From Candidatus Krumholzibacteriia bacterium (GTDB lineage Bacteria; Krumholzibacteriota; Krumholzibacteriia; LZORAL124-64-63), in assembly GCA_016744275.1 (NCBI GenBank), contig JADGEP010000001.1, positions 1-50,111 of the forward strand: DNA of 50,111 nt, given 5' to 3'. The stretch's first letter is position 1, and the number at the start of each line of letters is the position of its first letter. Shown one piece after another: positions 1-50,111 of the stretch. The position numbers and the translations under genes were made by a program. The notes beneath the pieces were generated by a model. It worked only from the letters and a program-made list of their open reading frames with translations, did no database searches and was not told the DNA's origin.

Positions 1-264
1 CCAGTGCCCAACGAGACCACGCCACAGGCGCAACCTCAACAAGTACGAACCATCAACACGCAGACATGGGTCATGACAAGAATGCGGAAGTGTTCATAAG
101 ATTTTACGCCGCCAACCATCCGAAACCCGAACAGTCCAAGCAGGCAATACTGGTCCTCTAAAAATCGTGCTCAATCAAAGATGCAATATGAAGACAACCA
201 CACCGTACCAGAAAAACACAAACAAGACAAGATATGTTTTGTTTAGCTCAAAACAATCGGCTCA

Positions 265-291
265 GGCCAGCCCAGCACCACCAGGCCGGCC
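265..291 (-). terminator. Possible terminator hairpin downstream of the LVIVD-repeat gene
   Basis: GGCCAGCC-N11-GGCCGGCC imperfect inverted repeat, followed on the minus strand by a T-rich stretch (ttgtttt). Confidence 0.3.
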
Positions 292-300
292 CCAAAACCC

Positions 301-3300
301 TCACTTAACCAACACCATCCTCCTCGTCTCAAATTCCCTCCCAGCCTCCAACCGATAAAAATACGTACCAGAAGACAACGCCCGCCCCGAATCATCCCGC
401 CCCTGCCAAATCCTCTCATGCCGACCCTGACCCAACACCTCACCACCAACCAAAGTCCTCACCAAATGCCCCGCAACATCAAACACCTGCAGCCTCACTG
501 TCTCCTGCCGAGGCAACTCAAAAGCGATCGTCGTCTGCGGGTTGAACGGATTCGGCACCGCCCCTTGCAACGCAAAAACACCGGCGCCCCCTGCCCCAGG
601 AACATCACTCGCATTAACAACCACCCCCGCCTCACTCTCATTCCCCGCAAAATCCACAGCCGTGATTTTATAGACGTATCCCCAGGGGTCGTTGACCGGA
701 TCCGTCCAGGCCGAGACCGCCACCTGGTGCACCAGATTTTCCGGCGAGGGCACAAACCCTTCCTGGGTGTCGCGGTAAATGCGGTAGTACTGGAAGTCCG
801 GCTCTGTTGCGTCGTCCCAGTTCAGGTCCACGTGGCCCGGATGGTATCCGGCCAGGATGGAGGTGGGCACGCCGGGTTCGCGGTTGTCCACGGAATAACC
901 GCTGTCTGGGGGCGACCTGAAAAACACGCCAGGAGTTGCCGTCAGGGCGATGACCTGGAAGGTGCTGAAATTTTGGCCACCGGCGATGGTGGAGTCAGCC
1001 ACCGTCGGCACCACCACCGAATAGTTGTCCTGCACCAGCACCGGCGCCGAGGTGATGAAATCCCAGCCGCTGGTTTGCATGAGCTTGGCGTTTGCCTGCA
1101 CTAGCGGACTCAGGCCAGAATATCCGGCAGCATCGCGGGCCTTACCAGCGCTGGCGGTCGAGGCGTCGAACTGGCGGTAAACGGCGTACTCTACGATTTG
1201 CATTTCGTCGTCTATAAAATCATGACCACTGCGCATCCACTGCAAACGCACTTCGCCACCCTGATCATCCGGCATGTCGGATATGGATTGGATGAAGGCG
1301 GAATCTGACAGCCATTCGAGTGACAGATTGTTGATCGCGGTTCCTTCAGGGTGCCAATCCAATTGGACACCCCAGCTGAAACGGGTGCCGAGCAGGTTGT
1401 TTTTTCTCCAACCCCCGTTAGGGGAAAAGCCGGCCGATTCCATAAATTCACTGGTCAGAAAGAAAGAACCAGAACCGCTTCCGGCATGCGTGAATCGGAA
1501 ACGAACGATGGGGTTTTGGTCAAAATCCATCAGTAGCGACTGACCAATGTTGCCGACATCATTGACGTCACCCTGAAACGCCTGGGCAATCTCAAGCCCG
1601 GACGTTGCCGAAGATCCGGCCAAATCTGCGGTCAGGTAAATCAAATCACCATCAATACAAATGCCGTTGGCCACAGCACTGGTGCGATAAAAACCAATGG
1701 TGGAAATGTTTGTGGGGTCGGAAATGTCGTAGGCGTGGATTCCCAGGTAGTCAAAGGTGGAAAAAACGGTGTTGCCCATCACGGCCACATCATGGATCTC
1801 GGCATCGCCGGTGTAGTACAAGCCCAACCTGACGGGCGCGAGGGGATTGCTAACATCAACCACCTCAACCGTATCTTGAGTTCCCACGATAGCAACATCG
1901 CCCTCGACAGATACGCAGAAGGCCGGGCTGGCAGAAGAGTACAAGGCCACTTCAACCACATGCGTCGGGTCAGAAATGTTGAAGACCCGCATCCCGACGC
2001 TGCCATATGAGACGTAGGCATCGTTGCCAGACACTGCGACATCGGTGGCTTCACCCGCAGGCTTTCGTGAGGTCACCAGATAGGCGCCCACCTCTGATTC
2101 GATATCATAGACCTGGAGGCCATCGACCCCAGCGGCGAGGTAAAGGTAGTTGCCCTCGATGCACAAGTTTTCGGCATCGCCCTGCGTGATCACGCCCGCA
2201 CGCACGACGGGAGAACCCGGCACCGAGACATCAAACACCTGCAGGCCATAGGTTCCACTGCACGCCAAAAAGGCCCAATTGCCAGACACAGCGACCGCGT
2301 TTGCCGCGCCGTTGGAAGAGGCCGTGCCCACCAACACGGGGTCAAAACGATCAGAGACATCCACCACTTTGAGCCCCGAAGTGCCGTCGGCAACAAAGGC
2401 ATGGTTGCCGTCTACAAAAACACCGCTGGCCCGGCCCGAGGTCGCCACTTCGCCGGTCATTTCCGGGTCCATGAGATCGGCAACCTTGAGCACCTCCAGG
2501 CCCGATCCATAAACCGCCACAAAGATGTTTTCACCGACTGCGGCAACATCGTAGGCATGGCCAGCTGTATCGTGGGTGTACAAAATGGTGGGGTTGGTGG
2601 GCTCAGAAATATCGATGACCTGAACCCCGATCGTCTCGAGGGCCCAATAGAGTTTATCACCATTGATTTCCAGGCCGCGAGATGCGCCCGGTTCCGGTAT
2701 CGTGAGCCAGTGAACCGGGTCATTGGGGTCAGAGATATCAAAAACCATCATCCCGTTGCCCTGATCCAGGACATAGGCCACGTCGCCGGCAACGACCACC
2801 CGAGAGGTGTAACCCGGAGTATCATATTTGCCAACTTGGCTGGGATTGCTGGGGTCAGAGATGTCGTAAACAATCAGACCCAAATCTCCACAGGCCACAT
2901 AGGCAAGATGGCCACTGATGTGAGTTTGCCTGAACGCCGCTTCGGTATCGTGCAGGGAATGCAGCAAGACCGGCGCAATGGGATTTGAGATGTCGAAAAA
3001 TTCCAGGTAGGCGCCTTCGCCCACAATGGCCAGATCGCCTTCGACGGCCAGACCCAGCGCCACGTTCGAGGTTGGTGAATTGCCCACGATGGTGGGGTTG
3101 GTGGGATCCGTCACATCGGCTACCTGAAAACCGCCGCCGTGATCAGCAATGTACGCGTAGTTGCCTTCGACCTGAACCTGATACGAATATCCGATGGTAT
3201 TGGCGTTGCCCACAAGAATGGGGTTCGAGGCGTCGCTGACATCGACGACTTGCATGCCGGAATAGCCATCGGCCAGATAGAGGTAGTGCCCGTTTAAAAA

Positions 3301-3528
3301 GGCACTCCGGCAGACGCCGGGCGTATCCAGAGTAGCCAGGGTGGTTCTTTCGTAGGGAAACAATTTCAGCTGGCCCACGCTCGTATTCCAATCGGCGGTG
3401 GTCGCCCCAGCATCACGGTTGGTGGTGGTGCTGAAATCTTCGCTGATGCTGAATTGAGCCGTGGCCGGGCTCACAATCAAGGCCAACAATCCGATAATCA
3501 ACCACGCCAAATGGGTATTCTTCTGCAT
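301..3528 (-). CDS. Secreted LVIVD-repeat (beta-propeller) protein with Fn3-like segment and C-terminal FlgD-Ig-like/T9SS-type sorting domain
   Basis: 1075-aa ORF. Signal peptide MQKNTHLAWLIIGLLALIVSPATAQ. Long array of ~45-aa repeats such as GNYAYIADHGGGFQVADVTDPTNPTIVG and GDVAYVLDQGNGMMVFDISDPNDP (LVIVD-repeat pattern). Fn3-like HVDLNWDDATEPDFQYYRIYR. C-terminal NPFNPQTTIAFELP...GTYFYRLEAG...MVLVK. Confidence 0.8.
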   Translation of the reverse strand: MQKNTHLAWLIIGLLALIVSPATAQFSISEDFSTTTNRDAGATTADWNTSVGQLKLFPYERTTLATLDTPGVCRSAFLNGHYLYLADGYSGMQVVDVSDASNPILVGNANTIGYSYQVQVEGNYAYIADHGGGFQVADVTDPTNPTIVGNSPTSNVALGLAVEGDLAIVGEGAYLEFFDISNPIAPVLLHSLHDTEAAFRQTHISGHLAYVACGDLGLIVYDISDPSNPSQVGKYDTPGYTSRVVVAGDVAYVLDQGNGMMVFDISDPNDPVHWLTIPEPGASRGLEINGDKLYWALETIGVQVIDISEPTNPTILYTHDTAGHAYDVAAVGENIFVAVYGSGLEVLKVADLMDPEMTGEVATSGRASGVFVDGNHAFVADGTSGLKVVDVSDRFDPVLVGTASSNGAANAVAVSGNWAFLACSGTYGLQVFDVSVPGSPVVRAGVITQGDAENLCIEGNYLYLAAGVDGLQVYDIESEVGAYLVTSRKPAGEATDVAVSGNDAYVSYGSVGMRVFNISDPTHVVEVALYSSASPAFCVSVEGDVAIVGTQDTVEVVDVSNPLAPVRLGLYYTGDAEIHDVAVMGNTVFSTFDYLGIHAYDISDPTNISTIGFYRTSAVANGICIDGDLIYLTADLAGSSATSGLEIAQAFQGDVNDVGNIGQSLLMDFDQNPIVRFRFTHAGSGSGSFFLTSEFMESAGFSPNGGWRKNNLLGTRFSWGVQLDWHPEGTAINNLSLEWLSDSAFIQSISDMPDDQGGEVRLQWMRSGHDFIDDEMQIVEYAVYRQFDASTASAGKARDAAGYSGLSPLVQANAKLMQTSGWDFITSAPVLVQDNYSVVVPTVADSTIAGGQNFSTFQVIALTATPGVFFRSPPDSGYSVDNREPGVPTSILAGYHPGHVDLNWDDATEPDFQYYRIYRDTQEGFVPSPENLVHQVAVSAWTDPVNDPWGYVYKITAVDFAGNESEAGVVVNASDVPGAGGAGVFALQGAVPNPFNPQTTIAFELPRQETVRLQVFDVAGHLVRTLVGGEVLGQGRHERIWQGRDDSGRALSSGTYFYRLEAGREFETRRMVLVK

Positions 3529-3742
3529 TTACATGCCTTTCAGGGCTTCTGTTGCGCAAAACCAGCCGGAAATCGCTTGGGTCGTGGAGGGGTTGTTTGG
3601 CGGAAATTGTTTTCTCCCCCTTTTTATTGTTTTTTTGTTGTTTTTGCTGAAAACCAGGCGTCAAAACGGTTATCATGCAAAATAGGCCAAGCCATCGCTT
3701 TTGATGACCAGATCTGCTTGGCCAAAAATCTTTACCGGGGGA

Positions 3743-6700
3743 ATGTTCATCATGTTGCACATATCGAAATCCATCAGCCTGAGCTGTTTATTCCTTTTGG
3801 CGCTCGCTATTCCAGCGGCTGCCCAAGACCAAGTTGGAATCTTCTGGGACACGGACCACTCCCAAACCACCCTCACCCTCGACTCCGCCCCAGGCAACGC
3901 CACCGGCTATGTCGTCATCACCGACCCATCGGTCGCCGGCGGCATCGTCGGCTGGGAACTCTGTGTCGAAAAAACCGGCGGCGGCTTCATTCATTCCTGG
4001 GACATCGCCGGCCAGGCCATCAATCTCGAATCCGAGCCCTGTTTTTCTGTCGCCCTCAGTGAGCCTTTGTTGCCCACCGGCAATACCATCCTGCTGGCCA
4101 CCTTTCAGACGTACATGAGCACCGGCGAGCCGGCGCTGTTCAACCTCAGTCACATTCCGTCGCCTCAGGGTGGGCACATGTCCTACGTGCCGGCTGCCGA
4201 TACGCGTTACCCCATTCCACTGACCACCGCTTCTTACCCTGTTGCCCAACTGTTGACCGACGCCGCCTGGGCCATCTACAGCACCGACGTTCTTGACTTC
4301 GAATCTCGCCCCACCGGTGGCCCGGCCGTGATGAGCGTTGTGGTCGAAAACAGCGGCGGCAGTGATCTGGAATTGGACATCGGCCTTTCGCCGGATTGCG
4401 CCGGGTTTTCCCTCGACACGGTATCCGGATTAGTGACCGTGCCGGCTGGTGCATCGCTCACCGTGCCGGTCACTTTCACGCCCCTGACCCATGAGCCGTA
4501 CGCCTGTGCCCTTTCGTTTGGGGGCATCGAGCCCACCATCCCGCTGCTCGGATCCGGCCGCGAACCGAACTACCAATATGTCCTTTATACCGACCGCGAC
4601 TTTGGCGAATTGTTTGTTGGCGATACGCGCGACATGGAAGTCGTGATCCGCAATACGGGCGTCGACCCCATTCCCCTGGTGCCCGAATTGCTGGCCTGCG
4701 GCGACGACTTCACCATCGTTTCGGGCGGCGAAGCGTTCTCCCTGGCGCGGTGGGAATCCCATTCGGTTTTTGTGCGCTTCCAGCCCGCCGCCGAAGACTC
4801 TTTTGCCTGCGCCCTGTCCTTCGGCGGTCACATCGATCAGGTCGGATTGTTCGGCACCGCCCGCGCCAGTGGGCTCTATTACGACATCCCGGCTGAAGTT
4901 GTCTATGGCCAACGCGAAGCTGGTCTCTACCTCGATCGCACCATTTATGTGCGGAACACCGGCAACGTGGCCTTCACCCTCACCCCGGAGTTGGTCGGCT
5001 GTGGCGATGAGTTCGCCATCACCTACGGCGGCCAGGTGGGCACGTTGGTGCCCGGCTACACGCGTCAAATCCGGGTCCGTTTCCAACCCGGTACTGCGGG
5101 CGATTTTGCGTGCGCCCTGGGCCTGGGCACGCTCCTGCCAGACGTTCAACTTTTGGGCACCGGCACGCCGCCAACACCAAGATGGAGCATCCGCCCACAA
5201 GACGTTTATTTCCAGCCCACCACCGTGGGTGAAGAAGCCGGAGCCATCATCCTGATCGACAATACGGGCATCATCGACATTGATCTTGACGTGCAACTGG
5301 CGACCGCCGAGACCGCCTTCACCATCGTTGAGGGTGCCGGATTGGTGAATCTGGGGGCTTCCGACAATCATCTGGTCCAGCTCCGCTTCCAACCCGAACA
5401 CCCTGGGGCTTTTTCCGGATCCCTCAACCTTGGCGCGACCATACCTCCTGTTGGTATCAGCGGCACCGCGGTCGCCCCGCTCGACTCTTGCGAGGTCTCG
5501 GTCTCTGAGTTGGATTTCGTCAATGCCCTGGTCGACGTGCCTGTGGAAAGAACCTTCACCGTTCGCAATCGCGGCAATCTACCACTGACCGTGACTCCCG
5601 TTTCCGATTCCCCACTATTCACCATCAGCAACGCGCCGTTCACCCTGCAGCCCGGTTCCAACCGCGCCGTTTATGTGACCTTCACCGGCGCCGAAGTGGG
5701 CACCTACGTAGCCACCATCAATCTGGGCAATGAGGTTTGCACCGACGTGATCTGTTCCGTGACTGTCATCCCGCCCATCGATCCAGGCCCCGATGCCATC
5801 GGCCTCTTTTTTGACGAGGGGTTGTCGGTCAACGAAGCCTACCCAACAGTCGGGACGATCTTCGATGCCTATCTCGTATTGTTCAACCCCTCCGACCCCT
5901 CACCCATTGCCGGGTGGGAGTGTTCGCTGGAACACGAAGGCCAGATCTTCATTCTGAGCGAGGATTATGGCGGCCCAGCCATCAACATCGGCAACCGGCC
6001 GGATTACATTGTCAGCTACGCGTCGCCGCTGCCCTCTGCTTCGGCGAACAAACTCCTCTCTTTCAAGATGCTGGCATTTAATCCCGACGAATCCATTCAT
6101 TTCAGCTTGAGCCCATTAACGGTTCCCAGCATTCCCGACCAAATGTCCTGGATCACAGAAGAGCCGCGATCGTTTATCCAAATGCACACCACCACCGGCG
6201 TTCCCGAGGTCGCTACGGTATACGGCATGGCACCCGTAAGTCTCGAAGTGCCCACTCCGGTGATCAACCTCCAAGGCGCTCAAGTGCACCTGAGCTGGCC
6301 GGCGCCTCTGCAACCGGGCAGCACCTGCCACGTGTATCGGCGCACCGCAACCGAAGGGCCCAAACGGCTCACCGCCCAGCCTTTGAACGCCGGGGCCGGC
6401 ACTCTGACCTTCACTGACAACCCGGAAGGATTCGATGCCGGCACAACGCTCTTTTACAGCTACGCCGTCATCGTCGACGGCGCCGAACAGTCGCGCAGCC
6501 TGGAAGTTGAACACACCGTCAATACGCCACGGATTTTGACCTCGCGCCTTTTGCCAAACGTGCCCAACCCGTTCAACCCGATGACCAGAATCCGGTTTGA
6601 ACTGGCCCAAAGCAGCGAGGTTCAGGTTTCGGTATTTGATCTCACCGGGCGCTTGGTGAAAGTCCTGGAGAACGGCAACCTGGGCGCGGGGGAATACTCG

Positions 6701-6814
6701 CGCACCTGGCAAGGTCGCGATGAAAGCGGGCGGCCCGTGGCCAGTGGGGCGTATTACGTGCGGTTGGTGATGAACAACCAGGTGGACCACCAGAAGATCA
6801 TGCTGCTGAAGTAG
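3743..6814 (+). CDS. Giant secreted protein, paralogue 1: N-terminal unknown module, five Ig-like (ASH/HYDIN- or choice-of-anchor-D-like) repeats, second copy of the unknown module, Fn3-like segment, FlgD-Ig-like/T9SS-type C-terminal domain
   Basis: ORF 3701-6814. I prefer ATG 3743 (GGGGGA just upstream), which gives signal peptide MFIMLHISKSISLSCLFLLALAIPAAAQ. ~90-aa repeats, e.g. FGELFVGDTRDMEVVIRNTG...VRFQPAAEDSFACALSF. C-terminal NPFNPMTRIRFEL...GAYYVRL...IMLLK. Confidence 0.8.
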   Translation: MFIMLHISKSISLSCLFLLALAIPAAAQDQVGIFWDTDHSQTTLTLDSAPGNATGYVVITDPSVAGGIVGWELCVEKTGGGFIHSWDIAGQAINLESEPCFSVALSEPLLPTGNTILLATFQTYMSTGEPALFNLSHIPSPQGGHMSYVPAADTRYPIPLTTASYPVAQLLTDAAWAIYSTDVLDFESRPTGGPAVMSVVVENSGGSDLELDIGLSPDCAGFSLDTVSGLVTVPAGASLTVPVTFTPLTHEPYACALSFGGIEPTIPLLGSGREPNYQYVLYTDRDFGELFVGDTRDMEVVIRNTGVDPIPLVPELLACGDDFTIVSGGEAFSLARWESHSVFVRFQPAAEDSFACALSFGGHIDQVGLFGTARASGLYYDIPAEVVYGQREAGLYLDRTIYVRNTGNVAFTLTPELVGCGDEFAITYGGQVGTLVPGYTRQIRVRFQPGTAGDFACALGLGTLLPDVQLLGTGTPPTPRWSIRPQDVYFQPTTVGEEAGAIILIDNTGIIDIDLDVQLATAETAFTIVEGAGLVNLGASDNHLVQLRFQPEHPGAFSGSLNLGATIPPVGISGTAVAPLDSCEVSVSELDFVNALVDVPVERTFTVRNRGNLPLTVTPVSDSPLFTISNAPFTLQPGSNRAVYVTFTGAEVGTYVATINLGNEVCTDVICSVTVIPPIDPGPDAIGLFFDEGLSVNEAYPTVGTIFDAYLVLFNPSDPSPIAGWECSLEHEGQIFILSEDYGGPAINIGNRPDYIVSYASPLPSASANKLLSFKMLAFNPDESIHFSLSPLTVPSIPDQMSWITEEPRSFIQMHTTTGVPEVATVYGMAPVSLEVPTPVINLQGAQVHLSWPAPLQPGSTCHVYRRTATEGPKRLTAQPLNAGAGTLTFTDNPEGFDAGTTLFYSYAVIVDGAEQSRSLEVEHTVNTPRILTSRLLPNVPNPFNPMTRIRFELAQSSEVQVSVFDLTGRLVKVLENGNLGAGEYSRTWQGRDESGRPVASGAYYVRLVMNNQVDHQKIMLLK
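6227..6814 (+). repeat. Near-identical 3' block shared by the two tandem paralogues (copy 1)
   Basis: The last 195 codons differ from copy 2 at about 16 amino-acid positions by my manual count. The central Ig-like repeats of the same two genes are much more diverged. Confidence 0.85.
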
Positions 6815-6840
6815 ATCAGGACCGATTGAATTGCGGTTTA

Positions 6841-6875
6841 GGTGGGGCCTGAGAGTTTTCTCGGGCCCATCCACC
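6841..6875 (+). terminator. Possible terminator hairpin between the two paralogues
   Basis: ggtggggcc...gggcccatccacc imperfect stem, with a T-run (gatttttt) shortly after. Confidence 0.4.
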
Positions 6876-6892
6876 CCCTAAAAGATGATTTT

Positions 6893-6922
6893 TTGAATTG
6901 TGACCGCCAAATCCCGTATAAT
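6893..6922 (+). promoter_or_regulatory. Sigma70-like promoter for paralogue 2
   Basis: TTGAAT, an 18-nt spacer, then TATAAT, about 60 nt upstream of ATG 6985. Confidence 0.45.
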
Positions 6923-6984
6923 TGTGCCTATATCTGCTGATTGAAAATGATTACAGGGGGAAAGACCAACATGAATGTTTCGAA

Positions 6985-9900
6985 ATGTCGCATCGCTTTC
7001 CAAGCTGCTTGAAAGTGTTGTCACCCAGCCTACTCCCCACCCTCTGCTGCCTGTTTCTTCTGGTATTCACGGCTCCGGCCACTGCCCGGGATCAAATCGG
7101 CATCTACTGGGACAACGACTACACCCAAACCACGACGATCGTCGACCCTCTACCCGGCAGCGCCACCGGCTACCTCGTCATCACCGACCCTTCGGCTGAA
7201 GGCGGTATAGTGGGCTGGGATCTCTGTGTCGAAAAAACCGGCGGCGGCTTCATTTATTCATGGGATCTGGCCGGACAGGCCATCAATCTTGAATCCGAAC
7301 CCTGTTTTTCTGTGGCCCTCTCAGAGCCGCTTTTGCCCACCGGCAACGCCATCCTTTTGGCGACATTTCAGACCCTTGCAACCACCGGTGAACCGGCGGC
7401 TTTCTTTCTGAGTCCGCAGTCATTTCCACAATACGCGGAAATGTTCTACGTGCCGGCCTCCGACACGCGCTACCCCGTCGAACTCACCACCGCTACGGGT
7501 TCGGGTCCGGTTGCCCAGTTGTCGACCAACGCCCCCTGGGCCGTCTTGAACTCTGAGGTTATCGATTTCAGAGCCCGGGCTGTCAATCAAGAGTCGGTAG
7601 AGAGTATCATCGTCGAGAATATCGGCCGCAGCGACCTGGTATTGGACATCCAACTTTCCCAGGATTGTGTCGGTTTTTTCCTGCCCGGCATTTCTGGTCT
7701 GGTGACGGTGCCGACCGGCTCGTCAGTGACCATTCCGATCACATTTCTGCCCCTTGCCCATGAGTCTTACGCTTGCCGTCTCGACCTTGGCCCCTCGGCA
7801 CCCTCAGTTCCCCTCAATGGGACGGGCCGCAACCCCCTCTATCAATACACGCTGACCAGCGATCGCTATTTTGGCGAATTGTTCACCGGCAATTCATACG
7901 ACCTGGACGTCGTAATCGACAATACGGGCTTCGACGCGATCCCAATCGTCCCCTCTCTGCTGGGATGCGGTGATGATTTTGCGATCGTTTCAGGTGGCGA
8001 ACCAACGACAGTGAACCGCTGGGGGAGCCACACAATTGTCGTGCGCTTCCAACCCACAACAACGGACACTTTCACCTGCGCCCTTTCGTTCGGCGATGGC
8101 ATCGATCAGGTCGGATTGCGGGGAATCGGCCGCACCCCGGGCGCCTATTTTGACGCGCCGGAAGAGGTCGATTTTGGCGACCAGGAAGCCGGCCTCCACA
8201 CCGCCCGAACCGTGCGGGTCCAAAACACCGGCACGTCTGACTTCACCCTCTCACCAGCGCTCATCGGTTGCGGTGGCGATTTCGACATTTCCGACGGCGG
8301 TCATGTGGGCACCCTGGCTGCCGGCGACGACCGCATCATTTTGGTCCGATTCCAACCCGGCCGTGAAGGCGATTTTTCCTGCACCCTGTCCCTCGGTGAA
8401 GTTGTCACAGATGTGCACCTGTTTGGCCACGCCACACCGCCGCACCCCAGGTGGAGCGTGAACCCACCAGCATTGGATTTTTCTCCAACCCCAGAAGGCG
8501 AAACACGCGAGCTTCTGCTGCGAGTCACCAACACCGGCATCATCAACTTTGATATTGATGTGCAATTGACCGCCGCAGATCCCGAATTTGCCCTCATTGG
8601 GGGCGAAGGGTTGGCCACTCTTGAACCTTCGGTCGAACATCTGGTCCGCGTCCGTTTTCAGCCCAACAGTTCTGAAGTGTTTTCGGGTGTCCTTGACCTC
8701 GGCCCACTCGTACCTTCGGTGAATATTTCAGGCACCAGTTACATCCCCATCGAATCCTGCCGCACGTCAGAATCGGAACTGGGTTTTGGCAATACCGTCA
8801 TTTCGACGCCGGCCGTAGAATCGTTTTTCGTCCGCAACGATGGCAACCACCCGCTGCCCATATCTCCGGTTTCAGACTCTCCCCGATTCACCGTCAGCAC
8901 CGCCCCATTCACCTTGCAACCCGGCACCAACAGGGCGATCGAAGTCACGTTCGCGGGCGCTGAGCAGGGCTTTTTCGACGCCACCATTAACCTCGGCAAT
9001 GAGGTCTGTCCCGAGGTCTACTGCCATGGTTCCATCATCCCACCCATCGACCCAGGTCCGGACGCCGTAGGCATCTTCTTTGATAACGGGTACACTGCCA
9101 ATGAGGCATACCCAGAGGTCAACGTGCCGTTTGACGCCCATCTCGTATTATTCAACCCGTCGGGTTCATCGGCAATTGCTGGTTGGGAAGCCAAACTGGA
9201 AATCGACGGTTATTTCTTCAGATTGTCGGAAACCTATCCCGCACCGTGGGTCAACGCCGGCACAAGCCCAGACTACGTTGTCGGATATGAAACGCCGCTG
9301 CCTCCGGCAACCGCAGTGAAGCTCGTCACATTTCTACTGTTGACGATTCAACGATCTGAAGTGCTCACATTCGCCCTGAGCCCGGTTTCTGATCCCATCG
9401 TTCCGGGGCAAATGTCATGGGTGATGGCAGACGATCAGGGTTTTGTCCGCATGAACACCACCACTGGAGAGCCGTTGGTCGCAACGACCCACACCATGGC
9501 ACCCGTCGGCCTCGAAGTGCCGACGCCGCTGCTCACCCAACAGGGTGCTCAAGTTCACCTGAGTTGGCCGGCGCCTCTGCAACCGGGCAGCACCTGCCAT
9601 GTGTACCGACGCACCGCAACCGAAGGGCCCGAACGGCTCACCGCCCAGCCTTTGAACGCCGGGGCCGGCACTCTGACCTTCACTGACAACCCGGAAGGTT
9701 TCGATACCGGCACAACGCTCTACTATAGCTACGCCGTCATCGTCGACGGCGCCGAACAGTCGCGTAGCCTGGAAGTGGAATTCACCTTTGAATCGCCGCG
9801 GGTTTTGACCTCGCGCCTATTGCCCAACGTGCCCAACCCGTTCAATCCGCTGACGCGGATCCGGTTTGAATTGGCCCAGAGCAGTGAAGTGCAGGTGTCG

Positions 9901-10083
9901 ATTTTTGACCTCACCGGCCGCCTGGTGAAGGTGCTGGAAAATGGCAATCTGGGCGCGGGGGAATACTCGCGCACCTGGCAAGGCCGCGATGAAAGCGGGC
10001 GGCCGGTGGCCAGTGGAGCTTATTACGTACGGTTGGTGATGGACAACCAGGTGGATCACCAGAAGATCATGCTGCTGAAATAG
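6985..10083 (+). CDS. Giant secreted protein, paralogue 2 (same architecture as 3743-6814)
   Basis: ORF 6922-10083. ATG 6985 gives signal peptide MSHRFPSCLKVLSPSLLPTLCCLFLLVFTAPATA. Collinear with paralogue 1 over its whole length. Has its own TTGAAT-18-TATAAT promoter-like element upstream. Confidence 0.8.
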   Translation: MSHRFPSCLKVLSPSLLPTLCCLFLLVFTAPATARDQIGIYWDNDYTQTTTIVDPLPGSATGYLVITDPSAEGGIVGWDLCVEKTGGGFIYSWDLAGQAINLESEPCFSVALSEPLLPTGNAILLATFQTLATTGEPAAFFLSPQSFPQYAEMFYVPASDTRYPVELTTATGSGPVAQLSTNAPWAVLNSEVIDFRARAVNQESVESIIVENIGRSDLVLDIQLSQDCVGFFLPGISGLVTVPTGSSVTIPITFLPLAHESYACRLDLGPSAPSVPLNGTGRNPLYQYTLTSDRYFGELFTGNSYDLDVVIDNTGFDAIPIVPSLLGCGDDFAIVSGGEPTTVNRWGSHTIVVRFQPTTTDTFTCALSFGDGIDQVGLRGIGRTPGAYFDAPEEVDFGDQEAGLHTARTVRVQNTGTSDFTLSPALIGCGGDFDISDGGHVGTLAAGDDRIILVRFQPGREGDFSCTLSLGEVVTDVHLFGHATPPHPRWSVNPPALDFSPTPEGETRELLLRVTNTGIINFDIDVQLTAADPEFALIGGEGLATLEPSVEHLVRVRFQPNSSEVFSGVLDLGPLVPSVNISGTSYIPIESCRTSESELGFGNTVISTPAVESFFVRNDGNHPLPISPVSDSPRFTVSTAPFTLQPGTNRAIEVTFAGAEQGFFDATINLGNEVCPEVYCHGSIIPPIDPGPDAVGIFFDNGYTANEAYPEVNVPFDAHLVLFNPSGSSAIAGWEAKLEIDGYFFRLSETYPAPWVNAGTSPDYVVGYETPLPPATAVKLVTFLLLTIQRSEVLTFALSPVSDPIVPGQMSWVMADDQGFVRMNTTTGEPLVATTHTMAPVGLEVPTPLLTQQGAQVHLSWPAPLQPGSTCHVYRRTATEGPERLTAQPLNAGAGTLTFTDNPEGFDTGTTLYYSYAVIVDGAEQSRSLEVEFTFESPRVLTSRLLPNVPNPFNPLTRIRFELAQSSEVQVSIFDLTGRLVKVLENGNLGAGEYSRTWQGRDESGRPVASGAYYVRLVMDNQVDHQKIMLLK
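9496..10083 (+). repeat. Near-identical 3' block shared by the two tandem paralogues (copy 2)
   Basis: See 6227-6814. Long runs are identical at the nucleotide level, e.g. ggccggcgcctctgcaaccgggcagcacctgcca and cagcctttgaacgccggggccggcactctgaccttcactgacaacccggaagg. Confidence 0.85.
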
Positions 10084-10112
10084 CCCGCGCTTCGTTTTGA
10101 GATGTGCAAGGC

Positions 10113-10142
10113 GGCCGCCAAACCCAGAAAGGTTTGGCGGCC
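10113..10142. terminator. Bidirectional terminator hairpin between convergent genes
   Basis: Perfect 12-bp stem ggccgccaaacc / ggtttggcggcc with loop cagaaa, located between the stop at 10083 (+) and the stop at 10162 (-). Confidence 0.7.
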
Positions 10143-10161
10143 GTTCAGGTTCAGACTGCAA

Positions 10162-10752
10162 TCAAGAGTCGTTTGTTCCCGCTGGCTCATTCAGCAGTGA
10201 CAGGTGTTCGCGGCAAATGAGACCTGTTTCTCGCACCTTCAGTGGCTCTTCGGTAAGACCACAGCGGTAAGAATTCCCGGTTCCGCGGTGCTGGAAGTGA
10301 GCGCAGGTTTTGCAGATTCCGAAGGATTTGGAGCCGTTGATCCGTTGCAGTGTCGTCAGAAGCTCCAAAAACAATTCATCCAGCGAACTCGGCGCAGAAG
10401 AGGCGGCAAAGGCCTCCTTGAAGGCCCTCGGTGGATTCACGCGAGAGACCACCGCCCGGCCCGCTTTGGTGAGGCTGAGGTGAAGTTTTCGCTTGTCCTT
10501 CAGGCTTGGCCTTCCGGTCACTAACCCTTTTCCCTGCAATCGGATAAGAGTTTGAGAAGCGGTTCCTTTCGTGAGGCCAAGATACTCGGCCACTGCCACC
10601 GGCGTATCGCTGTAGCGGTTGGCGCGCCCCAGAAAGCGCAAGGCCCGCAGGTGCACAGGCTCAACACCGAGCTCTTTGCCCACACGCCTCTCCTCGGCCC
10701 TCAAGAGGCTTGCCAGACGTTCCAGCAGATCATATGTCAGTGCGAAGTCCAT
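10162..10752 (-). CDS. MarR-family winged-helix regulator with extra C-terminal four-Cys segment
   Basis: wHTH region LRALRFLGRANRYSDTPVAVAEYLGLTKGTASQTLIRLQGKGLVTGRPSLKDKRKLHLSLTKAG. C-terminus CKTCAHFQHRGTGNSYRCGLTEEPLKVRETGLICREH. Start taken at ATG 10752 (MDFALTYD...), because the longer ORF start at 10893 would overlap the divergent gene. Confidence 0.7.
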   Translation of the reverse strand: MDFALTYDLLERLASLLRAEERRVGKELGVEPVHLRALRFLGRANRYSDTPVAVAEYLGLTKGTASQTLIRLQGKGLVTGRPSLKDKRKLHLSLTKAGRAVVSRVNPPRAFKEAFAASSAPSSLDELFLELLTTLQRINGSKSFGICKTCAHFQHRGTGNSYRCGLTEEPLKVRETGLICREHLSLLNEPAGTNDS

Positions 10753-10758
10753 CTCCAC

Positions 10759-10779
10759 ATAATATCGACTCGACACCTT
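10759..10779. promoter_or_regulatory. Degenerate second copy of the MarR-region operator palindrome
   Basis: ataatatcgactcgacacctt matches the 21-bp palindrome at 10818-10838 at 16 of 21 positions. It sits just upstream of the MarR-like start codon. Confidence 0.35.
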
Positions 10780-10780
10780 C

Positions 10781-10809
10781 TTGACAAGTCCGGATTGCGG
10801 GCCTAACGT
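10781..10809 (+). promoter_or_regulatory. Sigma70-like promoter for the thioredoxin-like gene
   Basis: TTGACA, a 17-nt spacer, then TAACGT. The operator palindrome lies immediately downstream. Confidence 0.4.
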
Positions 10810-10817
10810 GGGAACAG

Positions 10818-10838
10818 AAGGTATCGAGTCGATACCTT
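10818..10838. promoter_or_regulatory. Palindromic operator in the MarR / thioredoxin-like divergent intergenic region
   Basis: AAGGTATCGA-G-TCGATACCTT: perfect 10-bp arms around one central base. Confidence 0.55.
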
Positions 10839-10869
10839 TTAACAAAGCCACAAACAAGGAGAAATCACG

Positions 10870-11106
10870 ATGAAGAAAGCGACGTTCTATCACGCCGGAT
10901 GCCCCGTCTGTATCTCAGCGGAACAGCAGTTTATTAGCGCTATCGACTCAAACAAGTACGAGGTCGAGGTCGTGCATCTGGGGGAAACTTCAGCCCGCAT
11001 CAGCGAGGCCGAAAGCCTCGGCGTGAAGTCGGTCCCCGCCATGGTTGTCGATGGCCAGCCGTTTCACATCAACTTTGGCGCCAGTATGGAAGACGTCAAA
11101 GGGTAG
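10870..11106 (+). CDS. Small thioredoxin-fold / glutaredoxin-like redox protein (CPVC active site)
   Basis: 78 aa, MKKATFYHAGCPVCISAEQ...VPAMVVDGQPF, matching the pattern of small stand-alone thioredoxin-like proteins. AAGGAGA SD upstream. Divergent from the MarR-like gene. Confidence 0.7.
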   Translation: MKKATFYHAGCPVCISAEQQFISAIDSNKYEVEVVHLGETSARISEAESLGVKSVPAMVVDGQPFHINFGASMEDVKG

Positions 11107-11325
11107 TGCTTCGCCTCGGCGAGAGTGCGGTGCGTGTATGGGCCCATTGTGGCCCTGCACGCGCGAGGCCGAGCCGCGTCATGACTTACGCAAAGAAACA
11201 ATGAAACAGAGTTATCAGAAAACCGTCTTCTAAGCTTCGGGCCTGTTGAGCGCCGCCAGACAATCATGCCATCGGTGAACCCTCGGCGGACAAGGCCCCA
11301 CAGATTATTTCAAAAAGGCGGCAAC

Positions 11326-12879
11326 ATGAAACAGCTCCTTGAGAAACTGATCCCAGGCGGCCTGGCGGCGATATTTTTGGGGCTGATGAGCCGGTTTTTC
11401 CTCATTGAAGAGGCATTGGCGATGCTGCTGCTAACGGTGGTGCTGGGAGCCTTGTTGGCTGGTATTATTCTGGTGGTGCTTCGGCTCATCAAAAAACCAC
11501 TCTCAACCCCCAGGCGCATTGCCTTCTGGTGCACCACTTCAATCCAGGTCGTTGTAGCAGCCACAATCATCTGGTCCGTATTTCCCCGCTCGGTTGACAA
11601 GCAACAATTGATCTCAGACCTGAACCACGCCCAAGCCGTTATGGAAGACATCCACCCCGATCTCTACGCCACGATCGATAAAGAAAAATTCCTGGCGGCT
11701 TCAGATGAGCTCAAGGCCGGGTTGCCGGAAAATGTCTCCGAGGCCAAATGCATCAAGACCTTTTGCAGGATGTTGGCCCTGATCAAGGACGGCCATACGA
11801 GTGTCGCGATGGACAATTACACCAAGCGCGGCGCCATCTTGTTTCGCCAGGGACCGCCCTACATTTTTAGGATCGAAGGCGACAGAATTTTCGTGCAAAA
11901 AAGCTACTATGGCCGCAACCGCATACCCGTCGGATCAGAGATCGTCCGGATCAACGGGAAAACCGCAACGGCTTGCCTGGCCGAAATGGAAAAGCTGATC
12001 AGTTTTGAAACGTCGGTCTATCGAGACGCGACCTTGAGCCTGCCGATATTCTGGAATATCTGGAATGACTACGGCGATTTCGAATACTCCTACATCACGC
12101 CGCAGAATGAAGAGATCACGGAAAAATCGACCGGCAAATTGTTCGCAAACATCGCCCTCATCAAAGACCTGATTGGCGTCAAAAACTCGTTCAAGGTCAT
12201 TGGGGGAAATATTGCATTGCTGGATTTGCGCGCTTTTGAGGGCGCCGCAGAATTTGAGGCCTTGCTGGCCGATTCTTTCGGCGAAATCCAGGAAAAAGGA
12301 ATATCCGATCTCATCATCGACCTCAGAAACAACCGCGGCGGCGCCACCAACCTGTCAGAAGAACTGATGCAATACGTCGCGCGTTCTGATTTTCGCTCCT
12401 TCGACCTTTCACTGATAAAAATCAGCAACGACCTTCACGCCAGGATCACCGTCAACATCGATAAATATCCCATCGGCACCCTGGTCGACGAAGAATTGGA
12501 CATGGTTCCTCTGCGCGACAATCCATTGAGATTTGCGGGCAATGTCTACGTCCTGACAAGCGGATCCTGCTTCTCAACGGCTCTGGATTTCCCAGCCATG
12601 ATTCGGTGCTACGAAGCGGGCTTGCTCATCGGCACCGAAACCGGCGGCCGAACGGCCAGCTTCGGCTCGCCCCAGGGCGTTTCCATGCCCGAAACCGGAA
12701 TTCAAATCAAGGTATCGCGCAAACAGTTCATCAACCCTTGCGATACCCAAACCGACTCAGGGCTGATCCCTGATTATGTCGTCGAGAATACGATCACCGA
12801 TGATATCAACCAGACAGACCGCGCCCTGGAATTTGCCATTGAACTCATTGGCAAAACGGCGGCCGATTCAATCCCCTGA
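11326..12879 (+). CDS. Membrane-anchored S41-family peptidase (tail-specific/C-terminal processing protease-like)
   Basis: N-terminal TM helices. DLRNNRGGATNL motif typical of S41. VLTSGSCFSTALDF around the presumed nucleophile Ser. Start taken at ATG 11326 (MKQLLEK...). Confidence 0.7.
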   Translation: MKQLLEKLIPGGLAAIFLGLMSRFFLIEEALAMLLLTVVLGALLAGIILVVLRLIKKPLSTPRRIAFWCTTSIQVVVAATIIWSVFPRSVDKQQLISDLNHAQAVMEDIHPDLYATIDKEKFLAASDELKAGLPENVSEAKCIKTFCRMLALIKDGHTSVAMDNYTKRGAILFRQGPPYIFRIEGDRIFVQKSYYGRNRIPVGSEIVRINGKTATACLAEMEKLISFETSVYRDATLSLPIFWNIWNDYGDFEYSYITPQNEEITEKSTGKLFANIALIKDLIGVKNSFKVIGGNIALLDLRAFEGAAEFEALLADSFGEIQEKGISDLIIDLRNNRGGATNLSEELMQYVARSDFRSFDLSLIKISNDLHARITVNIDKYPIGTLVDEELDMVPLRDNPLRFAGNVYVLTSGSCFSTALDFPAMIRCYEAGLLIGTETGGRTASFGSPQGVSMPETGIQIKVSRKQFINPCDTQTDSGLIPDYVVENTITDDINQTDRALEFAIELIGKTAADSIP

Positions 12880-12889
12880 GACCTGTGTA

Positions 12890-13567
12890 TCAGTTCAAAA
12901 AGGGGTTGTTCTGTTTCTCATACTGGATCGTAGTGCTGGATCCATGTCCTGGAAAAACCTGTGTTTCATCGGGCAGTGTGAATAATTTTGTCCGAATACT
13001 GTTCAACTCCTGGAGCGTCAACTCATCTTGATTCTCTCCCCAGGTTCGGCCAATGCTTTCGTGAAACAGAGTGTCCCCGGAAAACAGTTTGCCGCCGATC
13101 AAAAACCCCACGCTGCCCTGGGAATGACCCGGCACATGTAAAACCTTTATCGCGATATTTCCGAGCATCAGATTTTCATCAGTTGTGCTCAACCAATTTG
13201 TGGGTCGGTGGGCTGCGTACTTGTTGATATAACCTCGTTCATCACCAGGGTGGCCATAGACCTTTGCCTGATAGATTTTGGCGTAGTGGGCGTTGGCAGA
13301 GATGTGGTCACCATGCGCATGGGTGTTGAGTATTCCAGCAATCTTCAGTCCATGGCGTTCTACATATTTTTCCAATTCCGGGCTCTTTGCACCGGGGTCG
13401 ATGATGACCGCCTCTTCACCATCTTCGTGAATATAAAGGTAGGTATTGCAGGCGGTATCAAAGGTTTCCACTCGTTGGGAATCCACGGTCTTGGCCGCTA
13501 AGGATTGACTAAATACACAGAACAAAACGAGCCCGATCAGCCAAGACTTCTTCAACATTTCCTTCAC
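12890..13567 (-). CDS. Secreted MBL-fold metallo-hydrolase (glyoxalase II-like)
   Basis: Signal peptide MKEMLKKSWLIGLVLFCVFSQSLAA. HxHxDH motif NTHAHGDHISAN. Later HVPGHSQGS and GDTLF motifs. Confidence 0.8.
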   Translation of the reverse strand: MKEMLKKSWLIGLVLFCVFSQSLAAKTVDSQRVETFDTACNTYLYIHEDGEEAVIIDPGAKSPELEKYVERHGLKIAGILNTHAHGDHISANAHYAKIYQAKVYGHPGDERGYINKYAAHRPTNWLSTTDENLMLGNIAIKVLHVPGHSQGSVGFLIGGKLFSGDTLFHESIGRTWGENQDELTLQELNSIRTKLFTLPDETQVFPGHGSSTTIQYEKQNNPFLN

Positions 13568-13878
13568 CTTTGATAGGGTCTCTGTACTTGTCTGTTGAGG
13601 ATAGGAGTTTCATACGCGCGGCTCCACTCTCAAGTTGCCCAATCACTCCCGCGTCGGTGAAAACCGCAACCGGCGAGTGAATGTTAAAAGTCAGAATCGG
13701 TTGTATACAAAACCATACTATAGTACTCTTATTTTCGGCCTCGGGGGAGGCCCGCGAAGGGCTTGGGGCTATCCACCCTTGTTTTTCGTGTCCCGTTAGA
13801 TCTCAGATTTTGTCAGAACCGCGCGGCTGGCACCCAGTCCGGTTCGTTTGCTTTTGGTGCATCTTGGGGAGAACCCTT

Positions 13879-14058
13879 ATGAATACCCGGCACACGACTA
13901 GTCTAACCATCGGTCTACTTTTGCTCAGCGCCACAGCCAAGGCGTCGGGTGTCGCCTTTGGAGGCGACGAAACGGAATCCCGGCCCAGCCTTGTGGATGC
14001 CGAAGGCGGCCCAGGTGTTTCTGAGGCGATCACGCGCAAGGTGGTGGTGGTTCGTTGA
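13879..14058 (+). CDS. Small secreted hypothetical protein (59 aa)
   Basis: ATG preceded by GGGGAG. Signal-like MNTRHTTSLTIGLLLLSATAKA. Its stop overlaps the next gene's start (TTGA). A weak call because the ORF is so short. Confidence 0.4.
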   Translation: MNTRHTTSLTIGLLLLSATAKASGVAFGGDETESRPSLVDAEGGPGVSEAITRKVVVVR

Positions 14059-15254
14059 AGAATGAGCAATCAGCAAGCGGCATAAACCAGGAACCGCCGT
14101 TCTCCTTTGATCCCCGCGATTTGACGCGCTGGGATCCGGTGCTGCGCTGGATGCTGGGAACCAAGTACCATGTTGTGATCTGGGGATTTCTGATCAGCCT
14201 GGCCTTCAACCTGGTGCGCACAGCCCTGGCTTGGGCCGACGGATTCCTGACGACCGCTGGCCCCGTGGTGGGTTTCCTGAACGACTACTCGACCTATTCC
14301 AATTTCATCTTCGGCTGGGTGATTTTTTCCTACTACGTGTGGTTGCCCCGCGGCTTTGCCGAAGTCTTCAACGGCCTGGTCGCCAACGGCGTTTTTTGCC
14401 AGGGGCGCGATGAAGACCTGCCCGTCGTCTCCCGCGAAATGGCCCACCTGCCAGGTGTTGACCAACGATTGCGAGCTGCCCGAGACACCTTTCGCTCACC
14501 CTGGCTGGTCGTGATAACGGCCGTCGTTTTTGTGGGCGTTTTTCTGATGCTCGGCAACACCTACGGCCAGATGGGCAACGGCATCTGGTACACCGCTGGC
14601 CGGTTCTCGCAAATCATGGCCCAAATCTGGGGCGCCGTTTTGATCAGTGCGTTGGCGGTGTTGATCTGCGGCTTTGGCACGGTCATTCGGCACCTGCGCC
14701 GCATCTTCAGGGAACTCACCCTGGGATTGCGCCCGGCCCACATCGACGGTGTGGGTGGCTTGTCGCCCCTCGGCCGTTTTGCCGTCAAGCTGGTCTATGT
14801 GATCAGCATCGTGGGCATCATGCTTTTGGCCATCACGCCCTATACCCGCGGTCTCGCCCTGCACCATGAGTTGCGCTACACCTTGTCTCCCGAGTTGGTC
14901 TTGGCCGGTGTCGCTTATTTTTTCCTGTCGCCGGTGTTGTTCTTCCTGGTTTTGGGCACGGCTTCCAACGCCATGCGCGAAACGAAAAACCGCGTCCTGA
15001 CCATTGTCTGCGATCGCATTGATCAAGAGTACACAACCGGATTGGACGCCGCCCGAGACAACAGTTCCGGTGAATTGAAAAAACACATGGATAACCTGGA
15101 AGCAGCCCAACTGTTGTACAAGACGACACAAGACTTCCCTGTCTGGCCTTTTGACCCCAGCAGTTTGCGCAAATTCACGACGTCATACTTCGCGCCATTG
15201 GCAACGGGGTTGGTGGTCGAAGTGGTTTTGCGCCTGATGGAGATTTCCGAATAG
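14055..15254 (+). CDS. Polytopic membrane protein of unknown function
   Basis: 399-aa ORF with about 6 hydrophobic helices (e.g. VVIWGFLISLAFNLV, WLVVITAVVFVGVFLML, IWGAVLISALAVLICGF) and a soluble C-terminal tail. TTG start at 14055; ATG 14151 is an alternative. The antisense ORFs look like compositional shadows. Confidence 0.6.
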   Translation: MKNEQSASGINQEPPFSFDPRDLTRWDPVLRWMLGTKYHVVIWGFLISLAFNLVRTALAWADGFLTTAGPVVGFLNDYSTYSNFIFGWVIFSYYVWLPRGFAEVFNGLVANGVFCQGRDEDLPVVSREMAHLPGVDQRLRAARDTFRSPWLVVITAVVFVGVFLMLGNTYGQMGNGIWYTAGRFSQIMAQIWGAVLISALAVLICGFGTVIRHLRRIFRELTLGLRPAHIDGVGGLSPLGRFAVKLVYVISIVGIMLLAITPYTRGLALHHELRYTLSPELVLAGVAYFFLSPVLFFLVLGTASNAMRETKNRVLTIVCDRIDQEYTTGLDAARDNSSGELKKHMDNLEAAQLLYKTTQDFPVWPFDPSSLRKFTTSYFAPLATGLVVEVVLRLMEISE

Positions 15255-15347
15255 TTTCGCCGCACATGATGTTGACATCCGTTGCGCGGCATTGTTTTAT
15301 AAGAGCATATATTCCAATCAGCAGCACACTCATCGTGGGGGAACGAT

Positions 15348-15770
15348 GTGAACAGCTTCTTACTGGCGCATGCCAATTTTGCTATCTGGGCTTTCGTTTT
15401 TATCATCATCGGCACCGTATCGACTTGGTCATGGTCAATCACGTTCCGACGCCTATCCCAATCCGATGCCTGCCGCGAGGACTTGCTCTGGGAGGCCCGT
15501 CGCGGGTTGGCCGGCGGAGTCATCTGGCTGGTCGCCATGGGCCTGATTTTTCTATTGATGGTCACCAGTTTTGACATCACCGCCAGCGAAGTTGTCGCTT
15601 TCAGCGATGGCCTCAGCGAAGAGTTGGAGCAGAGCATCAGGGACGAGCGCCGCCTGATATATTTGCCATCCTTGCTCGCGTTTGGGCTGACCATCGGCAC
15701 CATAGCCGTTGCCGGGCGCTGGTCTGGCGCCTGGGCGGCCCTCGAGACCGAGGAGTCGTCCCATGTTTGA
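15348..15770 (+). CDS. Small membrane protein of unknown function (about 4 TM)
   Basis: GTG start preceded by GGGGGA. Helices FAIWAFVFIIIGTV, VIWLVAMGLIFLLMV and LLAFGLTIGTIAVAG. Confidence 0.55.
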   Translation: MNSFLLAHANFAIWAFVFIIIGTVSTWSWSITFRRLSQSDACREDLLWEARRGLAGGVIWLVAMGLIFLLMVTSFDITASEVVAFSDGLSEELEQSIRDERRLIYLPSLLAFGLTIGTIAVAGRWSGAWAALETEESSHV

Positions 15771-16659
15771 TGGCCTGCAAAGCATTCTCACCAAGGGTGG
15801 CCCCGCCTCGGCTTTGATTTTTTACGGCCTGCCCATTTGGGGTATCCTGGTTTTCCTGATTTGTTTTCGCCAGCGACAAGTGCTCAACCAGTGGCTGGAA
15901 ACAGTCCTGGCCGAGCACCATTCGGCGACGGATTGCGAACCGGCGGTTGCCCAGTTCCGCAGTGGCTTCACTTTTTTTACCGGTGGCATTTTTGGCGCCA
16001 TCGTTCTGGGTGTGTGGTGGTTGGTTGCCTTTGCCTCGCTCATCTGGACGCCCTCGGCCCTCGTTGATATCATGCGCATCGACGACCCGGCCTACCTCAA
16101 CACCCTGCAGGGTGAACCAACCACCATCCAGTTGATGCGGCAACATTCTTCCGGGCTGATCACCCGGTCTCTGGTCGGCATCACGGGCATCCCGGCCTTG
16201 ATGATCACCTTGTTGGCCCTGGACCAGATGGTTTTTCGGCCACGCACCCGGTTGCCGGAGGTCTTGCGCCGGCGCCTGGCCAAGCTCAACCCTGGCGCCC
16301 CTGAGAGTTTGGCTGTGGCGGACGGTATTGGTGTGCGGGCCCAGGGCCGTTGGAGCTGGATGGCCGCGTCCTTCACCTGGGTCTGGCTGTTGTTCAAAGG
16401 ATTGCCGATTCACGGGGTCGTGGTGCTGGTGGTGCAGGTATTGGTCGGCATCGGGCTGGGCGTATTGGCGACCCTTGGCATTGGTGCGTCGTCGCCTATT
16501 CCAAGTCTTGAGTTTGAAGTGACGGTGTGGCGGATGTTCTGGCAACCCGCGCTCGGTGCGCTGCTGAACCTGGGGCCTTCTCTCATTTTGATGCTCGTGA
16601 TTGGAATGAAAGCCCCTGGCTGGTTGGCCAAGACGGAGCGCAAGCGGATGGGGCCCTGA
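15763..16659 (+). CDS. Membrane protein of unknown function; C-terminal part vaguely DUF2628-like
   Basis: ATG 15763 overlaps the previous stop by 8 nt (ATGTTTGA). Several TM helices. RWSWMAASFTWVWLLFKGLPIHGVVVLVV resembles the WxWxAFxxxxxWxxYRxMW type motif, but the match is weak. Confidence 0.55.
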   Translation: MFDGLQSILTKGGPASALIFYGLPIWGILVFLICFRQRQVLNQWLETVLAEHHSATDCEPAVAQFRSGFTFFTGGIFGAIVLGVWWLVAFASLIWTPSALVDIMRIDDPAYLNTLQGEPTTIQLMRQHSSGLITRSLVGITGIPALMITLLALDQMVFRPRTRLPEVLRRRLAKLNPGAPESLAVADGIGVRAQGRWSWMAASFTWVWLLFKGLPIHGVVVLVVQVLVGIGLGVLATLGIGASSPIPSLEFEVTVWRMFWQPALGALLNLGPSLILMLVIGMKAPGWLAKTERKRMGP

Positions 16660-16810
16660 ATTGGTGATCAGGCGCCCTCATTTGGAGATCACAAAACAAT
16701 AAATATGACGACAATAAGGCAATATTTTTGATACGCTGATAATTTTTTAACATTTACTTGATTTCACGACCGTCTTTGCCCACATTACCTCTCAGAAGAC
16801 CTATCTATTA

Positions 16811-16844
16811 GGTATAACTTGTATATACAGCAACAAGTTATACC
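16811..16844. promoter_or_regulatory. Perfect 12-bp inverted repeat (10-nt spacer) in the leader of the ACL-like operon
   Basis: GGTATAACTTGT-atatacagca-ACAAGTTATACC, 50 nt upstream of ATG 16895, at the end of an AT-rich intergenic region. Confidence 0.5.
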
Positions 16845-16894
16845 AAACAGGCGCCAGGGCCCCGCCCTCCGCCGAACCCGAGGAGCAGCCTCTC

Positions 16895-18187
16895 ATGCAG
16901 ATCTCAGGCCTCAGGTACGGAGCCCAATTGTTGGGCTTGGTGGATTTTCCCCATCCCGAGTACCTCACCGGCGGCGCCGACAACGGCGCAATCCAGGATC
17001 TACTCGACAAATACGGCAAAATTGTCGTCAAACCGGTCTATTTTTCGGCTGTCGGCAAAAAGGGCAAAGCGGGCCTCGTGCGCGTGGTCGACAACCTGGT
17101 CGATGCCCTGACCGCCAAGCGCGAACTCTACTTCGCCAACCACCAGATGGGCGGCCGCACCGTCACCGCCAACGGCGTCACTTTTGAAGCGTTCATTCCC
17201 TCGGAAATCGAAGTTTATTTTTCGATCACCGAATCGACCCAAAGCCGGATGCCGATCTTCAGCATCTCGCCTTGGGGCGGCGTTGAAATTGAAAGCCTCG
17301 GCAGTGACAAATTGCACACCACCTGGATCGATCCGTTTATGGGCTTGAAGTCTTTCGACCTGACCAACGCTTTGCGCGACACCGGTTGCCCCGCTGAATT
17401 CATCAGCCCGCTGGTGCAGCAACTGCCCAAGTTGTGGCAGCTGTACAACAGCTACGGATTGTCGACCATTGAGATCAACCCGCTGCGCATCCAGCGCGTG
17501 GGGGGGCGCTACATACCCATGGCGTGCGACATCAAAGCCAGCTTCGACCAGGACAACCCCGCCTCCAAACGCGTGGGCCTGCCCGATACGATTTTCAAAT
17601 CCGACACCACCGCGTTTGAACAAGAGATCAACTTGCTGCGCACTTACCAAGGCCAAAGCGATGTGTTGGAAATGAATCCCGAGGGCACCATCCTGCCCTT
17701 CATGTTTGGCGGCGGCGCCAACTCGGCGGCCACTGAGACTCTGGGCAGCCGCGCCATCTTCGCCAGCGATTTTGGTGGCAACCCGCCCTACGAAAAGATG
17801 TACGAAATCGCGCGTATCAGTTTCCAACACCACCTCAAGGCGGCCAATGTCTTGCTGCTGATCGGCGGCAAGGCCAACAACACCGACATCTATGTCACCT
17901 TCCGTGGCGTGTTCGATGCCCTGCGCGATCACTTTGCCGAGTTTGGGCCGCACCCCATCTACGTGGTGGTCGGGCGTGGTGGTCCGAACCTGATTTCGGG
18001 CATGGTTTACGCCCGCGATATTCTCGATTCGCTGAATCTGCCCTACCGCTTCTTTGGCTACGACACTTCGATGATCATGACCCTGGAATACGCCTGCCGG
18101 GTTGATGACTGGTGGCAAAGTGATGGGCGCGACAAGTATCTCGCCGAAGGCTCGGCACCCAGCAACCAGGCGGAGGTCCAATCATGA
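16895..18187 (+). CDS. aclB: ATP-grasp subunit of an ATP-citrate lyase-like / citryl-CoA synthetase-like enzyme (AclB/SucC-type)
   Basis: IVVKPVYFSAVGKKGKAGLVRVV resembles the SucC/AclB ATP-grasp K-loop region. ISPWGGVEIE and TIEINPL also match. Its stop overlaps the start of the alpha-type subunit (ATGA). Confidence 0.65.
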   Translation: MQISGLRYGAQLLGLVDFPHPEYLTGGADNGAIQDLLDKYGKIVVKPVYFSAVGKKGKAGLVRVVDNLVDALTAKRELYFANHQMGGRTVTANGVTFEAFIPSEIEVYFSITESTQSRMPIFSISPWGGVEIESLGSDKLHTTWIDPFMGLKSFDLTNALRDTGCPAEFISPLVQQLPKLWQLYNSYGLSTIEINPLRIQRVGGRYIPMACDIKASFDQDNPASKRVGLPDTIFKSDTTAFEQEINLLRTYQGQSDVLEMNPEGTILPFMFGGGANSAATETLGSRAIFASDFGGNPPYEKMYEIARISFQHHLKAANVLLLIGGKANNTDIYVTFRGVFDALRDHFAEFGPHPIYVVVGRGGPNLISGMVYARDILDSLNLPYRFFGYDTSMIMTLEYACRVDDWWQSDGRDKYLAEGSAPSNQAEVQS

Positions 18188-20925
18188 AGCAGCTGAAATC
18201 CAAACCCTTCCCCTACTATGTGGGCCTGCACTCTCTCGAAGAACTCGTGACCCGCGATTCGCGTGTCTGCGTGATCAATATTCTCGGTGGCGAAAGCCGC
18301 ACCGTGACGCCGACTTCTCACGAATACTCCGACGGCAACGTCGTGGCTGGTGTGCAGTACGGGCGCTCGGGCAAACTCGAAACCGAGCGGGGCGACATTC
18401 CTGTGTACCCCAGCGTGCGCGACGCCATGAAGGCCGGGCACCAGTTTGACGTGGGTGTCATCTACCTGCCGCCTCTGGCTGTGGCCCAGGCCGTCAGCGA
18501 ATTGATCCACTGCAACGACGCCCTCAAACGCGTGATCATCGTCACCGAAAAAGTGCCGACTGCCGACTCGCGCAACATCCGGGTCTTGTGCCAGGAGCAC
18601 GGCGTGGATGTCGTGGGTTGCAACTGCCTCGGCGTGGCCAACGCCTGGGACAACGTGCGCATCGGTGGTGCTTTAGGCGGAGACGATCCGGCTCAGACCC
18701 TGAAAAAGGGCTCCGTGGCCATCCACAGCAACAGCGGCAACTTTACCACCACCATGGCCGAGTACCTGCTCACCGAAGGCTTTGGCCTGAGCACGGCCGT
18801 CAGTTCGGGCAAAGACGTGTACATCCACTTCGCGCTGCCTGAATTTTTGTACGCCGCCCAGAACGACCCGCGCACCAAAGCGGTGGCCCTGTATGTCGAG
18901 CCCGGCGGCTACTACGAAAAGATGGCCCTGGATATGATCCGCGAACGCAAGTTCGGCTTCAACAAACCCATCGTCGTGTGCGTGACTGGTCGCTGGAAAA
19001 AAGACATCGGACGCAGTTGTGGCCACGCCGGCGCCTTGGCCGGCAGCGGCGACGATGCCCTGAGCAAAGAAGCGTGGTTCGACGAATACTTCGGCATGCC
19101 CTGCTTCGATCCGGACAACCCGCAGGTTTCGCGCCGCGGCGTTCGGGTCGCTTCCATCCAGGCCATACCCGCAGCGATGAAAGCTGTTTTCGAAGCGGTG
19201 GGCGAAGAGTGTGACTTTGAACCGCGCGGGGACCTGAACCTGAAGCCTTGGCTGGGTGACAACTTCCTGGCCTTGCCTGCGGAACTGGACCTGCCTTTGG
19301 TCACGCCTTTGGCACCGCACGACGAGGCCCTGGGCAAGATCAACCGGCAAGTGGGGGCGCAGTTTCTGAAGCGCAATATGCGGAACATATCGGGCGCCTC
19401 GAAACTGGACCCGCTCACTTCGGTGACCAGCCTGCACGGCACCTCCATACTCGAACTCAGCGAGCGGTCCATCGAGCAGAACGTGTACTTCACCTTGGCC
19501 CGCATCGAGCCTCTGCCTGAAGACGTGAGCACGGTCAACCTGCTGCTGAATCTGTTTTTGAAGTTGGAAGAGGGCGAGATCGACGCTGTGCGCCGGGCCC
19601 GGGCCAATGGCGCCACGCCCAACGCGGTATTGGCCGCTGGGGTGTCGGTTGTGGGCAACAACGCGCTGCTGGAAGAATCCCGGCAGCAGGCGCGGCTGAT
19701 CATCGACCTAATCCGCAACCACGGCATCGACACCCAAACCACCGAATTCTCTGACGCCTTCAACGCCGACGCGGCCGAAAGCTGGTTTGTTGACCGCAAC
19801 GGAGACATGGACGAGGTGACGGCCTTCCTCTTGAAGGAAGTCCAGAACAGCACCAAGGATTGCACCGCGCTGATGGTTTGCCAGCACATCTTGAAGCAGG
19901 CTGCCGCCGCGGACAAACAGGTGCATCACCTGAAAGCGTTCCTGCTGGCGGCCACCGCCGTCTGCGCGCTGTGGCGTCCGATGTTGCGCAAGCGCATCTC
20001 CCGCCAAACGGTCGAAGATGCGGTGAGCTACTTCTACCTCATCGCCCGGCAATACGCCTACGGTGTGGTCGATCCGGATGGCAACAAGGCTTGGCAGAAG
20101 CTGACTGGTCCAGGACTGTCGGGCATGGGCGAGTCCTTCACCCAGAACGCCTTCCGCATCCTGTTCAGCCGCAAGGCCGGGCGCGAAGAGTTGATGGAGT
20201 TCCGCTACCTCATTGGCCTGACCTTGAGTAACGGCGCCGGTACGATCAGCGCCAAGGGCGCCAAGGAAAGCGTCAGCGCGCGCAACAACATCTCCATGGC
20301 CTACGTGGGTTATCTGGCCAATACAGGCCTGGCTCACGGTGGCAATGGCTTTGAGGCGGTGCAGTTCCTGATGCGGTATTTTGCCGACTCGGAACTGGCC
20401 GACCCCAACCTGGGGGTGGCCGAACAAAAGGCTGCCGGTCTGGACATCAGTGGCCTGGCCCGCCGCGCGGTGCGTGAATACGCCGAATACAAGGCCGAAG
20501 CCAAAAGCGGCGGCGCCATGCGGGTCAAACCCGTGCCCTGTGTGAATCATCCGGTGTTTAAAGGCAGCGCAGTGAACATCGACCCGCGCGAGCAGTACGT
20601 GCGCCAGCGGTTGGAAGAGGCGGGCGTGGGCAACACCTTCCTCGACTTCTACCACTTGCTGGTCGAAGGCATGTTCCGCGAAGGAGTGACCCGCAACGTG
20701 TTCTGCGTGAACATCGACGCGGTGCTGGCCTGCATGTCGCTCAAATTGGTGTGGAAGCCTTTGCGGGATGGCCGCATGACCGACACCCAGATTCAGGATC
20801 TGGTATTCACCTTGTTCCTGTACGGACGCACGGTGGGCGTGACGGCCGAGATCATTGATCACCGTGACCGGGGAACCGACCTGGATTGTCGCACGCCGCT
20901 TTCGGAATTGGGGTTTGTGCTGTAA
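18184..20925 (+). CDS. aclA: ATP-citrate lyase alpha-type subunit: SucD-like CoA-ligase domain with phosphohistidine loop, fused to a citrate-synthase-homology domain; unusually long (913 aa)
   Basis: SucD-like SNSGNFTT and the phosphohistidine loop SCGHAGALAG (His281). C-terminal matches to the ACLY citrate-synthase-homology domain: TGLAHGGNG, VNHPVFKGSAVNIDPR, VNIDAVLAC, LYGRTVGVTAEIIDH, and a terminal LGFVL (ACLY ends ISYVL). Confidence 0.65.
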   Translation: MKQLKSKPFPYYVGLHSLEELVTRDSRVCVINILGGESRTVTPTSHEYSDGNVVAGVQYGRSGKLETERGDIPVYPSVRDAMKAGHQFDVGVIYLPPLAVAQAVSELIHCNDALKRVIIVTEKVPTADSRNIRVLCQEHGVDVVGCNCLGVANAWDNVRIGGALGGDDPAQTLKKGSVAIHSNSGNFTTTMAEYLLTEGFGLSTAVSSGKDVYIHFALPEFLYAAQNDPRTKAVALYVEPGGYYEKMALDMIRERKFGFNKPIVVCVTGRWKKDIGRSCGHAGALAGSGDDALSKEAWFDEYFGMPCFDPDNPQVSRRGVRVASIQAIPAAMKAVFEAVGEECDFEPRGDLNLKPWLGDNFLALPAELDLPLVTPLAPHDEALGKINRQVGAQFLKRNMRNISGASKLDPLTSVTSLHGTSILELSERSIEQNVYFTLARIEPLPEDVSTVNLLLNLFLKLEEGEIDAVRRARANGATPNAVLAAGVSVVGNNALLEESRQQARLIIDLIRNHGIDTQTTEFSDAFNADAAESWFVDRNGDMDEVTAFLLKEVQNSTKDCTALMVCQHILKQAAAADKQVHHLKAFLLAATAVCALWRPMLRKRISRQTVEDAVSYFYLIARQYAYGVVDPDGNKAWQKLTGPGLSGMGESFTQNAFRILFSRKAGREELMEFRYLIGLTLSNGAGTISAKGAKESVSARNNISMAYVGYLANTGLAHGGNGFEAVQFLMRYFADSELADPNLGVAEQKAAGLDISGLARRAVREYAEYKAEAKSGGAMRVKPVPCVNHPVFKGSAVNIDPREQYVRQRLEEAGVGNTFLDFYHLLVEGMFREGVTRNVFCVNIDAVLACMSLKLVWKPLRDGRMTDTQIQDLVFTLFLYGRTVGVTAEIIDHRDRGTDLDCRTPLSELGFVL

Positions 20926-20944
20926 GTCATCACGTTTGACAAAT

Positions 20945-20978
20945 AAAAGGGCGCCCGGGTTGTCCCGGGCGCCCTTTT
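20945..20978. terminator. Bidirectional rho-independent terminator
   Basis: aaaagggcgcccggg-ttgt-cccgggcgccctttt: a GC-rich perfect stem flanked by an A-run and a T-run, between convergent genes. Confidence 0.85.
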
Positions 20979-20991
20979 TTCTGTCCAGATT

Positions 20992-21948
20992 CTACCGCGC
21001 TAGAAACTCCAGCACCGCGTCGTTCGTCTCGGTCGGTTTTTCGAACTGCACGAAATGGCCACACTCCGGCACCATCACCAGCTTGGCGTTGGGCATCAGC
21101 CCGGTACCCTGCTCGGCGATATTGACGGTGTGTCCGCCGTGCAGGTAGCGGTTCGGGATCAGGTTGTCGTTGGCCCCAAACAGAACCAGAGTCGGTTGGC
21201 TGATGTCTGCCAAACGGTCTAACACGGGGGCGTCCAACATCGCGCCCACATTTTCAGCCACGGCGTAGCAGTACTTTTTGAAGTCCTTGGCGCCGCGCAC
21301 CTGGATGCGGTCGGTGATCATGACGTCTGCTTCGGCCGGAGCGTCATGGAAGTTCGATTTCAGATTCACGGCGATGCCGCGGATGGTCGTATCCTGGACA
21401 AACTCCGGAGACACGGCTTTGCGCAACCAGTCGCCTTCGCCATCGGTGAAGGCCTCAAAGCCCGCCGGTGAAACGAGCACCAAGCGATCGACCCGATCAG
21501 GCTGTTCAAGGGCAGCCACCAGGGCGATTTGACCACCCATGGAGTGGCCCATCCAGATCGCTTTGTCGACTTCCAGCTTGGTCAACAGTTCGGACAGGAC
21601 CTGGGCGTAGAAGGGCAGGGAGTACTCGTAAAACCCCTTGTCCGACACGCCATATCCTGGCAAGTCAACAGCAATCACGCGATGGTTCCGTGCCAGCTCG
21701 TCGATGTTGCGCGACCAGCCTTTGGCGTTGGAGCCCAAACCGTGAATGAGCAGGATCGTTTCGTCACCACGGCCTTCGTCAAGGTAGCCGACGGTGATGT
21801 TCCGCACCTCGGTTTTATGCACCCGGTAACCGTATTCGATCTGGTCAAATTCGGCGGTCGGCAGGTGATACCAGGCTCGATTCGAAGAGCAGCCAGTCGT
21901 CGCCATGAGAACCACTCCCGCCAGCAAAATGAATTTTAAGTAACGCAT
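20992..21948 (-). CDS. Lipoprotein alpha/beta-fold hydrolase (esterase/lipase-type)
   Basis: Lipobox-like LLAGVVLMATTGC. HGLGSN oxyanion region. Nucleophile elbow GHSMGG. C-terminal PECGHFVQFEKP. Confidence 0.8.
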   Translation of the reverse strand: MRYLKFILLAGVVLMATTGCSSNRAWYHLPTAEFDQIEYGYRVHKTEVRNITVGYLDEGRGDETILLIHGLGSNAKGWSRNIDELARNHRVIAVDLPGYGVSDKGFYEYSLPFYAQVLSELLTKLEVDKAIWMGHSMGGQIALVAALEQPDRVDRLVLVSPAGFEAFTDGEGDWLRKAVSPEFVQDTTIRGIAVNLKSNFHDAPAEADVMITDRIQVRGAKDFKKYCYAVAENVGAMLDAPVLDRLADISQPTLVLFGANDNLIPNRYLHGGHTVNIAEQGTGLMPNAKLVMVPECGHFVQFEKPTETNDAVLEFLAR

Positions 21949-21960
21949 GATTCTCCTCCT

Positions 21961-23535
21961 TTAGAAGCTGATCCACTTGAAGGTGGCAAAGACGGTCCAG
22001 GGATTGTCCGGGCGTTCCAGCAGATTGCCGTTCACCTCGGGGCTGTCGTAAAAATCGCCCAACCACAGGTAGGCCGCGTGCAATTCCAGATCCATCAACA
22101 CGCGCATGGTCCAGCGCAGATTAAAATTCAGCTCGGTGCCGATTTGGCTGCCCATGCCGTCGATGGTCTTGCTGGCCTGGCCAATGCCGCCGCCCACCTT
22201 GACCTTCAGTTTGTGGGGGACCAGGTCCTTGTTCACTTGCAACGAGGCGGCCTGCATGCCGTAGCCAACGTTCTGGATATCGACCGTGGCGGCCACGAAG
22301 CGATTCACCACACTGCCGTGAGGCATCAACAGATACAGGCCATGACCGATGAAAACCGCGCCCGGCGAAGTCCAGTTGTTGCCCGTCAAGACGCCGTTGT
22401 ATTTGCCGTCGCTGATGTTGTTGTCGTCGCCAGTGGTGAAGATCGTATCGAGGATGATCTGATCGTTCATCTGCTGGCCATAGCGGTGGGCTACTCTGAA
22501 GTTGCCGGCAAAACCGCTGATGTCGATGCTACGGGTATTGGTTTTGACCTGGCCGAAGTTGTACACGGCAAATCCACCAAAGCCGGTGTTTCCCTGACGC
22601 AAAAGCGGATCCTTGTGGAACTGTGTTCCGGCCCAGAGCACGTCGGCGGTGTAGGGGTCGTTGCCCAGATCAAAATTGAACACGCCGTTGTAATTGCTCA
22701 GGTTCGAGTTGAGCCCCTGGCCCAGAATCGAAACGCCGCCTTCGCCGTTGGCGTGGTCCTGCACATAGCGTAGCGACAAGCCGATGGACGCATCAATGGC
22801 CACGTCCTTCTCGATTTCGAACGTGTACAATTTCACGTCATCGTCCTGCTCGGCCTGGTTTTCATACAGCTGGTAAAAACCCGCCTTCATCCGCTTGTCG
22901 GTATCGAACATCCAGTGGGTGGTGATGCCCGTGGCGTCAGATCCGAAAAAGGCCAACCGGTAACCGGTGGTCAACAGGTCGTCGGTGAAGGTGTACCAAG
23001 GCACGCGGATGTTGTCGAAAATGCGTTGCAAGCCCGCGTTGATGAACAGATTTTTCTGCGGGCGCAATTCCAGAAACAGGTTCTGGGTCTGCATGTTGAC
23101 CTGATCGGCACCAAAGGCTCCGCCGAAGTTGCCGCCGGCGCCGTAGTTGGCGTCGCCCCAGGTCCAGTCAAATTCAAAGCTGCCGCGAATTTTGGCCCAG
23201 CCGTCGAACAGGCGGGGCGAGTAGGTGAACAGCGGGATGAAGCGCTGCTCATTGAAGCTCGAGCGCTCGCCGCTGGTGAAGGTCGTATTGCCACCAAAGA
23301 GGCGACCGACAACCTGACCTTTGAGAAACTCGTTGGTCGGCGCGATGTTCGAATTTGTGCTCTTCAAAAAGTAGTACCCGATGAACTTCAGTTCGCTCGG
23401 GTCCCGGTCATTTTCCTGCTCCGCAAACGGCGCCGACGAATCGGCCAATCCGGCGGCACTTTCGGCGGCCCAAGCACCATCAACGGCGCCCAAACTGCAC
23501 AATACCGCCAGCACGCAGATCACGACATGTCTCAT
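21961..23535 (-). CDS. Outer-membrane beta-barrel (porin/channel-like) protein
   Basis: Signal peptide MRHVVICVLAVLCSLGAVDGAWA. Alternating amphipathic beta-strand pattern rich in G/Y/N/F. Terminal aromatic residue (...FKWISF). Confidence 0.65.
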   Translation of the reverse strand: MRHVVICVLAVLCSLGAVDGAWAAESAAGLADSSAPFAEQENDRDPSELKFIGYYFLKSTNSNIAPTNEFLKGQVVGRLFGGNTTFTSGERSSFNEQRFIPLFTYSPRLFDGWAKIRGSFEFDWTWGDANYGAGGNFGGAFGADQVNMQTQNLFLELRPQKNLFINAGLQRIFDNIRVPWYTFTDDLLTTGYRLAFFGSDATGITTHWMFDTDKRMKAGFYQLYENQAEQDDDVKLYTFEIEKDVAIDASIGLSLRYVQDHANGEGGVSILGQGLNSNLSNYNGVFNFDLGNDPYTADVLWAGTQFHKDPLLRQGNTGFGGFAVYNFGQVKTNTRSIDISGFAGNFRVAHRYGQQMNDQIILDTIFTTGDDNNISDGKYNGVLTGNNWTSPGAVFIGHGLYLLMPHGSVVNRFVAATVDIQNVGYGMQAASLQVNKDLVPHKLKVKVGGGIGQASKTIDGMGSQIGTELNFNLRWTMRVLMDLELHAAYLWLGDFYDSPEVNGNLLERPDNPWTVFATFKWISF

Positions 23536-23623
23536 GATTCACTCCTGTTGTCAGCCACCGGGCATTCGCCCAAGAATCAAGGGCCAGGAGCCGACCATGA
23601 AGGCCAGCCCCTGGACATCCGGA

Positions 23624-24133
23624 CTACTGCCGGTCGTACTTCTGGATATTGAGTGCACCGAGGCCAGCGTCCGAACCGAAGCCCGTAGCCGGAGTCCGGG
23701 GCACAGCGCCGATGTCGGGCACGGTCTGCACCGCTTCGAGCCACAGCTTATCCGGCGTGCCGCCGATGACCTGAATGATGCCTTCTTGCTCGAAAGCCGT
23801 GTAGTTGATGGCGATAGCATGCACGTCGCCACTGGCCGACTTCGTTGCGGTGTAGACACCGGACAGGGAGGTCCAGGCGCCGCCGGCCGGATGGGTGTCC
23901 AACTGCACGGTGTTGTTCTCGTTCAGGGTCACGCGCACGCTGTCGTAAGCGAAGAGGGTGACCAGGATCGGGGCAACATCAGCGCCGGTGCTCAACCACT
24001 CGCCAACCCAGGCATCAGGCGTGGGCGGAATGATGGTGCCGTCATTGTCGTCATCATCATCACTGCAGGCCACCAGGCCGAGCATGGCGATCAGCAGGGT
24101 CATCAACAGGGCATACTTCAGGGACATCTTCAT
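23624..24133 (-). CDS. Small lipoprotein, possibly lipocalin-like ligand binder
   Basis: ATG 24133 preceded by GAGGAAGG. MKMSLKYALLMTLLIAMLGLVAC lipobox followed by an SDDDDDND linker. A GEW motif and a beta-rich remainder. Confidence 0.55.
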   Translation of the reverse strand: MKMSLKYALLMTLLIAMLGLVACSDDDDDNDGTIIPPTPDAWVGEWLSTGADVAPILVTLFAYDSVRVTLNENNTVQLDTHPAGGAWTSLSGVYTATKSASGDVHAIAINYTAFEQEGIIQVIGGTPDKLWLEAVQTVPDIGAVPRTPATGFGSDAGLGALNIQKYDRQ

Positions 24134-24137
24134 GGGG

Positions 24138-25664
24138 TTAACCTTCCTCTGTACTGTTAGCGAGCTGACGCAAGACGGCGCGATCGATCTTGCCCGCATC
24201 GTTGCGCGGCAGCTCAGGGACATACGAGACATGCTTGGGAATCTTGAACTTCGCGAGACGGTCCCGGCAGTGTGTTTCCACACCGGCCTGGTCCAGGGAT
24301 TGGTCCTTCTGCAGAACCAGAAAGGCGTGCCCGGTCTCACCCCAGCGGGCGTGGGGCACACCAATAACAGCGGCTTCGCTAACGGCCTCATGGCTCACCA
24401 GCGCGGCCTCAACTTCGGCGGGATACACATTTTCCCCACCGGAGATGTACATGTTCTTTTTGCGGTCCATGACGAAGTAGTAGCCCTCGTCGTCCTGGCG
24501 CACCATGTCGCCGGTGTGGAACCAACCATCGGTGATGGCTGCGGCCGTGGCCGCTTCATTGTTCCAATATCCGGGCGTGACCACTTCCGAGCGCAGCCAC
24601 AACTCGCCCACTTCACCGTCCGCACACGCGGCACCATCTTGGTCCACGATCTGCGCTTCGATGTAAAAATTCGGCAGCCCGATGGAGCCGCACTTGGCCA
24701 CGGCCTGCTCCTGGGGCAGCGAAAAGCAATTAGGGCCCACTTCGGTCAGCCCATAACCCTGCCTGATGAAAACGCCGCGCTCGTGCCAACGGTTGATCAA
24801 AGGCACCGGCATCGGCGCCCCGCCCACAATGGCGTAGCGCATGCTCGAGAGATCACAGTTCGCGAAGGGCTCCGCATCAGCCAACATCTGCATCATCGTG
24901 GGCACGCCAAACAGCAGGCTCACCTTCTCTTTTTCGATCCGGTCCAGAATCAGTTCCGGCTCAAAACCCGTCAACAGAGTGTGACTGCCGCCCGTATGCA
25001 TGAACGGAGTCAGCAATACGTTCCAGCCGCCGGTGTGAAAGAAGGGAGCAAAAATCAGGCTGTGGTCTTCGCTGTTGAGGTCCAGCCGCAGTGAGGTGTT
25101 GATCGCGTTCCACATCAACATGCGGTGGTTGATCACCGCGCCCTTGGGCGTGCCGGTGGTGCCGGAGGTGTAGAGGATCATGGCCGCATCATCGAGTTGG
25201 CCAGGGCGGTCGAGAACAAATTCTGCGGCGGCCCCACTGCGATCAAAGGCCGCGGTCTTCAGCTCGATCATCGGTACCGACGGCACATCCAGGCCCAAGC
25301 TGCGCAGGGCGGTCAAAGACTCTTCAAATTCGGGGTCAAAAATCAGCAGGGACGGGTCCGAGTCGCGCAACATCACGGCCAGTTCGCTGGGCGTGAGACG
25401 GAAATTCAAGGGCACCAATACGGCGCCCAGTTTGACGCAGGCCAGGAAGAGGAAGACGTACTCGCTGCAGTTTTGCGCGTACACGGCCAAGCGCTGGCCA
25501 CGGGCTACGCCGTGTTCGGCGCGCAGTTTTTGCGCCAGCACACAGGCTCGTTGTTCGGCCTGCAGGTAGGTCCACTGCACATCCTGCTGATGGTCACGCA
25601 GGAACAATTTGTCGGGCCCATACCGCGCCCACTTGCTCACCCAGTCCACCTCAGGAAACCGCAT
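24138..25664 (-). CDS. AMP-dependent synthetase/ligase (acyl-CoA synthetase)
   Basis: Motifs ILYTSGTTGTPKGA, GYGLTE, and TGDMVRQDDEGYYFVMDRKKNMYISGGENVYP with the terminal K of the adenylation fold. Overlaps the upstream symporter gene by 14 nt. Confidence 0.9.
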   Translation of the reverse strand: MRFPEVDWVSKWARYGPDKLFLRDHQQDVQWTYLQAEQRACVLAQKLRAEHGVARGQRLAVYAQNCSEYVFLFLACVKLGAVLVPLNFRLTPSELAVMLRDSDPSLLIFDPEFEESLTALRSLGLDVPSVPMIELKTAAFDRSGAAAEFVLDRPGQLDDAAMILYTSGTTGTPKGAVINHRMLMWNAINTSLRLDLNSEDHSLIFAPFFHTGGWNVLLTPFMHTGGSHTLLTGFEPELILDRIEKEKVSLLFGVPTMMQMLADAEPFANCDLSSMRYAIVGGAPMPVPLINRWHERGVFIRQGYGLTEVGPNCFSLPQEQAVAKCGSIGLPNFYIEAQIVDQDGAACADGEVGELWLRSEVVTPGYWNNEAATAAAITDGWFHTGDMVRQDDEGYYFVMDRKKNMYISGGENVYPAEVEAALVSHEAVSEAAVIGVPHARWGETGHAFLVLQKDQSLDQAGVETHCRDRLAKFKIPKHVSYVPELPRNDAGKIDRAVLRQLANSTEEG

Positions 25665-27183
25665 GGTCGTCTCCTTCAGATTTCATCAGTGTGAGCGCTC
25701 CGCCCACCACCACCGAAATCATGATCGCCACCGCCGCCGCCACGCCGGGATTTTCACCCGTGGCGCTGGTTCCCGGCACCGCCACTTTACCGTAGTACAT
25801 GGTGAAGTGGACCAACAGGGCGGTCACCGCCGCGCCCACCGCCGCAGCCTTGGGCGTGCGCTTGACGAACATGCCCAGAATGATGGGTACAAAGGCGGCC
25901 GAGAAATAGGCGTAGACTCCGTTTTGGGCAAAAATCGCCACGCTCAGTTTTGGATGCAGCAATTGGTCGCGAGATACAAAAATCGTGACCACGGCCAATA
26001 CGGCGATCACCGCACGGCTGATCATCAGCAGTATTCGGTCGCGGGCCGGAGACCCGTCATCCGGCAAGACACTGCCAGCCAACGGCGTGATCAAATCGCT
26101 GGTGAGGGTCGTTGCCAAAGCCTGGACCAAACCTTCGAGAGTCGAAAGGCCCGCCGAGATCAACCCCATCACCACCACCAAGCCCAACCATACGGGAAAC
26201 TCGTGGATCACATAGGTGGGCACGATGCCGTCCATGCGCAGGGCCACACCGTCGACCGTCAGGTCTGGAAATTCGAGCCGGGCGTATAGGCCCACAAAGA
26301 CCACGGCAAAGAAGATCAACTCGGCGATGACACCGGTTGTGAGGTAGCGGTTCACGTCTCGGTCTGATTTCAGCAGCAAACTCTTGGTGATGATGTGCGG
26401 CTGGCAGACCACCGCAATGCCGACCACGATCTGAGCCACGATGATTTCGAAGTAGCCGCGAAAGAGAAAACTGTCCGGATTCGTGGCGCCCACCAGAGCC
26501 GGATCCACGGCCCGCAACCGATCCAGAAAACCATGCACACCGTCGCTGAAGTTCTCGTAGCCGCTGCCCAACAGCACACCTGCCACCACCAACATCAAAA
26601 CCGCCTGCACCGTATTGGTGTAGACCATGCTGTTGGCGCCGCCGAACATCAGGTAGCCAAAAACAAAGACGACCAACCCCACCAGGATGGTCATTTCCGA
26701 CACGGCCAACGTCTTGCTCAACACCTTGGACAGGCCCACGACGATCAGGACAATGAACGTGATCAATAGCAGCGACAGCACGGCAAAGAACAAACCGAAA
26801 CCTTTGCTTCGGTAGCGGGTGCCCATCCACTGGGCCAGGCTCAAGGCCTTCACGCTGGTGCCGTGCCGGCGGAATCCCTTGGTCAAGACCACCAATGAAA
26901 CCACCGCCGCCAAGGGCAAGACCACCCCGTATGAAAGCACGCCGCTCAAACCATAGAGCGCGATGAATCCGGGGTTGATGATGAACGTCGCGGCGCTGGT
27001 CATCGAGGCGGCCAAAGCCAAACCAACGGCCACCGGCGAAAACGCCACGCTGCCCAAGGCAAAGTCGGCCATCGATCGGTTTTGCCGAGATCCGCGCACC
27101 ACGAAAAACAGGATGATCCCGGCGTACAGGGCTACAACGGCCCATCCGGCGGTGATCATCTGGCTGGAAGCGGCGCTGTTCAT
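25651..27183 (-). CDS. Sodium:solute symporter family (SSF) transporter
   Basis: 510 aa and about 13 TM helices. N-terminal AVVALYAGIILFFVVRGSRQNRSMADFALG resembles the SSF start (...dyflggr). Substrate cannot be read from the sequence. Confidence 0.75.
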   Translation of the reverse strand: MNSAASSQMITAGWAVVALYAGIILFFVVRGSRQNRSMADFALGSVAFSPVAVGLALAASMTSAATFIINPGFIALYGLSGVLSYGVVLPLAAVVSLVVLTKGFRRHGTSVKALSLAQWMGTRYRSKGFGLFFAVLSLLLITFIVLIVVGLSKVLSKTLAVSEMTILVGLVVFVFGYLMFGGANSMVYTNTVQAVLMLVVAGVLLGSGYENFSDGVHGFLDRLRAVDPALVGATNPDSFLFRGYFEIIVAQIVVGIAVVCQPHIITKSLLLKSDRDVNRYLTTGVIAELIFFAVVFVGLYARLEFPDLTVDGVALRMDGIVPTYVIHEFPVWLGLVVVMGLISAGLSTLEGLVQALATTLTSDLITPLAGSVLPDDGSPARDRILLMISRAVIAVLAVVTIFVSRDQLLHPKLSVAIFAQNGVYAYFSAAFVPIILGMFVKRTPKAAAVGAAVTALLVHFTMYYGKVAVPGTSATGENPGVAAAVAIMISVVVGGALTLMKSEGDDHAVS

Positions 27184-27220
27184 GGGTCGGTTTCCTGTGT
27201 TTTGAAGGTCACATTTTTAC

Positions 27221-28210
27221 CTACCAGGTGAAAGCGGCGCAGGCAAAAGCCAAGCCACCGCCCGAACCCATGAAGACGACCAGGTCGCCCGGTTTCAGTT
27301 TGCCCCAGGCATCAGCTTCAGCCAGGCACATCGGGATGCAGGCCGAACCCGTGTACCCATAACGATCCATGACGCAGTGGGTCTTGGTCTCGGGTAAACC
27401 CAACAATTCCAGAGTCTCGCGAATGCTGTTGATGTTGATCTGGGTGAAGAAAATCTGAGTCAGATCTTCCAGCTTGTATCCGGCTTCGGTCACCGTTTCG
27501 CGAACCATGCGCGACCAGGTGGTCGGATTGATTTCTTTGGGGAACTTGCGCACGAAGCGCAGTTGGTGATCGCCGGCGGCGACCATTTCGGCGGTGACCG
27601 GTTGTTTCGAAGCGCCGCCGTAGATTCCCATCCAGTCGGCATACTGGCCTTCGGTGTGCAGCTGTGCGGCCTGCCAGCCACGGTCAGTGGTGGTCGCTTG
27701 CAGGATCACGCCCGCGGCCCCGTCGGCGAACAATGTCACCGTCTTTTTATCGTTCAGGTTCAGGTACTTGCTCATGGCATAGGCCCCGATCACCATCACG
27801 TTGGTGTAGCGCTCATCGCCGCGGATGTACTTGGCGCCCATGTCCAGGGCGGTCACGAATCCGGCGCACGCGGTGTTCACATCGAAGGTGCCGGCGCCCG
27901 AGGCCCCGAGTCGGTCTTGAACCACAGACGCGGTCGAAGGCGAGATGTATTCCGGCGTATCGGTCGCCACGATGATCAGATCCATGTCGCTTGCTTGCAG
28001 GCCGGCTTTTTCCAACAGCGGTTTGGCGCAGGCGGTGACCAGATCAGCGGTGCTTTCATCTGGCCCACACCACCGGCGTTCCTTGATGGTGAGGTTGTTT
28101 TCCAACCAGGTGCCGACGTCTTCGCCCAGCTGTTTGTCGAACCAGGCGTTGGGCACGATCCGCTCGGGAGCGTGCATTGCGGTGGCGACAATGCGTGCGT
28201 TGCGTGTCAT
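27221..28210 (-). CDS. KAS III (FabH)-like thiolase-fold protein with non-canonical active site (Cys only)
   Basis: Collinear with FabH. The active-site Cys is in FDVNTACAGF (Cys115). The HQANxRI position reads FTQININ (Thr256), and the GNTSAAS position reads GYTGSAC (Tyr286). Confidence 0.75.
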   Translation of the reverse strand: MTRNARIVATAMHAPERIVPNAWFDKQLGEDVGTWLENNLTIKERRWCGPDESTADLVTACAKPLLEKAGLQASDMDLIIVATDTPEYISPSTASVVQDRLGASGAGTFDVNTACAGFVTALDMGAKYIRGDERYTNVMVIGAYAMSKYLNLNDKKTVTLFADGAAGVILQATTTDRGWQAAQLHTEGQYADWMGIYGGASKQPVTAEMVAAGDHQLRFVRKFPKEINPTTWSRMVRETVTEAGYKLEDLTQIFFTQININSIRETLELLGLPETKTHCVMDRYGYTGSACIPMCLAEADAWGKLKPGDLVVFMGSGGGLAFACAAFTW

Positions 28211-28954
28211 TTAGGCCACCAACCCGCCGTCAACACTCAGCACGGCGCCATGCACGAAACTTGCTTCGGATGAAGCCAGGAAGAGGTACGCCTGGGCAAT
28301 TTCACTGGGCTCGCCCAAACGCTGCAACGGCGCTTTGCCCGACATCATGTCGCGCACTTTTTCGGGCATGGCCATGACCATTTCGGTGGCGATAAAACCA
28401 GGCGCCACCGCGTTGACCCGCACGCCTTTTCGGCCCAATTCACGAGCCCAAACCTGTGTCATGCCGATCACACCGGCCTTGGTCGCCACGTAGTTGCTCT
28501 GGCCAAAGTTTCCGTACAACGCCACCACGCTGCTGGTATTGACGATGCTGCCGCTGCCCTGAGCCACCATCACGCGACCGGCGGCCTGGCCGCAATTGAA
28601 TACGCCCTTGAGATTGACCGCGATGACCTGGTCGAACTGCTCTTCTTCCATCTTCAAGAGCGTGGCGTCGCGAGTGATGCCCGCATTGTTGATCAGCACA
28701 TCCAGGCTGCCAAATTTTTCGGCCACGGCGGTCACGGCCCCAGCCACCGCTTGGGTATTGCTCACGTCGACTTGGCGGTACTCGGCTTTGTGTCCGGCAC
28801 TGGTCAATTGCGCAGCCAAGGCCTCACCGGCTTCGGCGTTCACATCCCAAATCGAAACGGTCGCCCCTTCGGCGGCGAACAATTCTGAGGTGGCTTTGCC
28901 CAGGCCAGCGGCCCCACCGGTGACGATGGCGACTTTGTCTTGCAAGCGGTTCAT
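28211..28954 (-). CDS. Short-chain dehydrogenase/reductase, FabG-like 3-oxoacyl reductase
   Basis: TGGAAGLGKA (TGxxxGxG), NNAG, and SNYVATKAG (YxxxK). Its stop abuts the KAS III start (TAAATG). Confidence 0.85.
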   Translation of the reverse strand: MNRLQDKVAIVTGGAAGLGKATSELFAAEGATVSIWDVNAEAGEALAAQLTSAGHKAEYRQVDVSNTQAVAGAVTAVAEKFGSLDVLINNAGITRDATLLKMEEEQFDQVIAVNLKGVFNCGQAAGRVMVAQGSGSIVNTSSVVALYGNFGQSNYVATKAGVIGMTQVWARELGRKGVRVNAVAPGFIATEMVMAMPEKVRDMMSGKAPLQRLGEPSEIAQAYLFLASSEASFVHGAVLSVDGGLVA

Positions 28955-28985
28955 GGCATTCTCCCGGCGCCCGCAGGCGCAGCGT

Positions 28986-29513
28986 TCAGTCGTTGCGGGT
29001 TTCTGACCACTCGGCCAGGAAGTTCGCGAAGTGTTTGTTCATCAGGGTGTAGAAGCGTTCCATTTCCGTCATCCGCGTGGCGAATGATTGGGGCAGGTCG
29101 GCTTCTTCTGCGCCAACCAACTCCGTATATTTGTGCGCCAGGGCGAGATTCTGGTGCTGCAGGGCGGCGTGATTGCTGAAGGCCTGGCCAAAGATGTCGG
29201 CCTCGGCTTCGTAATAATCACGACGACTGCCCGGCACCCAGATTCGGCGCACAAGCTTGTGTTCCCGCAGCCGGCTCATGATCTGGCTGACGGGACCTTT
29301 GCTCACATGAAGTTCTTCGGTGATGTCGTCCAGACTCAAGGGCGCACCGTGGTACAACAACAGCCCCACCACCCGGCCCATCAGTTTAGGCAGTCCAAAT
29401 GCCTGGTATCCCCGGCCATAGTCCTGGATGAATTCGGTTTTGATGCGCACGGCGGTGTCGCTCTTGGCGGCTTCCTGGTCAGATGGCGTGGGCTTGGGCA
29501 GATTTGGACGCAT
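28986..29513 (-). CDS. GbsR/MarR-type winged-helix transcriptional regulator
   Basis: FGLPKLMGRVVGLLLYHGAPLSLDDITEELHVSKGPVSQIMSRLREHKLVRR...RRDYYEA is the GbsR-family pattern. ATG 29513 preferred (GGAGAA upstream) over GTG 29579. Confidence 0.7.
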   Translation of the reverse strand: MRPNLPKPTPSDQEAAKSDTAVRIKTEFIQDYGRGYQAFGLPKLMGRVVGLLLYHGAPLSLDDITEELHVSKGPVSQIMSRLREHKLVRRIWVPGSRRDYYEAEADIFGQAFSNHAALQHQNLALAHKYTELVGAEEADLPQSFATRMTEMERFYTLMNKHFANFLAEWSETRND

Positions 29514-29546
29514 CAGGTCTGTTTCTCCGGGATCCGGTGTTCTTAG

Positions 29547-29566
29547 CGTTTGAAAAGTTCCAAACG
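29547..29566. promoter_or_regulatory. Imperfect palindrome between the promoter and start codon of the GbsR-like regulator (candidate auto-operator)
   Basis: CGTTTGaA-AAGT-TcCAAACG. Confidence 0.4.
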
Positions 29567-29567
29567 A

Positions 29568-29595
29568 ACCATACACCACTGTGCAGGAGTGTCAA
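29568..29595 (-). promoter_or_regulatory. Sigma70-like promoter of the regulator-led operon
   Basis: The minus strand reads TTGACA, a 16-nt spacer, then TATGGT, about 55 nt upstream of ATG 29513. Confidence 0.4.
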
Positions 29596-29611
29596 GCCCT
29601 TGATTCAGAGG

Positions 29612-30616
29612 TTATTTGAGCCGCCCGTGCAGGAAATCGGCGATCCAGCTGCCCAGCCGTGGCTGCACCAGATAACCGTAACTCTTGTGCGGATTGCGTT
29701 TCTCGCGCCCCTTGTTGCCGATGTGGGAAACCACTCGAAAGGGGTTGTGGAGCTTCACATAGTCGATGGAGCGGTGTTTGGGTCGGCGCGGCAAAGCGCC
29801 CCGCTTTTTCATATCCTTGAAGAATTCGCCGTCAAAATCGGTGCGGTGGGCCACGACATCGCCCAGGCAGGCGTAGTTGTGCCAGCTTTCGATATTGGTG
29901 GGGTATTGGCGGGTGCTCTTGGCGCTGCCCTTGCGGTGGTGGCGGGCGAACAATAAATCCCGCACCACCTTATCGCCCAGGGGCGAGCCCATGGTGACAA
30001 ACATCTGCACCACTTTTTCGCGGTATTTCTTGAATTCGGGTTCGCTGCGGTGCGAAAAGCGCCACAGCACGTCGTAGGAAATGAAGGTGCCCATGCTGTG
30101 GGATACCAGCGCCACGTCGCAATCGTCATCCCAGGCCTGGCGCAGCGCATCCTCCAGAGGACGGCGCATGCGGTCGCTGATGTATTGGTCGCCGTCATAG
30201 AGGTCGGTTTCACGCAGGTAGCGTTTCATGACGTCATCCTGCACCGTCAGGGCACCGGCCAGCAACTTGACCAGGCTTTCGCCACGACTTTTGAAGAACG
30301 CGCCCACTTTTTCGCCAAATCCGACGTGGAATTTGTCCTTCATCTTGCGGCGTTGGGCGATCACATCATCAACCTGCACCCGCAGTTTTTTGACGTACCT
30401 CTTGTCGTCTTCAATGTGGTGCGGCGTGGCGTTGGCCCAGTAGCCGGACAAGAACGTTTCCGGGCTGTTGTCCAAGGCGGTGGCGAGGCCTTTGTCGTCG
30501 ACCCGGATATTTTCGATTAGGCACTCGGCCCACAAATCATCGAGCACCCGTTGGGGTGGTTTCGAAGCGAGACCGTGGATCATGATGATGCGTTTTTTGG
30601 CGATATCTATGGTCAT
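29612..30616 (-). CDS. Alpha/beta-hydrolase-like (lipase/esterase motif) protein of unknown function
   Basis: ATG 30616 preceded by GGGAGA. IIMIHGLASKP and a GxSxG-type elbow LVSHSMGTF. No signal peptide. Confidence 0.55.
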   Translation of the reverse strand: MTIDIAKKRIIMIHGLASKPPQRVLDDLWAECLIENIRVDDKGLATALDNSPETFLSGYWANATPHHIEDDKRYVKKLRVQVDDVIAQRRKMKDKFHVGFGEKVGAFFKSRGESLVKLLAGALTVQDDVMKRYLRETDLYDGDQYISDRMRRPLEDALRQAWDDDCDVALVSHSMGTFISYDVLWRFSHRSEPEFKKYREKVVQMFVTMGSPLGDKVVRDLLFARHHRKGSAKSTRQYPTNIESWHNYACLGDVVAHRTDFDGEFFKDMKKRGALPRRPKHRSIDYVKLHNPFRVVSHIGNKGREKRNPHKSYGYLVQPRLGSWIADFLHGRLK

Positions 30617-30999
30617 GTTTTTTCTCCCTGGTTTGGACCTTCTCATGATTAAACTCGGTATTGGTCCCAAAATCGATCTCGATTGTCATATTCATACGAA
30701 TCAGAATCAACCACCGAGAGACGGCCGCCTTAGTGGCATATGAGTTTCAATATCGCCCCCCGGGGGATGTTTTCTGACAACCCGCGTCGTGTCATTCTGC
30801 TTGTAGGTGTCACCGGTTGGCCTCTGAACAACAGACTTCCACCTCTCTACTCATATGCACACCCATGCGCGTCATGACGTTATACTCTTAAAACAAAACC
30901 ATTTACGAGTTCTGCATACTGTATATGACACGCTGGAGAGCTTTTTGCTCTGCCTTCGCACCTCCAACCAGAAGAGGGCTCTTGCCAGATACGCCTCAA

Positions 31000-31021
31000 T
31001 CATGCATACTTATATGCATGA
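31000..31021. promoter_or_regulatory. Inverted repeat overlapping the vapB start codon (candidate VapB operator or start-codon-sequestering hairpin)
   Basis: TCATGCATA-ctta-TATGCATGA with 9-bp arms. The right arm contains ATG 31018. A related direct repeat, tgcatactgtatatg, lies at 30913-30927. Confidence 0.45.
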
Positions 31022-31215
31022 GAACCACAATCAACATCGACGACGATCTCCTGTCCCGAGCCTCCGACCTCACCGGCGTGCAGGAAAAGACGTCTCTCGT
31101 CCGGCTCGGATTGCAGGCTTTAATCGCCCGTGAAAGCGCGCGCCGCCTGGCCCGGCTCGGTGGCAGCGAACCCCAACTGGGCGAAATTCCCCGGCGCCCC
31201 AAGGACCAACCATGA
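31018..31215 (+). CDS. vapB: Type II antitoxin, VapB family
   Basis: 65 aa, MRTTINIDDDLLSRASDLTGVQEKTSLVRLGLQALI. Its stop overlaps the vapC start (ATGA). Confidence 0.8.
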   Translation: MRTTINIDDDLLSRASDLTGVQEKTSLVRLGLQALIARESARRLARLGGSEPQLGEIPRRPKDQP

Positions 31216-31577
31216 TCCTGGTCGACACCTCGATCTGGATCGACCACTTGCGGCTCAGCAACCCTCAACTTCAAAATCGGCTGGAGCAGATGCATGTCGC
31301 TGGCCACCCTTTTGTCGTGGGGGAACTGGCGTGTGGAAACCTCCACAATCGAACCGAGATCCTCTCGCTATTTCAAGCCCTTCCTTCAGCCCCCTTGGCG
31401 AGCCATGAGGAAGTGCTGCATTTCATCGAACGCGAAAAACTTTTTGGTCGCAGGCTGGGCTGGGTCGACATGCACTTGTTGGCCTCGGTCAGGCTCATGT
31501 CCGGCAAGCTTTGGACTCGCGACAAGGCCCTGAGCATCGCTGCCCGGGAACTAGGGATAGCAAGCCACTCGGAATAA
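31212..31577 (+). CDS. vapC: Type II toxin, PIN-domain ribonuclease VapC
   Basis: MILVDTSIWIDHLR, the N-terminal acidic PIN signature. 121 aa. Acidic residues later in WVDMHLLA. Confidence 0.85.
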   Translation: MILVDTSIWIDHLRLSNPQLQNRLEQMHVAGHPFVVGELACGNLHNRTEILSLFQALPSAPLASHEEVLHFIEREKLFGRRLGWVDMHLLASVRLMSGKLWTRDKALSIAARELGIASHSE

Positions 31578-31583
31578 AAAAGA

Positions 31584-31607
31584 GCGCCAACACTTCCGTG
31601 TCGGCGC
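31584..31607. terminator. Terminator-like hairpin between vapC and the convergent peptidase gene
   Basis: gcgccaacac-ttcc-gtgtcggcgc (one mismatch), preceded by an A-run. Confidence 0.5.
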
Positions 31608-31647
31608 CCCGTCAACAACTCCCAAAAGGTCTCACGGGAGAACGTTC

Positions 31648-33720
31648 TTACCTCAACATCTTCCAAAGATAAGCGTAGGTCAGGCCCCACATGTAGGCCC
31701 GTTGGTTCATGTTCGCGGCACCACCATGGCCACCTTCGGTGTTCTCGTAGTAGTACACCGGCTTGCCCATGTCGGTCATCTTTTTGACCATCTTGCGCGC
31801 GTGTCCAGGGTGCACCCGATCATCACGCGTAGAGGTCGTGAAGAACACTTCCGGGTAGTCCTTGTTCTTATCCAAATTCTGGTACGGCGACCACTTCTGG
31901 ATGTAGTCCCAATCGTCGGTGTCGGGGTTGCCGTACTCGGCCATCCAGCTCGCGCCGGCCAGCAGTTTGTTGTAGCGCTTCATGTCCAGTAGCGGCACTT
32001 GGCAAACCACGGCGTTGAACAATTCCGGACGCTGGACAAAAGTGCCGCCAACCAACAGGCCGCCCTGCGAACCACCAACAATACCCAGGTGCTTCGGCGA
32101 AGTGACTTTGCGTTCGATCAGATCTTCCGCCACAGCGATGAAATCGTCGAAGTTGGTCTGGTGGTTTTCCTGCATCGCGGCCTTGTGCCACTTGGGACCA
32201 AATTCTCCGCCACCGCGAATGTTCGCCAACACGTAGACGCCACCACGGGCGACCCAACTGGTGCCCACCGTTGCCGAATACTTGGGGCGCATCGAGACTT
32301 CAAACCCGCCGTATCCATACAGCATGGTGGGGTTGTTGCCGTCAGCCTTGTAGCCATTGGGCGTGAAGATGAAGTAGGGAATTTTGGTGCCGTCCTTGGA
32401 CACGGCTTCGAACTGGTCAACATTCATGCCCTCGGCGTCGAAGTATTCGGGCGTGCTCTTCACTTTTTGGCCAACTTCTCCGTTATCAACGAGATACAGG
32501 CTCGAAGGAGTCAGAAAGTCGGTGTAGTTGATGAAGAAGACATCGCTTTCATCATCGGTGCCCAAGACACTGACAGTGCCCAGCCCCGGCAGGATGATTT
32601 CTTCCTTGGTCCAGCCGCCGTCTTCCAGAGTGTACTGGTAAAGCTTGCCACGCACGTTGTCCATCGTGGTGACCAGCACGTGACTGAGGGTGCTTGCGAC
32701 ACCACTGAGGGCCACGCGGTCCTCGGGCTCAAACAGCACTTCAAAATCGCGGGCACCGTTCATGAAGGCGATCAGGTCGATGGACAACAAACTGTCCTGC
32801 AGGTAGGTCTTGCCGCCGATTTCCCAATCGGTGCGCAGGGACACCAGCAGTTGGTCTTTGAAAATGCCCTGGACCTTGGCGTCTTCAGGAATTTCCAGCT
32901 TCGTGTACTTGCCGTCGAACAGCAGCGACATCGTGCCGCGGAAGAACTCGGGGGTCTTATAAGCCAGGTCATAACGCCCGTCGCGGGTGTGCATACTGTA
33001 TACGCCGGCCGAGACGTCCGTCACTTCGCCTTCATAGACCAGGGTTGCGGTGCTCAGGTCGGTGCCACGCTGCCATTCTTTGGCCTGCCGCGGGTAGCCC
33101 GAATCCGTCAAAGAGCCCTCGCCAAAATCGGTGCCGATCCAAACAGTGTCGCGATCTTTCCAACTGACGCTGGCCTTGGCTTCGGGCACGAAAAATCCGT
33201 CTTCCACAAACTTGCGGTCCACGGCGTCAAACTCACGGGTCACCGTGGCGTCACCACCACCGCGTGACAGGGAAATCAGAAAGCGGTCGTACTCCGGGTA
33301 CAAACCGCTGGCGCCTTTCCAAACCCAGTTCTCATCTTCGGCGGTGGCCAGGGCGTCCACGTCGATCACCGTTTCCCAGACGGGAGTCTCGCTCATGTAT
33401 TGGTCGAATGAGGTGCGTCGCCAGATGCCGCGCACGTGGTCCGCATCCTGCCAAAAGTTGTAGAACCACTCACCGTAAACACTGGGATAGGGGATGCGGT
33501 CGCTGGAGTTGAAAATATCCAACAGCTTTTCGTGGATGCCGGCAAATTCGGGCACGGTCTCGAGGGTGGCGGTGTCATTTCCGCTGCGCTCCTTGACCCA
33601 CTCGAGGGCCTTCTCGCCATCAACTTCTTCAAGCCAGAGATAGGGGTCATCTTCACCGGCAAAGCCGGCCGAAGCGGCCAACAACAGGACGATCAGCAAC
33701 AGGGCGTTTGCGAAGCGCAT
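31648..33720 (-). CDS. Prolyl oligopeptidase (S9A family), secreted
   Basis: Signal peptide MRFANALLLIVLLLAASAGFA. DPYLWLEE N-terminus. Nucleophile motif GGSQGGLLVG. RDDRVHPGHARK supplies the Asp/His of the triad. Confidence 0.9.
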   Translation of the reverse strand: MRFANALLLIVLLLAASAGFAGEDDPYLWLEEVDGEKALEWVKERSGNDTATLETVPEFAGIHEKLLDIFNSSDRIPYPSVYGEWFYNFWQDADHVRGIWRRTSFDQYMSETPVWETVIDVDALATAEDENWVWKGASGLYPEYDRFLISLSRGGGDATVTREFDAVDRKFVEDGFFVPEAKASVSWKDRDTVWIGTDFGEGSLTDSGYPRQAKEWQRGTDLSTATLVYEGEVTDVSAGVYSMHTRDGRYDLAYKTPEFFRGTMSLLFDGKYTKLEIPEDAKVQGIFKDQLLVSLRTDWEIGGKTYLQDSLLSIDLIAFMNGARDFEVLFEPEDRVALSGVASTLSHVLVTTMDNVRGKLYQYTLEDGGWTKEEIILPGLGTVSVLGTDDESDVFFINYTDFLTPSSLYLVDNGEVGQKVKSTPEYFDAEGMNVDQFEAVSKDGTKIPYFIFTPNGYKADGNNPTMLYGYGGFEVSMRPKYSATVGTSWVARGGVYVLANIRGGGEFGPKWHKAAMQENHQTNFDDFIAVAEDLIERKVTSPKHLGIVGGSQGGLLVGGTFVQRPELFNAVVCQVPLLDMKRYNKLLAGASWMAEYGNPDTDDWDYIQKWSPYQNLDKNKDYPEVFFTTSTRDDRVHPGHARKMVKKMTDMGKPVYYYENTEGGHGGAANMNQRAYMWGLTYAYLWKMLR

Positions 33721-33897
33721 CGGAGTGCCTCCTTCTTGGAAATGCTCAGTAGCGGGGCTTTGGTCATTTTGACGTCTTGGATCAAAGATTCAAGCTGAAA
33801 CGGCCAGAAGAAAGAGAAATCGACTTCAATTTGACGGTGCCTTCTATCTCTTTTTAAATCAATCAAATACGGCTGCCACCAATCCTCCGCAACGCCG

Positions 33898-33912
33898 CGT
33901 ATACTGTATACG
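33898..33912. promoter_or_regulatory. Perfect 15-bp palindrome containing the recurrent ATACTGTATA motif
   Basis: CGTATAC-T-GTATACG in the divergent intergenic region between the prolyl oligopeptidase and beta-propeller genes. Confidence 0.45.
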
Positions 33913-34002
33913 TCGTTATTTTTGAAAATTCACCTACAACAAACACTCGATCTGCCCGTACGATTCCTGCAGCAATCGGCCCCAGCCAAACAGGAGAACA
34001 AG

Positions 34003-35253
34003 ATGCCGGCCTCACGTCTTCCCGCAATATTTCTGACCGTTCTGGCAACATGTGTGATCGTGACTGCGGCGGCCTCCGCCGGTGAGGTTGTCCAGGTTGA
34101 TGGCCAAACCGTGGTCCGCAATCAGGAACCCGCACAGCCCAGGCTCGAGTTGGAATTGGAAGAACTGTGGCGACGCGGTGGCCAGGACGACGACGTGATG
34201 ATCGGCCTGCCCGTCGAAGCGGTGGCCGACGAAGAAGGCCGCGTTTATCTGGCCGATCAACAGCTTTGCCAGGTTCATGTTTTTAACGCCGCGGGTGAAG
34301 CCGTCAAGACCCTCAGCCGCGAAGGTGACGGCCCCGGCGAAGTGCGCGGCCCGGTCGACCTGGTGCGCCTACCGGACGGCACTTTTGGGTTGTCCGAATT
34401 TTTCCCGGGCAAGATCACGAAGGTCACTTTTGACGACCTTCCCGCCGGTGAAATCAATGTCGATGTGAGCGGTGGCCAAACCGGTGGCTTCACCATGCAA
34501 ACGATGGCCGCCTCCGCTGGCGACCACCTTCTCATTGCCGGATCGCGCTCACTGCCCCAGGAGAAATTCACCGAGCGCACCCACTTCCTGGCCGCCATCG
34601 ACCAGGACGGCAAACAGACCGTGCGCTACATGGAACAGGTGTCGCGCATTCAGCGACCTCACAGTGTGGTTCATGAAAATGACTTCCTACCCAGTTTTCC
34701 TTTGGCCAGCGCCTTGGGCCCCGATGGGCGCGTGTACACTCCGCGTGATCGCGAGAACTACGCCATCAATGTCTTTCTACCCGACGGCACCCTGGATCGC
34801 GTGATCGAACGGCCATCATTCGAAACCTGGAAGCGCAACAAGTTGGACACCCAGCGGGTGCGCACTCTTTTCGAATCCTGGGCGGGAGCAAATCCCGACA
34901 CCTGGCCCCGGTTTGACCTGAAAAAAACCGAGCGCGCCATCAACACCCTGCATGTCGACGGCCAAGGCCGGCTGTGGGTGCAACACAGCCGCAGCAACCG
35001 CAACCTGCCCGAAGGCAACTTTCTCAGTCTCGACCTTTACGATGCCGACGGGCATTGGCAGCGTGAGGTGCGGTTCGTATGTGAAGGCAGTTCGATCAGT
35101 GACGGGGTCCGTTTTCTGGGCGACGGCCGGATATTGCTGATCAAGGGGTTTGTTGTGGCGCGCCTGGCTTGCCTCGGTTCGGGCAATGCGACTCTGGGTG
35201 AGGACGATACCGAGACCATCGAAGTGATTTGCTATCGGTTGCCCTCGATCTAG
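34003..35253 (+). CDS. Secreted beta-propeller repeat protein (NHL / 6-bladed-like)
   Basis: ATG 34003 preceded by AGGAGA. Signal peptide MPASRLPAIFLTVLATCVIVTAAASA. Repeated strands such as RVYLADQQLCQVHVFNAAGE, GRVYTPRDRENYAINVFLPDG and GRLWVQHS. Confidence 0.55.
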   Translation: MPASRLPAIFLTVLATCVIVTAAASAGEVVQVDGQTVVRNQEPAQPRLELELEELWRRGGQDDDVMIGLPVEAVADEEGRVYLADQQLCQVHVFNAAGEAVKTLSREGDGPGEVRGPVDLVRLPDGTFGLSEFFPGKITKVTFDDLPAGEINVDVSGGQTGGFTMQTMAASAGDHLLIAGSRSLPQEKFTERTHFLAAIDQDGKQTVRYMEQVSRIQRPHSVVHENDFLPSFPLASALGPDGRVYTPRDRENYAINVFLPDGTLDRVIERPSFETWKRNKLDTQRVRTLFESWAGANPDTWPRFDLKKTERAINTLHVDGQGRLWVQHSRSNRNLPEGNFLSLDLYDADGHWQREVRFVCEGSSISDGVRFLGDGRILLIKGFVVARLACLGSGNATLGEDDTETIEVICYRLPSI

Positions 35254-35366
35254 AGGTCTATATTTATTCGTTGCACTGCAACGCTTTATAACGTTTTCGT
35301 AAACCCGTTGCCCATTCGGTCAATACGCCCTACCCTCCCCGAAGACCACACACCCGAAAGGCCTTC

Positions 35367-36854
35367 ATGGCGATCCGCATATCAAAATCCAAATATCTCA
35401 ATGGCCTGCAGTGTCCGAAACTGCTGTGGACCCAGTTCAACCAACGCGATTTGATTCCCGAGCCCGGTGCCGGCCAGATGCACATCTTCAACACCGGCCA
35501 CGAAATCGGCGACCTGGCCAAGCTGCTCTATCCCGATGGCATCGAAGTGCCCATGAATTACGAAGACCTTGCGGCCACCGACCACGAGACGGCGGTGCTG
35601 TTGAATTGCCCCAGCGCCGACCGCGTGCCCATTTTTGAAGCCAGTGTGCTGATCGACAACCGCTACTGCCGGGTTGATGTCCTGGTGCCCGTGCCCGACG
35701 AAACCGGTGAAGAGCCCAACCGCTGGGACCTCGTCGAAGTGAAATCGTCGACCCGGGTGCGGGACGTCAATATCAACGACGTCGCCTTTCAGTACGACGC
35801 CCTGACCCGCGCCGGCATCGTATTGCGCACGCTCTCTCTCATGCACGTCAACACGGGTTATGTGCGGGGCGAAGAGTTCGACGTGAAGCAATTTTTCCAC
35901 CTCGAAGACATCACCGATCGCGTTCACAATGTGCTTGAGTACGTGCCGCGCACGGTCAACAAAATGCTCAACGTCATCACCGGACCAGACCCGGACACGC
36001 CCATCGGCAAGCGCTGCACTTCACCCTACACTTGCCCGCTGATTTCTCAATGCTGGTCCGTCTTGCCGGACAACAATGTCACCGATCTCTACTTCAGTGG
36101 TGGACGCGCCTTTGGCTACCTCGACGAGGGCCTGTTCAGCATCGCCGATGTGCCCGATGAGCGTTTGACCCATCAACAAAAAATCCAGAAAAAGGCCATC
36201 ATCGCCAACGCGCCCCACACCAACGCCAAGCAGCTGCACAACTGGCTGGGTGAGCTTGCCTATCCGGTCTACCACCTGGACTTTGAAACCATGAACCCGG
36301 CCTTGCCGCCCTTCCCCGGCGTGCGGCCTTATCAGCGCATTCCTTTTCAGTTTTCGCTGCACATCCAGGACAGTCCCGGCGACGAACCGCGGCACGTCGC
36401 TTTCCTCGCGCGGGAAGCCAGTGACCCCCGGGCCGCCCTGGTCGAAGCCTTGCACGCCATCGGCGACGAAGGATCCATCCTGGCCTGGGCCATGGGTTTT
36501 GAAAAAGGCGTGCTCAACGACATGGCCGAATTGTTCCCCGCCGAGGCCGAGTGGTTGGCCGGGCTGACCGAACGCATGGTCGACCTGATGGTGCCCTTCC
36601 GCAGTTTTTGGTACCACCATCCCGACCAAAAAGGCAGCTGCTCGCTGAAGGCGGTGCTGCCCGCCATTACCAATTTGAGCTATTCAGAACTGGAAATTGC
36701 CGACGGGAACCACGCCTCGCGCGCCTATGCCGAAGTGGTCTACGGGCAAGCGGATGAGAAGACCAAACAGGCCGTCCTGGACCAGTTGTTGGCCTATTGC
36801 GAGCTCGATACCTTTGCCATGGTGGAAATATTGCGCGCGCTGCAAACTGTCTGA
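35367..36854 (+). CDS. DUF2779-family protein: N-terminal PD-(D/E)xK (RecB/Cas4-like) nuclease fold with Cys cluster plus C-terminal DUF2779 region
   Basis: ISKSKYLNGLQCPKLLW N-terminus. RVDVLVP...WDLVEVKSS (D...ExK). CTSPYTCPLISQC. YHLDFET in the C-terminal half. Confidence 0.7.
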   Translation: MAIRISKSKYLNGLQCPKLLWTQFNQRDLIPEPGAGQMHIFNTGHEIGDLAKLLYPDGIEVPMNYEDLAATDHETAVLLNCPSADRVPIFEASVLIDNRYCRVDVLVPVPDETGEEPNRWDLVEVKSSTRVRDVNINDVAFQYDALTRAGIVLRTLSLMHVNTGYVRGEEFDVKQFFHLEDITDRVHNVLEYVPRTVNKMLNVITGPDPDTPIGKRCTSPYTCPLISQCWSVLPDNNVTDLYFSGGRAFGYLDEGLFSIADVPDERLTHQQKIQKKAIIANAPHTNAKQLHNWLGELAYPVYHLDFETMNPALPPFPGVRPYQRIPFQFSLHIQDSPGDEPRHVAFLAREASDPRAALVEALHAIGDEGSILAWAMGFEKGVLNDMAELFPAEAEWLAGLTERMVDLMVPFRSFWYHHPDQKGSCSLKAVLPAITNLSYSELEIADGNHASRAYAEVVYGQADEKTKQAVLDQLLAYCELDTFAMVEILRALQTV

Positions 36855-36871
36855 CGGGTGTCAGGCACCCG
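36855..36871. terminator. Short hairpin between convergent genes
   Basis: cgggtg-tcagg-cacccg (6-bp stem). There is no clear U-tract. Confidence 0.25.
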
Positions 36872-36872
36872 A

Positions 36873-37229
36873 CTATTCATTCTCGCTTTTTCGCTTGAGC
36901 AGTAGAAAAACCTCGCGAAAAGCGGCCACCACGCCCAAAAGCATGCCGACCACAGCGCCCCACGGTGTGATGTCGGCGAACTTCTCAACCAAGCGGCCCA
37001 AAAAATACCCGACCACCGGACCGGCCACCATCAGGCTTGGAATCAGGGTGTAGGTGCCAATATCCTTGGCCGTTTTGCCTAGCTTTTGGTTCAGGCGGCT
37101 ATCCGGACCGGTGCCATCGGCGTTCATTTCCGCCTTTTCGGCCTTCATCCGCGAACGCAGCTTGCGCACCCGCTCCAGATCCGGGGCTTGGGGGTAGACC
37201 TCAAGCTCGTCATTCTCTCCGTCAGTCAA
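36873..37229 (-). CDS. AtpZ/AtpI-like small membrane protein
   Basis: Two C-terminal TM helices, IGTYTLIPSLMVAGPVVGYFLGRLV and PWGAVVGMLLGVVAAF. TTG 37229 sits 5 nt after AGGAGG. No ATP synthase genes are adjacent. Confidence 0.5.
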   Translation of the reverse strand: MTDGENDELEVYPQAPDLERVRKLRSRMKAEKAEMNADGTGPDSRLNQKLGKTAKDIGTYTLIPSLMVAGPVVGYFLGRLVEKFADITPWGAVVGMLLGVVAAFREVFLLLKRKSENE

Positions 37230-37374
37230 AACGTCCTCCTGTAGGGTTGAGTGCCCCAAAGTAACACTTGCCGGCTTTCTGGTTAAGCGCTTTCGAAATC
37301 TGCCGAAAATTGGGCCGATGGCTCCTGATGTATAAGGCCATCTCATTTTGGTATTCAGCAAAGGATATTCGGGG

Positions 37375-39312
37375 ATGTCACCCAACCTGATCAAGGACGA
37401 TGCGATTTGCGACCTGCACGGCCAGCCCCTGCACCCCAAATCGGCGACGCTGCTCAAGGCCCTCGACAAACTGTTGACCGTCGGCGCGTACTATTCGCCC
37501 GAACACGGACAATACCTGCAGGCAGCCATGAAGGCCCGGGATGAAATTGTGGGTGTCATTGGCGCCACCAATCATCATGTCGCCATCGAGATCACCGCTC
37601 AGGGCCTGATGGTGGGCAAACAGAACATCGATCCGCACCACCGCAATGTGCGGCTGCTGCACGATCTGTTGGTGCCCTTGAATATCGCCAAGTTGGAAAT
37701 CGACGGCACCCTCAGTCCCGAAGACTTGCGCCAGGCTCTCGCCGCACTGCAAGAACACAAACAATCCCTCGGCCAATCGAATTCTTTCCAGGAAGTGGTC
37801 ATCCACAACCTGCCCCCTTCGGTGCGGGCCGTCAGCTGCACGGTATTGCACAAGGCCGATGACGCGACCGGCGACCTTTCTCTGGACGACCTGCTCGGCC
37901 AATGGGGCACCGAAGACGAAGCCGAAACCGGCCCTGTGGCCGAAACCCAATCCGAACTTCTGGCTCAGGAATTCATGGACATGGTGGCCAAGATTCTGGA
38001 GAACCTCGAAGAGCTGGAACGTGAATTGGGCGTGCGTCCGCAGAATGAAAAAGACGGGTCCTACGTGACCCAGGCTGAACTGACCAACCTCAAGATCGCC
38101 TTGCAACGCCTGGTCGAAGTGAACCCGGATCCTGCGGACCTCGCCCAGCTCATCGCTCAGGCCCAGCGGGCCCTCGACCTGAGCCGCGACTCCCAATCGG
38201 TCAATCTCGTGTTTCAGATCCTGAAGAAGGACATGTCCAAAGAGAAAGACCCAAAAACAGAAAAGAAACCGCGCCCGCAAGCACCGGTCTCCTACAAGAT
38301 GACCGTTGAACAGCTGTTGGGCACAGTGACAGAGCTTGAAAAATTGAAGGCCCCCGTGGCCGAACCCGTGGCCGGATCCAAGGCCAACCAATTGGGCGTC
38401 AGTTTGCACTTGCTGCGCTCCGATCCGCCACGAGCGCTGCGCACCACCATGGTCGACCTCGTGCACGAGGCCCTTGGCGAAACCGAATTTGCCGCCATCA
38501 ACCTCGAGATCTGCGCCCAGGCCGCTCACACCATTGCCAGTGAAGATGGGGTCGAAAGTATTGATGACATCCTGCCCGTGCTGACCGGTGCCGTGCGGCA
38601 ACGGAGGCCAGAACTGGTCGCCTCTTTCTGGACCCACCTGCTGAAGTTTTCGGCGGACAAACACCTGCCGGAACTGTGGCCCCACCTGGTGAACGATATT
38701 TTACTGGGGTTGGATAAAGCCTCACGGGAGTTGGTCTTGCCGCTGGTCGTAGCCGCTGGCAGCATTTCCCTGAAGGACGCCAAGAGACAGGGCCGGCGCC
38801 TGGAAAAACAACCCGCATTACAATCGCGCCCCAACTCGCGCGACCTCTTCCTGGCGCCGTTGCCCAGCACCTACAATGTGTTGGTTCCCCTGGCCGATTC
38901 TCCCCTGCGCGACTGGCTCGGCGCCGAGCTGTTTCGGGTGCTGCGGACCCATCCGGGCTCGCCCCTGGTCGAAGTCGTGATGACCGCCCTGGCCGAACAC
39001 GAACCTCACAATACCGGCTTCTATCTGGACCTGATTCGTTATGGAACCGCCAAAGAACGGCCGTCCGATTTTCAACAGCAGGTTGCCAGCCTGCTGCAAG
39101 CCGCCCTGGCCACAGTCAGCGGCGACGCCCGCAAAGAACGGTGGGTAACACTCGGCCTGATCGAGCTGGCAAAGTTGGCCCCCGACCTGGCCGCCCCCTT
39201 GTGCGAGATGGTGGTTGCCGAACGCAAGCTCATCTTCTTCAAAGCCTGGCCCCCGGAACCCCGACAGGCCGCCATCAAAGCCCTGGCCCACATCACCGCG
39301 GAGGTCAAGTGA
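37375..39312 (+). CDS. Large (645 aa) uncharacterised protein, module 1 partner A: N-terminal domain shared with HD-GYP partner, helical/HEAT-like C-terminus
   Basis: No catalytic motif recognised. N-terminus LLKALDKLLTVGAYYSPEHGQY. C-terminal HEAT-like WVTLGLIELAKLAPDLAAPLCEMVVAERKLIFFKAWPPEPRQAAIKALAHI. Collinear with 41011-43062. Confidence 0.7.
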   Translation: MSPNLIKDDAICDLHGQPLHPKSATLLKALDKLLTVGAYYSPEHGQYLQAAMKARDEIVGVIGATNHHVAIEITAQGLMVGKQNIDPHHRNVRLLHDLLVPLNIAKLEIDGTLSPEDLRQALAALQEHKQSLGQSNSFQEVVIHNLPPSVRAVSCTVLHKADDATGDLSLDDLLGQWGTEDEAETGPVAETQSELLAQEFMDMVAKILENLEELERELGVRPQNEKDGSYVTQAELTNLKIALQRLVEVNPDPADLAQLIAQAQRALDLSRDSQSVNLVFQILKKDMSKEKDPKTEKKPRPQAPVSYKMTVEQLLGTVTELEKLKAPVAEPVAGSKANQLGVSLHLLRSDPPRALRTTMVDLVHEALGETEFAAINLEICAQAAHTIASEDGVESIDDILPVLTGAVRQRRPELVASFWTHLLKFSADKHLPELWPHLVNDILLGLDKASRELVLPLVVAAGSISLKDAKRQGRRLEKQPALQSRPNSRDLFLAPLPSTYNVLVPLADSPLRDWLGAELFRVLRTHPGSPLVEVVMTALAEHEPHNTGFYLDLIRYGTAKERPSDFQQQVASLLQAALATVSGDARKERWVTLGLIELAKLAPDLAAPLCEMVVAERKLIFFKAWPPEPRQAAIKALAHITAEVK

Positions 39313-39313
39313 C

Positions 39314-40747
39314 ATGGAACAGCAGTTCAGCGATCTGATCATCCTTTTGGCCAGCGGCATCAACCAACGCCGGATGTATTTCGACAATCACCCCAAAGTG
39401 CGCAGCATCAGCGCCGAATTTGTCGGCACGTTGAAGCCGATGCTCGAGAGCGGCGTGCAGAACGAGTTCACTTTTGGCGTCCACGGCAGCAAGTTCATCC
39501 GCGAGGGCAAGTTTCTCGTCGGGCCGTCGATTGCCGGCCGATCATTGATCGAGTTCGCCGACCGCCTGGGCTGCGGTGGGTTTGTTTTCCGCCTGCCCTT
39601 GACTCGCAACGACGTCATCAATTTTTTCAGTCTCGGCGCCGCCACCAAGGAAGAACTCGAAGACCTCACGGCCGCCCGTAAACTGTTCGCCGAATCCGGT
39701 CTGGGACACATCGAGCTCGCCTCGCCGTTCACCGCCGAAGGTGATGAAGGAAGTGGCGGCGGCGACGGGGCAGATTCCGCGGTTCAAGAGGGCGTCGAGA
39801 TGGATTTCATGGCGGCCGATTTTGCGCCACTGCTGCAGGTCTACCAGGCTCTCTACGAAACCGTGGCCACCAACAACCTGGCACTCAACGGCGACAACCG
39901 CATTGACCTTGATGAAGCCCGAGCACGCGGTGCCGAATTGGTCGCCGTGTCTGACCAGGGCGCGCTGGATGTCATGCAGTTCATGCGCTACCCCGACTTC
40001 GACAGTTACACCATCGGGCACTCGGTTCGCGTCGCGGCTCTGGGCGCCTTGCTCGCCCGCGAGTTGGGCTGGTCCCATGAATTGCAAAACGAAATCGCCA
40101 CCGCCGGACTCCTGCACGATCTCGGCAAGGGCAAAGTGCCGGATGAAATTCTCTTCAAGCCCGGACGCCTCAACGATGATGAAAGAAGTGTCATGGAGAC
40201 CCACCCAGTCCTCGGTGCGCGGGTCCTGTTGGCCAACGGAGAAACCAGCCCGATCGTTCTTTCAGCGGCGTGGGGCCACCACCTGCGCGAAGATGGGCGG
40301 GGCTATCCGGTGATGCCGGAGTGGTTCACCCGCAGCTCGGCCGCGGCCCTGATTCATGTCTGCGATGTCTTCGAAGCCCTGACGGCGGCCCGCCCCTACA
40401 AGCGCCCCATGGACCCCCGGCGAGCCTACGAAATCATGGTGGCCGACAAGGGCGCATTTCATCCCGCCATGTTGGCCGCTTTGGTTCGGGCTCTCGGACT
40501 TTATCCTCCCGGCAGCGAAGTTCTGCTCTCGGATCAACGACGGGCCGTGGTGGTGGCCAAAGGCGAATTGCCGGAACGTCCGCAGGTTCGGGTGACCCAC
40601 GACGCGGAAGGGTTTCCCTTGTCCCGATCCGAGCAACCGGCCATCAACTTGTCGGGATCAAGCGACCTTGAGGTTATTGAGTTCGTCAGCGTTGGCGTTG
40701 AGCAACTTGGTGAGGCTGAAACGGAAGGCGTGATACAAAACGCCTAA
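39314..40747 (+). CDS. HD-GYP domain protein (class II cyclic-dinucleotide phosphodiesterase family), module 1 partner B
   Basis: ATG lies 1 nt after the upstream stop, with GGAGG upstream. HD-GYP motifs TIGHSVRV, LLHDLGKGKVP, ETHPVLG, GHHLREDGRGYP and CDVFEALTAARPYK. Confidence 0.85.
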   Translation: MEQQFSDLIILLASGINQRRMYFDNHPKVRSISAEFVGTLKPMLESGVQNEFTFGVHGSKFIREGKFLVGPSIAGRSLIEFADRLGCGGFVFRLPLTRNDVINFFSLGAATKEELEDLTAARKLFAESGLGHIELASPFTAEGDEGSGGGDGADSAVQEGVEMDFMAADFAPLLQVYQALYETVATNNLALNGDNRIDLDEARARGAELVAVSDQGALDVMQFMRYPDFDSYTIGHSVRVAALGALLARELGWSHELQNEIATAGLLHDLGKGKVPDEILFKPGRLNDDERSVMETHPVLGARVLLANGETSPIVLSAAWGHHLREDGRGYPVMPEWFTRSSAAALIHVCDVFEALTAARPYKRPMDPRRAYEIMVADKGAFHPAMLAALVRALGLYPPGSEVLLSDQRRAVVVAKGELPERPQVRVTHDAEGFPLSRSEQPAINLSGSSDLEVIEFVSVGVEQLGEAETEGVIQNA

Positions 40748-41010
40748 ATTGTTGTAAAACAAGAAATTACCATTATCGAATACTGTATACCAGTATTGTG
40801 TGTAATATACCACAGAGCCTTGTAACAAAAAACCACACAGTACCTCAATGGGGAATAACCCCCACTCTTTTAAACAATTCTTTATTTGATGTCAGAAAAT
40901 CGGATCTCAAAACCCCTGAGAAACAAACCAATTAGCTCAAATATATCTCAAAAGTGACCCGGAACGGTCGAAATTAGAGACAGGGATATTCTATGGAGAG
41001 GAGGGTCACT

Positions 41011-43062
41011 ATGTCTGAATCACTATCTAAAACAGATCAGGAAGAGGCGCACGCGGGGCCCGAATTGGGATCTGATTTGACCGATGCGCCGCAGGAATCG
41101 CCAGCCGTGGATTCGCCTCCACTGGCAGCGGAACACGAACAACTTCTCATCGCTCTGGACCGCATGTTGACGACCGGCAGCTACTACCCGCCCGGACACG
41201 CCCAATACGTAGCCGTCGCCGACCAGTGTGCCGATGCCGTAGCCGGAGCCCTGCACGGCCTGGCCTGCGTCGAGATTGAAGTCACCACCGAAGGCCTGGC
41301 CGTAGGTGGTGGAGTCGCCGAAAAAAGCAATCGCTGCGCCCAGCGTTTGTACGAATTGCTCGAGCCCCTGAATCAGGCTCTGCTCGAAATCCATGCCGAT
41401 GTCACCACCGAAGATTTGCACGAAGCGCTGTCAGTGCTCAAGCACAACCACAAGCAATTGGCCGGCACCCGCGACTACCAGGAAATCGAAATCGAAGGCA
41501 TGCCCCAGACCGTGTCGGTCACCGGGCGCAGCCTCTACGTGCGCACCAAAACCGGCAACGGTCCCGAGCAAACTTCGAGTCCTTTGAACGAATACTTCGA
41601 CCCCAATACGATTCCGGATGCGGCCCTGGTGCCCACCCCGGAAGGCCAAATGATGGAGCGTGAATTCCTCGCCGTCATTCAGGGCCTGATGAAGGCGGGC
41701 AACGCCGCCCACCTGGATGCTCTGCGCGATGCCGGCGACACGCCGGTGGCCGAGATCCTCGGCACCTGGGTGCCGGATTTTGCCATCAAGTCGATCAAGG
41801 ATATGCTCAATGCTCTGGAAGAGACCAATTCTGATGCTTCGATGTTGCATCACCTGGTCGGACATGCCCAAACAGCCCTGCAACTGACGGGCGACCCGCT
41901 TCTGGTCGAGCTGATCTTTGAAAAGCTGCGCAAGGAAAACAAAGCCAGCAAGAAGTCTCAGCCCTTGTTGGAAAAACGCCCCAAACCCGTCCGCAAAGCC
42001 ACCACCTTCACCCTCTCACGGGCCGAATTGCGTTCCCTGATTGATGACGTTTACACCGAGGCCGATACCCTCGAGCCCCTTGAAGACATTGTCGCCCCGG
42101 CCCGCGCCGATGCCATCGGCATCTGCCTGCAGGTTCTGAACGTGGCCCCTTCCGACGAGTTGTCCGCCGGCATCACCACCTCCCTGGAAGTGATGCTGTC
42201 CTCCGAACACCTGAATGAGGTCGATCTGCAGGTGGCCGTCGACGCCTTGATCGATGTCTTCAAATACGACAAGCTCGAAACGGCCGAAGCCATGGTCTCC
42301 ATGGTCTGCCCACCGCTGCGGCACGCTCACCGCGCCAAGTTGGGTCCTTTGTGGCTCAACGTGTGGAACGGATTGGCAAGTGCCCAGCAATACGAGCGGG
42401 CCTGGCCCTTCGTGGTCAACGAACTGCTGATGGGCATGTGGTGGGAAGACCCGCGCGAAAAAATCGCGCTCTACAACGCACTCAGTTCCGTCCATGTGGC
42501 CGACCGCACCGACCTGCTCATCAGGTTGGAAAACCTGCCCGCACTCAAGGAAAAGATCCTGGCCAAAGAGCTGTTCCACGTGCCGGCGCCGCTGCTCTAT
42601 GGCGTCCACCAGTTGTTGATGATGTCGTCGCTGACCGATCTGCACGGGCCCTTGATGCACCAGCGCCTCGAGTATCAGAAGGCCCACCCGCTGGCGACCA
42701 TTCTCATGAACGGTTTTGCCGAATACAACCACGCCCACCGGCAGGCCTATCAAGCGATCCTGATCCAGGGAGTGTCTGAAAAGATCGCCCCCGAGATGCA
42801 GGACGTCGCCACCCGGCACCTGAAAGGGACCTTGAATCGGCTGCCAGCCGAACGTCGGGAAGAACCCTGGGTCACGGAAGCCATTCGTTGGCTGGGAAAA
42901 TTGGGCACGGCCAAGACGCGGCCGGTGCTGAAGAAAATCGTCTCTGATAAAAAATTTCTGCTGTTCCCGGAATGGCCTGCGGCCTGCCGGAATGCTGCCA
43001 GCGACGCCCTCGCTGGAGTGAACACGTCCGATGAGAGGGATCGCCATGATTTCCACAGATAG
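41011..43062 (+). CDS. Large (683 aa) uncharacterised protein, module 2 partner A (paralogue of 37375-39312)
   Basis: ATG 41011 preceded by GGAGAGGAGGG. LLIALDRMLTTGSYYPPGHAQY. AWPFVVNELLMGM matches LWPHLVNDILLGL in the paralogue. C-terminal HEAT-like WVTEAIRWLGKLGTAKTRPVLKKIV...ACRNAASDALAGV. Confidence 0.7.
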   Translation: MSESLSKTDQEEAHAGPELGSDLTDAPQESPAVDSPPLAAEHEQLLIALDRMLTTGSYYPPGHAQYVAVADQCADAVAGALHGLACVEIEVTTEGLAVGGGVAEKSNRCAQRLYELLEPLNQALLEIHADVTTEDLHEALSVLKHNHKQLAGTRDYQEIEIEGMPQTVSVTGRSLYVRTKTGNGPEQTSSPLNEYFDPNTIPDAALVPTPEGQMMEREFLAVIQGLMKAGNAAHLDALRDAGDTPVAEILGTWVPDFAIKSIKDMLNALEETNSDASMLHHLVGHAQTALQLTGDPLLVELIFEKLRKENKASKKSQPLLEKRPKPVRKATTFTLSRAELRSLIDDVYTEADTLEPLEDIVAPARADAIGICLQVLNVAPSDELSAGITTSLEVMLSSEHLNEVDLQVAVDALIDVFKYDKLETAEAMVSMVCPPLRHAHRAKLGPLWLNVWNGLASAQQYERAWPFVVNELLMGMWWEDPREKIALYNALSSVHVADRTDLLIRLENLPALKEKILAKELFHVPAPLLYGVHQLLMMSSLTDLHGPLMHQRLEYQKAHPLATILMNGFAEYNHAHRQAYQAILIQGVSEKIAPEMQDVATRHLKGTLNRLPAERREEPWVTEAIRWLGKLGTAKTRPVLKKIVSDKKFLLFPEWPAACRNAASDALAGVNTSDERDRHDFHR

Positions 43063-44602
43063 CAATTCGAATGCCGACATCGATCCGGGTCGTTTCAGTG
43101 ATCTGATCATTCTGCTTTCGGGCGGCATCAACCAGCGACGGTTGTATTTCGACACGCACCCCAAGATCAAGAAACAGAGCGAATCATTCGCCAGTCAATT
43201 GCGCGAACGTTTGAACAACTCTGGCGAGACGGCCTTCTTTTTTGGCGTGCTCAACGGCAAGTTCATCCGCGATGGCAAGTACCTCATCGGGCCGTCCATC
43301 GCAGGCAAGAACCTGATCGAGTTTGCCGAAAAAATGTGCTGCGGCGGGTTTCTTTTTCGCAAGAGTGTCGAGGCAGAGGAAGTGGCGGCCTTTTTCCGGG
43401 TCTCGGCCGAATTGCGCGACCCCGCCGACAATCTGGATGAAGCCCGGGCGCTGTTTGCTTCCGAAGGCATCCGCAATATCGAACTGTCGCCGTTTTATCG
43501 CGAAGCGGGCTCAAGCCAGAACGTCCCCAGCCAGGATCTGTCGCTGATTGATCCGGGCCTGATCCAATTCGACTTCAGCGAGCACGACGACGAAGACGGC
43601 GGCATGGGCAAGACCGTCTCCGAAGAACTCGCCCCGCTGTTGCCCATCTTCCAATCCATGTACGAAGCGGTGACGGACAATAACATCAACATTTCCCGCG
43701 ACAAGGATCTGGACCTGGCCCAGACATTTTCCGTGGGCGAGGACCTGCACGATGTCTCGGACCGCGAAACCATGGACATCATGAACCTGATGCGGTACCC
43801 GGATTACGACAGCTACACCATCGGGCATTCGGTGCGGGTTTCCACCCTGGCGCTGACGGTGGGCCGGGAAATGGGTTGGCCTGAAGAAGGCTTGGCCGAG
43901 TTGGCCACCGCCGGCCTGTTGCACGACATCGGCAAGGCCAAGGTGCCCGAAGAGATCCTCTACAAACCCGGCCGCCTGGATGCCGACGAACGCAAGATCG
44001 CCGAAAGCCACGCCGCCATTGGCGCCAATATTTTGCTCTCCCGCGGCGAAGCCAGTCCCTTGGTCATTGCCGGTGCCTGGGGTCACCACATCCGCCACGA
44101 CGAAGGCGGCTACCCGCCGCTGCCCGAGTGGGCGGTGCTCAGTCCCATCGCCGGGTTGATCCAAATTTGCGATGTCTTCGAAGCCTTGACCGCGGCCCGG
44201 CCCTACAAGTTGCCGATGCCTCCGCGTCGCGCCTTTGAGATCATCCTCAAGGACAGGACCGCATTTTGTCCACGTGCTCTGGCGGCGCTCATCCGCTCGA
44301 TCGGTTTGTACCCGCCCGGCAGTGAAGTGATTCTGAATGATGGCACCCGCGGTTATGTAGTGCGCAAGGGCCCGGATTGGGAGCAACCCGAAGTGCGCCT
44401 GACAGAATTGAAGGATGGCACCAGGTTGGACAAGGAAGACCAGGTCGTCAAGCAGTTGCACATCGAAGAAGACCTCGAAGTGGCCGATTTCCTCATGGTG
44501 GGCCTGGATCCGGAACAGTCCGAAGGCGGCGACGCCACCAAGGAACTGATTGAGGAGACTTCGCGGGAAATCGACGCCATCATGGAAGACGCGACGACCT
44601 GA
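43046..44602 (+). CDS. HD-GYP domain protein, module 2 partner B (paralogue of 39314-40747)
   Basis: ATG 43046 (GAGAGGGA upstream) overlaps the upstream gene by 17 nt. Motifs TIGHSVRV, LLHDIGKAKVP, ESHAAIG, GHHIRHDEGGYP and CDVFEALTAARPYK. Confidence 0.85.
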   Translation: MISTDSNSNADIDPGRFSDLIILLSGGINQRRLYFDTHPKIKKQSESFASQLRERLNNSGETAFFFGVLNGKFIRDGKYLIGPSIAGKNLIEFAEKMCCGGFLFRKSVEAEEVAAFFRVSAELRDPADNLDEARALFASEGIRNIELSPFYREAGSSQNVPSQDLSLIDPGLIQFDFSEHDDEDGGMGKTVSEELAPLLPIFQSMYEAVTDNNINISRDKDLDLAQTFSVGEDLHDVSDRETMDIMNLMRYPDYDSYTIGHSVRVSTLALTVGREMGWPEEGLAELATAGLLHDIGKAKVPEEILYKPGRLDADERKIAESHAAIGANILLSRGEASPLVIAGAWGHHIRHDEGGYPPLPEWAVLSPIAGLIQICDVFEALTAARPYKLPMPPRRAFEIILKDRTAFCPRALAALIRSIGLYPPGSEVILNDGTRGYVVRKGPDWEQPEVRLTELKDGTRLDKEDQVVKQLHIEEDLEVADFLMVGLDPEQSEGGDATKELIEETSREIDAIMEDATT

Positions 44603-44620
44603 TTTCTGGGTTGGGATAGA

Positions 44621-44653
44621 AAAAACACCCCGGTTCATCACCGGGGTGTTTTT
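44621..44653. terminator. Bidirectional rho-independent terminator
   Basis: aaaaacaccccgg-ttcatca-ccggggtgttttt, between the second HD-GYP gene and the convergent bactofilin gene. Confidence 0.85.
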
Positions 44654-44675
44654 ATTTCAGCGCAGGCTTGTGGAT

Positions 44676-45095
44676 CTACTTCTTCAGCGTCTCCGGTTGC
44701 TTGGCCGCGTTCGGTGTCGCTGGTGCAGGCGTCTTGCGCGTGCCCGAACCCATGGAGCAATTGCCCTCGAAGAACACGCCTTCGTCGATCACCAGACGCT
44801 TGGTCTTGATGTCGCCCTCGACGTGGGATCCGCTTTGCAATTCGATTTTGTTTTCGGCCACAATGTTGCCAAAGAGCTGGCCGCCAATAATGGCGTTTTT
44901 AACATTGCAGTTGGCGTGCACGACGCCCGTCTTGCCGATGACCAGGCTTTCAGGCGTGCCGATGTCGCCCTTGAATTCGCCTTCGATTCTCAACGTGCCA
45001 TTAACAACGACCGTGCCATCAAACTTGCATCCTTGCGCAATGATGGACGTCTGGCCGGAAGCCATGGTCTGATTCTCGGGTTCTTTGTTGAACAT
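44676..45095 (-). CDS. Bactofilin (DUF583 polymer-forming cytoskeletal protein)
   Basis: Beta-helical repeat pattern GCKFDGTVVVNGTLRIEGEFKGDI...GVVHANCNVKNAIIGGQLFGNIVAENKIELQSGSHVEGDIKTKRLVIDEGVFFEGN, with a disordered Pro/Ala tail. AAGGAGG SD; start at ATG 45095 or 45101. Confidence 0.85.
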   Translation of the reverse strand: MFNKEPENQTMASGQTSIIAQGCKFDGTVVVNGTLRIEGEFKGDIGTPESLVIGKTGVVHANCNVKNAIIGGQLFGNIVAENKIELQSGSHVEGDIKTKRLVIDEGVFFEGNCSMGSGTRKTPAPATPNAAKQPETLKK

Positions 45096-45188
45096 CTTCA
45101 TCCTCCTTGACCCGTGCGACTGGGGCGCCGGGTGTTCAAAATGCGGAGCCAAAGCGCCACATTAGCACCATTGACTGATTCGTACAGC

Positions 45189-45995
45189 CTATTTCTGTTC
45201 GGGTTCTCCCGCCACGATTTGGCGTGGGTCGATGGCCTCGCCCTGCTCCCAAATTTCGAAATGCAGGTGGGTTGCCGTTGTCTGTCCGGTGTTGCCCACG
45301 TAGGCCACAACCTGGCCCGCAGCCACGCGGTCGCCGTTATTGACCGCGCTGCGGCTGCAATGGCCGTATACGGTTAAGTAACCCATCCCATGTTGGATTT
45401 CAACAAAGTTTCCCAGGAAATCGTCAAACCCGGTGCGGGCCACGACACCTGCTGCCGACGCCACAATCGGGCCGTCTGCTGGCCCGGCGATGTCGATTCC
45501 CAGATGAGGTTTGATACCCCGAGCCTGGCTGCCTTTGACAAACTCCTGAGTTACAAAACCCGCGGCTGGCCATTGGCTCGGGCGTGGGCTTTGCACCACT
45601 GAGGCAGCCCGTCGCATGCCTTCAGCCGATGAACCAGGGCTTTGGTCGGCCCAAACCGCCATCAGGGTATCGCCTTCGGCTGCGCCGAGACCCTCGACCC
45701 CCAACATCATCAGCAATTGTTCCTGGGCCTGGCGCATGTCTTCCAGATGCACCGCCAATTCATGAGCCACCTGAACCTCGGCCCGGGATTTCTCCAACTG
45801 TGATTCCAATTCCATAATGGCCTGTCGCTCATCATGTTTGGTGGCAAAGCTGTGCATCAGCAAGCCTAAGAAGCCCGTAAATATCAGGACCAACAGCAGC
45901 AATAGAAACACCACGGGGCGACTGATGCCGTACTCCCGTGAGGCGCGTTCGTCCGATGACATGACAATGATTCGAGTATGGGCTGGAATCCCCAC
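45189..45995 (-). CDS. M23-family (LytM-domain) metallopeptidase with N-terminal TM anchor and coiled coil
   Basis: HLGIDIAGPADGPIVASAAGVV (HxxxD) and GNTGQTTATHLHFEI (HxH). GTG 45995 sits 4 nt after AGGAGG; ATG 45962 is an alternative. Confidence 0.85.
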   Translation of the reverse strand: MGIPAHTRIIVMSSDERASREYGISRPVVFLLLLLVLIFTGFLGLLMHSFATKHDERQAIMELESQLEKSRAEVQVAHELAVHLEDMRQAQEQLLMMLGVEGLGAAEGDTLMAVWADQSPGSSAEGMRRAASVVQSPRPSQWPAAGFVTQEFVKGSQARGIKPHLGIDIAGPADGPIVASAAGVVARTGFDDFLGNFVEIQHGMGYLTVYGHCSRSAVNNGDRVAAGQVVAYVGNTGQTTATHLHFEIWEQGEAIDPRQIVAGEPEQK

Positions 45996-46026
45996 GAGTC
46001 CTCCTGGGCTCGGCTCAAGCGTCCGA

Positions 46027-47487
46027 TTACTGACCGGTCGTGTCAGCGGATTCGTCAGCTTCGGCTTCGTCGTCAATCAGGGCCAATTGGCCCTTTCGGT
46101 TCCCCTGGCCGCTGCGAGCTCGCGGGAACCACAAAGTGAAGGTCGTGCCGCGGCCCAATTCGCTGTCCAGTTCGATCCGTCCCCCGTGTTCATGCACGAT
46201 GCGGGCCACAATCGAAAGCCCCAGGCCCGTGCCTTTGCCGTAGTCCTTGGTCGTGAAGAATGGCAGGAAGATGCGCCCCTGGGCCTCTTCGGGAATGCCC
46301 TCGCCGGTGTCGGTGAAACGCACGCGCAATTCGCCCGCACCGCCGTCATCCAGCACGATATTCACGGCCCCACCTCCGGACATCGCATCCAGGGCATTGG
46401 CCAACAAATTGAAGAAGACCTGCTCCAACTCGTTCCGGTTTCCGTACACGGCGGGTTCCGTTTCGTGGACAATATTCAATTCGACATCGGCGACTTTCAA
46501 CTTTTTTTCCATCAGATAAATCGTATCGCTGATGATCTCTGAAAGGTCGACTCGCCCACGTTCCGATCCGGTCGGACGTGCGAAGTTCAACAGCCCTTTG
46601 ATGATGCCGCGGCACTGTTCTGTCTGTCGGATGATGCGATGAATGTCTTCGCTGTCGTCTTCATCTTCGATGGTTTCTTCGAGCATTTGCGCCGACAACA
46701 GGATCGCTCCCAGCGGCGTATTCAACTGGTGGGCGATGCCCGCTGCCAGTTGTCCAATGCCCGCCAGCTTTTCGGTTTCACTCATGCGGCTTTCGAGTTG
46801 TTTTTCGCTGGTCACATCGCGAGCAATAACGGTGAAACTCTTGTCTTTTTCCGCCATCGGGCCGCGGCCTGGCTGGATGTAGGAAAACGTCAGGCTGAGC
46901 TGGGTGACCGCTTCGGTGTTCTTCTTTTTGACCTGGACTTCATAGGTGAGACTGCGGCCAACGCGTTCGACATCCTGGAAAATTTCCAATACCGGCACAT
47001 CCAGGCCGGTCTTCAATTGGCAGATGTTGACACCCAAAGCATGGCGGCGGTAGACCCCAAAAAGTGTCTCCGCTTTTTTGTTCCACTCCTGCACGTGGCC
47101 TTTGTGGTCGAGCAGGAAAATGGCCTCGCCGGCGTGGTTGATGATGCTGCGGTACTTGTGTTCGCTGCGCCGCAAACGCAGGTGCCCCAGCTCCCGCACC
47201 CGAAGCCTGAAGAACATGCTCCAGCCCACCACCAAAAGCAGAAACTGAAAGGTGCCGGCTCTCAGCATCCCCGTGATAATCGCGCCGGATTCCCACTCAT
47301 ATTTCCACAGCGCCGGCAACGACCCGGTCGCCTGAAAGGCCCGGCTGAGGCTGACGATATTGTAGCCCAGGTAGAGAAGCGAACCCACAACCAGCAGAGA
47401 TAGAATCAGGCGCAGTTTGAGGATGCGCCCTACCGAAAAGCGGCGGGTGAAAAAACGGTAAACGCTCGTTGACTTGTTCGTCTTCAT
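46027..47487 (-). CDS. Membrane-bound PAS-domain sensor histidine kinase
   Basis: Two N-terminal TM helices. PAS-like YRSIINHAGEAIFLLDHKGHVQEWNKKAE. H-box AAGIAHQLNTPLGAI. N-box FFNLLANALDA. G1 FTDTGEGIPEE. G2 GKGTGLGLSIV. Confidence 0.9.
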   Translation of the reverse strand: MKTNKSTSVYRFFTRRFSVGRILKLRLILSLLVVGSLLYLGYNIVSLSRAFQATGSLPALWKYEWESGAIITGMLRAGTFQFLLLVVGWSMFFRLRVRELGHLRLRRSEHKYRSIINHAGEAIFLLDHKGHVQEWNKKAETLFGVYRRHALGVNICQLKTGLDVPVLEIFQDVERVGRSLTYEVQVKKKNTEAVTQLSLTFSYIQPGRGPMAEKDKSFTVIARDVTSEKQLESRMSETEKLAGIGQLAAGIAHQLNTPLGAILLSAQMLEETIEDEDDSEDIHRIIRQTEQCRGIIKGLLNFARPTGSERGRVDLSEIISDTIYLMEKKLKVADVELNIVHETEPAVYGNRNELEQVFFNLLANALDAMSGGGAVNIVLDDGGAGELRVRFTDTGEGIPEEAQGRIFLPFFTTKDYGKGTGLGLSIVARIVHEHGGRIELDSELGRGTTFTLWFPRARSGQGNRKGQLALIDDEAEADESADTTGQ

Positions 47488-47497
47488 AGTCGATCCA

Positions 47498-48448
47498 CTA
47501 CAATTCCGTATCCACGCCCATGATCTTCAGCAATCGGATCAGGTCGTCGTCCGAGTAGAACCGCAGCTGAATCGACCCTTTGCCCGTTTTCGAATCGCGA
47601 TCAATGGCGACAGGAGAGCCATAAACCTGTTCTGAACGTTCCATCAGTGCCCGCACCGTTGGGTCCACTGCAGCCATCTTCGCTTTGCGGGTTTTGCGGG
47701 TGGGCTTGGCACCCCCGGAGCGGGCTCGCGCCTCACAATCGCGAACAGACAACCCTCTGGTATAACATAATTTAGCCAACTGCAACCGCGCGGGCCCAGG
47801 TGGCATTCCCAGCAAAACCTTGGCGTGTCCCTTGGAAATTTTCCCCTCTTGAAGCAGCCCCAGGATCTCTTTTTCGAGAGATAGAATGCGGACCATATTA
47901 GCCACACCGCTGCGGCTTTTGCCCAGCATCGCCGCTAATTCTTCCTGAGTGGCGCCATAGGCCTCCATCAGGTTGCGGTAGGCCTCGCCTTCTTCAATAG
48001 GGCCCAAGTCTTCGCGCTGGATATTCTCTAACAGTGCGATCTTCAAGGCTTCGGTTTCTTCGTAAGAACAGATCAGGACGGGAATATCGGTCAAGCCGGC
48101 CAAACGACTGGCCCGCACCCGCCTCTCACCGGCAACCACGCTATAAAGCAGTCCTGCTGCCGGCGCCAAGCTGTCCGGATGCTGCCTGGCGCTCTCGCCG
48201 CCGCTCAGCTTGCGTACCAAAACCGGTTGCAGCACGCCAACCTGCTTGATGCTTTCCGCCAATTCAGCCAACCTTGCCTGATCAAACAACTTACGCGGCT
48301 GATCAACATTGAACCCAACCGCCTCCAGGGGCACCGTGCTGGACAATTCATTGCTCGTCGGCGCGGCTACAGGGCTGGGTTCACCTCTGAAATCTGACCC
48401 ATTCAAGAGGGCGGACAACCCTTTGCCAAGGACCCGGTTCTTGCTCAT
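47498..48448 (-). CDS. parB: Chromosome partitioning protein ParB/Spo0J
   Basis: LGKGLSALL N-terminus. ParB box VVAGERRVRASRLAG. HTH TQEELAAMLGKSRSGVANMVRIL. Two parS sites lie upstream of parA. Confidence 0.92.
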   Translation of the reverse strand: MSKNRVLGKGLSALLNGSDFRGEPSPVAAPTSNELSSTVPLEAVGFNVDQPRKLFDQARLAELAESIKQVGVLQPVLVRKLSGGESARQHPDSLAPAAGLLYSVVAGERRVRASRLAGLTDIPVLICSYEETEALKIALLENIQREDLGPIEEGEAYRNLMEAYGATQEELAAMLGKSRSGVANMVRILSLEKEILGLLQEGKISKGHAKVLLGMPPGPARLQLAKLCYTRGLSVRDCEARARSGGAKPTRKTRKAKMAAVDPTVRALMERSEQVYGSPVAIDRDSKTGKGSIQLRFYSDDDLIRLLKIMGVDTEL

Positions 48449-48502
48449 CTTCGCACCCCTCCTGCACCAAATTCGGCGCAGATCTGTTCTTGGATTCTAC
48501 GA

Positions 48503-49261
48503 CTAGATGTTCTTGGCGATCACTTCTTGAGCCAGGTCCAGATAACTGCGCGCCCCGACGCAGTCCACATCATAAAGCAGGATTGGCTTGCCAAACGACG
48601 GCGCCTCGCTCAAACGTACATTGCGCGGAATCTTGGTTTGGTAGACCGTTTCGCCAAAGAAGTCGATGGCCTCTTCTGCGACCTGATTGGACAACTTCAG
48701 GCGGCCGTCCCACATCGTGAGCAACACGCCCTCCAACCTCAGTTCTGTATTCAACCCGCGCTGCACCAACTGCACTGTGCTTAAGAGTTGGCTCAAACCC
48801 TCAAGCGCATAGTATTCACACTGGATGGGGATCAGAACTGAGTCCGCGGCGGTCAGCGCGTTGAGCGTGAGCATGCCCAAACTCGGCGGAGTGTCGATGA
48901 CGACAAACTCATACCGCTCCCGCAGCGACCCGACTGCTTTCTTGAGGAACTGCTCCCGGTCTTCCTGAGTGACCAATTCCACCTCAGAACCGGCCAGGCG
49001 CCGGTCCGTCGGAATCACGTCCAAATAGGAAATCTTGGTATTCTGGACACATTCTGCGATCGACGCCGACCCCAACATAAACTCATAACTGGTTCCGCCA
49101 TTGGGGCTTACACCGACCCCGCTTGAAGCGTTGCCCTGGGGGTCCAGGTCGATCAAAAGTGTTCTTTTTTCCGCGACAGCGAGACTGGCGCACAGATTAA
49201 CTGCTGTCGTGGTCTTGCCGACTCCACCTTTTTGGTTGGAGATGGCGATGATTTTACCCAT
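48503..49261 (-). CDS. parA: Chromosome partitioning ATPase ParA/Soj
   Basis: MGKIIAISNQKGGVGKTTTAVNL (deviant Walker A), plus DLDPQGNAS and VIDTPPS. ATG 49261 preferred over the longer ORF start. Confidence 0.92.
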   Translation of the reverse strand: MGKIIAISNQKGGVGKTTTAVNLCASLAVAEKRTLLIDLDPQGNASSGVGVSPNGGTSYEFMLGSASIAECVQNTKISYLDVIPTDRRLAGSEVELVTQEDREQFLKKAVGSLRERYEFVVIDTPPSLGMLTLNALTAADSVLIPIQCEYYALEGLSQLLSTVQLVQRGLNTELRLEGVLLTMWDGRLKLSNQVAEEAIDFFGETVYQTKIPRNVRLSEAPSFGKPILLYDVDCVGARSYLDLAQEVIAKNI

Positions 49262-49361
49262 GGCGGAGGCCCGCCTTTCCTCGATTAGTGGTGTTTTGCT
49301 GCAGGAGGACAATCTACAAGGACGGGTGTCTCGCCGTCAAGAACTCGCGGGACAGCGCTCG

Positions 49362-49377
49362 TGTTCCACGTGGAACA
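49362..49377. promoter_or_regulatory. parS: parS centromere site 1
   Basis: TGTTCCACGTGGAACA is a perfect 16-bp palindrome that fits the canonical TGTTNCACGTGAAACA parS consensus. Confidence 0.85.
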
Positions 49378-49398
49378 AAGCTGCGCCGACAGGCCCCT

Positions 49399-49414
49399 TG
49401 TTCCACGTGGAACA
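49399..49414. promoter_or_regulatory. parS: parS centromere site 2
   Basis: An identical TGTTCCACGTGGAACA copy 37 nt downstream of site 1. Both copies lie in the rsmG-parA intergenic region. Confidence 0.85.
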
Positions 49415-49428
49415 GTCCGGCGCTGTTC

Positions 49429-50109
49429 TTAGGAAGACACTTTATATGTGCTCAAGACCAGGGAGGCCGCGGCAGGGCTCGTGGATTTCGGAGAAACCAC
49501 CTGTTGGCGTTGCGGGACACAACGAGCGCCGGCGACAACTAACGGTTCAGACGGAATTTCCAACTCCGCCACCAGGGCCTCAGACCATTTTTGCCTAGGA
49601 GGGTAAAAGCGGGCAATCACCACGGCCCCGCCTTCCGGCAGGGCGCGCTCTCCCAGCGCTTGATTCAATCCGGCCAAAACAACCGGGTCGGGCAAACGCA
49701 AGGCCTTCATGGATACCAACGCACGGGTGAGCGGAAAATCAGCCACGGTGGGAGTTTCGCCCCAACGGGCATTCCAAACGTGTACTGGATGATCGGGCGT
49801 GATTTTGTTCAACCTCTCCAAAAACCAGGCCCGCTTCTCTCGGGGCTCGACCAGCCAAGTCTTCAGAAGGGGCAACCGACTCGCAAGCAACTGGTGCCAA
49901 ACAAAGCCCGGCAAACCACCACCAGAGCCCAGGTCAAAATAGCCCCAACAATGCTCCCGAGCCGACGACAAACCCTCCACCTCATCCAAAGCCACCCATG
50001 CATCCCGGCACTGCCCAATCAAGCCGGCCGTCCGAGCCATGGTGTCTTTACGGCTCACCAGGTTGATCTGCCGGTTCCAACGCATGACCTCTTGCTGGAA
50101 TTGCCCCAT
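49429..50109 (-). CDS. rsmG: 16S rRNA (guanine527-N7)-methyltransferase RsmG (GidB); N-terminus may run off the window
   Basis: WNRQINLVS near the N-terminus. SAM-binding FDLGSGGGLPGFV. LVEPREKRAWFL. Classical position upstream of parAB. The ORF reaches within 2 nt of the window edge. Confidence 0.75.
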   Translation of the reverse strand: MGQFQQEVMRWNRQINLVSRKDTMARTAGLIGQCRDAWVALDEVEGLSSAREHCWGYFDLGSGGGLPGFVWHQLLASRLPLLKTWLVEPREKRAWFLERLNKITPDHPVHVWNARWGETPTVADFPLTRALVSMKALRLPDPVVLAGLNQALGERALPEGGAVVIARFYPPRQKWSEALVAELEIPSEPLVVAGARCVPQRQQVVSPKSTSPAAASLVLSTYKVSS

Positions 50110-50111
50110 GG

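Follow-up and report, generated by a model that had tools for sequence, protein, structure and literature searches.

Two pairs of adjacent genes on the forward strand of the window, i.e., the whole 50,111-nucleotide stretch analysed here, each join a large gene for a protein of unfamiliar type to a gene for a predicted HD-GYP phosphodiesterase, and the arrangement points to a two-subunit signalling enzyme. The type 1 pair consists of A1 (37375..39312), encoding a 645-aa, predicted non-enzymatic partner protein (AF2 pLDDT 78), and B1 (39314..40747), encoding a 477-aa predicted HD-GYP phosphodiesterase that is apparently translationally coupled to A1. The type 2 pair is formed by A2 (41011..43062; 683-aa partner protein) and B2 (43046..44602; 518-aa predicted HD-GYP phosphodiesterase). 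A single nucleotide separates A1 from B1 (TGA-C-ATG), with a GGAGG ahead of the B1 start codon, and A2 runs 17 nt into B2. For A2, the start at 41011 is preferred over the alternative ATG at 40993 because a GGAGG Shine-Dalgarno sequence sits 8 nt upstream. The spacer between B1 and A2 (40748..41010) measures 263 bp, has a GC content of 37.3% versus 57.6% in the window, and is presumed to hold the promoter region of A2 and B2; it has no Rfam match and a fold z-score of -0.71. A terminator-like hairpin is seen at 40726-40745, overlapping the 3' end of B1. A1 and A2 are collinear from end to end at 27% identity (E = 9e-68), and B1 and B2 are 49% identical (E = 7e-166), in line with the first-pass annotation, which had described collinear but strongly diverged large proteins and more conserved HD-GYP partners. 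The coordinates and lengths that it gave for the four genes were reproduced in the list of open reading frames, the gap, overlap and AT-rich spacer were all found, and the peptides it quoted are present in the translations.

The assignment of the second gene of each pair to the HD-GYP class stands. B proteins match Pfam HD_5/HD at E ~1e-24 (HD_5 at 1.4e-24 for B1 and 2.3e-23 for B2) and carry the motifs HHxxxDGxGYP, LLHDxGK and RPYK. In the PDB, the B1 sequence matches 4mcw (2.6e-24) and 5z7c (1.8e-20), and its AF2 model (pLDDT 80) has the HD-GYP fold, with Foldseek E-values from 3e-8 to 1e-5 against 4mcw, 4r8z, 9rbz and 3tm8; PmGH, PA4781, DvhD and Bd1817 are among these sequence and fold matches. 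The catalytic domain spans aa 225-398 in B1 (39986..40507) and approximately aa 250-423 in B2 (43793-44314), where the catalytic residues are likewise conserved. It is followed in B1 by a small C-terminal β domain (aa 400-460, 40511..40693; predicted strands within 402-459, pLDDT 84-90) with the conserved motif LGLYPPGSEV.

The metal-ligand set H236, H268, D269, H297, H322, H323 and D351 (B1 numbering) aligns to that of PmGH and is invariant in all 40 B proteins aligned. Within the HHExh(D/N)GxGYP motif, the two His residues, D327 and G330-Y331-P332 are invariant, and the Glu after HH is replaced in 40/40, by Leu or Ile in 38 and by Arg in two; the available text of Galperin & Chou (doi 10.1101/2021.11.05.467447) does not list this Glu as a metal ligand. 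The KPG motif is represented by K282 (40/40), P283 (29/40) and G284 (35/40), and R360-x-Y362-K363 of the RxYK motif occurs in every sequence; Galperin & Chou (doi 10.1101/2021.11.05.467447) assign substrate-binding roles to KPG and RxY[K/R], with the latter linked to c-di-GMP specificity. The acidic third-metal residue of PmGH, E185, corresponds to Tyr in 38 and Phe in two of the 40 sequences, which does not fit the trinuclear, PmGH-type subclass, and since an E185-type residue is missing, B is predicted to belong to the binuclear subclass. Judged from these intact residues, B would be a catalytically competent binuclear-type phosphodiesterase, and because RxYK is the motif linked to c-di-GMP specificity, its substrate is most likely c-di-GMP and its product probably pGpG.

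The N-terminal domain of B (aa 1-136 in B1, 39314..39721; approximately aa 13-150 in B2, 43082-43495) is of a different kind from the input domains of established HD-GYP families. Sixteen isolated N-domains gave no Pfam match at E <= 10, and no PDB profile match was obtained. Membership of the Bd1817 family (DUF3391-HD-GYP) was rejected, with PF11871 absent at E <= 1 from full-length proteins and at E <= 10 from isolated N-domains, and the PmGH (GAF) and RpfG (REC) families were rejected as neither Pfam nor NCBIfam returned a GAF or REC match. The predicted element order, ααβββαβα, also sets it apart from DUF3391, described as having four strands and then two helices, and the domain does not appear in the catalogue of HD-GYP-associated domains in the available portion of the survey (Galperin & Chou, doi 10.1101/2021.11.05.467447). 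In B1 numbering, Y22, H26, P27, G70, G75, G88 and G89 are invariant (40/40), F23 is found in 39/40, and R19 in all 36 sequences covering that position. The invariant Gly-rich loops (GPSIAGR and CGG) are absent from A, and the B N-domain may bind a ligand instead of, or besides, pairing with A.

The A protein falls in no characterised family by profile, structure or sequence search: it has no significant match in Pfam, NCBIfam or PADLOC, or by sequence in the PDB. An exhaustive search of 1.84 billion proteins returned 379 representative homologues, and all 150 among the matches listed share one single architecture; complete homologues comprise approximately 600-750 aa. In the AF2 model, A1 is composed of an N-terminal α/β domain (aa 18-135, 37426..37779; pLDDT ~90) with invariant Y40 and H44, a charged linker with short helices predicted at low confidence (aa 156-310, 37840..38304; pLDDT 32-67), disordered at aa 156-190, 219-229 and 288-304, and a C-terminal α-solenoid of ~330 aa (aa 311-645, 38305..39309) built from about 20 stacked antiparallel helices (pLDDT 85-95). 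The corresponding N-domain of A2 covers approximately aa 37-153 (41119-41469). Two invariant WP motifs, W435-P436 and W625-P626 in A1, mark the solenoid. The first-pass annotation had called the large proteins HEAT-like; the model clearly predicts an α-solenoid. All Foldseek matches of the solenoid are weak (E >= 0.04) and of ARM/HEAT/TPR or designed-repeat type, the best being Armc8 and designed repeats, and Pfam HEAT_2 appears in A2 only, at E = 0.047, below the cut-off. The predicted helical stack thus resembles ARM/HEAT/TPR scaffold proteins generically; however, no repeat family is significant for A and its WP motifs are family-specific, so that unclassified α-solenoid is the more accurate description. 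On this predicted architecture, A would be a non-enzymatic partner that combines an N-domain, a flexible charged linker and a solenoid.

A link between the two proteins is provided by their N-domains, for which the first-pass annotation had proposed a common pattern. Profile-profile comparison with hhalign aligns the A and B N-domains over 86 columns with a probability of 71% and P = 3.7e-5, in exactly the proposed register, in which the invariant Tyr and His residues coincide (Y40/H44 in A and Y22/H26 in B). The alignment score of 37.3 was reached by none of 150 column shuffles (mean 12.7, s.d. 2.4, maximum 21.7), corresponding to z ~10, while the reversed control scored 12.8 and control domain pairs gave P = 0.19-0.67. 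The AF2 monomer models predict the same element order, ααβββαβα, for both domains. Identity between the two is approximately 8%, and the similarity escaped BLASTP. When 3837 ORFs were searched with an HMM of the A N-domain, B N-termini were the next-best matches (14/17, best E = 0.0034), at sub-threshold scores, and the reverse search behaved likewise. The full-length profiles of A and B yield a non-significant P = 0.27, and the C-terminal region of A shows no sign of derivation from an HD-GYP domain (likewise P = 0.27). These comparisons argue for homology of the A and B N-domains that is real but remote. The invariant Tyr and His form a Tyr-x3-His signature, placed at the predicted turn between the first two helices of the domain.

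The pairing of the genes themselves is strict. The gene-neighbourhood survey that the first-pass annotation had suggested places B directly 3' of A at 47 of 47 readable junctions; these include 42 A genes with downstream DNA (from 35 genome loci and the window), each followed by a full-length B. Starting from B, six of six independently looked-up homologues have a 632-644-aa gene without a Pfam match directly upstream, and in the five with available DNA this gene was confirmed as A by the A-family HMM (E = 1e-186 to 1e-210). The codons at the junctions usually overlap or nearly abut, with distances clustering at -8, -4, -1, +1 and +4 nt. A and B sequences group into four matching clades, every pair being concordant, and the correlation between A and B pairwise identities is r = 0.956. 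The remaining neighbours vary by lineage; in Krumholzibacteriia the pairs are part of a chromosomal block that is conserved and lies close to parAB, and no mobile-element genes were found among the immediate neighbours examined. Genomes carry two or three ancient paralogous pairs with consistent clade structure, and the modules described here are two such paralogues, of type 1 and type 2, with co-diverged partners. In other genomes, type 1 and type 2 pairs are reversed, split by a kinase gene, or located on separate contigs, and a tandem layout does not define the system. The A-B pair occurs mainly in the uncultured phylum Krumholzibacteriota, which is represented here by metagenome-assembled genomes only.

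Taken together, translational coupling, co-divergence and domain homology suggest hetero-oligomerisation through the shared domain, and we consider it somewhat probable that A and B together make up a single two-subunit signalling enzyme of the cytoplasm, in which the solenoid would regulate or localise c-di-GMP hydrolysis. Each module would then be a two-gene operon encoding both subunits, with translational coupling keeping A and B synthesis roughly matched. The subunits would associate via their homologous N-domains into a heterodimer or a 2:2 assembly, and the solenoid would serve as an input or targeting surface whose binding to a protein or ligand switches or localises hydrolysis. Each A presumably works with its own B only, because the partners have co-diverged. 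The shared N-domain may in addition be a small-molecule sensor site, given the Gly-rich loops of B and the conserved Arg residues of A.

Tight operon linkage and co-divergence also agree with a functional link that involves no stable complex, and would be just as expected of a local signalling pair. In such a pair, A would respond to c-di-GMP as its effector or target and take part, by way of its solenoid, in some cellular process, and B, with its intact catalytic residues, would be a dedicated local sink that keeps the nearby c-di-GMP pool small; the two would be co-expressed and form no stable complex through the N-domains. The conserved Arg residues of A (R90, R93 and R630) could bind a nucleotide; however, A has no Pfam match to PilZ, degenerate GGDEF/EAL or MshEN domains and no recognisable c-di-GMP-binding motif, and pairing or a shared input is the simpler explanation for N-domains that are homologous between the two partners; we regard such an effector and sink as unlikely. 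The N-domain homology, along with the suggestion by Galperin & Chou (doi 10.1101/2021.11.05.467447) that HD-GYP enzymes are active as dimers, whose formation N-terminal domains could favour, might also be read as A being an inhibitory pseudo-paralogue, which would form a heterodimer with the B N-domain and block the B homodimer until a signal at the solenoid frees B. This amounts to a sub-case of the two-subunit enzyme with the sign of regulation specified, and the absence of a former HD-GYP domain from the A C-terminal region noted above speaks against it; we regard it as rather unlikely.

It is quite improbable that B is a cyclic-dinucleotide receptor instead of an enzyme and that A-B forms a c-di-GMP-controlled scaffold, by analogy with DvhD, RpfG and HnoD. 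Regulatory, non-catalytic HD-GYP domains are documented (Galperin & Chou, doi 10.1101/2021.11.05.467447), a c-di-GMP-bound DvhD HD-GYP structure is among the fold matches of B, and the HHE Glu is substituted in every B protein. In that source, though, the documented non-catalytic domains have degenerate HD/HHE metal ligands, whereas the seven ligands of B are invariant across four clades. Two genes in a compact unit, one of them encoding a member of the HD superfamily, could, finally, suggest a mobile toxin-antitoxin or anti-phage defence system, and B has weak Cas3-HD matches in PADLOC (E = 4e-5 to 1e-3). These are confined to the HD core and reflect the generic HD motif only, however, and A has no match in PADLOC-DB v2; the conserved location near parAB, the ancient paralogous pairs with their consistent clade structure and the lack of mobile-element genes among the immediate neighbours examined all argue against this reading, which has very little likelihood.

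The two-subunit enzyme that we favour can be placed relative to known systems. B shares the order of N-domain, helical linker and C-terminal HD-GYP domain with PmGH (GAF-HD-GYP, 4MCW) and Bd1817/PA4108 (DUF3391-HD-GYP, 3TM8), and its catalytic domain is alike in sequence and fold, with metal ligands, GYP, KPG and RxYK conserved. Those proteins are single-chain, however, whereas B is always accompanied by a separate gene encoding a homologous domain, and its N-domain is neither GAF nor DUF3391. The third-metal Glu present in PmGH is missing in B, as it is in Pseudomonas aeruginosa PA4781 (REC-HD-GYP, 4R8Z; fold match E = 1e-7), but PA4781 is controlled in cis by its REC domain, whereas B combines a new type of N-domain with a partner that is the product of another gene. 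In Vibrio cholerae V-cGAP3 (5Z7C), a tandem HD-GYP protein whose catalytic domain matches B, the enzyme relies for its activity on a non-catalytic paralogue with a regulatory role; there the paralogue is a degenerate N-terminal HD-GYP domain in the same chain, while A is a separate solenoid polypeptide with the paralogy residing in the N-domain, and RxYK in B suggests c-di-GMP rather than cGAMP as substrate. Control of a c-di-GMP enzyme by direct contact with a separate protein would have conceptual parallels in the literature, i.e., SiaC-SiaD, RdcA/RdcB-DgcE and HnoD inhibiting HnoB. However, SiaC, RdcA/RdcB and HnoD are unrelated to A in sequence, act on GGDEF/EAL enzymes, share no homologous domain with the enzyme, and none is an α-solenoid.

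Of the two classes of c-di-GMP phosphodiesterases, HD-GYP proteins are less well understood, and the input signal of most of them is not known. No published description was found of an HD-GYP enzyme under the control of its own dedicated subunit from a separate gene, and the A-B pair offers a concrete, testable model of such regulation in trans. More tentatively, as a possibility that we would put somewhat short of even, A-B may constitute an unrecognised obligate two-subunit c-di-GMP phosphodiesterase joined by a new signalling domain family of ~120 aa, with the two to three insulated pairs per genome acting as parallel, independently addressed c-di-GMP sinks. The scope is limited to small, lineage-restricted families with no sign of a new biochemical principle; within it, the A protein and the N-domain define two families with no entry in Pfam, NCBIfam or the PDB. 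The A-B pairs further suggest how duplicated pairs could remain mutually insulated, and, for Krumholzibacteriota, they open a first way into the study of second-messenger signalling.

The four open reading frames lie on the forward strand exactly where the first-pass annotation had placed them: A1 (37375-39312, 645 aa) and B1 (39314-40747, 477 aa) form one pair, and A2 (41011-43062, 683 aa) and B2 (43046-44602, 518 aa) the other, A denoting the solenoid partner and B the HD-GYP protein. The A2 start at 41011 is favored over an alternative ATG at 40993 because GGAGG sits 8 nt upstream of 41011. Both junctions have the coupled appearance ascribed to them, with TGA-C-ATG at A1/B1, where GGAGG precedes the B1 start, and a 17-nt overlap between A2 and B2; the AT-rich 263-bp spacer was likewise found, at 40748-41010, with 37% GC compared with 57.6% across the window. 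A1 can be aligned with A2 over the full length at 27% identity (E = 9e-68), and the identity between B1 and B2 is 49% (E = 7e-166), in agreement with the description of the large proteins as collinear but strongly diverged and of their HD-GYP partners as the better conserved. Judged by these alignments, A1B1 and A2B2 represent a genuine gene-pair duplication, chance resemblance being excluded.

A terminator-like hairpin (40726-40745) overlaps the end of B1; taken with the AT-rich spacer, it suggests separate transcription of A1B1 and A2B2. No promoter was assigned because a sigma-70 consensus scan was at background (3 sites vs 2.3 expected). Neither the spacer nor the DNA upstream of each module gave a sign of a riboswitch or other structured RNA, and this reading was rejected: the region 36.5-45.5 kb matched no Rfam family at gathering score, the c-di-GMP riboswitch included, and gave two weak chance-level matches only, and the spacer is not unusually structured (folding z = -0.71).

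The first-pass annotation had raised the question whether homologs of the large protein always sit 5' of an HD-GYP gene. A pattern scan with one genome for each GTDB species identified 35 loci, and in these and the window a full-length B directly follows A at 42 of 42 readable junctions, with distances clustering at -8, -4, -1, +1 and +4 nt. Conversely, all six B homologs followed up from a protein search have a Pfam-less gene of 632-644 aa directly upstream, which was confirmed as A in the five with DNA (E = 1e-186 to 1e-210). Searched exhaustively with a profile, a set of 1.84 billion representative proteins gave 379 A-family members, the best 150 of which have one architecture, with no fusions among the matches listed; complete proteins are about 600-750 aa long, and shorter listed matches cover part of the profile. 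By record title, the 35 loci are mostly Krumholzibacteriia or Krumholzibacteriota MAGs, the remainder being several ‘bacterium’ or ‘uncultured bacterium’, a few ‘Fibrobacteraceae’, and three Myxococcota or ‘Deltaproteobacteria’ MAGs. The nearest relatives of A1B1 are from Krumholzibacteriia MAGs (73% identity for A, 83% for B); several close relatives are titled ‘Fibrobacteraceae’, e.g., locus L006 (A 67% identical), and these bins may be mislabeled.

A and B resolve into the same four clades (the A1B1 type, or type 1; the A2B2 type, or type 2; a third Krumholzibacteriia type; and Myxococcota) with no discordant pairs, and pairwise identities in A and B are correlated with r = 0.956, A evolving faster than B (mean identity 31% vs 51%). 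The duplication is ancient and took in the two-gene module as a whole. The tandem layout is not fixed: the order A1B1-A2B2 is found in the window and in comparison loci L003, L007, L018 and L020, the reverse order A2B2-A1B1 in L014, L015, L017, L023 and L025, and several MAGs carry the two types on different contigs. Outside the A-B adjacency, neighbors are conserved within sub-lineages only, so that selection acts on the two-gene module as its unit. The pairs of L029, L030 and L031 (MAGs titled Myxococcota, Myxococcaceae or Deltaproteobacteria) form their own clade, with identities to the window proteins of 22-27% for A and 39-44% for B, which suggests that outside Krumholzibacteriota the pair is either ancient or horizontally acquired. 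L003 has its type-2 A gene (13517-15573) broken into overlapping ORFs of 433 and 299 aa, which could reflect a pseudogene frameshift or an assembly error.

That the partner is an HD-GYP protein, as first annotated, is borne out by Pfam HD_5/HD at residues 231-381 (E about 1e-24) and by its best PDB sequence relatives, the HD-GYP enzymes PmGH (4MCW, 2.6e-24) and V-cGAP3 (5Z7C), which match the catalytic domain only. With the full-chain AlphaFold2 model of B1 (pLDDT 80), Foldseek retrieved PmGH, PA4781, DvhD and Bd1817 (E = 3e-8 to 1e-5); HD-GYP matches alone were reported, and none for the N-terminal domain. The active site is intact: in 40 B sequences that span four clades, H236, H268-D269, H297, H322-H323 and D351 are invariant, metal ligands included, as are G330-Y331-P332, K282 and R360-x-Y362-K363. 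Tyr or Phe occupies the position of the third-metal ligand E185 of PmGH, and the canonical Glu of HHE is replaced by Leu or Ile in 38 of the 40 sequences and by Arg in two; B falls, like PA4781, in the binuclear HD-GYP subclass. The residue roles given in Galperin & Chou (doi 10.1101/2021.11.05.467447) predict that B is an active phosphodiesterase of the binuclear type, specific for c-di-GMP; its likely product, pGpG, is what the lack of the third-metal Glu predicts. The catalytic domain is preceded by an N-terminal domain of ~136 residues, without a Pfam match even at E <= 10, and a small beta domain (residues 400-460) lies at the C-terminus.

A has no significant match in Pfam, NCBIfam or PADLOC, and PDB searches with a single sequence or a family profile returned noise only; A is a new family. 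The AlphaFold2 model of A1 (pLDDT 78) has three parts: residues ~18-135 form a confidently predicted N-terminal alpha/beta domain (pLDDT ~90), residues 156-310 a charged region of low confidence, and residues 311-645, at the C-terminus, a stack of about 20 helices that is again predicted with confidence (pLDDT 85-95). The Foldseek comparison with the PDB gave no more than weak matches to generic ARM/HEAT/TPR or designed repeats, none below E = 0.04; the earlier term ‘HEAT-like’ is thus to be read as unclassified alpha-solenoid. The invariant residues of the family are Y40, H44, L102, P147, W435-P436, W625 and R630 (P626 in 38 of 39 sequences), none of which suggests catalysis, in keeping with the original remark that the large protein has no recognizable catalytic motif.

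The proposal of an N-terminal domain common to A and B is upheld by profile comparison. BLASTP between the two N-termini gave nothing, and profiles were needed. Full-length profiles recovered the proposed register at a non-significant P = 0.27, and significance was reached only with domain-restricted, more diverse alignments: profiles from the loci gave P = 6.8e-4 (control domain pairs 0.19-0.67), and hhalign of 14 A against 16 B domains gave a probability of 71% and P = 3.7e-5 over 86 columns, placing A residues 39-125 onto B residues 21-108. The hhalign score of 37.3 was reached by none of 150 B-column shuffles (mean 12.7, sd 2.4, maximum 21.7), and a reversed control scored 12.8. In a six-frame translation of 559 kb of related DNA (3837 ORFs), B N-termini account for 14 of the 17 sub-threshold matches that follow the A domain HMM's own family (best E = 0.0034), A N-termini come next after the B domain HMM's own family, and no third protein type with the domain was found. 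Both AlphaFold models have the element order helix-helix-strand-strand-strand-helix-strand-helix, and the family-invariant Tyr and His (A Y40/H44, B Y22/H26) align at the turn between helices 1 and 2. A remote homology of the two domains is thus well supported at the level of sequence profiles. The isolated domains showed no consistent Pfam family at E <= 10 and noise only against the PDB by sequence and profile, and the domain is absent from the HD-GYP-associated domains, among them REC, GAF, PAS, DUF3391, DUF3369 and MASE9-12, in the Galperin & Chou catalog. Invariant Gly-rich loops (GPSIAGR, CGG) occur in the B domain but not in A, and the B domain may therefore have a ligand-binding role beyond pairing.

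In Krumholzibacteriia (window 31648-49312; L007, L014-L017, L020, L021, L025) the AB pairs lie in a conserved block, preceded by genes for an S9 prolyl oligopeptidase, a DUF2779 protein and a small AtpZ/ATPase_gene1-like membrane protein, and followed by bactofilin, M23 peptidase, PAS histidine kinase, ParB and ParA; bactofilin and M23 peptidase beside parAB suggest a connection with cell shape or with chromosome segregation. The PAS histidine kinase (46027-47487, minus strand) is opposite to B2 and 1.4 kb downstream of it, and its ORF overlaps by 50 nt (46027-46076) that of the M23 peptidase (45189-46076, minus strand), which may reflect a misplaced start codon or coupled genes. Upstream of the DUF2779 gene, an ORF of 443 aa (33922-35253, plus strand) has no Pfam match at E <= 0.001 and a hydrophobic N-terminus, signal-like by eye (MPASRLPAIFLTVLATCVIVTAAASAG). 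In L007 (13508-15412), L018 and L020 a histidine-kinase gene of about 2.1-2.5 kb separates B1 from A2; that of L007 is a VUPS-PAS-HisKA-HATPase kinase. In one sub-lineage (L036 7389-11735; L039 4559-7151; L040 4401-7401) genes for an MntP manganese exporter, a hemerythrin, an M28 peptidase and a PDZ protein follow the pair in varying combination. This is of note given the use of Fe2+ or Mn2+ by HD-GYP enzymes and the known role of hemerythrin domains as redox sensors of HD-GYPs; these neighbors may be plain lineage synteny.

The most likely model, which we hold with moderate confidence, is that A and B are two subunits of one enzyme. The analysis establishes synteny, junction geometry, co-divergence, domain homology and the intact active site, whereas complex formation, the substrate and the direction of regulation are inferred. 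Translational coupling would favor matched synthesis of A and B, and their homologous N-domains would pair, as is common among paralogous sensor domains. The A solenoid could provide a surface for a protein or ligand by which c-di-GMP hydrolysis would be switched or localized, and co-divergence would maintain cognate A-B specificity. Within the same model, A might be an anti-dimerization inhibitor, a sub-case we consider distinctly unlikely. The C-terminal part of A retains no HD-GYP trace (P = 0.27).

It is unlikely that A is instead a c-di-GMP effector and B its local sink, the two acting without a stable complex. A receptor rather than enzymatic role of B is improbable, as its metal ligands are invariant, unlike those of described degenerate HD-GYPs. 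The idea of a defense or toxin-antitoxin module is very hard to sustain: PADLOC found nothing relevant, and the pairs occupy a conserved chromosomal position near parAB.

Literature searches on HD-GYP proteins with Krumholzibacteriota, HEAT, armadillo/solenoid or partner protein turned up no account of the A-B pair. Going by published descriptions, the partner-regulated c-di-GMP enzymes SiaC-SiaD, RdcAB-DgcE and HnoD-HnoB, and with them the cis-regulatory pseudo-HD-GYP domain of V-cGAP3, appear conceptually closest. The arrangement is that of a dedicated, separately encoded, non-catalytic partner having a domain in common with its HD-GYP enzyme. B joins the HD-GYP family as a new member and, since its N-domain is undescribed, lies outside the PmGH, Bd1817 and RpfG architectural families. 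The AB pair introduces no new biochemical principle; it defines two new, lineage-restricted families.
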